Position numbers and translations under genes: made by a program. A DNA stretch of 24,000 nt from contig CCFE01000011.1 of NCBI GenBank assembly GCA_000752035.1, positions 397,099-421,098 on the forward strand. The letters run 5' to 3'. Source of the stretch: Bacillus rubiinfantis (lineage in GTDB: Bacteria; Bacillota; Bacilli; Bacillales; Cytobacillaceae). How positions within the stretch are numbered: the stretch's first letter is position 1; the number at the start of each line of letters is the position of its first letter. A model generated the notes under the pieces. The model was not told the DNA's origin. It did not search any database and was given only the letters and a program-made list of their open reading frames with translations. This document shows positions 1 to 24,000 of the stretch, in pieces.

Positions 1-893
1 GCTTGACGAACTCGCGGATCGTCAAATGGTTTTTTCATCGTGTTAATCGATACATAGCGGGCAATTGTTGAAGGAATTTGTTCAACCTTTACATCTTTGG
101 CATTTTCAAGTTCTTTGATATTTTGACTTGGCAGCGGATAGATGACATGTGCTTCGCCAGTTCGTAACATCGCTACACGAGAGCCATTCTCTGGAACAGG
201 CTTATAGGTGATTTTCTGTACACGATCTTGTTTGTCCCAGTAACCATCAAAACGTTCTACAGTTAAATGATCTCCCTGTACCCATTCAACAAATTTAAAT
301 GGTCCAGTTCCAACTGGATTTTTACCAATTTTGTCATTTCCCTCTTTGAGCAATTTAGGGCTAAGTATTTTGGCTGATACAAATCTTGTTAACATACTGG
401 CATATGGTTCTTTTAAGGTAATCTTGATTTCATAATCATTGATGACGTCAATTTTCGTAATCAGATTAAAACCACGGCTGTTTAAGCGAAGGCTCTCATC
501 GTTCATGATTCTTTCAAAGTTTGCCTTTACAGCCTCGGCATTAAATGCTTCGCCATCATGAAACTTCACGCCTTCTCGTAATTTGAAACTATATTCCAAG
601 GCATCGTCACTAATACTATAATCTGTAGCTAGCTGGTTTACGATTTTTCCATCTGGGTCAAAACCTAGCAGACCCTCAAGCATTGCAGATTGTACGGAGT
701 TTGAATTCGTGTCTCCAGTATTATGCGGGTCCATTGAAATAAAGTTTTCATTTACTGCAATGACCATTTCCTTGTTGCCAGATTTACTACTTTGTTTCTT
801 TTCTCCAGTACTTTGTTTGCTGGAACAGCCAACAACCAATACTGCCGAGATGACAACCAGAAGCAGCACTTTCCAAAAATGTACCTTTTTCAA
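1..893 (-). CDS. ABC transporter substrate-binding lipoprotein, family 5 (peptide/nickel/glutathione type). Only the N-terminal part is present because the gene runs off the left edge
   Basis: Absent from the ORF track because it is truncated. My minus-strand translation from TTG (893..891) gives LKKVHFWKVLLLVVISAVLVVGCSSKQ (signal peptide plus lipobox VVGC). It continues MVIAVNENFISMDPHNTGDTNS ... GTGPFKFVEWVQGDHLTVERFDGYWD, typical of SBP_bac_5 proteins. AGGAGG (complement of 901..906) lies 7 nt upstream of the start. Confidence 0.8.
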   Translation of the reverse strand, partial: MKKVHFWKVLLLVVISAVLVVGCSSKQSTGEKKQSSKSGNKEMVIAVNENFISMDPHNTGDTNSNSVQSAMLEGLLGFDPDGKIVNQLATDYSISDDALEYSFKLREGVKFHDGEAFNAEAVKANFERIMNDESLRLNSRGFNLITKIDVINDYEIKITLKEPYASMLTRFVSAKILSPKLLKEGNDKIGKNPVGTGPFKFVEWVQGDHLTVERFDGYWDKQDRVQKITYKPVPENGSRVAMLRTGEAHVIYPLPSQNIKELENAKDVKVEQIPSTIARYVSINTMKKPFDDPRVRQ

Positions 894-1374
894 TTGATTT
901 CCTCCTCTATTTTTCTCTTAGGTATTTGGTCCTGTTGTCATTCTCTTTATCAGCCATACCCATGAAAGTATATGATTCAGATTACCCTTCATTAGTTGGA
1001 AACCATCATAAAGGGGAATCGTAAATCCATAATTAATTTCCCGGTGTTAATAATCTATGTATCTAACAGCTTATTAACACTATTATTACCGAGTTTTTTA
1101 CATTAGTTTCTCCAATGGTGAAAATAATAGAACAAAAAAAATAGACATTTGGTCATCGGTGTTTTTGTCGAATTTTAAGATAATTATAACTTCAAGTGAA
1201 AGTGTTTTCAATAATATTTTTTTAAATTATATTAATTTTTAAAATTATAATTCTAATAGTGTTTAACTTGTTTTACTGAGCCGCACTATTTACCGCTGGT
1301 TTTCTCACCAAGATGTTAGCATTTATGGTATAGTAATATATCATATGTTCATCACAGCTTGAAAGGAAACAACC

Positions 1375-2289
1375 ATGAACCAAGAAAAATCAAAATCGAT
1401 TATTCTGCCGCTGATTATTGCCATCATTGGCATTTCTTTCTCATCCATTTTTGTTAAATGGTCAGATGCTCCTGCTTCTATTTTAAGTATGTACCGGATG
1501 TTTTTTGCCAGCGTACTATTAAGCCCTATGGTGTGGAAAAATCGTCAGCAGCTGCAAAAGGTCACTAAAAAGACGGTTCTGTTTTTATTTTTTTCCGGCG
1601 TGTTTTTGGCGTTTCATTTTGTTCTTTGGTTTAGTTCTTTAAAATATACGACTGTGGCAAGCTCCACAATTATTCTCGCCCTCCAGCCGATTGTTTCGCT
1701 AGTTGGCGGCTTCCTGCTGTTTAAAGAGCGGACAACTGCCTCGGCGCTCGTTACTATGATGCTGGCAATTATCGGGGCAATGATGATAGGCTGGGGTGAC
1801 CTAGGTTTAAGTCAGGAGGCATTATTGGGCGATTTATTCTCATTTTTTAGCGTGATTGCGGTTGTTGGCTACTTGCTAATCGGGCAAACAATCGTCAAAC
1901 AATTATCGCATTGGATTTACAGCTTCTCTGTTTTTTCCTGTGCCACCATTGTGTTAGTCATCTATAATCTCGTGACAGATGTGAGCTTTACTGGATATCC
2001 ATTGAAAGAATGGGGCATTTTCTTATTGCTGGCGATTGTACCGTCAATCAGCCATGTGATTAATAATTGGCTGTTAAATTATGTTAATGCTACAACGATT
2101 TCAATGAGCATCCTCGGGGAACCTGTCGGGGCCACCTTTCTCGCTTTCTTACTATTAGGGGAGCGGTTAACAGCTTGGCAAATAGCCGGCGGTGTGCTTG
2201 TTCTCATTGGTGTTGCAATGTTTCTAACTCACCAGCAAAGACGATCAGCCGTGACCGAAACGTATCAGCTGGAGGAGAAAACCTCATAA
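1375..2289 (+). CDS. EamA/DMT-superfamily permease (about 10 TM segments)
   Basis: 304-aa ORF, hydrophobic throughout, with the duplicated EamA-like architecture (two roughly 140-aa halves). RBS-like GAAAGGAAAC precedes the ATG. A strong hairpin lies downstream. Confidence 0.8.
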   Translation: MNQEKSKSIILPLIIAIIGISFSSIFVKWSDAPASILSMYRMFFASVLLSPMVWKNRQQLQKVTKKTVLFLFFSGVFLAFHFVLWFSSLKYTTVASSTIILALQPIVSLVGGFLLFKERTTASALVTMMLAIIGAMMIGWGDLGLSQEALLGDLFSFFSVIAVVGYLLIGQTIVKQLSHWIYSFSVFSCATIVLVIYNLVTDVSFTGYPLKEWGIFLLLAIVPSISHVINNWLLNYVNATTISMSILGEPVGATFLAFLLLGERLTAWQIAGGVLVLIGVAMFLTHQQRRSAVTETYQLEEKTS

Positions 2290-2302
2290 AGTGAGACTTC
2301 CA

Positions 2303-2340
2303 CCAGGCCCGAATCATCCCGTTTGATTCGGGCCTGGTTT
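2303..2340 (+). terminator. Strong stem-loop after the EamA gene (14-bp stem, short T run)
   Basis: CCAGGCCCGAATCA (2303..2316) pairs with TGATTCGGGCCTGG (2324..2337), followed by TTT. The U tract is short, so termination efficiency is uncertain. Confidence 0.5.
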
Positions 2341-2376
2341 AACTGCAAAGGAGATTTACCGTTTTTTCTAAGCGAT

Positions 2377-2592
2377 ATCAGCAACTTTACCGATATATCA
2401 GCAATTCCGGCTGTGATATCAGTGCATTTTTGGAATTTATCAGCGATTCCAGCACAGATATCAGCGGGACTGCGAGGACTGCGCCCCGATTAGAAATATA
2501 TCAGCGATTTTGGAGCGGATATCAGCGAAAAATAAAATATATCAGCGCTTTTTCGAATATATCAGCGATCTTTTGAATAATCAGCGATTCGC
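2377..2592 (+). repeat. Direct-repeat array of the decamer ATCAGCGAWT: 10 copies at 19-21 bp spacing, with one 40-bp gap
   Basis: ATCAG cores start at 2377, 2397, 2418, 2439, 2460, 2500, 2521, 2541, 2561 and 2580. The best copies read ATATCAGCGATT. The array lies between convergent genes and ends 24 bp from the stop of the minus-strand deacetylase gene. Confidence 0.85.
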
Positions 2593-2615
2593 CAATTTTT
2601 CGGTAAATTATGTAA

Positions 2616-3356
2616 TTACCTTCCTTCCACTATTTCTGCAAATTCATCCAGTGTCGTGGAATTTTTCACGTAGATTCGCGGCAGATAATAGTGCTCGTCC
2701 TTGCTTCCTTTTTCGGTAAATAACTCTGGGGTTGTGGTGATGCCGAAGCGATAGTATTTCTTCGTTCCTGCAACGACCTTTTTATCAAAGTTTCCGTACG
2801 GATAGCTGAGGGCAATTACTGGCTTGCCAGTAATGGTTTCGATTTTTTCCTTCGAGTCCCTCAATTCATGCCGGTAATCTTCCGTTTTGGTCAAATCCGG
2901 ATGCGTTGCAGTGTGTGATTGAATCGAAAAATAACCAGATGCTGCCATCCTATGTAAATCTACTGGTGAAAGACGATTAGGTCGACCGGTAAAATCAGAT
3001 ATGACAAATATAGTAGCGGCAGGTTTAAATTGTGGTGTAGTCAGTTTTTGAAAAACTGCCGCAGCGTTTAGGTTGTTTTTATAACCATCATCAAAGGTAA
3101 TAAAAATCGGCTTGCTTACCTTTTCACGCTCATGCCATCTCTCAAAGGTTAGCAATGTAAAGCCATGGTCACGCAAATAGGTCATCTGTTTTTCAAAGTT
3201 TTCTGGTGTGACAAAAAGCTCTCTCCCAGGACCGCTGCCTTTATATGCAGCAAGTGAATGATAGACCAAAATTGGTATGGGTCGCTCGGCAGAAGCCTCT
3301 CGAGGCAAGAATCCTAGTAACCCAAAACATACTAGTAAAACGATATATTTTTTCAT
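2616..3356 (-). CDS. Secreted polysaccharide deacetylase (NodB homology domain)
   Basis: Has the FITFDDGY motif (NodB motif 1), the SHTATHPDL His motif, and an N-terminal signal peptide MKKYIVLLVCFGLLGFLPREASA. I prefer ATG at 3356..3354 (GAGGT 5 nt upstream) over the track start at 3368. Confidence 0.85.
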   Translation of the reverse strand: MKKYIVLLVCFGLLGFLPREASAERPIPILVYHSLAAYKGSGPGRELFVTPENFEKQMTYLRDHGFTLLTFERWHEREKVSKPIFITFDDGYKNNLNAAAVFQKLTTPQFKPAATIFVISDFTGRPNRLSPVDLHRMAASGYFSIQSHTATHPDLTKTEDYRHELRDSKEKIETITGKPVIALSYPYGNFDKKVVAGTKKYYRFGITTTPELFTEKGSKDEHYYLPRIYVKNSTTLDEFAEIVEGR

Positions 3357-3457
3357 CACAAACCTCACAAAAGATTGGATAGTTCACTTATTATTTTCTC
3401 CTCTATGTGATTACATTCATGAATTTAACATATTTTACATTTTTGAGCTTAACTGCT

Positions 3458-3485
3458 TTGCAATATTCTCGCCGTCTGTTATGAT
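3458..3485 (+). promoter_or_regulatory. Candidate sigma-A promoter for the MFS gene
   Basis: TTGCAA (3458..3463), a 16-nt spacer, then TGtTATGAT (extended -10, TATGAT at 3480..3485). Identified by sequence pattern only. Confidence 0.35.
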
Positions 3486-3589
3486 AACTGACGACCGTTT
3501 GTTAAATGAATGCTCGCCGACTGGAAAATCCCTCAGGACGGTTCAGGAGGCGTAGTTGAATTTAGCTAAATCAAAAGGAGTGGTATACA

Positions 3590-4792
3590 ATGCAAAAACC
3601 ACTTAAAGACCAAAAAATGATTATCATCATTTTGTTAAGTAACCTGTTCATTGCCTTTCTGGGTATCGGGCTGATTATCCCTGTCATGCCTGCATTTATG
3701 AACATGATGCACCTGTCAGGGAGTACCATGGGTTATCTTGTGGCTGTGTTTGCAGTTTCACAGCTGTTGATTTCCCCGCTATCTGGTCGCTGGGTTGACC
3801 AATACGGCCGAAAAAAAATGATCCTTTGCGGCTTATTACTGTTTGCCCTTTCAGAACTGATTTTCGGGCTGGCTAGAAGTGTCCCTATCCTCTATCTTTC
3901 GAGAATTCTCGGTGGATTTAGTGCAGCCTTTATTATGCCGGGGGTCACTGCCTATATTGCTGATATTACCACCATTCCCGAGCGGGCCAAAGCAATGGGG
4001 TATTTGTCGGCGGCGATTAGCACTGGGTTTATTATCGGGCCGGCGATTGGCGGCTTTATTGCTGAATATGGGATTCGTGCCCCCTTCTATTTTGCTGCCG
4101 GAATTGCCTTTTTCGCTTGTTTAATTTCAATATTTATTCTAAAGGAACCGCTGACGAAGGAGGAACTTCAAGAGTTGGCATCCCATACAGCGCAGAGCAG
4201 TTTTTTCAATGATTTAAAACGCTCCCTTCATCCGCTTTATTTCGTTGCCTTTGTCATTGTGTTTGTGCTTTCTTTCGGTCTATCCTCCTATGAGACAGTG
4301 TTCAGCTTGTTTTCCGACCATAAATTTGGCTTCACACCACAGGATATTGCGATAATTATCACGATTAGTTCTCTTTTTGGCGTGATTGTACAGCTTTTTC
4401 TATTTGGAAAAATGGTCGATCTCCTGGGCGAGAAAAGGTTGATTCAATTATGTTTACTGACAGGAACGATCTTGGCGGTTGTCTCAACTGTTATTTCCGG
4501 TTTTTTGACAGTTTTAATCGTGACCAGCTTTATTTTCCTAGCATTTGACCTGCTGCGACCAGCATTGACAACCTTTTTATCACGAGCGGCTGGAAAAGAA
4601 CAAGGGTTTGTTGCCGGCATGAATTCTACCTATACCAGCTTGGGAAATATTGTTGGCCCAGCAATTGGGGGAATACTATTTGATGTTAACATTCACTATC
4701 CATATCTGTTCGCTGCCGTTATCATGGTGATTGGCCTTGGACTGACTGTTATTTGGAAAGAACGAAACTGGGGAAAAAGTGTGATTGAGTAA
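3590..4792 (+). CDS. MFS transporter, DHA1-like (probable drug/H+ antiporter)
   Basis: 400 aa with 12 predicted hydrophobic segments. MFS motif A-like GRWVDQYGRKKM lies between TM2 and TM3. GGAG RBS sits 9 nt upstream of the ATG. Confidence 0.9.
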   Translation: MQKPLKDQKMIIIILLSNLFIAFLGIGLIIPVMPAFMNMMHLSGSTMGYLVAVFAVSQLLISPLSGRWVDQYGRKKMILCGLLLFALSELIFGLARSVPILYLSRILGGFSAAFIMPGVTAYIADITTIPERAKAMGYLSAAISTGFIIGPAIGGFIAEYGIRAPFYFAAGIAFFACLISIFILKEPLTKEELQELASHTAQSSFFNDLKRSLHPLYFVAFVIVFVLSFGLSSYETVFSLFSDHKFGFTPQDIAIIITISSLFGVIVQLFLFGKMVDLLGEKRLIQLCLLTGTILAVVSTVISGFLTVLIVTSFIFLAFDLLRPALTTFLSRAAGKEQGFVAGMNSTYTSLGNIVGPAIGGILFDVNIHYPYLFAAVIMVIGLGLTVIWKERNWGKSVIE

Positions 4793-4798
4793 CAGAAA

Positions 4799-4836
4799 AT
4801 ATCCCATAGAATCGAGTCTATGGGATATTTTTTTTG
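4799..4836. terminator. Bidirectional rho-independent terminator
   Basis: ATATCCCATAGA (4799..4810) pairs with TCTATGGGATAT (4817..4828). It is flanked by an A run upstream and a T8 run downstream, so it can serve the MFS gene (+) and the Gly/Tyr/His-rich ORF (-). Confidence 0.8.
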
Positions 4837-4870
4837 TCTACTTGTTTGTCATTTCACTTAATCCCGTGAG

Positions 4871-5065
4871 TTACCACCCATGGTGATGATGATGCCATGG
4901 ATGATAATGGTGATGATGATAACCATAACCACCGTAACCACCATAGAATGGATAAGAGAACCCTCCGTAACCACCAAATCCGCCATAGCCAAAAGGACTA
5001 CCAAATCCCATCATCGGATAACCGAAAGAACCGTAGAATGGAGGCATACCAACACCTGCTTTCAT
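4871..5065 (-). CDS. Gly/Tyr/Phe-rich miniprotein with a C-terminal His cluster (function unknown; possible spore-coat-like or metal-binding peptide)
   Basis: 64-aa ORF MKAGVGMPPFYGSFGYP...GGYGGYGYHHHHYHPWHHHHHGW, bracketed by a terminator. The RBS is weak: an alternative start at the internal MPPFYG Met has AGGTG 5 nt upstream. The mirror ORFs on the + strand are artefacts of low complexity. Confidence 0.5.
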   Translation of the reverse strand: MKAGVGMPPFYGSFGYPMMGFGSPFGYGGFGGYGGFSYPFYGGYGGYGYHHHHYHPWHHHHHGW

Positions 5066-5142
5066 TTATTTTTTCTTTACACCATACACATATGTAACAG
5101 AACCAATAAATGAGCATTTCTTATCAGAAAATGGGCGTTGCA

Positions 5143-6981
5143 TTACCGTATTGCGTGAGAGCTGACATCTGTTGCCTTCACCCATGCAATCGTTCTTGTT
5201 CCACGGAAGTTTTTTGCTAATAAATAATAGGTGCCACCAGCGTACTTTGCCTGTCGCTTGATATAATACGATTTATTTGTATAAGTTTTTCCAGCCTTAA
5301 AGGAGCTGTTTGCACCGAGTTTCTTATAAAGTCTTGCACTGCTCTTCTTCACTTTTCCGACGCGACTTGTCGCACTTTCAACCGTCTTTTTCAAATTACT
5401 GGAGCTCATCCAAATTGTTTTTCCTGCAAGTTTCCCGCGATACCATAGGGTACTGCCGACTTTTTCTGTCAAATTAATCGTGAATTGGCGATACTTATAT
5501 TTTGACAGTGATGACTGAACTACGTCCTTTGTGCCTCCATATGGCTTGCTATATGTGCTACCTTTTCCGGTGAAGTAGTATTTCTTTGTTTTATGATCTA
5601 CACTCACATGTGACGAGCTGATTAAGTTCGCAGAGTTCACCCAACCGATTACTCCTCTAGTACTGCTAGGCTGGGTACTCAGTAAATAATAAGTCCGTCC
5701 ATTTACAGCAGCTTTGCGCTTAATGTAATAAACTTTACCGGTATAATTTGTACCTGCTTGAATTTTTCCTGTCGTGCTGCCAATTGTTTTATAGATGGTC
5801 ACTTTGCTACTGCTAATTTTCCCCAAACGACTCGTCGCTTTTTCAATCTTTGTACCTGTGTTAGCTGCATTAATCCAAATCGTTTTACCGTTGAAGCTGC
5901 CTTGATACCATACATCATTGCCTACCTTTTCAGTCTTAGTTACTGTGAACTTGCGATCTTGATAGGAGGTAAGCGAACTATTAATGATATCCTTTTTGCC
6001 ACCCCAGGCGACTTGATAGGTACTGCCTTTTCCGGATAGATAAACCGTTTTTGTTTTTTGACTGACTACTGAATTTGGGTAGGAAGTGACATCAGCTGCT
6101 TTAATCCAGCCAATTACCCCATTTACGCTGCTTGCTTGATTGCTTAATAAGTAATAAGGCTGTCCACCAATTAATGCTACTTTTTTGATAAAAAGAGTCC
6201 TATTCGTATTGTTGGAGCCAGCCTTGAATGCTGTTTTCTCATCATCGTACTTGCGGTATATCAAGGCGCTGCTGCTGTGAATTTGTCCTAAGCGATTTGT
6301 GTTTGATCTTTTATCAGGCAGCTGCTCATATTTGTACTTTACTAGTTGGACAAACTGTGTCCAGCTGTAGCCCCAAGCGCTAAAATAACTATGAGGGTCC
6401 TGATGAGTGGTGTGGCCTAAATATTTAGTTACCGCTTTATGAGACCATAATGTACCTGTTCCTGTTTTTTCGGCATCGATTAACGGCAAATTATAACGAT
6501 ATAGGGTGGCAGCTATGTAATTCGCGTAGTTATTAATCGATTTAGCAAATTGAGAAAAGGTTTTCTCGGACTTTTTCACTCTGACTAACTCAATATGGAC
6601 AAAGCGTTGATTTGCGGCGGAACCAGCGCCCCATGCGCCGTAGTTTGGTGAGTGAATTTCAATTACGCGTGAACTGTCAGCAAATGCATGAACAAAAGCT
6701 TTGCGGTAGTTTCTCGACATATACGAGATTTCACCGGTAATAGTTGAGTTATTATTGGCGGTTTCATGGGCAACCACCCCCTCAACTTGCCCGTATCCAT
6801 GGCGGTAGGGAAATTTGGGCAAATAACTTATGTATTTATTTTCTACTTTTGCAGAAACAAGTTTCTTCGACAAAATATAATCATTTACCTTCGAACTCGT
6901 TGCCGCCTCTGCCCTCATCGGCAGAATTAAACCAAAACCAACCAACACTACTGAAAGAACTAAGATGCCAAACTTCTTCAT
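5143..6981 (-). CDS. Secreted N-acetylmuramoyl-L-alanine amidase (amidase_2/PGRP-type) with six C-terminal GW/SH3b-like wall-binding modules
   Basis: Signal peptide MKKFGILVLSVVLVGFGLILPMRAEA. Catalytic region reads VEGVVAHETANNNSTI ... RFVHIELV. Three tandem pairs of roughly 75-aa modules follow, ending in G(V/T)IGW(I/V)xxxD and (T/D)(L/V)WY(R/Q)G...GKTIW. Start moved to ATG 6981..6979 (GGAGAGG RBS); the track start at 7008 lacks one. Confidence 0.85.
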   Translation of the reverse strand: MKKFGILVLSVVLVGFGLILPMRAEAATSSKVNDYILSKKLVSAKVENKYISYLPKFPYRHGYGQVEGVVAHETANNNSTITGEISYMSRNYRKAFVHAFADSSRVIEIHSPNYGAWGAGSAANQRFVHIELVRVKKSEKTFSQFAKSINNYANYIAATLYRYNLPLIDAEKTGTGTLWSHKAVTKYLGHTTHQDPHSYFSAWGYSWTQFVQLVKYKYEQLPDKRSNTNRLGQIHSSSALIYRKYDDEKTAFKAGSNNTNRTLFIKKVALIGGQPYYLLSNQASSVNGVIGWIKAADVTSYPNSVVSQKTKTVYLSGKGSTYQVAWGGKKDIINSSLTSYQDRKFTVTKTEKVGNDVWYQGSFNGKTIWINAANTGTKIEKATSRLGKISSSKVTIYKTIGSTTGKIQAGTNYTGKVYYIKRKAAVNGRTYYLLSTQPSSTRGVIGWVNSANLISSSHVSVDHKTKKYYFTGKGSTYSKPYGGTKDVVQSSLSKYKYRQFTINLTEKVGSTLWYRGKLAGKTIWMSSSNLKKTVESATSRVGKVKKSSARLYKKLGANSSFKAGKTYTNKSYYIKRQAKYAGGTYYLLAKNFRGTRTIAWVKATDVSSHAIR

Positions 6982-7206
6982 ATTCCTCTCCCAACTTACT
7001 AGAATCATAGATAAAAATTATTATACTACTAAATTGACACTCACGAACATGTGAATTTCTACACATTTATGTCCACCCCATATGGACAAATGTCCACGAA
7101 CGGTGCCAGGCACCAATATCGACAGCAATATCTATTTGCATATTGTAAATATTGGTAACTACTAATATAATATTGTTAGTAATTTATTATAGAGGGAGAT
7201 TGAGAG

Positions 7207-7485
7207 ATGAAGCGTATAGTTAAGATTGGTTTATCTGTTGGACTTGTTTTGGGGATTGGGTTTTCGGCTGAGAGTTCGTTACAGGTGGTTGATGCTAAGA
7301 CGAAGATTGTTTCGTTTAAGAATTGTAAGGAATTGAATAAGAAGTACAAAGGTGGTGTGGCAATATCCTCCAAGGTTAAAAATAGAGGAGGCAAAACTAA
7401 GTACAAGCCGTTTGTTTCAAAAGCATTATATAATGCCAACAAAAGTAGAGACCGTGATAAAGACGGCATTGCCTGCGAACGTTAA
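7207..7485 (+). CDS. Small secreted Excalibur (calcium-binding) domain protein
   Basis: Signal peptide, then a C-terminal DRDKDGIACE that matches the Excalibur DxDxDGxxCE loop. GAGGGAG RBS lies upstream of the ATG. Confidence 0.8.
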   Translation: MKRIVKIGLSVGLVLGIGFSAESSLQVVDAKTKIVSFKNCKELNKKYKGGVAISSKVKNRGGKTKYKPFVSKALYNANKSRDRDKDGIACER

Positions 7486-7559
7486 CTGGTAAGCCATATG
7501 GGAAATCTGTTCCAAGCAACGCGGGCGTAACGGCCAAACTTATTGGTAAATATGCCAGA

Positions 7560-8377
7560 GTTGTCCATTTGCGGCGGGCTATTGGACAACTTTTTCGAAA
7601 ATACGCCAGAGTTGTCCATTTGCGGCGGGCTATTGGACATCTTTTTCAAAAAAACACGAAAGTTGTCCATTTGCGGAGTTCTATTGGACAACTTTTTCCG
7701 AAAAACACGAAAGTTGTCCATTTGCGGGGTTCTATTGGACAACTTTTTCCGAAAAACACGAAAGTTGTCCATTTGCGGGGGGCTATTGGACAACTTTTTC
7801 GAAAATACACCATAGTTGTCCATTTGCGGGGTTCTATCGGACAACTTTTTCCGAAATACGCCAGAGTTGTCCATTTGCGGAGGGCTATTGGACAACTTTT
7901 TCGAAAATACACCATAGTTGTCCATTTGCGGGGGGCTATTGGACAACTTTTTCAAAAATACGCCAGAGTTGTCCATTTGCGGGGGGCTATTGGACAACTT
8001 TTTCGAAAATACGCCAGAGTTGTCCATTTGCGGAGTTCTATTGGACAACTTTTTCCGAAAAGCGCCAGAGTTGTCCATTTGCGGCGGGCTATTGGACAAC
8101 TTTTTCCGAAAAACACCAGAGTTGTCCATTTGCGGAGGGCTATTGGACAAGTTTTTCCGAAAAACACGAAAGTTGTCCATTTGCGGAGGGCTATTGGACA
8201 ACTTTTTCCGAAAAACACCAGAGTTGTCCATTTGCGGAGGGCTATTGGACAGCTTTTTCGAAAATACGCCAGAGTTGTCCATTTGCGGAGGGCTATTGGA
8301 CAACTTTTTCAAAAATACGCCAGAGTTGTCCATTAGCGGGGGGGCTATTGGACAGCTTTTTCGAAAATACGCCACAC
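7560..8377. repeat. Tandem array of 16 copies of a 51-bp unit containing an 8-bp-stem inverted repeat
   Basis: GTTGTCCA starts fall at 7560, 7611, 7662 and so on to 8325, all exactly 51 bp apart. The unit is GTTGTCCA-N15-TGGACAAC-TTTTTC(C)GAAAAWACRCCAGA. Long ORFs in four of six frames are a consequence of the repeat. Confidence 0.95.
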
Positions 8378-8435
8378 CTATCCCATAGCTAGGCCCCCGC
8401 TATGAGGGGCAATTTCCCCCCAAAAAAAATAATTG

Positions 8436-9086
8436 CTACTTTAGCAGGTCTATTACTTGATTTAAGTCATCGGCAATCGCATAGGCATTGGTTTTCATCT
8501 CATCATTTGGAGCAATGATGTCTGGAACGATGATACATTTGATACCGGCCCCGACAGCAGCTCGCAAGCCGTTAAGTGAATCTTCCAACACGAGTGCGGC
8601 GTCGGGTGCTACGTTGCCCCGTTTGCAGGCCTCGAGGAATATATCGGGATTCGGCTTCCCGTTCTCCACCTCTTCCCCGCTGACATAAAAATCAAAGCGA
8701 TCAGTAAAACCGGCAAGCGATAAATAGTGGTTAATCACTGCTTTGCTGCTTGACGAGGCGATACATTTTTTTATCCCGTTCTGGTCAAGAGCGGTCAATA
8801 AATTATCAGTTCCCGGCTTGACCATGATCCCTTCTTCCAGCAAAATGTTATCAAACTCCTGTCGATAATCAGCAACAATTGATGGAAACGAGAATTCCGG
8901 CCCATAAATTTCTTTCATAATGACATCACATTCATGATCGGCCACACCGATGATTGGCTTATAATGTTCCATTGGGAAGTCGTGCCCAAGCCTTACCATC
9001 ACCCGTCTCATCGCCTCATATGATGGCCGCTCAGTATCAAATAATAACCCATCCATGTCAAAAATGGCTAACTTTACCTCTTTCAC
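8436..9086 (-). CDS. HAD-IA family hydrolase (sugar-phosphatase / beta-phosphoglucomutase-like)
   Basis: HAD motif I is AIFDMDGLLFDTE. Motifs III/IV are GKPNPDIF ... LVLEDSLNGLRAAVGAG. GTG start with a GGAGGGGTG RBS. Confidence 0.85.
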   Translation of the reverse strand: MKEVKLAIFDMDGLLFDTERPSYEAMRRVMVRLGHDFPMEHYKPIIGVADHECDVIMKEIYGPEFSFPSIVADYRQEFDNILLEEGIMVKPGTDNLLTALDQNGIKKCIASSSSKAVINHYLSLAGFTDRFDFYVSGEEVENGKPNPDIFLEACKRGNVAPDAALVLEDSLNGLRAAVGAGIKCIIVPDIIAPNDEMKTNAYAIADDLNQVIDLLK

Positions 9087-9110
9087 TTAACCACCCCTCC
9101 TGTTTCTTGA

Positions 9111-9138
9111 AAAAAAGACAGAGAGAATCTCTCTGCCT
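9111..9138 (-). terminator. Rho-independent terminator or attenuator between the second SIS gene and the HAD gene
   Basis: Minus strand reads GGCAGAGAG-att-CTCTCTGTC followed by T7. The HAD RBS begins about 10 nt after the T run, so HAD expression may depend on read-through. Confidence 0.6.
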
Positions 9139-9182
9139 TATCTTTAAAAAGCTACAATAATACGCTAAAAAATGCAAGCCGA

Positions 9183-10193
9183 TTAATAATCAAATTGACG
9201 ATAGTAACGGCGCATGTCTAAATCATGACCGGTATATTTTTCATAGTGGCGGGCCAGGCGATCAACCAACAGAGTGGAAGAAATTGTTGGTGCTAAAATC
9301 CAGCGGAATTCCTCATCGATGCCTGGTAACTCATATTCTTTCGTATCGAGGACAACGAGCTTGTCAGTATATTGACGGCAGAACTTCTCAACCCGCTCAT
9401 CCAATACACGCCGCTTGCCTTCGCCTTTTACTAAAAATACCGGAACATCTTTATCGACTAATTCTAGTGTACCATGGAAAAATTCCGAAGAAGAAACAGC
9501 TTTCGTGCGAACCCATTGCATTTCCTCTAAAATACACATGGAGAATAAGTAGACCTCGCCCCACATTTCTCCGTCGCCAACCCAGATATTATATGGCTCA
9601 TTATAATAAGCTTTAGCAATTTCATCGGCAACCGGCTCAAATTTTTCCTTGGCCTGCAGTAGATTTTCCGGCAGTTTCGCCAATTGATCAGCAAAACGCT
9701 GATATTGCGGAAAGTCACCCGCATTTTCTAATAATTTGAAAACAAGCATAAATAATTGCATATATTCAAACTCGACGCCATTTAATGCCTTATTAGGGAT
9801 GACCCAGCGGCTGGCTTTTTCCAATGGAGTTCCAGGTGTGCCAACTAATGAGCAAACGCGGATGCCTTGCTCCTGACACCACTGTGCAGCTTTAACGGTT
9901 TCTTTCGTATCACCGGACTTAGATGCCATGATCACAATGGAATCCTTTGTTAATTGTTTATGGCCCGTTAACACAATTTCACCTGCCTGCTCGGTAAAAA
10001 CAGGAATACTAGTTACTTGTTTTAACATTTCTTGAATTGGCCACATAATCGAAATAGAACCACCAACAGAGATAAAGAAGATATTTTTAAAACCCTCTGC
10101 GGAAATCTCGTTAGCAACTCTTTCAATTTCGCCACGAGTTTCATAGGTAATCCGACCATTATTCATATACACATCACTATCAAATTTCAACAT
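9183..10193 (-). CDS. SIS-domain sugar-amine phosphate deglycase/isomerase-like protein (FrlB/GfrF-like)
   Basis: 336 aa. The phosphosugar-binding SIS signature reads FFISVGGS ... IVIMASKSGDTKET. GGAGGG RBS lies 8 nt upstream. The gene follows a PTS and a paralogous SIS gene. Confidence 0.8.
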   Translation of the reverse strand: MLKFDSDVYMNNGRITYETRGEIERVANEISAEGFKNIFFISVGGSISIMWPIQEMLKQVTSIPVFTEQAGEIVLTGHKQLTKDSIVIMASKSGDTKETVKAAQWCQEQGIRVCSLVGTPGTPLEKASRWVIPNKALNGVEFEYMQLFMLVFKLLENAGDFPQYQRFADQLAKLPENLLQAKEKFEPVADEIAKAYYNEPYNIWVGDGEMWGEVYLFSMCILEEMQWVRTKAVSSSEFFHGTLELVDKDVPVFLVKGEGKRRVLDERVEKFCRQYTDKLVVLDTKEYELPGIDEEFRWILAPTISSTLLVDRLARHYEKYTGHDLDMRRYYRQFDY

Positions 10194-10275
10194 GCTGTTA
10201 TCCCTCCAAATTGCAGTCTACAAGTCAATCTGCCGAACCGTTCTGAAGCAGTACGACAGACTGCCTTTCATACTA

Positions 10276-11358
10276 TCAAACTTTGCTTTTTAACACTTTA
10301 TCGAAGTCGTCGAAGATACGGACGCTTAAATCAATTCCTCTTCCGCTGGCAATTCGGTAGGAAAGGATTTGCAGCGGAATCGCCAGCAAGAGCGGGCTCA
10401 ACCATTCATCAGCATCCACATCTAGGCTCAAGGTCTTGACATCCACAGCATCCGCACCCGTAGAAAGCGAGAAACAATGGGTTGTGTACGCTCCTAAATA
10501 GTCCTTTAACATTTCTGTGCGAATCGCCAGTGGGCTGTTTGTTTTGATAAAAATAAGTCCATAGGAACTGTTCACTTCTAAATACGGTCCATGCATAAAA
10601 GCTTCAAGTTCAAAGCCCTGTGTCGGTACCCGTACGGTTTCAGTAAATTTCGTTTCGCCCTCTTTCGCTGTCCCTACGGTCGGGCCGTAGCCAATCAGCG
10701 CAAAACGGGGAATGGTAGTTAGTTCAGCGGCATGCGCCGTATAAAAACTCTCTGTTTTTTCGATAATTGCCGGGATTTGCTCGATTAAGCGCGTCAGTTT
10801 TGCTGTTTCTGCAGCACCTGCATCAGTTGTTAATTCTCCGAGAGCGGTCCCAGCCGCGATGGCCATTAACATCGAAGTCAGCACCGTCGCGGTAAACCCT
10901 TTCGTGACAAAGCCAACTTTTTCAACACCGCAGCCGATATCGATTACTGAATCGGCATGCGCCGTAATTGGGCTGTCAAGGTTAGAAGTTAGTACAGCAG
11001 TTGCTACTTTCCCCTCAGCATGAACCTTCTTCACGGCTTCGATTGTCGAATAGCTATGGCCGCTTTGCGAAACGGCGAGAACAAAATCAATCGACGGCTT
11101 TACTTTTTCATAATGAACAAAGTTAAATGGCTCTTGAATTTCGATCGACACACCCGCCGTTTTTTCCATATAGTATTTCGCACTTAACATGGCATTAGCA
11201 CTGGACCCTGTTGCCAGTACGAGCCAATTCTTTGGCTGCTTTTCACGCATTAATTCCGTGAAAGCGGCCAGCCGATCAGCTGCCTGCGCAATGATATCAT
11301 GGCAAACCTGGGGCTCTTCATGGATATACGTCATCATTGTTTCTTGCACTCTCATCAC
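10276..11358 (-). CDS. Double-SIS-domain protein (GlmS C-terminal / AgaS / GfrE-like deglycase or ketose-aldose isomerase)
   Basis: 360 aa. Contains TYIHEEPQV, LVLATGSSANA and LAVSQSGHSYST motifs typical of SIS isomerising domains. The start is uncertain: GTG/ATG at 11358..11353 or ATGATG at 11337..11332. Confidence 0.8.
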   Translation of the reverse strand: MMRVQETMMTYIHEEPQVCHDIIAQAADRLAAFTELMREKQPKNWLVLATGSSANAMLSAKYYMEKTAGVSIEIQEPFNFVHYEKVKPSIDFVLAVSQSGHSYSTIEAVKKVHAEGKVATAVLTSNLDSPITAHADSVIDIGCGVEKVGFVTKGFTATVLTSMLMAIAAGTALGELTTDAGAAETAKLTRLIEQIPAIIEKTESFYTAHAAELTTIPRFALIGYGPTVGTAKEGETKFTETVRVPTQGFELEAFMHGPYLEVNSSYGLIFIKTNSPLAIRTEMLKDYLGAYTTHCFSLSTGADAVDVKTLSLDVDADEWLSPLLLAIPLQILSYRIASGRGIDLSVRIFDDFDKVLKSKV

Positions 11359-11411
11359 CTGTTTCTACTCTGTGATTTGCGTTTTGACTCATTTACTTGT
11401 ATGAGTAATGT

Positions 11412-11505
11412 CTGGCACTTTGTAGCTCTCTTGCCGCTAGCACTTGTAATTTTTTCCGCTTCCGCTTATAACTTTTGCCGGCAGCATTTGTAGCTCTTAC
11501 CGCTG
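11412..11505. repeat. Two copies of a roughly 24-bp direct repeat in the 150-bp intra-operon gap after EIID
   Basis: GCACTTTGTAGCTCTCTTGCCGCT (11415..11438) and GCATTTGTAGCTCTTACCGCT (11484..11504), with CCGCTTCCGCTTATAAC between them. Confidence 0.6.
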
Positions 11506-11508
11506 CCC

Positions 11509-12372
11509 TTACCCCAAAATACCAGTCCAGGCGCCTAAAATCCCGACTACGGCAATGCCAATCAAAATGGTGGTGGCCTTAAAGCCTTTGCCGAGCAGCC
11601 AATAAATGATACCGAACGCGGCTAATGGTAACAGCCCTGGCATAATCCCGTTTAGTATCTCCTGAACCTTTGTGGCGCTGTCGCCGCTGCCGATTTTTAA
11701 CGGAACACTGAGGCTGATCATCGAAGCACTCATGCCGCCGATGACCATCAAGCCGAGAATGGCGGCTCCAAGTGTTAAGCTATCCATCATGCCATTCTGT
11801 TGAATCCGTTGCAAAAAGCCGGTTCCTGCTTTAAAGCCAAGTCTTGTAAACAAGAAGCGCAGCAAAATATGTGGTACGTTAAACACGAGCAAGAATAAAA
11901 TCGGTCCGAGAATATTTCCTTGCAGCGCAAGTGAAGTACCAATCCCAGTGGCAATCAGCCGTAATGTGCCCCAATAAAACGAGTCGCCTAATCCTGCCAG
12001 CGGGCCCATTAACGAAGCTTTAACACCATTTATCGCTGATGAATCAAACTGTTTATCTTCCGCATTTTGTTTTTCCATCGCTGCCGAAATACCAAGCATA
12101 AAGGTGGCGATATGCGGTGTCGTGTTAAAAAACTCGAGATGCCGCTTGAGCGCTGCTGAAAGATCTTCTTTTTTCTTATATAATTTTTTCAATACTGGAA
12201 TCATTGCATATGTGTAGGCCATGTTCATTTGCCGCTCATAGTTCCACGAGAATTCCATCTGAAATGAGCGCCAAAAGACGCGGTTCAAATCCTTTTTGCT
12301 GATTTCAATTTCTTGACCTTGTCCCTGCTCCTGAACAGATTCTTGATTAGAAGTCTTCATCGTCGTCATCAC
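11509..12372 (-). CDS. PTS mannose/fructose/sorbose-family EIID component
   Basis: 287 aa with the typical IID N-terminus (VFWRSFQMEFSWNYERQMNMAYTYAM) and C-terminal TM segments. It overlaps the EIIC 3' end by 14-26 nt depending on the start chosen. Confidence 0.9.
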   Translation of the reverse strand: MMTTMKTSNQESVQEQGQGQEIEISKKDLNRVFWRSFQMEFSWNYERQMNMAYTYAMIPVLKKLYKKKEDLSAALKRHLEFFNTTPHIATFMLGISAAMEKQNAEDKQFDSSAINGVKASLMGPLAGLGDSFYWGTLRLIATGIGTSLALQGNILGPILFLLVFNVPHILLRFLFTRLGFKAGTGFLQRIQQNGMMDSLTLGAAILGLMVIGGMSASMISLSVPLKIGSGDSATKVQEILNGIMPGLLPLAAFGIIYWLLGKGFKATTILIGIAVVGILGAWTGILG

Positions 12373-13135
12373 TCACCACTCCTCCTTGATTAGCACCTGC
12401 TAGGCTGACTTTCTGATTATGCATGATATTCACCATAATAACTGCGACAATTGCACCAAGAAGGGCAATGCCTGTTACCGGAACCTTTAGATAAGCAACG
12501 ATTAGAAAACCTAAGAAGAAATATGGAACCACTTTTTTATTAATTAACAAGCGTGCTAACATTGCAAAACCTAGTGCTGGCAGGATGCCCGTGGCAATTT
12601 GCAAGCCGGTTTGTATAAAGTCTGGAATGGCATTAAGAACATGTTTAATCGCATCGCTGCCGACATAGAAGGAAACCGTCACAATGATCGCGAGCATGAG
12701 TGACAGACCGAAGCCGCCGATTAAGTGCATCGCCTCAATTCCCCTCGTGTTGCCATCCTCGGCATATTTATCGGCTTTATGGGCTAGCACCGGTAAGAAC
12801 AGACCTAAGTAAATATTTTTCAAAACAAGCGTGAACGTTGCAATCGGCAACCCAAGTAACAGGGCTGTTTCTGTTCCTGCCCCAGACGAGATGGCAAAGG
12901 CCGTTCCGAGCACACCACCAGTGACAACATCAGGCGGAATCGCCGCGCCGACTGAGAATGAGCCGATGAAGGCTAACTCTAATGTTGCCCCCATAATGAC
13001 ACCTGTTTTAATATCGCCCATTACCAGACCTACGAAAAATCCGGTCACAAGCGGGCGTGAAAGTAAGCTTGTTCCCAACGCATATTCACTTTGCGCAACA
13101 AAGGCAACCAAACCTAAAAGTAATGCAGTCAACAT
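12347..13135 (-). CDS. PTS mannose-family EIIC component
   Basis: 262-aa polytopic membrane protein adjacent to IIB and IID. Ends in the acidic tail VVSDDDDEDF. Confidence 0.9.
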   Translation of the reverse strand: MLTALLLGLVAFVAQSEYALGTSLLSRPLVTGFFVGLVMGDIKTGVIMGATLELAFIGSFSVGAAIPPDVVTGGVLGTAFAISSGAGTETALLLGLPIATFTLVLKNIYLGLFLPVLAHKADKYAEDGNTRGIEAMHLIGGFGLSLMLAIIVTVSFYVGSDAIKHVLNAIPDFIQTGLQIATGILPALGFAMLARLLINKKVVPYFFLGFLIVAYLKVPVTGIALLGAIVAVIMVNIMHNQKVSLAGANQGGVVSDDDDEDF

Positions 13136-13163
13136 GAGTATCCCTCCCTAACCAAAAGTGCGT

Positions 13164-13634
13164 TTACAGCACATTTTGGGCTAATATTTTTTTATCGCTG
13201 GGCACTTGGCGAATCTCCACCTCAACACCCTGAGCCATCATTTTTTTCACTAATTCTTCCTCATCCGGCAAAAGATTAACGGCTTTCGAAATATTTCGGG
13301 CCCCTTCCTTCGCCTTGATGCCGCCTAAATTCACCTGCTTAATCTCTGGGTAAGCACTGACAAGTTTTTCCGCATCAGCGACTGATTCCACGACAATGAA
13401 CAACTTGTATTTATCGGTTACGCCGCTTTTTAACGCTTCAATGGAGTCTGCGATATTCTTAATGACCAGGCGAACTCCCTGTGGCTTGGCCAGTTTGATG
13501 GTTGTTTTCCGCAGCTCATTTACGGGAACATCATCATTGGCAATTAAGATGCAATCAGCTCCTAAATTGTTCGTCCATGAAAAAGCCACTTGGCCATGCA
13601 ATAAACGGTGATCAACACGTAAAAGTTTAATCAT
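13164..13634 (-). CDS. PTS mannose/sorbose-family EIIB component
   Basis: N-terminus MIKLLRVDHRLLHGQV contains the conserved phospho-histidine motif (DxRLxHGQV). Confidence 0.9.
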   Translation of the reverse strand: MIKLLRVDHRLLHGQVAFSWTNNLGADCILIANDDVPVNELRKTTIKLAKPQGVRLVIKNIADSIEALKSGVTDKYKLFIVVESVADAEKLVSAYPEIKQVNLGGIKAKEGARNISKAVNLLPDEEELVKKMMAQGVEVEIRQVPSDKKILAQNVL

Positions 13635-13651
13635 TTCACTCCATCCTTTCG

Positions 13652-14071
13652 TTAAAAATCCTCATCCTCACTATCCCCAGCCAATTCTGGATTGCAATAC
13701 TTAATCGATGACTTTGAGTTCTTAAGGGCCTTCTCGATTAATTCTGCAGTAGCGATTGCGCTATTTTTTAAAGTGACCAGTTCAATCACTAACGGCAAAT
13801 TCATCCCGGCAATGAGATGAATTCGTTTATCTCCGAGTCGATTCATAAACTCATTGTTGACACTGCCGCCAAAGATATCGCTTACAATAATGAGTTCATC
13901 AGTTTCTGCTAATTTGTCACAGACATCATTTATCTGCAATTGGAGGTCGACCTCTTCCTCAACATAGGCAGACAAGGTCCAAATATCCTTTTGCGCACCG
14001 GTAATCATTTCGACGGAATGGAGCATCCCCTCAGCAAGCCTGCCGTGAGAAGCCAATAATATATATCGCAC
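13652..14071 (-). CDS. PTS mannose-family EIIA component
   Basis: (V)RYILLASHGRLAEG matches the EIIA-Man N-terminal His loop. GTG start with GGAGGTG 7 nt upstream. Ends in GDSEDEDF. Confidence 0.9.
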   Translation of the reverse strand: MRYILLASHGRLAEGMLHSVEMITGAQKDIWTLSAYVEEEVDLQLQINDVCDKLAETDELIIVSDIFGGSVNNEFMNRLGDKRIHLIAGMNLPLVIELVTLKNSAIATAELIEKALKNSKSSIKYCNPELAGDSEDEDF

Positions 14072-14129
14072 GTTCGCACACCTCCTTTTTTAAAAAATGT
14101 TTTATAATTTTTCACTCTACCCTTATTAA

Positions 14130-14145
14130 TGCAAAAAGCGTGCCA
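14130..14145 (-). promoter_or_regulatory. Sigma-54 (-24/-12) promoter of the PTS operon
   Basis: Minus strand reads TGGCAC-GCTTT-TTGCA, an exact match to TGGCAC-N5-TTGCA. It lies about 60 nt upstream of the EIIA start and directly downstream of a gene for a sigma-54 activator. Confidence 0.85.
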
Positions 14146-14161
14146 ACTTAGTGGCACGCCG
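14133..14161 (-). terminator. Terminator hairpin of the regulator gene, overlapping the sigma-54 promoter
   Basis: Minus strand reads GCGTGCCA-CTAAGT-TGGCACGC-TTTTT, starting 11 nt after the TAG stop. The 3' arm is the -24 box, and the T run forms the promoter spacer plus the first bases of the -12 box. Confidence 0.6.
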
Positions 14162-14171
14162 CTTATTTTTT

Positions 14172-16958
14172 CTAAAAATCTTCGTCATCGCTTGCTACAG
14201 CAGCTAAGTAATCGTAAATATAGCCGATTTCTGCTGTATTGATTTTGACATTATAAATTGATTCTATGACACTAAAAGCCTCTTGGATGTATTTAATCAT
14301 CTCTTTTTGACACTGTTCGAAATTTTCAAGATGTTCATACGTATCAATCGGCGCCTGACGGATTAATCGCTCCACCAAACAGCTGACATGGACATAAAGG
14401 GCAACTTTTTTATCATTAGGCAGCCGTTGGTTTAGTCGAATTTCTAAACGATGGATAAACTCTTCCGCCTGGGAAAGAATTTTTTCCGAATCCAGTATCG
14501 TCAATGATTCAATCACTCGCTGCAGGGAAAAATTCCGAAGCAAATTATCATTAATTTCTTTATATCGTGCTTCCTCCATGATTGACAGAAAGATTTTCCG
14601 CATCGTCGCTTCGCCCTGACCTGAGATAATATCCTCCAGTGATAGATACGGTACATCGGCAATTCCCGGATTGGCTGTGCCCACAATTGCAAGAACGTCA
14701 TGCAGTTGAAAAATCGCCTCCGAGGACCCAAGTTCTTTTAAGCGCTCAAAATCATACGCCTGAACTTGGAGCGCTAAATCCGCTGGCATGCTTGCCTCCA
14801 GCAATTTTTGAATTTGCAAGGCCGTTCCCATGCCTGTTAGACAGGTGGTAATAATCACTTTTTCCTTCGCTTTTTCTGGGTAAATAATATTATATTCGGT
14901 TTGGTTGGCTTGGCGTAATTTTTCCAGCATCTCTTCTAAAAATAAATCCTGCTCCAGCATGCTGCCGAGGAATAACGCCATTTGTGTCGATACATTATTA
15001 ATGATCGCGACCGGTCCATTGAGCTGCTGTTTAAATTGGGCATGAATATCTTTTAAAGAGCCCATATCGACTAAGAGGATGAGCCCCTTCGAGATGTCGT
15101 GATGTTCAATATAATGGTAGACCTTCGCCGCTATTTCCTCTACAGAAATGTCTAGCGGCATATCAAAAGCCTCAAATACATTTTTCTTCAAGAGCCGATT
15201 AGCGACATTGGCAATACTGCTGGCGGTTGCATAGCCATGCGCGAGAATAATTGCCTTCACTTGTTGGTTGCTTCGTTCAATCGCGACACTCCGCAAATAA
15301 AGGCTGAGAAAGATTTCATCCATTTGTTCCAGTTTCACTTCTAATCTACTTTCTAACAGATGGACAAAATGGTTCGCCAGCTGCTGCTCGAGCTTATATG
15401 ATTCTTCAATATAGTTTGCCAGTTGTTCAATCATGCTCTCCTGTCTTTCATGCCAGCGCAAATCGGCATTGCCTTTGTAATAGAGGAAATGGGCAATGGC
15501 GTAAATACTATTGCCATTAAATTGAACGTGATAATTTGTCTCTAAAAATTGGATAATTTCTTGGACACTTATCGTCGTGAGTTCGAGCCAAACGCCGGCA
15601 TCCTCCTTTGACCCGGTAAAGATAAGCTGATCAAACAGCAGCTGAATACCTTGAAAAACTTTTTGCTCAAAGACAGCTGCCGTTAGTTTTTTTGCCTGGT
15701 GTTCTTCATATAACAGCAACAATTGTGCAAAACTTTTCTTAATCAATTGTACCTGCGAGAGGTTTGTCTCGGTTAATTGCTCCAGGGCAGCATCAGGGGC
15801 AATTACAATATCATGGTTCTGTTTTACTTTATAGTCGGTTTTGCGCAGTGTTTCTTCCAAAATTCGATCTGGAAGATGGTGTAACGTAATCCGCACCTCT
15901 TCTGCTTCGCGATTTTTCGCAAATGATGAACCGGCAATATATTGAATAGTGTTTTTCAAGTCACCCATATTTCCGGGATAATGATAGCTTGTTAACGCCT
16001 CGAGAATTCGGCGGGTCAGCTGAAGCGGTTTGCCCAATTTTTGTGCTTCCTGTAATAAAAACATGTAAACAAATTGGCGCTTCTCCTTTTCACCGCGCTC
16101 ATCCAAGCTCGGAATAGTGACGCGGATCGGAATCCGTCGCAGGAAGGTCGGTAAAAAGTTAGCGGCCAAATCCTCCGTTGTCGCAAAAATCAGACGGACG
16201 TTTGCGTGATGGTTGCCTTCACTTTCCCCCATGCGGCGGTACACGCCTTGGTCGAGAAATGTGAATAGTTTCTCCTGCCCCTCCGCATTCAGGCGATGGA
16301 CTTCATCTAAAAATAAAATTCCGCCATCCGCCGCGGCCAGCAAGCCATCCTTTGTTTTCTCCGCACCTGTAAACGCACCTTTGACATAACCAAATAGATT
16401 GCTTGACATCAGCTCCGGATTGTTGGCATATTGCGCACAGTTGAAGCTGATAAACGGGGCATTTTGGTCGATGATTCCCTTTTCAACACTGTAGCGATGG
16501 ATGAGGCCGGCGGTAAAGCTCTTGCCAACACCTGTCGGGCCGACGAGAATCAGCGGCAGGCCGGTTCCTGGATAATAGATAGACGTTTTAATTTGCTCAA
16601 TCGCCTTTTTCAGACTGCCATCAGCACCAATTAAACGAGAAAAAATATCATGCTCCTCTTCCCGCGGCTCCGGCTGTTGCGCCTGCAACTCTTGAAAACT
16701 TTGAAAAATATGAGTAGACAGCAGCGGGAAAAATTTCTGTTCAAAGGTCGAGCGGCTCAAAAAATAGACCGGCCGCGTGTTAATTTTTATCACTCTACCC
16801 TCTTCCACCAGCTGGTTAAGATAGTGACTTACCGTGTTGCGTTTGACAACAAAGCACGCAGACATGGAGCTTGCCGTCAGCTTTTCAGAAGGATTGTCCC
16901 AATCAAAGCTTGTCGTTTCTTGTTCTAAAAATGCCAGTAATCTTTCTTTCAGGCTCAT
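14172..16958 (-). CDS. LevR/ManR-type sigma-54-dependent transcriptional activator (HTH, AAA+ domain, then PRD / EIIA-like / EIIB-like / PRD)
   Basis: 928 aa. Walker A is GPTGVGKS, with the sigma-54 contact motif GAFTGA and GGILFLDEVHRL. The long C-terminal PRD/PTS-regulation region is typical of LevR. GGGGGTG RBS. Ends in ASDDEDF. Confidence 0.9.
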   Translation of the reverse strand: MSLKERLLAFLEQETTSFDWDNPSEKLTASSMSACFVVKRNTVSHYLNQLVEEGRVIKINTRPVYFLSRSTFEQKFFPLLSTHIFQSFQELQAQQPEPREEEHDIFSRLIGADGSLKKAIEQIKTSIYYPGTGLPLILVGPTGVGKSFTAGLIHRYSVEKGIIDQNAPFISFNCAQYANNPELMSSNLFGYVKGAFTGAEKTKDGLLAAADGGILFLDEVHRLNAEGQEKLFTFLDQGVYRRMGESEGNHHANVRLIFATTEDLAANFLPTFLRRIPIRVTIPSLDERGEKEKRQFVYMFLLQEAQKLGKPLQLTRRILEALTSYHYPGNMGDLKNTIQYIAGSSFAKNREAEEVRITLHHLPDRILEETLRKTDYKVKQNHDIVIAPDAALEQLTETNLSQVQLIKKSFAQLLLLYEEHQAKKLTAAVFEQKVFQGIQLLFDQLIFTGSKEDAGVWLELTTISVQEIIQFLETNYHVQFNGNSIYAIAHFLYYKGNADLRWHERQESMIEQLANYIEESYKLEQQLANHFVHLLESRLEVKLEQMDEIFLSLYLRSVAIERSNQQVKAIILAHGYATASSIANVANRLLKKNVFEAFDMPLDISVEEIAAKVYHYIEHHDISKGLILLVDMGSLKDIHAQFKQQLNGPVAIINNVSTQMALFLGSMLEQDLFLEEMLEKLRQANQTEYNIIYPEKAKEKVIITTCLTGMGTALQIQKLLEASMPADLALQVQAYDFERLKELGSSEAIFQLHDVLAIVGTANPGIADVPYLSLEDIISGQGEATMRKIFLSIMEEARYKEINDNLLRNFSLQRVIESLTILDSEKILSQAEEFIHRLEIRLNQRLPNDKKVALYVHVSCLVERLIRQAPIDTYEHLENFEQCQKEMIKYIQEAFSVIESIYNVKINTAEIGYIYDYLAAVASDDEDF

Positions 16959-17047
16959 AACATCACCCCCTAGAAAAGTAAAATCAGATAGATTAGTACC
17001 ATCTTAACATAAGTCATATAATGTTATAGGTTGAATTTTTGAAAATG

Positions 17048-17084
17048 CAAAAAGTGCCAGGCACCGTAAGTTGGTCCTGACACT
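17048..17084 (-). terminator. Candidate rho-independent terminator downstream (minus sense) of the ATTAGCGAAT array
   Basis: Minus strand reads AGUGUCAGG (17084..17076), a 14-nt loop, then CCUGGCACU (17061..17053), giving a 9-bp stem with one G-U pair, followed by U4-5. This would place the whole repeat array inside the 3' UTR of the dioxygenase transcript. Confidence 0.45.
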
Positions 17085-17135
17085 TGTTATTGGCTTAGAA
17101 AATTTTTTGCGAATTAAGTGGTTTTATGTGGATTT

Positions 17136-17412
17136 ATTAGCGGTTTTGAGCAGTTTATGAGCGAATTTAAACAGGATATTAGCGAATTTTAGAGTTTATT
17201 AGCGAATCCAAGCAGGATATTAGCGAATTTTAGAGTTTATTAGCGAATCCTAACAGGATATTAGCGAATTTATCAGTTTATTAGCGAATTCAAACAGGAT
17301 ATTAGCGAATTTTAGAGTTTATTAGCGAATCCAAGCAGGATATTAGCGAATTTATCAGTTTATTAGCGAATCCTAACAGGATATTAGCGAATTTCCAAAT
17401 ATATTAGCGAAT
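17136..17412 (+). repeat. Direct-repeat array of ATTAGCGAAT: 14 copies with alternating 21/20-bp spacing, giving a 41-bp higher-order unit
   Basis: Cores start at 17136, 17157 (ATGAGCGAAT), 17178, 17198, 17219, 17239, 17260, 17280, 17301, 17321, 17342, 17362, 17383 and 17403. The array ends 17 bp from the stop of the minus-strand dioxygenase gene. Confidence 0.9.
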
Positions 17413-17428
17413 CGAAAAAAGCGCCAGT

Positions 17429-18274
17429 TTAGATGACGAGCCTGATACGATTTCCCGAGGGATCACTGGTGAGATAGTCATCTCCTTGTTCTTGGATCGG
17501 TGCGCCGAGCTGCTTGAGCTTGGTGATGACCGTTTCCCTCCCATCAGCGTCATGGTAAACAATCGTATACGAGGCTAAACCGACACTGTTATCCGCCGGC
17601 TGTTTGGCTCCGATTCCCTGCCAGGTGTTAATCGCGATATGATGGTGATATCCGCTCGTTGAAAGGAACACGGCCTGTGGGTAATAGCTGACCACTTCGA
17701 AGCCGAGTCCATTTGTATAAAATTCCTGTGCTGCCTGCAAATCAGCAACATGGAGATGGATATGTCCCATAACGGTGCCCTCAGGTAAACCTGTCCATGC
17801 TTCATCACATTCTGAGAGAATCCCTTCTGAATCCAGCGGATCGGTCGCCATTTCGACAAGCCCATTTTTCCATTGCCATTCAGCTGCTGGACGGTCGCGA
17901 TAGACCTCAATCCCATTCCCGTCCGGATCATTGAGGTAAAGCGCCTCACTAACAAGATGATCTGCAGCTCCAAGCGGATAGCCCGTTTTTAGAATGTGTC
18001 GGAGGAAACGAGCGAAATCAGCCCTTGACGGCAGTAAAATTGCAAAATGGTAAAGTCCTGTTGTCCGCGGTTCTTTTGCAATGACATTGATGGGCTGTTC
18101 AAGCGTCAAGAGCGGTGTGCTGCCGTCAGCGGTCAGCACCGCTTTTTGCGCAGTTTGTTCTAAAACTTGGAAGCCAAGAATTTTTTGATAAAATTTTACG
18201 GAGGCGTTGAAATTTTTGACCTTAATGGTCACATCACTAACGTATACGGTTGGCTTTTGGTGGAAATGATTCAT
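17429..18274 (-). CDS. Two-domain VOC-family (glyoxalase / extradiol ring-cleavage dioxygenase) protein, CatE/Mhq-like
   Basis: 281 aa with two glyoxalase-like halves (VKFYQKILGFQVLE and QEFYTNGLGFEVVS) and the His/Glu metal-ligand pattern HFAILLP ... HIHLHV. GAGGT RBS. The overlapping 132-aa ORF is out of frame and rejected. Confidence 0.8.
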   Translation of the reverse strand: MNHFHQKPTVYVSDVTIKVKNFNASVKFYQKILGFQVLEQTAQKAVLTADGSTPLLTLEQPINVIAKEPRTTGLYHFAILLPSRADFARFLRHILKTGYPLGAADHLVSEALYLNDPDGNGIEVYRDRPAAEWQWKNGLVEMATDPLDSEGILSECDEAWTGLPEGTVMGHIHLHVADLQAAQEFYTNGLGFEVVSYYPQAVFLSTSGYHHHIAINTWQGIGAKQPADNSVGLASYTIVYHDADGRETVITKLKQLGAPIQEQGDDYLTSDPSGNRIRLVI

Positions 18275-18302
18275 TGTGGTACCTCACTTTCTTTTTAAAA
18301 AA

Positions 18303-18335
18303 TATCTCGATTTCATGATATTTTAAATTGAGATA
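18303..18335. promoter_or_regulatory. Operator-like inverted repeat upstream of the dioxygenase gene
   Basis: TATCTCGATTT (18303..18313), an 11-nt gap, then AAATTGAGATA (18325..18335). The 11-bp arms have one mismatch. It lies 29-61 bp upstream of the ATG at 18274. Confidence 0.3.
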
Positions 18336-18360
18336 AATGTAAAGTGAAAGTGGTCCATGG

Positions 18361-18465
18361 GCTACTTGTGGATAGCTCCACACTTCTTGCGCTTGTGTTC
18401 GCATTACTTGCGCTTGAGACCACGTTACTTGTGCTTAATCCCCACAGACCCTCTTACTTAAGCAT
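18361..18465 (+). repeat. Degenerate phased array of TTACTTGYGCTT-like words (5 copies, about 21-bp spacing)
   Basis: CTACTTGTGGAT (18362), CACTTCTTGCGCTTG (18381), ATTACTTGCGCTTG (18403), GTTACTTGTGCTTA (18424) and CTTACTTAAGCATA (18453). The track ORF 18344..18532 merely reads through it. Confidence 0.5.
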
Positions 18466-18564
18466 AGATATTATTGATAATTACAGAACTCTCCTAATGA
18501 TTTATTTACGGATTATAGTAACTGAACCTTAGAGAGCTCCGTCATATTAATAGGGGGTGTCACA

Positions 18565-18954
18565 ATGAAAAATCTTATAATAAGCCTAATTTTATTGATA
18601 TTTATTTTCAGTTTGACAGGATGTGCAGATGTTGGCACTAAAACCTCGATGTCAAAACATCCAGATGCTGAAGAGATATTGGGTCTTGATGAAAATGCAG
18701 ATATTTTTCAATGGGATGGATTAATTTACGAAACAAATATAGATTGGGTAAATGAGTTAAAACTCACAAAAAACGAACAGTTGGGTGAGATAACAGAATC
18801 ATTTTCAAACAGTGATGCTAAGAATTTTAAAAATGGTATGGCCAACAAATTACCTGTGGGCACAAAAATATATTCCGCTAAAGAAAGTGAAGGCATTTTA
18901 ATCGTAGAACATAATAATGAAGAAAAATATTATTTAGCATTAGTAGAAGGGTAG
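18565..18954 (+). CDS. Small lipoprotein of unknown function
   Basis: Signal peptide with lipobox LTGC (MKNLIISLILLIFIFSLTGCADV). GGGGGTG RBS 6 nt upstream. Confidence 0.7.
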   Translation: MKNLIISLILLIFIFSLTGCADVGTKTSMSKHPDAEEILGLDENADIFQWDGLIYETNIDWVNELKLTKNEQLGEITESFSNSDAKNFKNGMANKLPVGTKIYSAKESEGILIVEHNNEEKYYLALVEG

Positions 18955-18956
18955 CT

Positions 18957-19140
18957 AGTGATGATATAGGGTTCATGAGAACTAACCAGGGGATCGACTT
19001 CCTGATTCTGTCCTCATAAAGGGTTCATGAGAACTGTTTGGCGATCGCTCGATGGTGTTTTGTTCTCATAAAAGGTTTATGAGAACTATACTAGCCACGA
19101 CGAGTGGATATAGTTCTCATAGATAGTTTATGATGTAACT
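18957..19140. repeat. Roughly 52-bp tandem unit x3.5, built around a palindrome GTTCTCATAAA-N3-TTTATGAGAAC
   Basis: The right arms TT(C/T)ATGAGAAC start at 18972, 19024 and 19076, with a degenerate copy at 19127. The perfect 11-bp-arm palindrome is at 19062..19086. The array fills the whole gap between convergent stop codons (18954 and 19157). Confidence 0.75.
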
Positions 19141-19156
19141 CTTAGTATGTCTCTCA

Positions 19157-19987
19157 TCAAAACGGATTATAAAACCGACTTCCATCATAAAAGGTGACCC
19201 CTAGCGAAATCACTAGCAGCAGCACGAAAACAACCAGCGCCACGATGTCCACTTTTTGAAAGGGGCGGGCGCGGTACCAGGTGCGTTTCTTGTTTTTGCC
19301 GAAGCCGCGCAGCTCCATGGCGTTGCTGATGATTTCTATTTTATCAAGGCTTGAGAGAATCAACGGCACGATAATCGATGCAGCATTCTTGATTCGCTTC
19401 CACAGTTTTTCCTTCCGAGACATATCAATACCGCGGGCTTGCTGCGACAGGGCAATCGTGTGAAAATCGCGCTGCACATCGGGAATGTAGCGGAGCGCGA
19501 GCGCAACCGCATAGGCAATTCGATAGCTGACACCGATCTTGTTCAATGAAGCCGCAAACTCACTAGGGTTGGTCGTGACAATAAACAATAGCGCCGCGGG
19601 AATCACGGTAAAATACTTCAATGTGACATTCATTTGATAGAATAATTGCTCGAGCGTCAAAGAATAGCGCCCACCGCCAAGACCCGCGAGCACATGACTA
19701 GTCCCGTAAATCTTTACCCCTTCTTGCGGTGAAAAAGCATAGATAGCGAGATTATTAATCAATAGAAAGATTAGAATAAAATAGACGACAAAGGCGACTT
19801 CGGAGAACTTCACCTTAGAAATACGAAAAACAACGATGCTGAGTACAAACAAGAACAAGAGCACGCGCGTATCATAGGTCAACATTGCAATCGATGACCA
19901 AATCAAAAAACAAATCAGCTTGGTGACCCCGGTGAGCCGATGGACTGGTGACTGCCGTTCAATATAGGAAAGCATTTCTACTGCCAT
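19157..19987 (-). CDS. ecfT: ECF transporter transmembrane (T) component
   Basis: 276 aa. Has the typical EcfT/CbiQ layout and the conserved coupling-helix Ala-Arg-Gly motif (ALSQQARGID). Its start overlaps the stop of the upstream ATPase gene. Confidence 0.85.
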   Translation of the reverse strand: MAVEMLSYIERQSPVHRLTGVTKLICFLIWSSIAMLTYDTRVLLFLFVLSIVVFRISKVKFSEVAFVVYFILIFLLINNLAIYAFSPQEGVKIYGTSHVLAGLGGGRYSLTLEQLFYQMNVTLKYFTVIPAALLFIVTTNPSEFAASLNKIGVSYRIAYAVALALRYIPDVQRDFHTIALSQQARGIDMSRKEKLWKRIKNAASIIVPLILSSLDKIEIISNAMELRGFGKNKKRTWYRARPFQKVDIVALVVFVLLLVISLGVTFYDGSRFYNPF

Positions 19988-21684
19988 TGCTGCCGCACCT
20001 CCCGATCATAGACAATAAAGCGATCGACAAACTGCTTCGGCTCCTTGATGCCGACCTTTATCGCCAAATCATACAGTGACGTTTCCTTTAAATTGGCCTC
20101 CGCAATAATCGCCGGATTAGCCAGCACGTTGACCGCGGTATCATCGGCTATTTTTCGCCCGCCGGCAATAACAATCGCCCTTGGTGTATATTCCAGCATC
20201 AGATGCATATCATGGGTAATCATCACAATCGTAACACCGCGGCGGTTTAATTCCACTAAAAACTCCATGATATCGGTATAATGGCGGAAATCCTGACCGG
20301 CAGTCGGTTCGTCAAGAATAATTACCTCCGGCTGCAACACCAAAATCGAGGCGATGGTGACCCGCTTTTTCTGGCCAAAGCTTAACGCCGAAATTGGCCA
20401 GTTGCGATACGGGTACAACCCGCAGATTTTCAAGGTTTCGAGCACCCGCTCTTTCATTTCCGCTTCCGGCACACCGCGAATCACGAGCCCAAGGGCGACT
20501 TCATCAAAAATCATCCCCTTGGAAATCATATGATTTGGGTTCTGCATCACCATGCCAATCCGCTCCGCCCGTTCCTTAATCGTATCATCGGAAATTTCCT
20601 TACCACGATAATAAATCGTTCCCGCGCTCGGTTTTTCAAAGCCGCAGATTAGCTTAGACAGCGTTGATTTTCCCGCACCATTTTTGCCGACGATGCTGAC
20701 CATTTCGCCTTTTCCAATCGAAAAAGAGACATCGTGAATCGTTTGCTGACCTGGTTTATAGCCAAAATTGATGCCCCTTAGCTCCAAAATCGGCTCGTTT
20801 TTTTCTCTCCCCGTTGGGATGCTAACGCCCGAAAACCAGTTATGTAATTGCTCCCGACAGCTAGTAATCTCGAATGTATCAAGATGAGCTGGCTGCATCT
20901 CCTCGGTAATTTCACAGCCGGCATATTTGGCGGCCTTAACGTACAGCGGTTCACGAAGTGCGCATTTTTCCAAAACAGTTGAAGCTAATAATTCATCCGG
21001 TGTCGTGTCGCTGATAATCCTGCCATCATCGATGACAATCACGCGATCAACCGGGCAATGGAGCACATCCTCCAAACGATGCTCGATAATGACAATCGTT
21101 TTGTTCGTGTCTTGGTGAATGCGGTCGATCAGTTCAATTGCATATTTCCCCGTAGCCGGGTCGAGATTGGCGAGCGGCTCATCAAATAGGAGAATCTCAA
21201 CATCGTCAACCATAACACCTGCTAACGAAACCCGCTGTTTTTGCCCCCCTGAAAGCTGATGGAGAGAAGCGTCCAAGTGTGTCTCAATTTCAACTAGTTT
21301 GGCAACATCGGCAACTCTGGCAACCATCTCATCCTTTGGGGTGCAGTCATTCTCGAGCGCAAACGCGATGTCCTCGGCAACAGTGAGACCGATAAATTGC
21401 CCATCCGGGTCCTGCAGTACGGTGCCGACCTTTTTCGATAAGGAAAAAATATCCTTTGGCACCTCGCCACTGATTTTGACACTGCCGCTGACTTTTCCTT
21501 TATATGAAAAGGGAACAAGGCCATTGAGACAATGGCCAAGTGTACTTTTTCCTGAACCTGAAGGGCCGATAATAAGAACCTTTTCCCCTTCATAGATGGT
21601 AAGATTAATATTTTGTAAAGTTGGGGCTGTCTGGCTGTGATATTGAAAGCTATAATTTTCAAATTGAATTACCGGTTTTTTCAT
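19978..21684 (-). CDS. Fused (duplicated) ECF/ABC ATPase, A-A' components
   Basis: 568 aa with two complete ABC cassettes. Walker A motifs are GPSGSGKST and GKNGAGKST; signature motifs are LSGGQKQR and LSFGQKKR; Walker B motifs are LLFDEP and IILDEP. Confidence 0.9.
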   Translation of the reverse strand: MKKPVIQFENYSFQYHSQTAPTLQNINLTIYEGEKVLIIGPSGSGKSTLGHCLNGLVPFSYKGKVSGSVKISGEVPKDIFSLSKKVGTVLQDPDGQFIGLTVAEDIAFALENDCTPKDEMVARVADVAKLVEIETHLDASLHQLSGGQKQRVSLAGVMVDDVEILLFDEPLANLDPATGKYAIELIDRIHQDTNKTIVIIEHRLEDVLHCPVDRVIVIDDGRIISDTTPDELLASTVLEKCALREPLYVKAAKYAGCEITEEMQPAHLDTFEITSCREQLHNWFSGVSIPTGREKNEPILELRGINFGYKPGQQTIHDVSFSIGKGEMVSIVGKNGAGKSTLSKLICGFEKPSAGTIYYRGKEISDDTIKERAERIGMVMQNPNHMISKGMIFDEVALGLVIRGVPEAEMKERVLETLKICGLYPYRNWPISALSFGQKKRVTIASILVLQPEVIILDEPTAGQDFRHYTDIMEFLVELNRRGVTIVMITHDMHLMLEYTPRAIVIAGGRKIADDTAVNVLANPAIIAEANLKETSLYDLAIKVGIKEPKQFVDRFIVYDREVRQQWQ

Positions 21685-21735
21685 GATTCTATCTCCTAGT
21701 CAAACGTTCAGTTAATTTCACGGCTCCCGATCCTC

Positions 21736-22293
21736 TTACAGATCTTTTGTCAGGCTGCCGCTCTGACTGCGGCTTTTTGCATACAAGGACAGCAGCAATG
21801 TTCCGAGCACGGCCACAGTTACCATGTTCAACCCGCCAGCAACAGCCCCTTGCAAATACACTTTATTCGCCGGCTCGGCATAAATCAGAATATCCAATGA
21901 CGGTGCCACCAGCAGCCAGCCGATTGCTTGCACCACAATTTGCACAAGATTAAAGAGGATAATTTTTTTTGTTGTAAAAACCCCGGATTCGATATTGATT
22001 TTTTTCGCTGCTAGGCCAATTAAGAAGCCTACCAATCCAGAAACCACAACCCAGCTCCACCATGGTGTTCCATAAAAGATGAAGTCTTTTAATGCATGGC
22101 CAATCAGTCCGATCAGACCGCCAGCAACTGGTCCAAAAATCACAGCCATCAATGCCAAAAATCCATACGACGTATCAAAATTTGTATTCGGTACTCCTGT
22201 AGGGATGACGGCAAAGCGACCTAAAATGACGAAGACAGCAGCGCCAATTCCGATTGCGACGATTGTTTTAATAGATAATTGATTTCCTTTCAT
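21736..22293 (-). CDS. ECF transporter substrate-specific (S) component, substrate unknown
   Basis: About 185 aa with 5-6 hydrophobic helices, directly upstream of the dedicated A-A' and T genes. I prefer ATG 22293..22291 ([17 protein letters not shown] 8 nt upstream) over the track start. Confidence 0.8.
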
Positions 22294-22323
22294 TCTTAAA
22301 ACCCCCAATTTATTTTTTTACTT

Positions 22324-23175
22324 CTAAGCAAGCTTCGGTAATTTCCGAATTGAGATTTTCCACGATGCGCCTGTTTCAATATGATAGGCATTGGCAAACG
22401 AGCCTTGGTTAATCGCGACGCCAATTTTGTCAAGTGAGTTGATGAACAGCAGCGGTTCGCCTAAATGAATGTCGGCAAATGTCCGGCCGTAGGTCATGAT
22501 GTTTTTGTACACTTGGCGGGTCTCATTCTCGATGGTAACCTCGAAGGAATCACCATGCTCGGCCCCTAAATCCTTGAACAGCGTGCGGTCGATATTTGTC
22601 CACAGATTGCCGAAACGGACATCGAGGATATCGATATTCCCAGTCAGCACTTCATTCGTAATGCTTGGCTCCGGCTTTGGCAGTTCAATTATCGAGTCGA
22701 TAGGTGCCTCAGGACCAACTTGCTCAAAGGTAATTAAGTTAGATGCGAGCCGCGCCCCCGTATAGGCATAGACATCGCGGCCATGGAAGGTGTACGATTC
22801 CCCCGAATTCGGCAGGCGATTGACTGTTTCATCAATGATTCTCACTTCCTTAATGCCAATCGCACTTTTTATATGAGTGAGCGTACCGTTATCAGGGGTG
22901 ACAATGTATTGATTCAACGCCGTTTTCACGACAACACTGCGCCGCTCCGAACCGACTCCGGGATCGACTACCGAAACAAACACCGTTCCCTCCGGCCAAT
23001 AGGCAACCGTCTGGTAGAGTCGGTATGATCCTTCCCAGATATTGTATTGCGGAATATCATGGGTCAAATCGAAAATCCGAATCGCTGGGTTCACAGAAAT
23101 CGCCACGCCGTACATCGCACTGACGGCACCGTCACTTAAACCGAAATCAGTTTGCAGCACAAGATTGTGATTCAT
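22324..23175 (-). CDS. DUF62-family S-adenosyl-L-methionine hydrolase (adenosine-forming; SAM hydroxide adenosyltransferase / halogenase family)
   Basis: Family signatures are LQTDFGLSDGAVSAMYGV, GTVFVSVVDPGVGSERR and IVTPDNGTLT. GGAGG RBS. Confidence 0.85.
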   Translation of the reverse strand: MNHNLVLQTDFGLSDGAVSAMYGVAISVNPAIRIFDLTHDIPQYNIWEGSYRLYQTVAYWPEGTVFVSVVDPGVGSERRSVVVKTALNQYIVTPDNGTLTHIKSAIGIKEVRIIDETVNRLPNSGESYTFHGRDVYAYTGARLASNLITFEQVGPEAPIDSIIELPKPEPSITNEVLTGNIDILDVRFGNLWTNIDRTLFKDLGAEHGDSFEVTIENETRQVYKNIMTYGRTFADIHLGEPLLFINSLDKIGVAINQGSFANAYHIETGASWKISIRKLPKLA

Positions 23176-23246
23176 TGTAAATTCCTCCTTTTTTTCTTTT
23201 GAAAAAGTTTATTAACATTAATTAGAAAATTTGCATCTAGAAAAAT

Positions 23247-23567
23247 AAAAAACCACGCCCCTATCAATTTTTAGAATCGATAAGGACGTGGTTGGAATCA
23301 CGTGGTACCACCTTAATTTACTGACTGCTCACGCAAATCAGCCTCTGCAAGTACGGAGCTCTCATTAGTTATGGCTCTTTATACTGTGGTATGGATAACG
23401 AGTACCAAATCTCGACGGAACCTACTTCAATCAGTAAATCGGGATATCTCCCTAGATTGTTTCAGCACGCAGCTCCGAGGCCATTGTTCGGATTGATATT
23501 TTTGCTTCTTTTCAGCTACCGAAGCTCTCTGTGAAAAAATAACACAATCGTACTTTCCCTCTTCAAC
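23247..23567 (-). promoter_or_regulatory. T-box leader (tRNA-sensing riboswitch) with terminator; probable Met (AUG) specifier
   Basis: Read on the minus strand. Stem I carries an AGTA box, the AGAGAG bulge and a distal loop GGTAGCTGAAAA. The specifier loop is CGAACA-ATG-G (ATG = complement 23482..23484), closed by CCTC pairing with GAGG. The T-box sequence AATTAAGGTGGTACCACG is at 23318..23301. The terminator AACCACGTCCTTATC ... GATAGGGGCGTGGTT plus T6 is at 23295..23247. Confidence 0.85.
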
Positions 23568-23604
23568 GCTTTATAACTTTTTATTGAGTTTGAAAATTTA
23601 CTCA

Positions 23605-23633
23605 ATTATAAGCCCAGTTTTCGGAATAGTCAA
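23605..23633 (-). promoter_or_regulatory. Sigma-A promoter of the T-box operon
   Basis: Minus strand has TTGACT (23633..23628), a 17-nt spacer, then TATAAT (23610..23605), about 35 nt upstream of the T-box Stem I. Confidence 0.7.
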
Positions 23634-23765
23634 GAGAATTTATTCATTAAATTTTTACTACTTAATACGAAAACTTTTATGTACAATCAGGGAAGTCGTC
23701 TATTCTTCGAAAGTATAATAAGTGGACAAATCCATTTAAGTCTCTGGTGTTAGAGGATAATCCGG

Positions 23766-24000
23766 TTATTTCTCAATTAATAATAAAGTTGCTGATGGTT
23801 CTTCATATCCATTAATATCTTTTTTGTATACAATTTCAACAAAATACCCCTCTTTTAATGTGAATACTTTAGATTTTTCCTTTGTTACTTGATCCCACTG
23901 AACGGTATCAATCATTTTATTTTGCTGTTTATTTGTGATATTTATAAAGATATCGACTGGCTTCAAGCTATCTTTTAACAAAAATTGATATTTCCCTGAT
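23766..24000 (-). CDS. Hypothetical protein, C-terminal part (reading frame stays open to the right edge)
   Basis: The track ORF begins at a TTG at 23981, but the frame continues without a stop to position 24000 (...SGKYQFLLKDSLKPVD...). I recognise no motif, and the region is AT-rich. Confidence 0.35.
   Translation of the reverse strand, partial: SGKYQFLLKDSLKPVDIFINITNKQQNKMIDTVQWDQVTKEKSKVFTLKEGYFVEIVYKKDINGYEEPSATLLLIEK

Follow-up and report, generated by a model that had tools for sequence, protein, structure and literature searches.

Array A1, a run of ten short repeats lying between two convergent genes, belongs to a family of non-coding repeats that is dispersed, polar and found in the Bacillaceae and their relatives. 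It was found, together with a second copy (A2), in the window, that is, the whole stretch of 24,000 nucleotides of DNA that was analysed. The family is widespread, conserved, experimentally tractable and apparently unannotated, and it is for this family that we infer a function below. Its arrays lie at the 3′ ends of genes, often past the terminators, and they keep their chromosomal position while the number of units changes and the core itself can change. In terms of classification the family falls within a known kind, that of the interspersed intergenic core-plus-spacer repeat arrays, and does not constitute a new category, its closest described analogue being, by likeness of organisation, the STAR element of Staphylococcus aureus. 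The favoured, still tentative, reading of each copy is a phased array of putative sites for a sequence-specific DNA-binding factor, within an element that would change by the duplication and loss of its units.

The features around A1 are the following:

1375..2289, + strand, gene of an EamA-family transporter (PF00892, 8e-32), left neighbour of A1
2302..2338, no strand assigned, GC-rich hairpin with a 15-bp stem, between the EamA stop codon and A1
2375..2603, + strand, array A1, 10 units, each with a conserved core, (A/T)TATCAGCGA(T), and a variable filler, with a period of 19–21 bp
2458..2497, + strand, double-length A1 unit of 40 bp, from direct reading of the sequence
2616..3368, − strand, polysaccharide deacetylase gene (246–250 aa), stop codon at 2616–2618

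An earlier reading of these letters, made without database searches (hereafter the sequence-only reading), had located ten cores here and given their spacing, and all of them were confirmed on the + strand: they start at 2377, 2397, 2418, 2439, 2460, 2500, 2521, 2541, 2561 and 2580, with successive core-to-core spacings of 20, 21, 21, 21, 40, 21, 20, 20 and 19 bp. The internal duplication that it had reported in the double-length interval is also there, as a tandem GGACTGCG-A-GGACTGCG at 2467–2483. The exact ATCAGCG is present in seven of the ten cores, the three leftmost being degenerate (ATCAGCA twice and ATCAGTG once), and the 3′ terminal unit is ATCAGCGATTCGCCAA; A1 displays in this way the polarity of the family, with degenerate units on the 5′ side and a distinct terminal unit, GCGA(T/A)TCG, on the 3′ side.

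In A1 the core positions carry much information and those of the filler little, and the mean identity between units is 0.83 for the cores and 0.48 for the fillers, the cores having thus been maintained while the remainder decayed. Since the fillers between the cores are almost unrelated, Tandem Repeats Finder under-calls the array, detecting only the stretch 2536–2588 (2.7 copies), and A1 is better described as an array of periodic cores than as a classical tandem repeat. Against an expectation of 1.46, the 24-kb window contains 21 copies of the motif TATYAGCG, a number that none of 100 dinucleotide shuffles reached, and 19 of these 21 matches fall inside A1 or A2. Both arrays are non-coding, given that units of 19, 20 and 21 bp are mixed and that stop codons are present in all six frames (1–7 per frame in A1 and 6–10 in A2). 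RNA folding was not significant for A1 (z −2.6 and −0.8 for the two strands) nor for A2 (z +1.1), no inverted repeat was found within the units of the arrays, and the arrays matched no family in an Rfam search; a rough wedge-model estimate of curvature, taken as an end-to-end ratio, gave no consistent signal, being indistinguishable from shuffles in A1 (z 0.1) and only weakly different in the others (z −1.4 for A2).

The EamA and deacetylase genes converge on A1, and the deacetylase stop lies 26 nt beyond the last core. The best non-self homologue of the deacetylase, from Neobacillus mesonae, is 75% identical, the best non-self matches of two array-flanking proteins are 74–75% identical and belong to N. 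mesonae and relatives, and the source organism is, as judged by sequence, a member of the Bacillaceae related to Neobacillus. The strong hairpin that had been noticed on the far side of A1 was found at 2302–2338 with a folding energy of −29.6 kcal/mol on the + strand (z −7.5) and −29.2 kcal/mol on the − strand (z −6.7); it is followed by a weak U-tract, UUUAAC, on the + strand and by none on the − strand, and it is likely to be the terminator of the EamA gene.

The second array, some 15 kb away, has these surroundings:

14172..16958, − strand, gene of a LevR-type sigma-54 activator, with A2 and the terminator upstream of it, both here and in the metagenome contig L181
17040..17085, − strand, canonical intrinsic terminator, stem at 17052–17085 and U-tract at 17040–17051
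17135..17422, + strand, array A2, 14 units with the core TATTAGCGAAT, in the same orientation as A1
17429..18274, − strand, gene of the VOC/glyoxalase family, its stop 12 nt from the right end of A2

The units of A2 alternate between 20 and 21 bp and end in the terminal unit ATTAGCGAATCGAAAA. Tandem Repeats Finder describes the array with a period of 41 (6.9 copies, score 396) and with a period of 123 (score 456); in other words, A2 repeats cleanly as a 41-bp dimer, with a higher order of 123 bp. The terminator at 17040–17085 (−18.5 kcal/mol, z −3.3), which is followed by UUUUUGCAUUUU, is downstream of A2 in the reading direction of the glyoxalase gene, and this places A2 within the 3′ UTR of that gene.

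It had been proposed that each locus has fixed its own core variant, and this is what the units show: ATCAG is found in all ten units of A1 and ATTAGCG in none of them, while 13 of the 14 units of A2 carry ATTAGCG and none carries ATCAGCG. The mean core identity is 0.83 within A1, 0.95 within A2 and 0.74 between the two. The homology of whole units between the loci, also proposed, held against shuffled controls, as the similarity outside the core reached a summed best-match score of 31 against −5.3 ± 6.3 (0 of 2000 shuffles attained it), and 15 against −8.1 ± 6.0 once the last three nucleotides were removed, although part of this filler signal may come from a common positional composition (T-rich just after the core) and not from descent. 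Both arrays alternate two types of unit, “TCC...GAT” and “TTTT...”. As for the idea that each array has been homogenised internally, it is sustained by the cores of A1, which are more alike among themselves than to those of A2, and not by its fillers, whose identity of 0.48 within the array compares with 0.52 between the arrays.

The family was surveyed beyond the 24-kb window, in the genomes of relatives and in metagenome contigs, and was defined by at least three head-to-tail units with the core T(T/A)TAT(C/T)AGCGA(T/A), a spacing of 20–21 bp, a variable filler and a non-coding intergenic location; A1, with 10 units, and A2, with 14, both belong to it. The same architecture is present in Lysinibacillus, Neobacillus, Alkalibacillus and B. 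thuringiensis. When one genome per species was scanned for the pattern, clear arrays came out at 11 loci of Lysinibacillus, three of Neobacillus and one of Alkalibacillus, together with about 40 matches of the kind expected by chance (an estimate from the specificity of the pattern), and the scan of metagenomes gave at least about 28 low-GC arrays of the A1/A2 type amid ordinary perfect repeats of 7 and 21 bp. The largest array in Lysinibacillus has 68 units, extends over 1.4 kb and comes after a flagellin gene.

In B. thuringiensis, six elements are found in 150 kb of a single record, each with 4–6 units of 20–21 bp and a size of about 100–130 bp. These six copies, from six loci, and one further copy from Bacillus sp. 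N5-665 align from end to end with sharp boundaries, and the terminal motif ATATCGACTTAYCGACAAA is conserved in the seven. The unit that closes A1 corresponds to the last but one of the B. thuringiensis elements, ATCGGCGATTCGACAA, which indicates that the polarity is conserved across genera; the 5′ ends of the arrays are on average more degenerate than the 3′ ends, the pooled trend being modest. That these repeats are a dispersed and maintained element and not an accident of slippage, as the sequence-only reading had argued, is borne out by the homologous arrays in at least four other genera and by the arrays that relatives carry at equivalent positions for both loci of the window. No description of the repeat emerged from literature searches made by keyword and with the core and terminal sequences in exact form.

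The constraint acting on the units can be seen when they are pooled (309 units from about 40 arrays). Outside the search anchor, conservation is found at T −1 (1.8 bits), T −3 (1.2), A +7 (1.2) and T +8 (1.1), while positions +12 to +16 carry about 0 bits; the spacing is 21 bp in 225 cases and 20 bp in 46, with few others, and the units are often grouped as dimers of 40–42 bp. The conserved footprint thus measures about 13 bp and recurs at every second helical turn; its consensus is TTTATCAGCGAT, or ATATCAGCGAT in this window, with about 5–8 bp per unit left unconstrained.

If the cores are taken as putative binding sites of a DNA-binding protein that is trans-acting and sequence-specific, successive protomers would be placed by the two-turn spacing on one face of the duplex, and a phased nucleoprotein array would be formed. 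Units and blocks of units would have been gained and lost by slipped-strand or unequal-exchange events, with the 41- and 123-bp higher-order repeats of A2 pointing to growth by block duplication, and each array would have fixed its own core variant. The bound complex could be of use to the host, for example as a roadblock to transcription or replication or in the organisation of the chromosome at gene ends, or alternatively it could serve just the spread and upkeep of the element. The points that count for such binding include the non-random core, its retention across genera and, within A1, beside decayed fillers, the conserved positions, and the lack of coding capacity and of significant RNA structure. 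Several others count against it: (i) no neighbouring gene is common to the loci examined, and no candidate binding protein was found at them; (ii) cores differ within one genome, so that a single binding factor would need a relaxed specificity; (iii) A1 and A2 lie before the next strong hairpin and are probably transcribed; (iv) the bias of orientation with respect to GC skew, described below, is not explained by the simple binding of sites; (v) and finally, there is no consistent predicted intrinsic curvature. The core is non-palindromic and is not known to match any regulator motif; the DnaA box, the Spo0A box, the cre half-site, Chi (AGCGG), the ARG boxes and the PurBox, compared by eye, gave partial or strand-inconsistent matches and were discarded.

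In N. mesonae the order of the window is maintained (deacetylase, array, bidirectional terminator, EamA), the core of the array being TTATTTCGCSG, and a second array, with the core ATTATTCCGCC, is found upstream of the deacetylase gene. The orthology of the units of A1 with those of the N. mesonae array is borderline, with a score of −2 against −10.7 ± 4.6, which 4.7% of the shuffles reach. A spurious “gene” of 86 aa has been annotated over the N. mesonae array. For A2 the comparison is with L181, a contig of metagenomic origin that belongs to a related organism (75% identity of the glyoxalases); there, an array with the core TTTACCCGTC (equivalent strand), and then a terminator homologous to that at 17040–17085, stand in front of LevR, and the glyoxalase gene is elsewhere in the contig, away from the array. 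Taken together, L181 and A2 indicate that the position of an array can outlast both its core sequence and its neighbour gene.

The number of units is likewise fluid. Four species of Lysinibacillus have two loci in common, with 4, 6, 7 and 7 units at one of them and larger differences at the other, and one Lysinibacillus locus has 3 units in one genome against 23 in a metagenome contig. Cores also differ inside one genome, as is the case of ATCAGCGAT and ATTAGCGAAT here and of the two N. mesonae cores already mentioned, and in L015 the core GGGTTGGCGGCG grades into TTTATCAGCGATG.

A rival reading is that of a neutral or selfish minisatellite that lacks a dedicated factor, in which slippage between identical cores (microhomology) and a molecular drive for intact cores would suffice, while occasional recombination would spread the copies, which would persist at the 3′ ends of genes as they are harmless there. 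Such an origin is possible, if rather unlikely. It draws on the unequal unit numbers of orthologous loci, on the wholesale replacement of the core at an orthologous position, on the higher-order repeats of A2 as the product of recent block duplication, on the more degenerate 5′ ends, and on a convergent or 3′ intergenic placement like that of many selfish repeats; moreover, STAR elements act alike and have no assigned function. However, A1 has no recent duplication, its fillers being saturated at 0.48, and yet its cores remain at 0.83, whereas drive needs ongoing births; the core and the terminal unit have been kept across Lysinibacillus, Neobacillus and the B. cereus group; and a homology of 9–13 bp is short for recombinational homogenisation.

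With regard to their position, of the six elements in the annotated B. thuringiensis stretch, four have convergent genes on their two sides and none has divergent ones. The genes that flank the arrays are functionally unrelated (flagellin, a NERD nuclease, PanD, an NlpC/P60 protein, an ABC ATPase, the deacetylase, glyoxalases). Where terminators are detectable, they are usually found between the flanking genes and the array, on the core strand to the left in 15 of 21 cases and on the opposite strand to the right in 15 of 17. There are arrays past the terminators of both neighbours, for example after those of flagellin and groEL.

The orientation relative to the genes depends on the genus. In the window, as in Lysinibacillus, arrays adjoin the stop of the antisense gene with their 3′ end, while in B. 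thuringiensis it is the 5′ end that adjoins the stop of a co-oriented gene, and three of the six B. thuringiensis elements begin 10–30 bp after such a stop and are then followed by a terminator. The start of both arrays at the stop codon of a minus-strand gene, to which the sequence-only reading had given weight, is correct for this window and common in Lysinibacillus and Neobacillus, but it does not extend to the family as a rule, because in B. thuringiensis the opposite end adjoins the stop of a co-oriented gene and because in L181 the equivalent array has no such neighbour gene. A more general rule of stop codons and 3′ UTRs was also considered, given that about 18 of 21 arrays at first seemed to begin shortly past the stop of an antisense gene and that TGA or TAA is contained in every core variant, and it was abandoned since the metagenome arrays, the positions of the terminators and the orientation in B. 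thuringiensis contradict it. The strand that carries ATCAGCG has a negative GC skew in 43 of 55 arrays (19/21, 20/28 and 4/6); a strict replication polarity was rejected, as this bias is real but confounded with gene orientation, and exceptions exist.

The location of the terminators between the genes and the array, together with the genus-dependent orientation, favours a role at the level of DNA over one at the level of mRNA. The latter would suppose an element of the 3′ UTR or a small RNA, periodic and unstructured, on which an RNA-binding protein, an RNase or an sRNA would dock, modulating the stability or the termination of the neighbouring mRNA. It seems improbable, although it has several observations on its side: both A1 and A2 lie between a minus-strand stop and the next hairpin or terminator, the orthologous array of N. 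mesonae lies between the deacetylase stop and the bidirectional terminator, the three B. thuringiensis elements mentioned above follow a co-oriented stop and precede a terminator, and STAR repeats are present in the vigR 3′ UTR of S. aureus, a 3′ UTR reported as required for virulence. Nevertheless, the transcribed strand would have to switch with the genus, from core-antisense here and in Lysinibacillus to core-sense in B. thuringiensis; many arrays are past the terminators of both neighbours; there is neither a conserved structure nor an Rfam match; and a strict period of 20–21 nt has no obvious meaning for a single-stranded RNA.

The reading of the cores as binding sites could be carried further, to a pan-Bacillaceae chromosomal system in which a putative conserved protein would polymerise on the phased cores at the ends of genes and form a polar, replication-biased roadblock or organiser, with a specificity that co-evolves with them. 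This is a doubtful extension, in which the roles could concern, for example, read-through transcription, the encounters between replication and transcription, or the compaction of the chromosome; the co-evolution of specificity and cores would account for the wholesale switches of core between sister species at one locus.

Among the systems already described, STAR elements consist of direct repeats interspersed in intergenic regions, in which a short core is conserved and the spacers vary and are specific to the locus; their loci are positionally stable while the number of units expands and contracts, and neither a function nor a mechanism of dispersal has been established for them (PMC3532100). 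Their core is a GC-rich 14-mer, T(G/A/T)TGTTG(G/T)GGCCC(C/A); successive cores are separated by 40 bp or more, which gives a period of about 55 bp, and the locations of STAR elements are reported as non-conserved between staphylococcal species. The likeness lies in the combination of a core with locus-specific spacers, in the intergenic site and in the variable unit number, some STAR copies being found in the UTRs of mRNAs. The family differs in its core, TTTATCAGCGAT, in the strictness of its 20–21 bp period, in a filler of about 8–12 bp as opposed to at least 40 bp in STAR, and in that its core is common to several genera and some of its positions are kept between species. Within the window, the STAR 14-mer has one match with two mismatches, against 1.2 expected, and it is outside the arrays.

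MIRU are also said to be dispersed intergenic tandem units, downstream of genes and variable in copy number, with units reportedly of 46–101 bp and small ORFs that overlap the stop and start codons of the neighbours and are in phase with these genes; in contrast, the units of the family measure 19–21 bp, are out of frame and have stops in all six frames. Palindromic stem-loops characterise the repeats of the REP/BIME, BOX and ERIC type, which prefer 3′ or convergent intergenic sites and have many copies per genome, REP/BIME binding the host proteins gyrase and IHF; the arrays of the family differ from all of these in having no inverted repeat or significant folding.

Closer in taxon are the repeats of the B. 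cereus group. The element bcr1 measures about 155 bp, has flanks of TTTAT as 5-bp direct repeats and folds as RNA in a cruciform-like form, and within bcr1–bcr18 groups B and C have about two copies per strain on average. These are likewise dispersed, non-coding intergenic repeats of the same taxon, and the B. thuringiensis copies of about 100–130 bp are within the bcr size range; the family, however, is an unstructured array of 20–21-bp subrepeats with six copies per 150 kb. The descriptions of the bcr repeats, the copy number and the lack of structure set it apart, and identity with one of bcr1–bcr18 is unlikely.

It is very improbable that the arrays are some known system in disguise, such as plasmid or phage iterons, a partition centromere, a CRISPR-like array or a coding heptad repeat. 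Iterons and some ParR-type centromeres typically have direct repeats of about 20–22 bp, and the layout of a conserved core with variable filler superficially resembles a repeat-spacer array. Iterons and the centromeres of the ParR/omega type are rows of direct repeats, each about 20 bp long, that share one helical face and are each bound by one protomer or dimer; they adjoin a plasmid or phage rep or par gene, with one or two arrays per replicon, and iterons belong to an origin with an AT-rich unwinding element and a DnaA box. The head-to-tail repeats of the family have that same length, and the mechanistic model proposed above is the same, but its copies are many, chromosomal and located beside unrelated housekeeping genes. 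No Rep-family domain was found in any ORF of the window, and the neighbours are unrelated housekeeping genes in all the genera; no genes of the parA, parM or tubZ type were found in the window or beside the arrays examined. CRISPR repeats measure about 23–47 bp and their spacers about 26–72 bp, as a rule with cas genes nearby, against a core of about 13 bp and fillers of 7–12 bp, far too short for spacers, and the window contains no cas domain; nor does it hold any mobile-element gene. The mixture of 20- and 21-bp units and the stops in all frames exclude coding. A BLAST search of the plasmid collection with a 321-bp A1 region returned only chromosome-like Bacillus records mislabelled as plasmids, another BLAST search of that collection returned no match, and the pattern scan of viral contigs gave only chance matches of two cores.

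Chance clustering, or a one-off product of local slippage, for which the 2.7 copies that Tandem Repeats Finder sees in A1 could be invoked, is refuted by the excess of motif matches over the shuffles, by a second array at 15 kb with significant unit similarity, and by the homologues that other genera carry, one of them at the orthologous locus.

If the cores are indeed protein-binding sites, a large set of well-studied bacteria, among them the group of B. cereus, B. thuringiensis and B. anthracis, would carry many unannotated phased arrays per genome, about 40 per Mb if the 150-kb stretch of B. thuringiensis with its six copies is typical, and these arrays could affect termination, the length of the 3′ UTR, local topology or the organisation of the chromosome. 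The family also offers a clean system for concerted evolution, in which the position is conserved, the number of units is fluid and the core can be swapped. Whatever their function, the arrays cause spurious ORF calls, are natural VNTR markers and break short-read assemblies, one of the scanned contigs ending inside an array.

The window carries a third array adjoining the end of a gene, after A1 (2375-2603) and A2 (17135-17422), the two arrays of the 20-21-bp core-repeat family, although this third one belongs to a different family. It is a tandem repeat at 7537-8374, with a unit of 51 bp, 16.4 copies and 90% matches (TRF score 1207), and it starts some 60 bp past the stop codon (8436) of a minus-strand HAD hydrolase gene. 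Since every unit contains GTTGTCCA...TGGACAAC, an inverted repeat of 8 bp, with TTTTTC after it, the array is a tandem row of terminator-like hairpins. The following reading frame lies over it and is probably spurious:

7482-8375, ORF of 297 aa, overlying the 51-bp array

When window 8436-18274 is compared with positions 1-12000 of L181, a metagenome contig from a related organism, the gene order is not the same: after the HAD gene there is a glyoxalase gene in L181 and the 51-bp array in the window, and the module of array, terminator and LevR-type activator gene in L181 stands without an adjoining glyoxalase gene. This difference in gene order points to a rearrangement between the two; each of the two differing sites has a repeat array at it or close by.

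Bacillus sp. FJAT-29814, whose locus had been retrieved for an unrelated reason, has four 21-bp units, GGATAAGCGCGTCCAACTTGC, upstream of flgM (L052, 18720-18810), and these represent a further core variant with the same general layout as the core-repeat arrays. In N. mesonae (L051, 10730-10990) the repeat array coincides exactly with a hypothetical protein of 86 aa in the public annotation, a gene call that is likely to be an artefact of the 21-bp periodicity.

The family reaches 1.4 kb in Lysinibacillus sp. BPa_S21 (L001, 964-2371), where an array preceded by the terminator of a flagellin gene comprises 68 units of 21 bp, that is, 34 dimers of 42 bp; at the same locus, a NERD-domain gene takes its TGA stop codon from the first core of a second array. 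In B. thuringiensis YB6 there are six copies within positions 1-150000 of NZ_CP151868.1 (L186-L188), a sequence labeled as a plasmid, yet bearing the chromosomal housekeeping genes dapF, lipA, metG, tyrS and murB and the suf operon. C-rich CCCCAYCC motifs recur in the flanks of several of these copies, and because of this they may form part of a larger composite repeat.

The architecture of one core every two helical turns may also exist outside Bacillota, given that an Acidobacteriota MAG (L013, 7490-7870) contains arrays with a 20-21-bp period, variable fillers and a different core, CACRCYRMTACGG. Two Bacteroidota MAGs (L002, 3130-3225; L024, 3935-4010) have short arrays in which sequences of the GCGAAGC type, the stable GNA mini-hairpin motif, come after TTTATCAGCG or ATTAGCG; these arrays probably owe their retrieval to the search pattern alone and are perhaps unrelated.

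Toward its right end, the window has a full-length T-box leader (RF00230, 111.5 bits, Rfam) at 23279-23575 on the minus strand.

What the first reader, a model, noticed from the sequence alone, without database searches (positions are those of the whole stretch)
7536..8377. Sixteen strictly in-phase copies of a 51-bp hairpin unit (about 0.8 kb) with cassette-like variation
Units start at 7560, 7611, 7662, 7713, 7764, 7815, 7866, 7917, 7968, 8019, 8070, 8121, 8172, 8223, 8274 and 8325. They are exactly 51 bp apart, with no indel until one extra G in the last copy. A degenerate half unit precedes at about 7536.

Every unit has three parts:
- GTTGTCCA-N15-TGGACAAC, an 8-bp inverted repeat with loop TTTGCGGNGKKCTAT
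- a TTTTT run merging into a second small palindrome (TTTTCGAAAA or TTTTC-C-GAAAA)
- a short tail

The differences between units are not scattered noise. They sit in a few cassettes: loop base 16 is C, A or G; the loop has GGGC or GTTC; and the main tail variants are CGAAAATACGCCAGA, CCGAAAAACACGAAA, CGAAAATACACCATA and CAAAAATACGCCAGA. These cassettes occur in different combinations in different units. That pattern looks like recombination or gene conversion under a strict length constraint rather than simple slippage.

There are no unique spacers or cas genes, so it is not CRISPR. There is no transposase and there are no terminal inverted repeats, so it is not an IS or MITE.

51 bp is close to five helical turns, so all sites face one side of the DNA. 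On the + strand, each hairpin plus U5 also resembles a weak intrinsic terminator, which gives a 16-fold stack between convergent genes. I cannot assign it to any repeat family I know.
Basis: seen in the sequence. Interest (0 to 1): 0.75.

Follow-up and report, generated by a model that had tools for sequence, protein, structure and literature searches.

The report
REP-like 51-bp hairpin repeat array
A 0.8-kb stretch between two ordinary genes of Bacillus rubiinfantis holds 16 head-to-tail copies of a 51-bp non-coding hairpin unit, and this unit belongs to a repeat family found in several bacterial groups that, in gut Bacteroidales, surrounds the gene of a transposase-like enzyme.

Summary
There are 16 in-phase 51-bp units at 7560-8377, each with GTTGTCCA-N15-TGGACAAC, lying between convergent genes for an Excalibur-domain protein and a HAD hydrolase.

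What it is not:
- Not coding: no homolog among 5.8 billion proteins, and no frame shows a synonymous excess.
- Not CRISPR.
- Not an Rfam family.
- Not found in the plasmid or phage collections.

It is also not an orphan. Homologous arrays of period 51-52 bp, with core TTGTCCAATAG-N9-CTATTGGACAA, lie just after stop codons of unrelated genes in Ureibacillus manganicus, Phocicoccus schoeneichii and two soil contigs.

Arrays and doublets with the same TTGTCCA/TGGACAA stem foot and a 50-51 bp period are abundant in metagenomes. In Bacteroidales they directly flank a single-copy ~300-aa gene. That gene's predicted fold matches Y1 HUH transposases, including the E. coli REP-associated enzyme. Three further family members, chosen from the protein search and not by their DNA, also carry 50-51-bp hairpin arrays, with stems that co-vary with the protein clade.

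Best reading (confidence about 0.5): a REP/BIME-like hairpin repeat cluster expanded and homogenised by recombination. Any terminator or mRNA-stabiliser effect would be a by-product. The cognate enzyme was not found for Bacillus because I could not search the genome.

It is a new variant of a known kind and of moderate interest.

The parts
7509..7559 (.). Degenerate leading unit (GTTCCAAGCAACGCGGGCG...CTTATTGGTAAATATGCCAGA), starting 24 nt after the stop codon of the Excalibur-domain gene
   Evidence: It keeps the ...ATATGCCAGA tail and parts of the arms. The TRF array start is at 7537.
7560..8324 (.). Fifteen exactly in-phase 51-bp units. Each is GTTGTCCA + 15-nt loop + TGGACAAC + 20-nt spacer. 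The spacer contains TTTTCGAAAA or TTTTCCGAAAA.
   Evidence: As RNA, the intra-unit hairpin folds at -15.0 kcal/mol and the inter-unit hairpin (TGGACAAC-N20-GTTGTCCA) at -14.9 kcal/mol.
8325..8377 (.). Last unit, with one extra G in the loop, a T>A change and a G in the right arm. The array ends here, 59 nt before the stop codon of the HAD gene.
7560..7590 (.). Representative hairpin core (31 bp). The conserved stem foot TTGTCCA/TGGACAA is shared with the Ureibacillus, Phocicoccus, soil-contig, Lachnospiraceae and Bacteroidales repeats.
7207..7485 (+). Upstream flanking gene: 92-aa Excalibur-domain protein. It has no terminator-like site of its own before the array.
8436..9086 (-). Flanking gene on the other side: HAD hydrolase, 100% identical to the Bacillus rubiinfantis protein. 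It is the last gene of a LevR / mannose-type PTS / SIS / SIS / HAD cluster.
7066..7115 (-). Single dispersed element. Its reverse complement reads GGTGCCTGGCACC-GTTC-GTGGACATTTGTCCATATGGGGTGGACA. It shares the core TTGTCCATnTGsGGnGG with the 51-bp unit and may be the kind of element from which the array grew.
   Evidence: The alignment gives 14 of 17 matches, and 7 of 500 shuffles score as well. Related copies, including a 64-bp x 2.3 tandem, occur in the Neobacillus relative.

Best explanation
The array is a non-coding cluster of REP/BIME-like hairpin repeats. I call the group the 'TTGTCCA-foot' hairpin repeat family.

What is shown:
- Each 51-bp unit carries an imperfect palindrome whose outer 7-8 bp (GTTGTCCA/TGGACAAC) are sequence-conserved.
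- The inner stem only has to stay self-complementary.
- The centre-to-centre distance between hairpins is held at 50-52 bp.

What is inferred:
- The unit was seeded from a dispersed intergenic element of this family.
- It was then expanded and kept homogeneous by unequal recombination and gene conversion between units. This gives the mosaic 'cassettes' and the strict length.
- By analogy with the Bacteroidales relatives, the conserved stem foot is the recognition element of a trans-acting Y1 HUH (REP-associated-transposase-like) protein. That protein would bind the hairpin in single-stranded DNA, for instance at the replication fork.
- Whether Bacillus rubiinfantis encodes such a protein is unknown.
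- Because the array lies in the 3' region of two convergent genes, it is probably transcribed at its edges. Its stable hairpins (on the + strand followed by U5) may act as a leaky terminator or 3' exonuclease block, as REPs do. I treat that as a side effect and not as the reason the sequence is conserved.
For: 1. Not a protein.
- The 297-aa ORF across the array has no homolog with E<=0.001 among 5.8 billion proteins.
- Three frames are fully open and two more carry only 2-3 stops, simply because 51 = 17 codons.
- No frame has a synonymous excess: 6-20 synonymous against 37-49 non-synonymous changed codons.

2. A family in Bacillales.
- Ureibacillus manganicus: 52 bp x 7.9.
- Phocicoccus schoeneichii: 51 bp x 6.6.
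- Two soil contigs with 52-bp units in 155-157-bp higher-order repeats.
- All have TTGTCCAAT..ATTGGACAA arms 15-16 nt apart.
- All begin 3-90 nt after a stop codon of unrelated housekeeping genes.

3. A wider family.
Most are alternating TTGTCCA/TGGACAA sites spaced 24+26, 25+26 or 24+27 bp.
- At least 8 contigs of one assembly, each with different flanks, carry a 51-bp-spaced doublet.

4. A hairpin is under selection.
- 112 of 162 distinct units have at least 3 of 5 further complementary pairs inside the 7-mer, against about 16 expected.
- The inner stems have different sequences: TGAA, ATAG, ATAA, CCGA and others.

5. Link to an enzyme.
- A ~300-330-aa gene is flanked by these arrays in all 10 held loci that carry it, in two clades only 33% identical.
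- It has an N-H-x-H and Y-x-x-x-N signature.
- 21 of 30 members weakly hit Pfam Y1_Tnp, and there is a weak NCBIfam REP_Tyr_transpos hit.
- Its AlphaFold model (pLDDT 85) matches ISDra2 and IS608 TnpA and the E. coli REP-associated transposase 4er8 as top PDB folds.

6. Unbiased check.
- Three family members were chosen from the protein search alone. All have 50-51-bp hairpin arrays directly upstream, and one also downstream.
- Their stems have co-varied with the protein clade.

7. The array is young and dynamic.
- The nearest relative, Neobacillus sp. OS1-32, has the same genes without the array.
- A related 64-bp repeat differs in copy number (3 versus 2) between samples of that species.
- 22 of 36 site pairs fail the four-gamete test.

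8. Precedent: REP clusters reiterated in tandem, and rayt genes flanked by BIMEs, are described in PMC3733652 and PMC2817692.
Against: - No HUH gene lies in the window or in the 8-kb Bacillales loci. I could not search the B. rubiinfantis genome.
- REP-associated transposases are not reported for Bacilli in the surveys I read.
- The Bacteroidales arrays have inner gaps of 17-18 nt, not 15. I found them by searching for the same 7-mer, so part of the resemblance is ascertainment.
- Canonical REP features are missing. There is no GT(A/G)G head. Units are head-to-tail. The arrays on the two sides of the HUH gene are in direct, not inverted, orientation.
- Only one array and one weakly related single element occur in 24 kb. 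High copy number in this genome is therefore unproven.
Confidence: 0.5

Rival explanations
1. A neutral minisatellite. A local palindromic sequence was amplified by slippage and unequal crossing-over. No trans-acting factor and no function are involved, and the similarity to other arrays reflects only common descent from a dispersed element.
For: - The array is absent from the syntenic locus of the nearest relative.
- The units are mosaic.
- A related repeat varies in copy number between strains.
- The array lies at a synteny breakpoint.
- No partner gene was found nearby.
Against: - The same 7-11-bp stem foot and a 51-52-bp period are kept across three Bacillales families whose loops and spacers have diverged beyond recognition.
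- The first 15 nt of the unit are invariant in 15 copies while other columns vary freely.
- Inner-stem complementarity is maintained through sequence change.
- All of this indicates constraint, not drift.
Confidence: 0.2
2. An RNA-level element. The array would be transcribed from one or both convergent genes. Its 16 hairpins (+ strand: hairpin plus U5) would act as a multi-step intrinsic terminator and 3' exonuclease barrier, preventing convergent read-through and stabilising the upstream mRNAs.
For: - Neither flanking gene has a terminator-like site of its own before the array.
- The + strand hairpin folds at -15 kcal/mol and is followed by UUUUUC.
- Three-to-four-unit stretches fold better than shuffles: z = -4.7 on the + strand and -4.0 on the - strand.
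- All five Bacillales arrays begin just after a stop codon.
- REPs are reported to have such roles (PMC2817692, PMC3733652).
Against: - The U-run is not conserved in the other arrays.
- A 15-nt loop makes a poor terminator, and the scan does not call it.
- The stem sequence is conserved rather than merely co-varying.
- One or two hairpins would be enough for this job.
- There is no Rfam match even at E=10.
- Array orientation relative to neighbouring genes is not consistent.
Confidence: 0.15
3. A duplex-DNA protein-binding array. It could be a sink or organiser for DnaA, since TTGTCCA resembles the DnaA box TTATCCACA. It could also be a sopC-like centromere or a nucleoid-organising site bound by a dimeric protein at each inverted repeat.
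For: - 32 half-sites lie at a fixed phase.
- The half-site is conserved in sequence across taxa.
- In the wider family the commonest extension is TTGTCCAC, which is one or two mismatches from the DnaA-box consensus TT[AT]TNCACA quoted in PMC6006769.
- The anatomy resembles F-plasmid sopC: tandem 43-bp units, each with an inverted repeat (from my own knowledge, not tested here).
Against: - In the Bacillales arrays the 9-mer is TTGTCCATT or TTGTCCAAT, which has three mismatches to the DnaA box, including the CACA end.
- There are no partition genes in the window, and no plasmid or phage match.
- Inner-stem complementarity is not needed for a duplex dimer site.
- A dispersed, multi-locus distribution does not suit a centromere.
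Confidence: 0.1
4. A real gene for a protein built of 17-residue repeats, for example the 297-aa ORF at 7482..8375 on the - strand.
For: - Long ORFs cross the array.
- There are faint Pfam hits (DUF2197, DUF7747) with no individually significant stretch.
Against: - There is no homolog among 5.8 billion proteins.
- Three frames are fully open and two more carry only 2-3 stops, as expected for any 51-bp period.
- Non-synonymous changes dominate in every frame.
- The ORF has a GTG start with no convincing ribosome-binding site.
- The homologous arrays have periods of 52 bp, which are not multiples of three.
Confidence: 0.02

Closest known systems
REP / BIME clusters of Proteobacteria with their REP-associated tyrosine transposases (RAYT, TnpA-REP; PMC2817692, PMC3333891, PMC3733652, PMC6006769)
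   Same: - Short extragenic imperfect palindromes placed after genes.
- Regularly spaced clusters, some reiterated in tandem.
- Palindromy preserved by compensatory change.
- In the Bacteroidales relatives, a single-copy Y1 HUH gene sits among housekeeping genes and is flanked by its own repeats, and repeat and protein co-vary.
   Different: - No GT(A/G)G head.
- Units are head-to-tail, with a strict 50-52-bp period.
- The arrays on the two sides of the gene are direct, not inverted.
- The protein is ~300 aa with an extra C-terminal helical domain and falls below Pfam and NCBIfam thresholds.
- The hosts are Bacillales, Clostridia and Bacteroidales.
- No cognate gene has been shown for the Bacillus array.
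Mycobacterial interspersed repetitive units (MIRU-VNTR) and pneumococcal BOX elements (tandemly variable boxB module); comparison from my own knowledge
   Same: - Tandem units of 45-77 bp in intergenic regions.
- Dispersed at several loci.
- Unit number is variable.
- Open reading frames occur as a by-product of unit length.
   Different: - No sequence relationship.
- MIRUs are not built around a conserved hairpin foot.
- BOX has flanking boxA and boxC modules, which are absent here.
F-plasmid sopC-type centromere (12 x 43-bp units, each with a 7-bp inverted repeat); comparison from my own knowledge
   Same: - Tandem units in strict phase.
- Each unit carries one inverted repeat.
   Different: - No adjacent partition genes.
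- The setting is chromosomal, between housekeeping genes.
- The family is dispersed over many loci.
Intrinsic (Rho-independent) terminators
   Same: On the + strand each unit is a G+C-containing hairpin followed by T5.
   Different: - The loop is 15 nt.
- The unit is repeated 16-fold.
- The T-run is not conserved in homologous arrays.
- The stem sequence, not only its structure, is conserved.

Membership tests
REP / BIME | Short imperfect palindrome able to form a stem-loop, with palindromy kept by compensatory changes | tested here: met
   - 8-bp stem plus partial inner pairs, -15 kcal/mol.
- Across the family, 112 of 162 distinct units keep at least 3 of 5 extra pairs using different sequences.
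REP / BIME | Extragenic position, typically 3' of genes or between co-directional genes | tested here: met
   All five Bacillales arrays start 3-90 nt after a stop codon.
REP / BIME | Conserved GT(A/G)G (or CGTC) tetranucleotide head at the foot of the hairpin | tested here: not met
   The foot is GTTG in the window, Ureibacillus and Phocicoccus arrays, and variable (C/A/T-TTG) elsewhere.
REP / BIME | High copy number (>100) dispersed through the genome | not testable with these tools
   - The B. rubiinfantis genome could not be searched. The 24-kb window holds one array and one weakly related single element.
- In one metagenome, at least 8 contigs with different flanks carry the Bacteroidales-type doublet.
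REP / BIME | BIME: regularly spaced REPs in alternating orientation | tested here: inconclusive
   Spacing is strictly regular and the 8-mers alternate in orientation. However, the hairpin units themselves, as judged by loops and spacers, are head-to-tail.
REP / BIME with RAYT | A cognate Y1 HUH (RAYT) gene flanked by the repeats | tested here: inconclusive
   - Met for the Bacteroidales relatives: arrays flank the gene in 10 of 10 held loci and in 3 of 3 independently fetched loci, and the fold matches 4er8, 2xo6 and 2a6o. The flanking arrays are direct, not inverted.
- Not found in the window or in L004, L007, L019 or L042.
CRISPR array | Unique spacers between identical repeats, usually with cas genes and a leader | tested here: not met
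   The 20-nt 'spacers' are near-identical variants of one sequence. No cas domain is present in the window.
Rfam RNA families | A covariance-model match | tested here: not met
   No match at gathering score. Only chance-level hits at E up to 10.
sopC-like partition centromere | Tandem inverted-repeat-bearing units next to parA/parB-type genes on a replicon that needs partitioning | tested here: not met
   No par genes in 24 kb. No plasmid or phage similarity.
DnaA-box cluster | Several 9-mers within about one mismatch of TTATCCACA | tested here: not met
   The window 9-mers TTGTCCATT and (on the other arm) TTGTCCAAT have 3 mismatches each. Some non-Bacillales hits (L006, L112, L002) do look like true DnaA boxes.
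Protein-coding tandem repeat | One frame under purifying selection, with homologous proteins elsewhere | tested here: not met
   Homologous arrays have a 52-bp period.

The most novel reading that the evidence does not exclude
TTGTCCA-foot hairpins spaced 50-52 bp apart would form a cross-phylum REP-like system (Bacteroidales, Lachnospiraceae, Bacillales). It would be run by an undescribed ~300-aa Y1 HUH enzyme family with its own C-terminal DNA-binding domain. That domain would read a DnaA-box-like foot. The fixed ~51-bp spacing would reflect how the enzyme, or a replication-fork partner, measures and copies the units. The Bacillus array would then be the first REP/BIME-type cluster recognised in Bacilli, either with a still-unidentified partner or as a relic that now interacts with DnaA.
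Probability: 0.3. Interest if true: 0.75.

Novelty: new variant of a known kind. Interest (0 to 1): 0.55.

Why it matters
REP/BIME elements and their domesticated transposases are well studied in Proteobacteria. The surveys I read do not describe them in Bacilli.

This work points to a family with three linked features:
- a sequence-conserved stem foot;
- a strictly kept ~51-bp period;
- in Bacteroidales, a flanking HUH gene that current domain libraries miss.

If the link holds, it would extend the REP-RAYT paradigm to Gram-positive and gut bacteria. It would also give a concrete protein-DNA pair to test.

There are practical consequences too:
- Such arrays break short-read assemblies. Two soil contigs end inside them.
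- They produce spurious ORFs.
- They could serve as strain-typing VNTR loci.
- Here they coincide with synteny breakpoints.

Tried and rejected
- **Exact-protein look-ups.** Three flanking proteins were looked up to fetch other strains. None is on record, so variation between strains could not be measured.
- **Rfam.** Nothing at gathering score or at E=10.
- **BLASTN against plasmids and phages.** Six units (306 bp, 7560-7865) gave no match.
- **Array ORF as a protein query.** No hits, so the coding reading was rejected.
- **Literature search for the motifs as strings.** Only primer-type chance hits.
- **SpoIIID box (GGACAAG) and other Bacillus operator consensus sequences, recalled from memory.** Rejected. 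Phocicoccus does not form spores (from my own knowledge, not tested), and no consensus fits.
- **Resolvase res-site half-site (TGTCYNNTA).** Considered and dropped. It rests on memory only, and 16 tandem sites with no recombinase nearby do not fit.
- **Sigma-54 and ECF-sigma promoter readings of the spacer.** They do not fit by inspection.
- **DnaA domain IV similarity of the HUH protein's C-terminal domain.**
  - hhalign probability is below 1%.
  - The fragment model was too poor to use (pLDDT 47).
  - The question is left open.
- **My own error.** In the metagenome pattern I set the inner gap to 16-18 instead of the window's 15.
- **False positives of the pattern.** The Parabeggiatoa hit (L008) and L076 appear to be coding repeats. 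L048 and L111 were not examined further. L002, L006 and L112 look like genuine DnaA-box clusters. All are set aside.
Full report
**1. Observation**

Tandem Repeats Finder gives 7537..8374 with period 51, 16.4 copies, 90% matches and 1% indels. Fifteen units, from 7560 to 8274, match GTTGTCCATTTGCGGNGNNCTATTGGACAAC with at most one mismatch, against none in shuffles. The sixteenth unit (8325) carries one extra G. A degenerate unit at 7509-7559 precedes the array.

The first 15 bases of the unit never vary in 15 copies. Variation sits in 13 columns. Of 36 pairs of informative columns, 22 show all four allele combinations. The two main spacer forms (TTTTTCGAAAATAC and TTTTTCCGAAAAAC) differ by what looks like a compensated indel pair, which keeps the length at 51.

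The 8-mers can pair within a unit (loop 15, -15.0 kcal/mol as RNA). They can also pair between neighbouring units (TGGACAAC-N20-GTTGTCCA, -14.9 kcal/mol).

**2. Setting**

The HAD hydrolase next to the array is 100% identical to a Bacillus rubiinfantis protein. The window is ordinary chromosome. It holds an amidase, an Excalibur-domain protein (7207..7485 +), the array, and then, on the minus strand, the HAD, SIS, SIS, mannose-type PTS and LevR-like activator genes. Transporter genes and a T-box leader follow. The window contains no cas, transposase, recombinase or partition gene.

The nearest relative on record is Neobacillus sp. OS1-32 (79% identity for HAD). It has the same genes but no array. 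There the glyoxalase gene lies between HAD and Excalibur. In the window its ortholog (74% identity) lies on the far side of the LevR-like gene, next to a second, unrelated tandem array. Both arrays therefore sit at the two breakpoints of one rearrangement.

**3. What it is not**

- *Not coding.* The 297-aa ORF across the array has no homolog among 5.8 billion proteins. Three frames are fully open and two more carry only 2-3 stops, simply because 51 is 17 codons. No frame shows a synonymous excess. Homologous arrays have 52-bp periods.
- *Not CRISPR.* The 'spacers' are variants of one sequence.
- *Not an Rfam family*.
- *Not plasmid or phage DNA*.
- *Not called as terminators.* The simple terminator scan does not call the units. 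It also finds no separate terminator for either convergent gene.

**4. Relatives in Bacillales**

One scan of species-representative genomes, using three consecutive 8-mers, found true tandem arrays in two species:
- Ureibacillus manganicus: 52 bp x 7.9, between two co-directional dioxygenase-like genes.
- Phocicoccus schoeneichii: 51 bp x 6.6, between an ArsC-like gene and gcvH.

Two soil-metagenome contigs carry 52-bp units arranged in 155-157-bp higher-order repeats. They lie after a MenC-like gene and after a regulator gene.

All of these share TTGTCCAAT(A)...(T)ATTGGACAA arms 15-16 nt apart and a 51-52-bp period. Their loops and spacers differ almost completely. The window's minus strand aligns best with the Ureibacillus plus strand (GTTGTCCAATAnCC; GGCGTA in the spacer). 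All five arrays begin 3-90 nt after a stop codon.

The T-run that follows the hairpin in the window is not conserved in the other arrays.

**5. A much larger family**

By my mistake its inner gap was set to 16-18 nt instead of 15. Most hits are runs of alternating TTGTCCA/TGGACAA sites spaced 24+26, 25+26 or 24+27 bp, with up to 13 half-sites.

Three further points:
- In one assembly, at least eight contigs with unrelated flanks carry a doublet TTGTCCACnAAA-N7-TTTnGTGGACAA with 51-bp spacing.
- Lachnospiraceae-type contigs carry ~240-bp dispersed elements made of eight such half-sites, in varied housekeeping contexts.
- Inside the conserved 7-mer, 112 of 162 distinct units keep at least three of the next five positions complementary, against about 16 expected. 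They do so with different sequences.

So the foot is conserved in sequence, and the rest of the stem is conserved only in complementarity. This pattern is expected for a hairpin read by an enzyme in single-stranded nucleic acid. It is not expected for a duplex dimer site.

Some hits are unrelated. L008 and L076 appear to be coding repeats; L048 and L111 were not examined further. L002, L006 and L112 look like probable DnaA-box clusters.

**6. The associated gene**

In locus L097 a 329-aa gene is flanked on both sides by arrays. tblastn and a family HMM find homologs only next to arrays. These are L065, L085, L098 and L105 at 93% identity, and a 33%-identical clade in L030, L068, L072, L116 and L132.

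The evidence on what the protein is:
- It has no Pfam domain above threshold, but it carries N-H-x-H and Y-x-x-x-N motifs.
- 21 of 30 members weakly match Pfam Y1_Tnp.
- One member weakly matches NCBIfam REP_Tyr_transpos over the whole profile.
- An AlphaFold model (pLDDT 85) has Y1 HUH transposases as its best PDB matches. These are ISDra2, IS608, IS200 and the E. coli REP-associated transposase bound to a REP hairpin (4er8), with probability about 1.0 and target TM-score 0.5-0.6.

The family is large: 1951 clusters at 50% identity. Where a source names it, the name is 'hypothetical protein' or 'transposase' from Bacteroidales.

As a check free of my DNA-pattern bias, I fetched three members chosen from the protein search. 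Each is a single gene among housekeeping genes. Each has a 50-51-bp hairpin array directly upstream, and one also has an array downstream. The stems have changed with the protein clade: TTTGTCCGG/CCGGACAAA in two loci and AACTTCCAGAAA/TTTCTGGAAGTT in the third.

This is the arrangement described for rayt genes flanked by BIMEs (PMC2817692), with one difference. Here the flanking arrays are in direct orientation.

**7. Interpretation**

*Shown:*
- The array is a non-coding, recombining cluster of hairpin units.
- It belongs to a multi-genus Bacillales family.
- It shares its stem foot and period with a family linked to a Y1 HUH gene in Bacteroidales.

*Inferred:*
- The Bacillus array is the same kind of element, a REP/BIME-like cluster.
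- It was seeded from a dispersed element. A candidate relative lies at 7066-7115, although the similarity is only modest.
- It was expanded by unequal recombination.
- Its conserved foot is read by a trans-acting factor.

*Not shown:*
- That B. rubiinfantis encodes such a factor. I could not search the genome.

The surveys I read do not report REP-associated transposases in Bacilli.

A terminator or mRNA-stabiliser effect on the two convergent genes is plausible in this particular locus, but it does not explain the family-wide conservation.

DnaA binding is a live minority idea. TTGTCCAC is the commonest form of the foot in the wider family, and HUH proteins with DnaA-like C-terminal domains are known (PMC6006769). 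Against this, the Bacillus 9-mers have three mismatches to the DnaA box. My test of a DnaA-like C-terminal domain was negative or uninformative.

**8. Verdict**

- Observation: confirmed.
- Best explanation: a REP/BIME-like hairpin repeat cluster, confidence about 0.5.
- Rivals: neutral minisatellite 0.2; RNA terminator or stabiliser 0.15; duplex protein-binding array 0.1; coding 0.02.
- Novelty: a new variant of a known kind.
- Interest: 0.55. This rests mainly on the cross-phylum family and its unannotated HUH partner, not on this single array.

Noticed in passing
window 17135-17417: A second, unrelated tandem array of period 41 bp (123-bp higher order). It holds about 14 copies of TATTAGCGAAT spaced about every 20.5 bp. 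It starts 12 nt after the stop codon of the glyoxalase gene and lies about 180 nt upstream of the LevR-like activator gene. No function is assigned.
   Followed up: partly
window 7486-8435 and 16959-17428, compared with L011 6651-9058: In Neobacillus sp. OS1-32 the gene order is HAD, glyoxalase, metallophosphatase, Excalibur. In the window the orthologous glyoxalase gene (74% identity) has moved to the other side of the PTS/LevR cluster, and the metallophosphatase gene is absent. The two tandem arrays occupy exactly the two breakpoints.
   Followed up: partly
window 7102-7114 and 17054-17064; L011 9151, 10956, 11020, 11083: A 13-bp palindrome, GGTGCC(W)GRCACC, recurs in intergenic regions of both species. 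In L011 it is part of a 64-bp unit repeated 2.3 times (10954-11096). Copy number differs (3 versus 2) between samples of the same species (L011 versus L012, L015 and L016).
   Followed up: partly
L097 10992-11981 (-); also L065 1190-2137, L068 249-1151, L137 3001-3906, L138 3001-3933, L139 3001-3891: A large Bacteroidales protein family (about 1950 clusters at 50% identity), ~300 aa, with no Pfam domain above threshold. It has a Y1 HUH transposase fold plus a C-terminal helical domain. It occurs as a single gene among housekeeping genes and is always next to 50-51-bp hairpin arrays. One database representative (P0123) has NPLH instead of NHLH at the HUH motif.
   Followed up: yes
L043 ~6299-6400, L052 ~37-140, L093 ~1489-1600: In Bacteroidales contigs the 51-bp-spaced hairpin doublets often end a few tens of bases before a possible ATG start codon (read by eye; no ORF call was made). 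This suggests they may lie in promoters or 5' leaders there, unlike the 3' position seen in Bacillales.
   Followed up: no
L001 138-378 and L003 3950-4189 (Lachnospiraceae MAG); L021, L031, L053, L062, L075, L095, L096, L118, L124: Dispersed elements of about 240 bp built from eight alternating TGGACAA/TTGTCCA half-sites, with a fixed spacing pattern (29, 42 or 63, 29-31, 23, 29-31, 42 or 63, 29). They lie in unrelated housekeeping contexts. No associated gene was found in the DNA held.
   Followed up: partly
window 23279-23575 (-): A T-box leader (Rfam RF00230, 111.5 bits) lies upstream of the SAM hydroxide adenosyltransferase / ECF-transporter gene cluster.
   Followed up: no
window 4871-5065 (-): A 64-aa ORF rich in Gly, Tyr, Phe and His (…GGFGGYGGFSYPFYGGYGGYGYHHHHYHPWHHHHHGW). 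It lies just downstream of the amidase gene on the same strand. It was not examined further.
   Followed up: no

What the first reader, a model, noticed from the sequence alone, without database searches (positions are those of the whole stretch)
17130..17415. Iteron-like array: 14 direct ATTAGCGAAT decamers at alternating 21/20-bp spacing (41-bp higher-order unit)
Core starts are 17136, 17157, 17178, 17198, 17219, 17239, 17260, 17280, 17301, 17321, 17342, 17362, 17383 and 17403. From 17157 onward the spacing alternates 21, 20, 21, 20 and so on without exception.

The real unit is therefore a 41-bp dimer: ATTAGCGAAT-TT(TAGAG/ATCAG)TTT-ATTAGCGAAT-(CCAAGC/CCTAAC/TCAAAC)AGGAT. The two spacer classes each have alternative cassettes that are recombined between dimers, which is the same cassette-shuffling behaviour seen in the 51-bp array.

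A spacing of 20.5 bp is two helical turns. That matches the geometry of plasmid iterons and of chromosomal titration loci, so this looks like a one-faced array of protein-binding sites. No rep or par gene is adjacent.

The array begins 17 bp after the stop of the minus-strand dioxygenase gene. The only terminator-like hairpin (17084..17048) lies beyond it. The array may therefore also be transcribed as a 3' UTR reading (AUUCGCUAAU-N10)n, a possible RNA-binding-protein sponge.
Basis: seen in the sequence. Interest (0 to 1): 0.7.

Follow-up and report, generated by a model that had tools for sequence, protein, structure and literature searches.

The report
Orphan array of nuclease-associated DNA repeats
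The 14-copy repeat is real and belongs to a repeat family, apparently undescribed, that is scattered through Bacillus-type genomes and whose members flank, and vary in step with, a family of uncharacterised nuclease genes, so it is most likely a row of docking sites for such a protein rather than a plasmid-style origin or an RNA sponge.

Summary
At 17135-17417 there are 12 exact ATTAGCGAAT cores plus two degenerate ones, spaced 21/20 bp, non-coding and unstructured.

The genome is Bacillus rubiinfantis. The array is not specific to this locus: orthologous VOC genes in Neobacillus lack it, and a second, degenerate array of the same family lies at about 2366-2592.

The family is widespread in Bacillaceae. 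Its unit is about 16 conserved bp (TTyT-ATYRGCGA-wTTT) plus 5 variable bp, with a 20/21-bp period. In orthologous Lysinibacillus arrays the cores stay identical while the spacers drift.

The key result concerns genes for a ~320-aa protein made of a NERD (PD-(D/E)XK) nuclease, a zinc ribbon and a winged helix. These genes have several copies per genome and are bracketed by such arrays. Of 8 loci fetched by protein alone, 8 had an upstream array and 7 a downstream one. The variable core dinucleotide changes together with residues at the start of the predicted recognition helix. Helix S-I-H-x-A-K-R goes with ATTAGCGA, the window's core, in 4 of 4 cases.

In Neobacillus, some arrays also lie inside IS1595-type miniature transposons (MITEs) with 8-bp target duplications.

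My reading is that this is a solo array of cognate binding sites for such a protein. Whether B. rubiinfantis encodes one could not be tested. The iteron reading is partly supported and the RNA-sponge reading is disfavoured. I found no published description.

The parts
17135..17417 (+). Tandem array of 14 units. Core ATTAGCGAAT (12 exact, 2 degenerate) with alternating 10- and 11-nt spacers; 41-bp dimer and 123-bp higher-order period. It shows the family polarity: the first unit is ATTAGCGGTTTT and the last is ATTAGCGAATCGAAAAAAGC.
   Evidence: Polarity is shared with arrays in other genera.
17048..17084 (-). Strong intrinsic-terminator hairpin with a U-rich tail. For the VOC transcript it lies AFTER the array.
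   Evidence: dG -18.2 kcal/mol, tail UUUGCAUU.
17422..17438 (-). Weak hairpin (5 pairs) followed by CUUUUUUCG. It overlaps the VOC stop codon and lies immediately BEFORE the array, so it is a possible leaky terminator.
17429..18274 (-). VOC/glyoxalase-family gene whose stop codon lies 16 nt from the array. Its C-terminus (..NRIRLVI*) is the normal family end, so the array did not alter the gene.
14172..16958 (-). LevR-type sigma-54 activator gene downstream of the array and terminator. It is a neighbour only; no functional link was found.
   Evidence: The sigma-54 promoter is at 14145..14130.
2366..2592 (+). Second, more degenerate array of the same family: (T)ATATCAGCGAT-type cores at about 20-21-bp spacing, interrupted at 2467-2495. 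It also lies between the stop of a minus-strand gene (2616) and a bidirectional terminator (2302-2338).

Best explanation
The array is an orphan ('solo') member of a family of tandem arrays found across Bacillaceae. Each unit has about 16 conserved bp (TTyT-AT-NN-GCGA-wTTT) and about 5 free bp, repeated every 20-21 bp.

I infer that the arrays are the cognate DNA sites of a multi-copy family of ~320-aa proteins. Each protein combines a NERD (PD-(D/E)XK) nuclease domain, a four-cysteine zinc ribbon and a C-terminal winged helix. Each gene of this family sits between two co-oriented arrays.

In this picture one protein docks on each core. Successive cores lie two helical turns apart, so the proteins line up on one face of the DNA. 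The middle dinucleotide of the core (TA here) is read by the first residues of the recognition helix.

Steps shown by the data:
- family membership of the window's array;
- conserved phasing;
- conservation of the cores;
- physical association of arrays with NERD genes;
- co-variation between helix residues and the core dinucleotide.

Steps that are inferred:
- actual binding or cleavage by the protein;
- that B. rubiinfantis has such a protein;
- how solo arrays arise.

My best guess for the origin of solo arrays is threefold: loss of the gene by recombination between its two flanking arrays (as with solo LTRs) or arrays serving as landing pads; unequal crossing-over, which changes copy number; and, in Neobacillus, hitch-hiking inside IS1595-type MITEs.

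The array is not a replicon iteron set and not a dedicated regulator of the VOC or levR genes. Any effect on the VOC mRNA 3' end would be incidental.
For: Family and phasing
Most were from Bacillaceae.
- 99 arrays (611 units) give a logo with conservation at positions the search did not impose (-3..-1 and +8..+11) and no information at 5 positions.
- Spacing is 21 bp (363 cases) or 20 bp (119).

Constraint on the cores
- In orthologous Lysinibacillus arrays the flanks mostly align at 85-97% identity (some flank windows, shifted by copy-number differences, aligned poorly at 41-63%), and spacers show 64-85% best-match identity.
- In locus A (L004/L043/L066) every core after the first is exactly TATCAGCGAT.
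- In locus B the leading units and one terminal unit deviate.
- Copy number at one site is 6-8 versus 65.

Link to NERD genes
- 10 of 121 ORFs flanking arrays are NERD proteins, against my rough guess of about 0.1 if such genes are ~0.1% of a genome.
- These genes are typically bracketed by arrays, the gene-sense strand reading the reverse complement of the motif.
- Of 8 loci fetched by protein identity only, 8 of 8 have an upstream array and 7 of 8 a downstream one.
- A 36%-identical homologue on a B. thuringiensis megaplasmid also has a 20-bp array ending 10 nt before its ribosome-binding site.

Co-variation
- Helix xSIH(T/A)AKR goes with ATTAGCGA in 4 of 4 loci.
- SEDTAKR goes with ATCGGCGA, xIxTAGR with ATTTGCGA, SRDTAKR with ATG(G/A)GCGA and SSNIAYK with TATCCGTCA.
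- P0199 and P0181 occupy the same pheT locus and are 83% identical. Their differences are concentrated in the last 40 residues, and their arrays differ (TA versus CG).

Protein
- The alignment keeps the catalytic-type residues Q77, D79 and K94 and the cysteines of the zinc ribbon (C254 and C257 invariant, C240 in at least 90%).
- The AlphaFold2 model has pLDDT 93.4.
- Foldseek gives restriction-endonuclease-like matches and winged-helix matches.
- Helix positions 294, 295 and 298 are hypervariable (2.9-3.2 bits) next to conserved S293, A297, R299 and L301 in 269 members.

The window's own array has the TA core, the family polarity and 20/21-bp phasing.
Against: - No NERD homologue lies in the 24-kb window (tblastn).
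- B. rubiinfantis is not among the named top-120 homologues in two searches, so a cognate protein in this genome is unproven.
- The co-variation rests on 16 loci that are not phylogenetically independent.
- Some genes have different core types upstream and downstream (L143, L048 and L106).
- Binding and cleavage are untested. The structural matches are weak (best Foldseek E-value 4e-3).
- Arrays next to a gene could simply be its autoregulatory operators, without explaining the solo copies.
- Similarity between the window's post-array segment and the conserved NERD 5' leader is not significant (p 0.05-0.4).
- No terminal inverted repeats or target-site duplication flank the window's arrays. 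How this copy arrived is therefore unknown.
Confidence: 0.6

Rival explanations
1. The array is a neutral or selfish minisatellite with no trans-acting partner. It would be debris of mobile elements (MITE-borne arrays) that expands and contracts by slippage or unequal crossing-over. The uniform cores would reflect recent duplication only.
For: - Array-bearing IS1595-type MITEs with 8-bp target duplications exist in Neobacillus (L003 TTTACATA, L027 TTAAAAAA, L045 TTTGTGTA). The same inverted repeats bound a decayed IS1595-family element.
- The 123-bp higher-order repeat in the window shows recent duplication.
- Copy number is hypervariable.
- The array is absent at orthologous VOC loci.
- A published analogue exists: the BrickBuilt MITE with a 23-nt minisatellite (PMC4596501).
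Against: - Cores stay identical while positionally orthologous spacers diverge between species. Recency cannot explain that.
- Spacing is held at 20/21 bp.
- Most arrays, including both in the window, have no inverted repeats above the null level.
- The association and co-variation with NERD genes would be unexplained.
Confidence: 0.15
2. The array is a DNA-binding array for some other host protein, not the NERD family. That protein could be a nucleoid-associated or regulatory factor acting genome-wide. The NERD genes would then simply be preferred neighbours or targets.
For: - Core constraint and helical phasing.
- Arrays outnumber NERD genes: only about 13 of the ~75 array-bearing Bacillaceae loci carry a NERD homologue.
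- No NERD gene is known in this genome.
Against: - The core dinucleotide changes together with NERD helix residues, including within an 83%-identical syntenic pair.
- In 15 of 16 gene flanks in the protein-fetched loci an array is present in a fixed orientation.
Confidence: 0.12
3. The element acts at the RNA level. The array would be transcribed as the 3'UTR of the VOC mRNA, reading (AUUCGCUAAU-N10)n, and would act as a sponge or stability element for an RNA-binding protein.
For: - In this window both arrays lie between a stop codon and the strong terminator.
- The family shows a 2:1 orientation bias relative to the upstream gene (46 versus 23, p = 0.008).
- The RNA is unstructured, as expected for a single-stranded binding platform.
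Against: - In 46 of 80 relatives a terminator-like hairpin precedes the array, against 16 of 80 where it follows (strict rule 22 versus 3).
- One third of arrays are antisense.
- Arrays also lie upstream of NERD genes.
- Strict 20/21-bp spacing has no obvious meaning for RNA.
- There is no Rfam match.
Confidence: 0.08
4. The array is a true iteron or centromere-like set of an integrated or former replicon, serving for Rep/Par binding or initiator titration.
For: Direct repeats at about two helical turns resemble plasmid iterons and the 20-bp pSK41-type parC repeats (my own knowledge).
Against: - No rep, par or DnaA-box context is present.
- There is no similarity to any plasmid or phage record.
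- Two copies occur in 24 kb, and there are many across chromosomes of many genera.
- The array sits among housekeeping-type genes.
Confidence: 0.03

Closest known systems
REP/BIME elements and their RAYT (REP-associated tyrosine transposase) genes in Gammaproteobacteria (my own knowledge: Nunvar 2010; Bertels & Rainey 2011; Ton-Hoang 2012)
   Same: - A short dispersed intergenic repeat is present in many copies, mostly just downstream of genes.
- A nuclease or transposase-like gene is itself flanked by the cognate repeats.
- Different gene variants pair with different repeat variants.
   Different: - REPs are palindromic hairpins acting as single-stranded DNA, and they flank RAYT in inverted orientation. 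RAYT has an HUH/Y1 fold.
- Here the repeats are unstructured direct tandem units with variable spacers and flank the gene in direct orientation.
- The protein is a PD-(D/E)XK (NERD) nuclease with a zinc ribbon and a winged helix, and it has several copies per genome.
BrickBuilt MITE of Porphyromonas gingivalis (PMC4596501) and pneumococcal BOX elements
   Same: - Modular intergenic elements built as leader, variable number of tandem units, and tail.
- BrickBuilt is a minisatellite (23-nt units) inside a MITE. This parallels the Neobacillus IS1595-type MITEs that carry these arrays.
   Different: - BrickBuilt units have no variable spacers, and neither BrickBuilt nor BOX has an associated cognate protein gene.
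- The window's copy has no inverted repeats or target-site duplication.
- This family spans many genera.
Plasmid iterons (for example RepE/F, TrfA/RK2, pi/R6K) and type II centromeres (R1 parC; pSK41 20-bp repeats) (my own knowledge)
   Same: Direct repeats of about 10-22 bp phased at whole helical turns and bound cooperatively by one protein on one DNA face.
   Different: - Those sets lie next to their rep or par genes in a replicon and occur once per replicon.
- This array is chromosomal and dispersed, it has 5 free positions per unit, and its candidate partner is a nuclease-domain protein.
CRISPR arrays
   Same: Conserved repeat alternating with variable spacer, and a nuclease gene adjacent in some loci.
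   Different: - Repeat plus spacer totals only 20-21 bp, with about 5 variable nt.
- Spacers recur within an array.
- There are no cas genes and no leader of CRISPR type. It is not a CRISPR.

Membership tests
NERD-associated 20/21-bp arrays of Bacillaceae (family defined here) | Unit with core AT-NN-GCGA-(A/T)T flanked by T-rich positions, plus about 5 free positions | tested here: met
   The window units match the logo built from 611 units.
NERD-associated 20/21-bp arrays of Bacillaceae (family defined here) | Spacing of 20 or 21 bp between successive cores | tested here: met
   Strict 21/20 alternation in the window. Family spacing is 363 cases of 21 bp and 119 of 20 bp.
NERD-associated 20/21-bp arrays of Bacillaceae (family defined here) | Polarity: first unit ..AGCGG(A/T)TTT, last unit ..GCGAATC(G/A)A followed by an A-run | tested here: met
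   The window has ATTAGCGGTTTT first and ATTAGCGAATCGAAAAAAGC last. The same polarity is seen in L003, L019, L022, L110 and others.
NERD-associated 20/21-bp arrays of Bacillaceae (family defined here) | Adjacent NERD-zinc-ribbon-winged-helix gene | tested here: not met
   No homologue in the window (tblastn), so this is a solo array. Whether one lies elsewhere in the B. rubiinfantis genome could not be tested.
Plasmid/replicon iterons | Adjacent rep gene or origin features (AT-rich unwinding element, DnaA boxes) in a replicon context | tested here: not met
   Neighbours are a VOC gene and levR. No BLAST hit in the plasmid or phage collections.
Plasmid/replicon iterons | Direct repeats phased at whole helical turns | tested here: met
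   Mean spacing is 20.5 bp.
MITE (IS1595-type, as in Neobacillus relatives) | Terminal inverted repeats GGCTsTTTTCkwAAAGAwTGTTG at both ends | tested here: not met
   No match within 6 mismatches in the window. The best flank-to-flank inverted repeat scores 13/20, at or below the null level. One search agrees.
MITE (IS1595-type, as in Neobacillus relatives) | 8-bp target-site duplication | tested here: not met
   None is definable without inverted repeats. It is met in relatives L003, L027, L045 and L127.
REP/BIME | Imperfect palindrome forming a stable hairpin | tested here: not met
   Fold z-scores are -0.08 and +1.24 for the two strands.
CRISPR | Repeats of about 23-50 bp, unique spacers of about 26-72 bp, cas genes | tested here: not met
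   A 10-bp core with 10-11-bp spacers that recur. No cas domains nearby.
Any Rfam RNA family | Covariance-model match | tested here: not met
   No hit at gathering score; only noise at E > 1.
LevR upstream activating sequence / sigma-54 enhancer | Position shortly upstream of a -24/-12 promoter | tested here: not met
   The only perfect TGGCAC-N5-TTGCA lies at 14145..14130, 3 kb away. The TGGCACTTTTTGCAT inside the terminator has the wrong spacing.

The most novel reading that the evidence does not exclude
The arrays and the NERD-zinc-ribbon-winged-helix genes together form a previously unrecognised kind of genetic element in Bacillaceae. A sequence-specific PD-(D/E)XK nuclease would recognise, and perhaps cut, its own tandem 'landing-pad' arrays. 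Its gene lives inside such an array, in a homing-like manner. Protein and array would diversify together through a few recognition-helix residues and the core dinucleotide. Gene loss or conversion would leave many solo arrays such as the one in this window. This would be a direct-repeat, double-stranded-DNA counterpart of the REP/RAYT relationship.
Probability: 0.35. Interest if true: 0.85.

Novelty: new variant of a known kind. Interest (0 to 1): 0.7.

Why it matters
If the link holds, a conspicuous class of Bacillaceae intergenic repeats gains a candidate trans-acting partner. A large uncharacterised protein family also gains a predicted DNA target and a readable specificity code. That family has at least 944 clusters at 50% identity and is currently annotated only as 'nuclease-related domain-containing protein'.

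The predicted code is simple: helix residues 294, 295 and 298 against the core dinucleotide. It can be tested directly with EMSA or DAP-seq and helix swaps.

The result would add a second example, unrelated in fold, of the REP/RAYT principle of a repeat family co-evolving with a flanked nuclease gene. It could also supply programmable sequence-specific binders or nickases.

For genome annotation, it explains many spurious ORFs and assembly breaks. It also warns against reading each such array as a local regulatory element.

Tried and rejected
- **Rfam.** Searched at gathering score over the whole window and at E-value threshold over 16950-17450. Nothing relevant.
- **BLAST of the array.** No match in plasmids or phages.
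- **Literature.** Searches for the core sequences and for keyword combinations (tandem repeat / Lysinibacillus / intergenic; IS1595 / MITE / Bacillus; NERD domain / repeats) found no description of the family. They gave only the BrickBuilt analogue and general reviews.
- **Exact-protein look-up of the VOC gene.** Not on record.
- **Orthologous VOC loci.** No array is present and synteny is not conserved, so no filled-site versus empty-site comparison was possible.
- **Apparent right-hand inverted repeat in the window (GGCTCGTCATCTAAA).** Rejected. It is the conserved VOC C-terminal coding sequence ..RLVI*.
- **Apparent sigma-54 promoter in the terminator.** Rejected because the spacing is GG-N8-GC. 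The real one is at 14145..14130.
- **Chi-site, DnaA-box, cre and other known Bacillus motifs.** Considered from memory and rejected on sequence or orientation. They were not formally tested.
- **RNA or ssDNA structure of the array.** None found.
- **Coding potential.** Stops occur in all frames.
- **Homology of the window's post-array segment to the NERD 5' leader.** Not significant.
- **Viral contigs.** The pattern hits are coding heptad repeats or microsatellites, apart from one odd contig, L133. The collection holds no NERD-family relatives.
- **NCBIfam, PADLOC and PDB sequence searches of the NERD protein.** No named family.
- **B. rubiinfantis NERD homologue.** Not seen among the named top hits.
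Full report
**1. The observation**

The region 17135-17417 is a genuine tandem array.
- The sequence and the motif search show 12 exact ATTAGCGAAT cores between 17178 and 17412.
- They are preceded by ATGAGCGAAT at 17157 and ATTAGCGGTT at 17136.
- From 17157 the spacing alternates 21/20 bp without exception.
- Tandem Repeats Finder reports a 41-bp period (6.9 copies) and a 123-bp higher-order period.
- The decamer with up to 1 mismatch is expected 2.6 times in the whole window. None of 100 shuffles reached 14.
- No reading frame crosses the array.
- Neither strand folds better than shuffled controls (z = -0.08 and +1.24).

**2. Context in the window**

The window comes from Bacillus rubiinfantis. 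The adjacent protein is 100% identical to a VOC-family protein of that species.
- The array lies 16 nt after the stop of the minus-strand VOC/glyoxalase gene (17429-18274).
- It lies upstream of a LevR-type sigma-54 activator gene (14172-16958), which is followed by a mannose-type PTS operon.
- On the minus strand, a weak 5-bp hairpin plus U6 overlaps the stop codon (17438..17422).
- A strong hairpin (dG -18 kcal/mol) with a U-rich tail follows the array (17084..17048).
- The only perfect -24/-12 promoter (TGGCACGCTTTTTGCA) is at 14145..14130, between levR and the PTS genes, 3 kb away. The array is therefore not the LevR enhancer.
- A second, more degenerate array with (T)ATATCAGCGAT cores at about 20-21 bp sits at about 2366-2592. 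It too lies between the stop of a minus-strand gene and a terminator.

**3. The array is not specific to this locus**

VOC orthologues (about 75% identity) in Neobacillus and in metagenomic relatives are followed directly by a terminator and have no array. Their gene neighbourhoods also differ.

**4. A family across Bacillaceae**

I scanned one genome per species for three TCGCTRAT cores at 20/21-bp spacing.
- Hits outside Bacillaceae were 7-mer microsatellites or coding heptad repeats.
- The Bacillaceae hits were true relatives. They came from Lysinibacillus, Neobacillus, Priestia, Rossellomorea, Metabacillus, Salipaludibacillus, Cytobacillus, Ornithinibacillus, Alteribacillus and others.

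From 99 arrays and 611 units:
- The unit is T-T-y-T-A-T-C/T-A/G-G-C-G-A-w-t-t-t followed by 5 positions with no information. Conservation at -3..-1 and +8..+11 was not imposed by the search.
- Spacing is 21 bp (363 cases) or 20 bp (119). It is rarely 18-19 bp (9) or 22 bp (1).
- Arrays usually have 4-5 units, with a maximum of 65.
- The 20/21 alternation of the window recurs in several genera.

Arrays share a polarity. The first unit is ..AGCGG(A/T)TTT and the last is ..GCGAATC(G/A)A followed by an A-run. The window array has both.

**5. Position and orientation**

Among 87 Bacillaceae array regions:
- 46 have the stop codon of a gene on the strand opposite to the motif within 150 nt, which is the window's arrangement.
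- 23 have the opposite arrangement (p = 0.008).
- Only 5 lie between divergent genes.

A terminator-like hairpin lies between that upstream gene and the array in 46 of 80 cases, and after the array in 16 of 80. With a stricter rule the counts are 22 and 3. Most relatives are therefore outside the mature mRNA. The two arrays of this window are exceptions.

**6. Constraint on the cores**

Two arrays are retained at orthologous sites in Lysinibacillus species.
- Where the flank windows align, they are 85-97% identical. Some windows, shifted by differences in copy number, aligned poorly (41-63%).
- Positionally orthologous spacers are only 64-85% identical by best match.
- In locus A (L004/L043/L066) every core after the first is exactly TATCAGCGAT. 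In locus B the leading units and one terminal unit deviate.
- Copy number at one site is 6-8 in three species and 65 in a fourth.

The cores, and the spacing, are thus under constraint while the 5 variable positions drift. This argues against neutral junk and for sequence-specific recognition with helical phasing.

**7. One route of spread: MITEs**

In several Neobacillus loci the array lies inside a 201-317-bp element.
- The element is bounded by inverted repeats GGCTGTTTTCGTAAAGAATGTTG.. and ..CAACAATCTTTTAGAAAAGAGCC.
- It is flanked by 8-bp direct duplications: L003 TTTACATA, L027 TTAAAAAA, L045 TTTGTGTA.
- The same inverted repeats bound a decayed element on a Priestia flexa plasmid. That element contains a DDE_Tnp_IS1595 fragment.
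- They also bound passenger-carrying derivatives on B. cereus, Mesobacillus and Paenibacillus plasmids.

Most arrays, including both in the window, have no such repeats above a null distribution.

**8. The main lead: NERD genes**

Of 121 ORFs flanking Bacillaceae arrays, 10 match Pfam NERD (PF08378). My rough expectation, if such genes are about 0.1% of a genome, is about 0.1.

The proteins are about 315-334 aa. In Lysinibacillus, Ornithinibacillus and several Neobacillus loci the gene is bracketed by arrays on both sides, both oriented so that the gene-sense strand reads the reverse complement of the motif.
- The upstream array ends about 100-170 nt before the start codon.
- The downstream array begins 9-32 nt after the stop codon.
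- Some loci (L012, L048, L085) show an array on one side only, and L107 is atypical, with motif-sense cores upstream.

The family has several copies per genome: three listed paralogues in N. soli, four in Bacillus salipaludis and three in N. mesonae.

As an unbiased test I fetched 8 loci by protein identity alone (L143, L144, L145, L147, L148, L149, L150 and L151).
- All 8 have a 20-21-bp array directly upstream and 7 have one downstream.
- In L149, L145 and L106 the two flanking arrays also share their spacers (93%, 87% and 86% identity). In those loci the gene sits between direct duplicates.
- A 36%-identical homologue on a B. thuringiensis megaplasmid has four AATCGTTGATATAT units at 20 bp, ending 10 nt before its ribosome-binding site.

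**9. The protein**

- The alignment shows invariant Q77, D79 and K94 within hD..QID..(E/D)xK, a PD-(D/E)XK signature.
- It shows a CxxC...WxCxxC zinc ribbon. There are weak Pfam hits to Zn_ribbon_IS1595 and other zinc ribbons.
- It shows a helical C-terminus, KITNxQFREFxHxxSxxTAKRLL.
- The AlphaFold2 model is confident (pLDDT 93.4, pTM 0.89).
- Foldseek against PDB gives only weak matches (best E-value 4e-3). They are consistent, though. The N-terminal part matches restriction-endonuclease-like folds (BspD6I subunits, the R2 endonuclease domain, Bax1, SfsA, Can2, Hjc).
- The last ~60 residues match winged-helix DNA-binding domains.
- NCBIfam, PADLOC and PDB sequence searches name no family.
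- A profile search finds 944 clusters at 50% identity with E <= 1e-30. The 150 best listed are about 306-475 aa and match almost the whole profile.
- There are no relatives in IMG/VR and only one on a plasmid.

**10. Co-variation**

The core dinucleotide (AT-NN-GCGA) is uniform within an array but differs between arrays. It tracks the residues at the start of the third helix of the winged helix, positions 293-299 of P0164.

| Helix | Core | Loci or proteins |
|---|---|---|
| xSIH(T/A)AKR | ATTAGCGA, on both sides | 4 of 4: L145, L148, L150, L097 |
| SEDTAKR | ATCGGCGA | L149 (P0181) |
| xIxTAGR | ATTTGCGA | L151 both sides; L143 downstream |
| SRDTAKR | ATG(G/A)GCGA | L144 |
| SSNIAYK | TATCCGTCA | L147 |
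| SEHV(T/A)KR, SSHVTKR | TATCAGCG | Lysinibacillus, Ornithinibacillus |

- The syntenic pair P0199 (N. mesonae) and P0181 (N. kokaensis) both lie between pheT and rnhC and are 83% identical. Their differences are concentrated in the last 40 residues (SIH versus SED), and all their flanking units differ (TA versus CG).
- Across 269 family members, positions 294, 295 and 298 are hypervariable (3.24, 2.90 and 3.07 bits; the mean is 2.0). They sit between conserved S293, A297, R299 and L301.
- Exceptions exist. L143, L048 and L106 have different types upstream and downstream.
- The sample is small and not phylogenetically independent.

**11. Interpretation**

The window's array carries the TA core, which is cognate to the SIH subgroup. 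I read it as a solo array of docking sites for a NERD-zinc-ribbon-winged-helix protein, with the sites lined up on one DNA face.

The data show family membership, phasing, core constraint, physical association with the genes, and co-variation. Three things are inferred: binding or cleavage, the presence of the protein in B. rubiinfantis, and the origin of solo arrays.
- No homologue lies in the window.
- None was seen among the named top hits.

Possible origins of solo arrays are recombination between the two arrays flanking a gene, arrays acting as landing pads, unequal crossing-over, and MITE transport. The similarity of the window's post-array segment to the conserved NERD 5' leader is not significant.

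**12. Comparison and novelty**

- The closest functional analogue is REP/RAYT (my own knowledge).
- The closest architectural analogues are the BrickBuilt MITE minisatellite (PMC4596501) and BOX elements.
- Plasmid iterons share only the phased direct repeats.
- Rfam, sequence-string searches and keyword searches of 8 million papers gave no description of this family or of NERD-associated arrays.

I therefore class it as a new variant of a known kind: a dispersed repeat family with a flanked cognate nuclease gene. There is a fair chance that it represents a distinct class of element.

Noticed in passing
window 2366-2592: A second, degenerate array of the same family: (T)ATATCAGCGAT cores at about 20-21 bp, interrupted at 2467-2495. 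It lies between the stop of the minus-strand polysaccharide-deacetylase gene (2616) and a perfect 15-bp bidirectional terminator (2302-2338).
   Followed up: partly
window 18378-18436: Three 21-bp units with a different core (..TTACTTGCGCTTG..), lying in the divergent intergenic region between the VOC gene and a 129-aa ORF with no Pfam match. This is another 21-bp-period mini-array of unknown relation.
   Followed up: no
window 14130-14145 (minus strand): A perfect sigma-54 promoter, TGGCACGCTTTTTGCA, between levR and the EIIA gene of the mannose-type PTS operon. By contrast, the TGGCACTTTTTGCAT inside the terminator at about 17050-17064 has GG-N8-GC spacing and is probably not a promoter.
   Followed up: partly
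window 7537-8374: A 51-bp tandem array (16.4 copies, 90% matches) downstream of the HAD hydrolase gene, covered by spurious ORFs in several frames. Its unit is unrelated to the ATTAGCGAAT family.
   Followed up: no
window 23279-23575 (minus strand): A T-box leader (Rfam RF00230, 111.5 bits). It lies upstream of an operon encoding a SAM hydroxide adenosyltransferase-like protein, an ECF S-component and ECF ATPase/T components. That is unusual cargo for a T-box.
   Followed up: no
L021 2000-2300 (Neobacillus novalis): A 21-bp array with a quite different core (CAACTGTCGTAAA). It is followed by the same IS1595-type terminal repeat (AAAAGCAACAAACTTTTAGTAAACAGCC) immediately upstream of purD. This suggests that the MITE family carries more than one kind of array.
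   Followed up: no
L127 1691-2525, L139 2003-2572, L141 2002-2624, L128 2512-3814 (plasmids of B. cereus, Mesobacillus, Paenibacillus polymyxa and Priestia flexa): Elements bounded by the same IS1595-type inverted repeats, with 8-bp duplications in L127 (TTGCTAAA, exact) and L139 (7 of 8); none is recognisable in L141. They carry small passenger ORFs or a decayed transposase. None is annotated as mobile in the records.
   Followed up: partly
L133 11970-12620 (IMG/VR contig, GC 37%): Two inverted sets of 20-bp repeats, GGTCTTATCAGCGATTTTTT (3+3 on each side), around an AT-rich segment with ACTTTGAAAAT repeats. The layout looks like an origin or a terminal-repeat region. The core is the same as the Bacillaceae consensus, but the neighbouring proteins have no Pfam match.
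   Followed up: partly
L143, L148, L149 (Neobacillus soli, N. mesonae, N. kokaensis): A NERD gene with its two arrays occupies the same site, between pheT and the pterin-4a/rnhC/zapA genes, in three species. The core type differs in each (CA/TT, TA, CG). The arrays appear to change in concert at a vertically inherited locus.
   Followed up: partly
L004 5643-7038 (minus orientation), Lysinibacillus sp. BPa_S21: An array of 65 units (1.4 kb) upstream of the NERD gene, where sister species have 6-8 units. The locus lies next to flagellin and UDP-glucose dehydrogenase genes.
   Followed up: partly

What the first reader, a model, noticed from the sequence alone, without database searches (positions are those of the whole stretch)
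19157..23633. Met-type T-box controlling a SAM hydrolase (DUF62) plus a dedicated ECF transporter: a possible SAM-scavenging route to methionine
One transcription unit runs: sigma-A promoter, T-box leader, DUF62, ECF S component, fused A-A' ATPase, T component.

The specifier loop reads CGAACA-AUG-G immediately before the closing CCUC helix. By the usual rule (codon, then a purine, then the helix) the specifier is AUG, meaning induction by uncharged tRNA-Met. A less likely reading is CAA (Gln) directly after GAA.

DUF62 enzymes hydrolyse S-adenosyl-L-methionine to adenosine plus L-methionine. Placing that enzyme and a substrate-unknown ECF importer under methionine-starvation control suggests a module that imports SAM, or a related adenosyl-sulfonium or methionine precursor, and releases methionine from it.

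Comparative-genomics work has predicted methionine-precursor ECF systems. I am not aware of the DUF62 coupling having been tested experimentally.
Basis: partly seen in the sequence, partly recalled or inferred. Interest (0 to 1): 0.62.

Follow-up and report, generated by a model that had tools for sequence, protein, structure and literature searches.

The report
Methionine-switched SAM hydrolase plus ECF importer
An RNA switch that senses uncharged methionine tRNA turns on four genes: an enzyme that splits S-adenosylmethionine (SAM) into methionine and adenosine, and a vitamin-type importer of unknown cargo. The cassette is widespread in Gram-positive bacteria and is a good but untested candidate for SAM scavenging.

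Summary
On the minus strand lie a near-consensus promoter, a T-box leader (Rfam 111.5 bits, cut-off 93), a DUF62 SAM-hydrolase gene, a UPF0397-type ECF S component, a fused A-A' ATPase and a T component.

The specifier is AUG (Met).
- AUG followed by G is invariant in 39 non-redundant orthologous leaders, while the bases before it vary. This rules out CAA (Gln).
- The UGGU bulge fits A73 of tRNA-Met, not G73 of tRNA-Gln.
- The same codon rule reads the cognate codon in at least 11 other T-boxes of this genome (18 with readings by eye).

In 401 Bacilli genomes, DUF62 and the S ortholog are adjacent in 35 of the 35 genomes that hold both. The pairing changed at least 5 times on the S tree. The cassette also sits between IS1216 copies on an Enterococcus faecium plasmid.

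The database name "riboflavin transporter" is not supported. The genome's true RibU is a different gene, behind an FMN riboswitch.

SAM import followed by hydrolysis is the best reading, at about 0.5, and is unproven. Some lineages keep T-box-DUF62 without the importer, and others keep the importer without DUF62.

This scan had already found the same cassette in several other genomes. I found no experimental test in the papers I could search. Verdict: a new member of a known, computationally predicted kind, with moderate interest.

The parts
23605..23633 (-). Sigma-A-type promoter: TTGACT, 17 nt, TATAAT
   Evidence: 11 of 12 matches, the best site in the region; sequence.
23279..23575 (-). T-box leader (Stem I with specifier loop, Stem II/III region, antiterminator)
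   Evidence: RF00230 at 111.5 bits against a gathering score of 93, E = 3e-24, model positions 1-219; 21 of 34 predicted pairs show compensatory changes across 39 orthologous leaders.
23482..23484 (-). Specifier codon AUG (Met), followed by purine G at 23481 and the closing helix CCUC at 23480-23477
   Evidence: The covariance-model alignment puts AUG in the codon slot. ATGG is invariant in 39 non-redundant leaders and in 50 in total, while the flanking bases vary. The codon rule is validated on other T-boxes of this genome.
23307..23310 (-). UGGU of the T-box antiterminator bulge, which pairs with the ACCA-3' end of the tRNA
   Evidence: Sequence. Elongator tRNA-Met of this genome has discriminator A73, whereas tRNA-Gln has G73. 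The bulge is UGGU in 46 of 50 orthologous leaders.
23241..23293 (-). Intrinsic terminator of the leader. Its 5' arm (CCACGUCCUUAUC) is also the 3' strand of the antiterminator, so the two structures exclude each other.
   Evidence: 19 pairs, 7 G-C, T-run; for the overlap with the T-box 3' end.
22324..23175 (-). DUF62 / SAM hydroxide adenosyltransferase (SAM hydrolase) family protein, 283 aa, with no signal peptide
   Evidence: PF01887 175 bits, PF20257 80 bits. (E = 4.5e-39 to 2zbu and 4e-37 to PH0463 2wr8). D71, R78 and H131 align with the D68-R75-H127 triad of PH0463. Single copy in the genome.
21736..22293 (-). ECF S component of the UPF0397 / PF07155-core family, 185 aa from the ATG at 22293 (the longest ORF starts at TTG 22308)
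   Evidence: PF07155 176 bits. (NF010182 258.6 bits). (AlphaFold model pLDDT 90; S-component fold, TM 0.57-0.68 to FolT, RibU, PanT and BioY alike). (no sequence-level relative among solved structures).
19978..21684 (-). Fused ECF A-A' ATPase, 568 aa, with two Walker A motifs
   Evidence: TIGR04520 414 bits against 315; TIGR04521 364 bits against 330. (two ABC_tran domains plus DUF3744). (motifs).
19157..19987 (-). ECF T component, 276 aa. Its start overlaps the ATPase stop by 10 nt.
   Evidence: PF02361 104 bits. (Ala-Arg-Gly at residues 184-186, ELRGF further on, overlapping junction).

Best explanation
This is a methionine-starvation unit.

Shown or near-shown:
- Transcription from the promoter stops at the leader terminator unless uncharged tRNA-Met binds the leader.
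- The tRNA anticodon CAU pairs with the specifier AUG. Its ACCA end pairs with UGGU in the bulge.
- That binding stabilises the antiterminator and lets RNA polymerase read into four co-transcribed genes.

Inferred:
- The dedicated ECF importer (UPF0397-type S component, fused A-A' ATPase, T component) takes up S-adenosylmethionine, or a very close adenosyl-sulfonium compound, from outside the cell.
- The cytoplasmic DUF62 enzyme hydrolyses it at C5' to L-methionine plus adenosine, which relieves the shortage.
- DUF62 can also act on the cell's own SAM, including the inactive (R)-epimer. This would explain why some lineages keep T-box-DUF62 without the importer.

In this genome the operon is the only one of 22 T-boxes that reads AUG. 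Methionine synthesis, metNPQ-type uptake and metK all sit behind SAM riboswitches. The cassette therefore answers to tRNA-Met charging rather than to the SAM level.
For: Regulation:
- the T-box, the promoter, and the mutually exclusive terminator and antiterminator.
- AUG-G is invariant in 50 leaders (39 non-redundant).
- tRNA-Met has A73 and tRNA-Gln has G73.
- the codon rule recovers cognate codons for tyrS, trpS, valS, leuS, ileS, glyS, cysE, alaS, proBA and others. Ours is the only AUG T-box.

Enzyme: searches show both DUF62 domains and the triad. SAM to adenosine plus Met is the known chemistry of the family (PMC12120602; 10.1101/2025.08.29.672840).

Coupling:
- in 401 Bacilli genomes, 35 of the 35 genomes holding both genes have DUF62 directly upstream of S on the same strand.
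- 46 of 80 named loci have the same arrangement.
- on the S tree the linkage changed 11 times, with at least 5 changes forced by well-supported branches. The pairing was therefore made or kept repeatedly.
- some streptococci keep only the DUF62-S pair.
- the whole cassette lies between IS1216 copies on a conjugative E. faecium plasmid.

Met/SAM regulon link of the wider S family: SAM riboswitches precede the 30-37% identical paralogue and three clostridial orthologues.

Not riboflavin.

S-box regulon of this genome.
Against: - No transport or enzyme assay exists for any member in the papers I could search.
- Five sampled genomes have T-box(Met)-DUF62 but no UPF0397 S component at E <= 1e-10. 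Their DUF62 proteins nest inside the ECF-linked clade. The enzyme is therefore useful under Met starvation without this importer.
- Fourteen sampled genomes and 34 of 80 named loci have the importer without DUF62.
- Characterised DUF62 enzymes prefer (R,S)-SAM, and their physiological role is disputed (PMC12120602). From my memory they are also slow.
- ECF systems usually carry nanomolar micronutrients, not bulk amino-acid sources.
- This protein scores far below the cut-offs of the two '(R)-SAM hydrolase' equivalog models, so its substrate preference is unknown.
Confidence: 0.5

Rival explanations
1. The genes are co-regulated but do not act in sequence. The ECF system imports a different methionine-related compound, such as methionine itself, methionine sulfoxide, S-methylmethionine, methylthioadenosine or homocysteine. 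DUF62 independently releases methionine from the cell's own SAM pool when tRNA-Met is uncharged.
For: - T-box(Met)-DUF62 exists without any UPF0397 S component in five sampled genomes. Those enzymes nest within the ECF-linked clade.
- S-A-A'-T exists without DUF62 in Paenibacillaceae, Brevibacillus, Clostridia and others.
- From my memory, the ECF family was named only a 'methionine precursor' transporter by comparative genomics (Rodionov et al. 2009; not held in the library).
Against: - Adjacency is 35 of 35 and the gene order is fixed wherever both genes occur.
- DUF62-S pairs occur without a dedicated ATPase module.
- The cassette moves as one unit on a plasmid.
- The linkage was re-formed or retained across at least 5 well-supported changes.
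- Mere co-regulation seldom gives such a strict order. This genome already has an S-box-controlled MetN-type methionine importer.
Confidence: 0.27
2. This is a cofactor import system with a clean-up enzyme. The ECF system imports environmental SAM as a vitamin-like cofactor, which spares methionine. Aged SAM is partly racemised at sulfur. DUF62 hydrolyses only the inactive (R,S)-epimer that comes in with it, preventing inhibition and recovering methionine and adenosine.
For: - Every DUF62 enzyme tested for stereoselectivity so far prefers (R,S)-SAM (10.1101/2025.08.29.672840; PMC12120602).
- This reading explains why the importer alone is viable in many lineages, and why some orthologues and the paralogue sit behind SAM riboswitches.
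- ECF systems are typically cofactor importers.
Against: - A Met T-box senses translation demand, not cofactor demand.
- DUF62 comes first in the operon and keeps T-box control even without the importer.
- The stereoselectivity of this clade is untested, and it falls below the equivalog cut-offs.
Confidence: 0.2
3. The S component is a riboflavin transporter, as NCBIfam and Pfam name it, and its position next to DUF62 is incidental.
For:: NF010182 'ECF-type riboflavin transporter substrate-binding protein' scores 258.6 bits against a cut-off of 99; the Pfam name of PF07155. Public annotations repeat the name.
Against: - The genome's FMN riboswitch lies directly before a different gene (C21:41433-41563). 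That gene matches solved S. aureus RibU at E = 1.3e-43.
- Our protein matches RibU only at E = 0.44, and shares 28% identity over 96 aa with the genome's own RibU.
- A family profile finds no solved structure at E <= 1.
- The fold model is no closer to RibU than to FolT, PanT or BioY.
- None of the 69 S-ortholog loci scanned with Rfam has an FMN element upstream of the S gene. In the rest, checked only with T-box and S-box profiles, the leaders found were T-box(Met) or SAM riboswitches.
Confidence: 0.02

Closest known systems
Methionine-specific T-box leaders (Rfam RF00230; Met T-box regulons described for Firmicutes, PMC3766115)
   Same: A full T-box with an AUG specifier, a purine after the codon, a UGGU bulge and a competing terminator. 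It controls a methionine-supply operon.
   Different: In this Bacillaceae genome the rest of methionine metabolism is under SAM riboswitches. This is the only Met T-box of 22, and it controls neither a synthetase nor a biosynthetic gene.
DUF62 SAM hydrolases / SAM hydroxide adenosyltransferases (P. horikoshii PH0463; Salinispora tropica StDUF62; archaeal (R)-SAM hydrolases)
   Same: The same two domains and the same Asp-Arg-His triad. About 35-40% similar to solved members (E = 1e-37 to 1e-39).
   Different: It scores below the cut-offs of both '(R)-SAM hydrolase' equivalog models. It belongs to a Firmicute clade that is encoded next to an ECF importer and under Met control. Its activity and stereoselectivity are untested.
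Predicted 'methionine precursor' ECF family (MtsTUV, TCDB 3.A.1.29; Rodionov et al. 2009). Cited from my memory; the paper is not held and could not be checked.
   Same: A dedicated S plus A-A' plus T module under Met T-box or S-box control, with the substrate unassigned.
   Different: I could not test sequence membership because no TCDB sequences are available here. The strict pairing with DUF62 points to SAM itself rather than a generic 'precursor'.
Known SAM transporters (Rickettsia and Chlamydia EamA-type carriers, PMC3104491; yeast Sam3)
   Same: If the inference holds, the function is the same: uptake of intact SAM.
   Different: The protein family (ECF/ABC) and energy coupling are unrelated. 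The organism is free-living and has metK. The bacterial SAM carriers known so far are described as confined to obligate parasites (PMC12676344).
RibU, the ECF riboflavin S component (PDB 3p5n, 5kbw)
   Same: The six-helix S-component fold, and a shared Pfam family by name.
   Different: No significant sequence similarity. The regulator differs (T-box Met rather than an FMN riboswitch). The genome has its own true RibU elsewhere.

Membership tests
T-box leader (RF00230), Met class | Covariance-model score above Rfam's gathering score over the full model | tested here: met
   111.5 bits against 93, model positions 1-219, E = 3e-24.
T-box leader (RF00230), Met class | Specifier loop with a codon followed by a purine next to the closing helix, the codon being AUG | tested here: met
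   AUG-G is invariant in 39 non-redundant leaders and in 50 in total. The closing helix covaries: GAGG/CCUC, GAGA/UCUC, AGGA/UCCU. The rule is validated on other T-boxes of this genome.
T-box leader (RF00230), Met class | UGGN in the antiterminator bulge that matches the discriminator base of the cognate tRNA | tested here: met
   UGGU at 23310-23307. tRNA-Met has A73 and tRNA-Gln has G73. The glyS and thrS T-boxes of this genome carry UGGA, as expected for U73.
T-box leader (RF00230), Met class | Mutually exclusive antiterminator and intrinsic terminator | tested here: met
   The terminator at 23293-23241 shares CCACGUCCUUAUC with the antiterminator 3' strand.
T-box leader (RF00230), Met class | Read-through that depends on uncharged tRNA-Met | not testable with these tools
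   This needs in vitro antitermination or reporter assays.
DUF62 / SAM hydroxide adenosyltransferase (PF01887 + PF20257) | Both domains above the Pfam cut-offs | tested here: met
   175.1 bits against 26.3, and 79.9 bits against 25.5.
DUF62 / SAM hydroxide adenosyltransferase (PF01887 + PF20257) | Conserved Asp-Arg-His triad (D68, R75, H127 of PH0463; the identity of the triad is from my memory of the PH0463 work) | tested here: met
   D71 (VVDPGVG), R78 (SERR) and H131 (FHGRD) align with the PH0463 residues.
DUF62 / SAM hydroxide adenosyltransferase (PF01887 + PF20257) | Hydrolysis of SAM to adenosine plus L-methionine | not testable with these tools
   An enzyme assay is needed.
(R)-S-adenosyl-L-methionine hydrolase equivalogs (NF058624, NF053629) | Score above the curated equivalog cut-off | tested here: not met
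   138.9 bits against 350, and 127.7 bits against 470. It is a relative, not an equivalog.
ECF transporter with a dedicated module (group I type) | S component with the six-helix S-component fold | tested here: met
   (pLDDT 90.3, pTM 0.85). (top 24 PDB matches are all ECF S components, TM 0.54-0.68).
ECF transporter with a dedicated module (group I type) | ECF-type A and A' ATPase domains | tested here: met
   (TIGR04520 414 bits against 315; TIGR04521 364 bits against 330). Two Walker A motifs.
ECF transporter with a dedicated module (group I type) | T component (CbiQ/EcfT family) with an Ala-Arg-Gly coupling motif, encoded next to S and A | tested here: met
   (PF02361 104 bits). ARG at residues 184-186 and ELRGF downstream. 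The genes are contiguous.
RibU-type riboflavin S component | FMN riboswitch control or riboflavin-gene context | tested here: not met
   The leader is a Met T-box. The genome's FMN riboswitches lie elsewhere, one of them before the true RibU. None of the 69 S-ortholog loci scanned with Rfam has an FMN element upstream of the S gene.
RibU-type riboflavin S component | Sequence similarity to experimentally characterised RibU | tested here: not met
   E = 0.44 to 3p5n. The family profile finds nothing in the PDB at E <= 1. It shares 28% identity over 96 aa with the genome's own RibU. It does pass NF010182 (258.6 bits against 99), but that model's name is not backed by these tests.
MtsTUV / TCDB 3.A.1.29 'methionine precursor' ECF family | Dedicated ECF module under methionine-regulon control (T-box Met or S-box) | tested here: met
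MtsTUV / TCDB 3.A.1.29 'methionine precursor' ECF family | Sequence membership with the TCDB or published reference proteins | not testable with these tools
   No TCDB sequences are at hand, and Rodionov 2009 is not held. The family name is from my memory.

The most novel reading that the evidence does not exclude
The UPF0397-type ECF system is the first SAM importer of free-living bacteria. DUF62 is its partner enzyme: it turns imported SAM, or at least the inactive (R)-epimer that accumulates in aged environmental SAM, into methionine and adenosine. This would give the long-puzzling DUF62 family a physiological role and add SAM to the list of ECF 'vitamins'.
Probability: 0.45. Interest if true: 0.75.

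Novelty: new member of a known kind. Interest (0 to 1): 0.5.

Why it matters
Three open points meet in one small, portable operon.
- The physiological role of DUF62 SAM hydrolases. A 2025 paper states it may still be unknown (PMC12120602).
- The substrate of a large ECF S-component family that databases label 'riboflavin', apparently wrongly.
- Whether free-living bacteria can take up SAM at all. A 2025 paper says uptake is known essentially only in obligate parasites (PMC12676344).

The Met T-box states the physiological purpose outright: methionine for translation. The question can therefore be settled with ordinary growth, uptake and enzyme assays. If SAM uptake is confirmed, it would also bear on the entry of SAM-analogue drugs into Gram-positive bacteria. 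The locus itself is an ordinary member of a cassette that this scan had already met in several other genomes.

Tried and rejected
1. CAA (Gln) specifier: rejected. The bases between GAA and AUG vary (CA, AA, C, AG, GG, AU) while AUG-G never does. tRNA-Gln has G73, but the bulge is UGGU.

2. Riboflavin transporter reading: rejected.

3. Looking for genomes that lack metK but carry the importer, which would have pointed to SAM uptake: uninformative. metK is present in 399 of 401 genomes, and the two without it are incomplete.

5. Primary literature:
- Rodionov 2009 and 2004, Vitreschak 2008, Kornfuehrer 2020 and Eustaquio 2008 are not held.
- Searches for MtsT, COG1912, UPF0397, and SAM uptake combined with ECF found no paper on this cassette.
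- The two proteome or transcriptome mentions of DUF62 say nothing about function.

6. Unconstrained consensus folding of the leaders does not reproduce the canonical T-box architecture as a whole. I use only its covariation counts and the invariant ATGG, and rely on the Rfam model for the structure.

7. CodY-box-like or MET-box-like motifs in leaders that lack a T-box: seen by eye only, not tested, and not used as evidence.

8. An EamA-family transporter at window 1375-2289 belongs to the family of the rickettsial SAM carrier. It lies 17 kb away in unrelated context, so I draw no link.

Full report
**1. What is there**

The Rfam scan of the whole window finds one family, a T-box leader on the minus strand at 23575-23279. 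It scores 111.5 bits against a gathering score of 93, at E = 3e-24, over all 219 model positions.

- A TTGACT-17-TATAAT promoter lies upstream at 23633-23605. It is the best promoter-like site in the region.
- The leader ends in a 19-pair hairpin with a T-run at 23293-23241.
- The hairpin's 5' arm is also the 3' strand of the antiterminator. The two structures therefore exclude each other.

Four minus-strand genes follow.

| Gene | Window coordinates | Evidence |
|---|---|---|
| DUF62 / SAM hydroxide adenosyltransferase | 22324-23175 | PF01887 175 bits, PF20257 80 bits |
| ECF S component | 21736-22293 | PF07155 176 bits; NF010182 258.6 bits |
| Fused A-A' ATPase | 19978-21684 | TIGR04520 414 bits against a cut-off of 315 |
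| T component | 19157-19987 | PF02361 104 bits |

The junctions fit one transcript:
- a 30-nt gap with a GGGGG ribosome-binding site;
- a 51-nt gap with AGGAG;
- a 10-nt overlap between the ATPase and T genes.

**2. The specifier**

The covariance model aligns AUG (23484-23482) to the codon slot. A purine G and the closing helix CCUC follow it. Four independent checks agree.

- *Orthologous leaders.* I collected leaders from 55 loci of a 401-genome sample of the class and from 80 named loci. All 50 T-box leaders found, 39 of them non-redundant, carry AUG-G in the same column. The bases between GAA and AUG vary (CA, AA, C, AG, GG, AU). The closing helix covaries: GAGG/CCUC, GAGA/UCUC, AGGA/UCCU. 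CAA is present in only a subset, so the Gln reading is rejected.
- *The tRNA end.* The antiterminator bulge reads UGGU. In this genome elongator tRNA-Met has discriminator A73 and tRNA-Gln has G73.
- *A control in the same genome.* The same rule applied to the genome's other T-boxes returns the cognate codon.
  - Found by the pattern: tyrS UAC, trpS and trpE UGG, valS GUC, leuS CUC, ileS AUC, glyS GGC, cysE UGC, alaS GCU, proB CCU and brnQ AUC.
  - Read by eye from the printed sequence: proS and proC CCU, pheS UUC, thrS ACC, argS CGC, serS UCC and ilvB CUC.
  - The gene names are my reading of the N-terminal sequences printed, not family scans.
- *Uniqueness.* Ours is the only AUG T-box of the 22 found in the genome.

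**3. The proteins**

*DUF62.* The protein matches solved family members at E = 4.5e-39 (2zbu) and 4e-37 (PH0463).
- D71, R78 and H131 align with the D68-R75-H127 triad of PH0463. The identity of that triad is from my memory of the PH0463 work.
- It has no signal peptide and is single-copy in the genome.
- It scores far below the cut-offs of NCBI's two '(R)-SAM hydrolase' equivalog models. It is a family member, but not an equivalog of the characterised enzymes.

*S component.* An AlphaFold model built on a 13-sequence alignment is confident (pLDDT 90.3).
- Its best PDB matches are all ECF S components: FolT, RibU, PanT, BioY and ThiT, at TM 0.54-0.68 and 14-21% identity. RibU is not preferred over the others.
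- At the sequence level it has no relative among solved structures. The single sequence gives E = 0.44 to RibU 3p5n. The family profile finds nothing at E <= 1.

**4. The 'riboflavin' name fails**

NCBIfam and Pfam call this family an ECF riboflavin S component, and public records repeat the name.

- This genome has an FMN riboswitch at C21:41433-41563, directly upstream of a different 192-aa S component.
- That other protein matches S. aureus RibU at E = 1.3e-43.
- It shares only 28% identity over 96 residues with our protein.
- It scores 27.7 bits on PF07155, barely above the cut-off. Ours scores 176 bits.
- None of the 69 S-ortholog loci scanned with Rfam has an FMN element upstream of the S gene. 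The remaining named loci were checked only with T-box and S-box profiles.

**5. How general is the pairing**

In an even sample of 401 genomes of the class:
- S orthologues (at least 48% identity) occur in 49 genomes and DUF62 in 45;
- 35 genomes hold both, and in all 35 the DUF62 gene lies directly upstream of S on the same strand;
- 14 genomes have the S orthologue without DUF62 (Paenibacillaceae, Brevibacillus, two streptococci);
- 10 genomes have DUF62 without S.

Among the 80 best named loci from one genome per species, 46 show DUF62-S-A-A'-T. The closest relative is Neobacillus bataviensis at 92% identity. Others include Bacillus altitudinis, Cytobacillus, Exiguobacterium, Carnobacterium, Enterococcus and Clostridium.

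Trees address the fact that relatives are not independent.
- On a maximum-likelihood tree of 126 S proteins, the state 'DUF62 adjacent' changes 11 times. Branches with at least 95% support force at least 5 of those changes. Shuffled labels average 40.5 changes. One adjacent locus, L053, was scored as non-adjacent because its genes overlap.
- Some streptococci keep only the DUF62-S pair and must use the shared ECF module.
- The four-gene cassette lies between two IS1216 copies on a conjugative E. faecium plasmid.

All of this marks DUF62 plus S as one functional unit.

**6. Regulation across the family**

- Of the 46 DUF62-linked named loci, 36 have the Met T-box.
- The Exiguobacterium leaders fall below Rfam's gathering score but are clear by a profile built from the others, and they also read AUG.
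- A 30-37% identical paralogue with its own A-A'-T sits behind a SAM riboswitch in three sampled genomes. Three clostridial orthologues do the same.
- Both branches of the PF07155 core family share the invariant residues H66, D70, W78, W81, D134, E140, K144 and Q148. This hints at a related ligand.
- Enterococcus, Streptococcus, a 2.6-2.8 Mb genus that I take to be Staphylococcus, Paenibacillaceae and most Clostridia have no known RNA leader here.

**7. Two complications**

- *DUF62 without the importer.* Five sampled genomes carry T-box(Met)-DUF62 as a single gene, with no UPF0397 S component anywhere at E <= 1e-10. In a DUF62 tree these proteins nest inside the ECF-linked clade. One sits within a starred set of 27 ECF-linked rows. 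Another group is sister to the ECF-linked Chungangia protein at 99% support. The enzyme is therefore kept under methionine-starvation control without the importer.
- *The importer without DUF62* is common (section 5).

A strict obligatory two-step pathway is thus too simple. The enzyme must be able to use the cell's own SAM, and the imported compound must be useful without hydrolysis. SAM itself satisfies both conditions. So does the reading that the two parts are merely co-regulated.

**8. Context in this genome**

The genome is 4.31 Mb with 40% G+C.

SAM riboswitches precede five units:
- a methionine-biosynthesis PLP enzyme (NF006095, 694 bits against 585);
- homoserine dehydrogenase;
- an O-acetylhomoserine sulfhydrylase-family gene;
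- a MetN-like ABC ATPase;
- metK.

The organism therefore makes and imports methionine under SAM control. The DUF62-ECF operon alone listens to tRNA-Met charging.

The neighbouring genes in the window are unrelated: a glyoxalase, a sigma-54/PTS sugar operon, an amidase, and MFS and EamA transporters.

**9. Mechanism and odds**

Regulation by uncharged tRNA-Met is as good as shown by sequence; I put it at about 0.95. For function, my odds are as follows.

| Reading | Odds |
|---|---|
| SAM (or a close adenosyl-sulfonium) is imported, then hydrolysed to Met plus adenosine | about 0.5 |
| The two parts are co-regulated but not sequential | about 0.27 |
| Riboflavin transport | about 0.02 |

- *Against bulk scavenging.* ECF systems are micronutrient importers. 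Characterised DUF62 enzymes are (R)-selective, and from my memory slow (10.1101/2025.08.29.672840; PMC12120602).
- *For SAM.* The only known chemistry of the family is attack at C5' of an adenosyl-sulfonium. Adjacency is strict. The whole family sits under Met or SAM regulators.

**10. What is known**

- I found no paper in the searchable library that links an ECF transporter to SAM or to DUF62.
- A 2025 paper questions the physiological role of DUF62 (PMC12120602).
- Another 2025 paper states that bacterial SAM uptake is known essentially only in obligate parasites (PMC12676344).
- From my memory, comparative genomics (Rodionov et al. 2009; TCDB 3.A.1.29) predicted a 'methionine precursor' ECF family (MtsTUV) under Met T-box or S-box control. 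That paper is not held, so I could not check it or test sequence membership.
- This scan had already reported the same cassette in several other genomes. I re-tested its main claims independently here.

**Verdict**

This is a real, correctly read locus and an ordinary new member of a widespread, computationally predicted cassette. It carries an attractive functional hypothesis that remains untested.

Noticed in passing
window 18958-19133: There are four copies of a ~25-nt palindrome (GTYCTCATAA-NNNN-TTYATGAGAAC) at 52-nt spacing, in the gap between the convergent ends of the T-component gene and the ORF at 18565-18954. About nine copies at up to 5 mismatches are scattered over six contigs of the genome. 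It looks like a small dispersed REP-like hairpin element. No canonical terminator follows the operon, so these hairpins may end the transcript.
   Followed up: partly
L081 (G011:C5:325784-332733), oriented coordinates 1288-2328 and 2649-3746: Two tandem DUF62 genes are present. The first starts with a lipoprotein-type signal (MKQHRRLTLLLTIVLALSFTLFGC...) and the second with a hydrophobic signal-like segment. They appear to be exported SAM-hydrolase-family proteins in a Bacilli genome that lacks the UPF0397 importer.
   Followed up: no
L088 (G400:C33:100470-107416): A monocistronic T-box(Met)-DUF62 is followed at once by a SAM riboswitch (2482-2583) and sulfate-assimilation genes (cysH-, sat- and cysC-like ORFs). 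Two different methionine-related sensors stand back to back.
   Followed up: partly
L076, L077, L079 (sampled genomes G037, G256, G034): A 30-37% identical paralogue of the S component, with its own fused ATPase and T component, sits directly behind a SAM riboswitch. It has no DUF62. It shares the invariant residues H66, D70, W78, W81, D134, E140, K144 and Q148 with the T-box-linked family.
   Followed up: partly
L062-L073 (Paenibacillaceae and Brevibacillus S-A-A'-T loci), about 60-100 nt upstream of the S gene: A conserved motif, (A)CTATAGTA(A/T)T(T/C)CC...(T)TGTATAAT, overlaps the -35 region of the promoter. No riboswitch is present. It may be the operator of an unknown regulator.
   Followed up: no
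L057, L060, L061 (2-Mb genomes, probably Streptococcus), about 90 nt upstream of DUF62: The sequence CTATAAGGTAAAACTATA resembles the MET-box palindrome of streptococcal MtaR/MetR regulons (from my memory). If real, it is a third kind of methionine control for the same cassette.
   Followed up: no
L171 (E. faecium plasmid NZ_CP064407.1, 77911-88444): The DUF62-S-A-A'-T cassette lies between two IS1216 transposase genes on a conjugative plasmid, which looks like a composite transposon. Lactobacillus amylolyticus plasmids carry S-A-A'-T without DUF62 (L172).
   Followed up: partly
window 9183-16958: A LevR-type sigma-54 activator (PRD and EIIA-Man domains), a mannose-family PTS IID component and two SIS-domain proteins lie together. 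This is probably an amino-sugar or fructosamine utilisation operon, unrelated to the finding.
   Followed up: no
genome G000, contig C21:41433-42298: The genome's true RibU, behind an FMN riboswitch, scores only 27.7 bits on PF07155. The Pfam and NCBIfam 'riboflavin' name of that family is therefore carried mostly by UPF0397 proteins that are probably not riboflavin transporters. This is a likely systematic misannotation in public records.
   Followed up: yes
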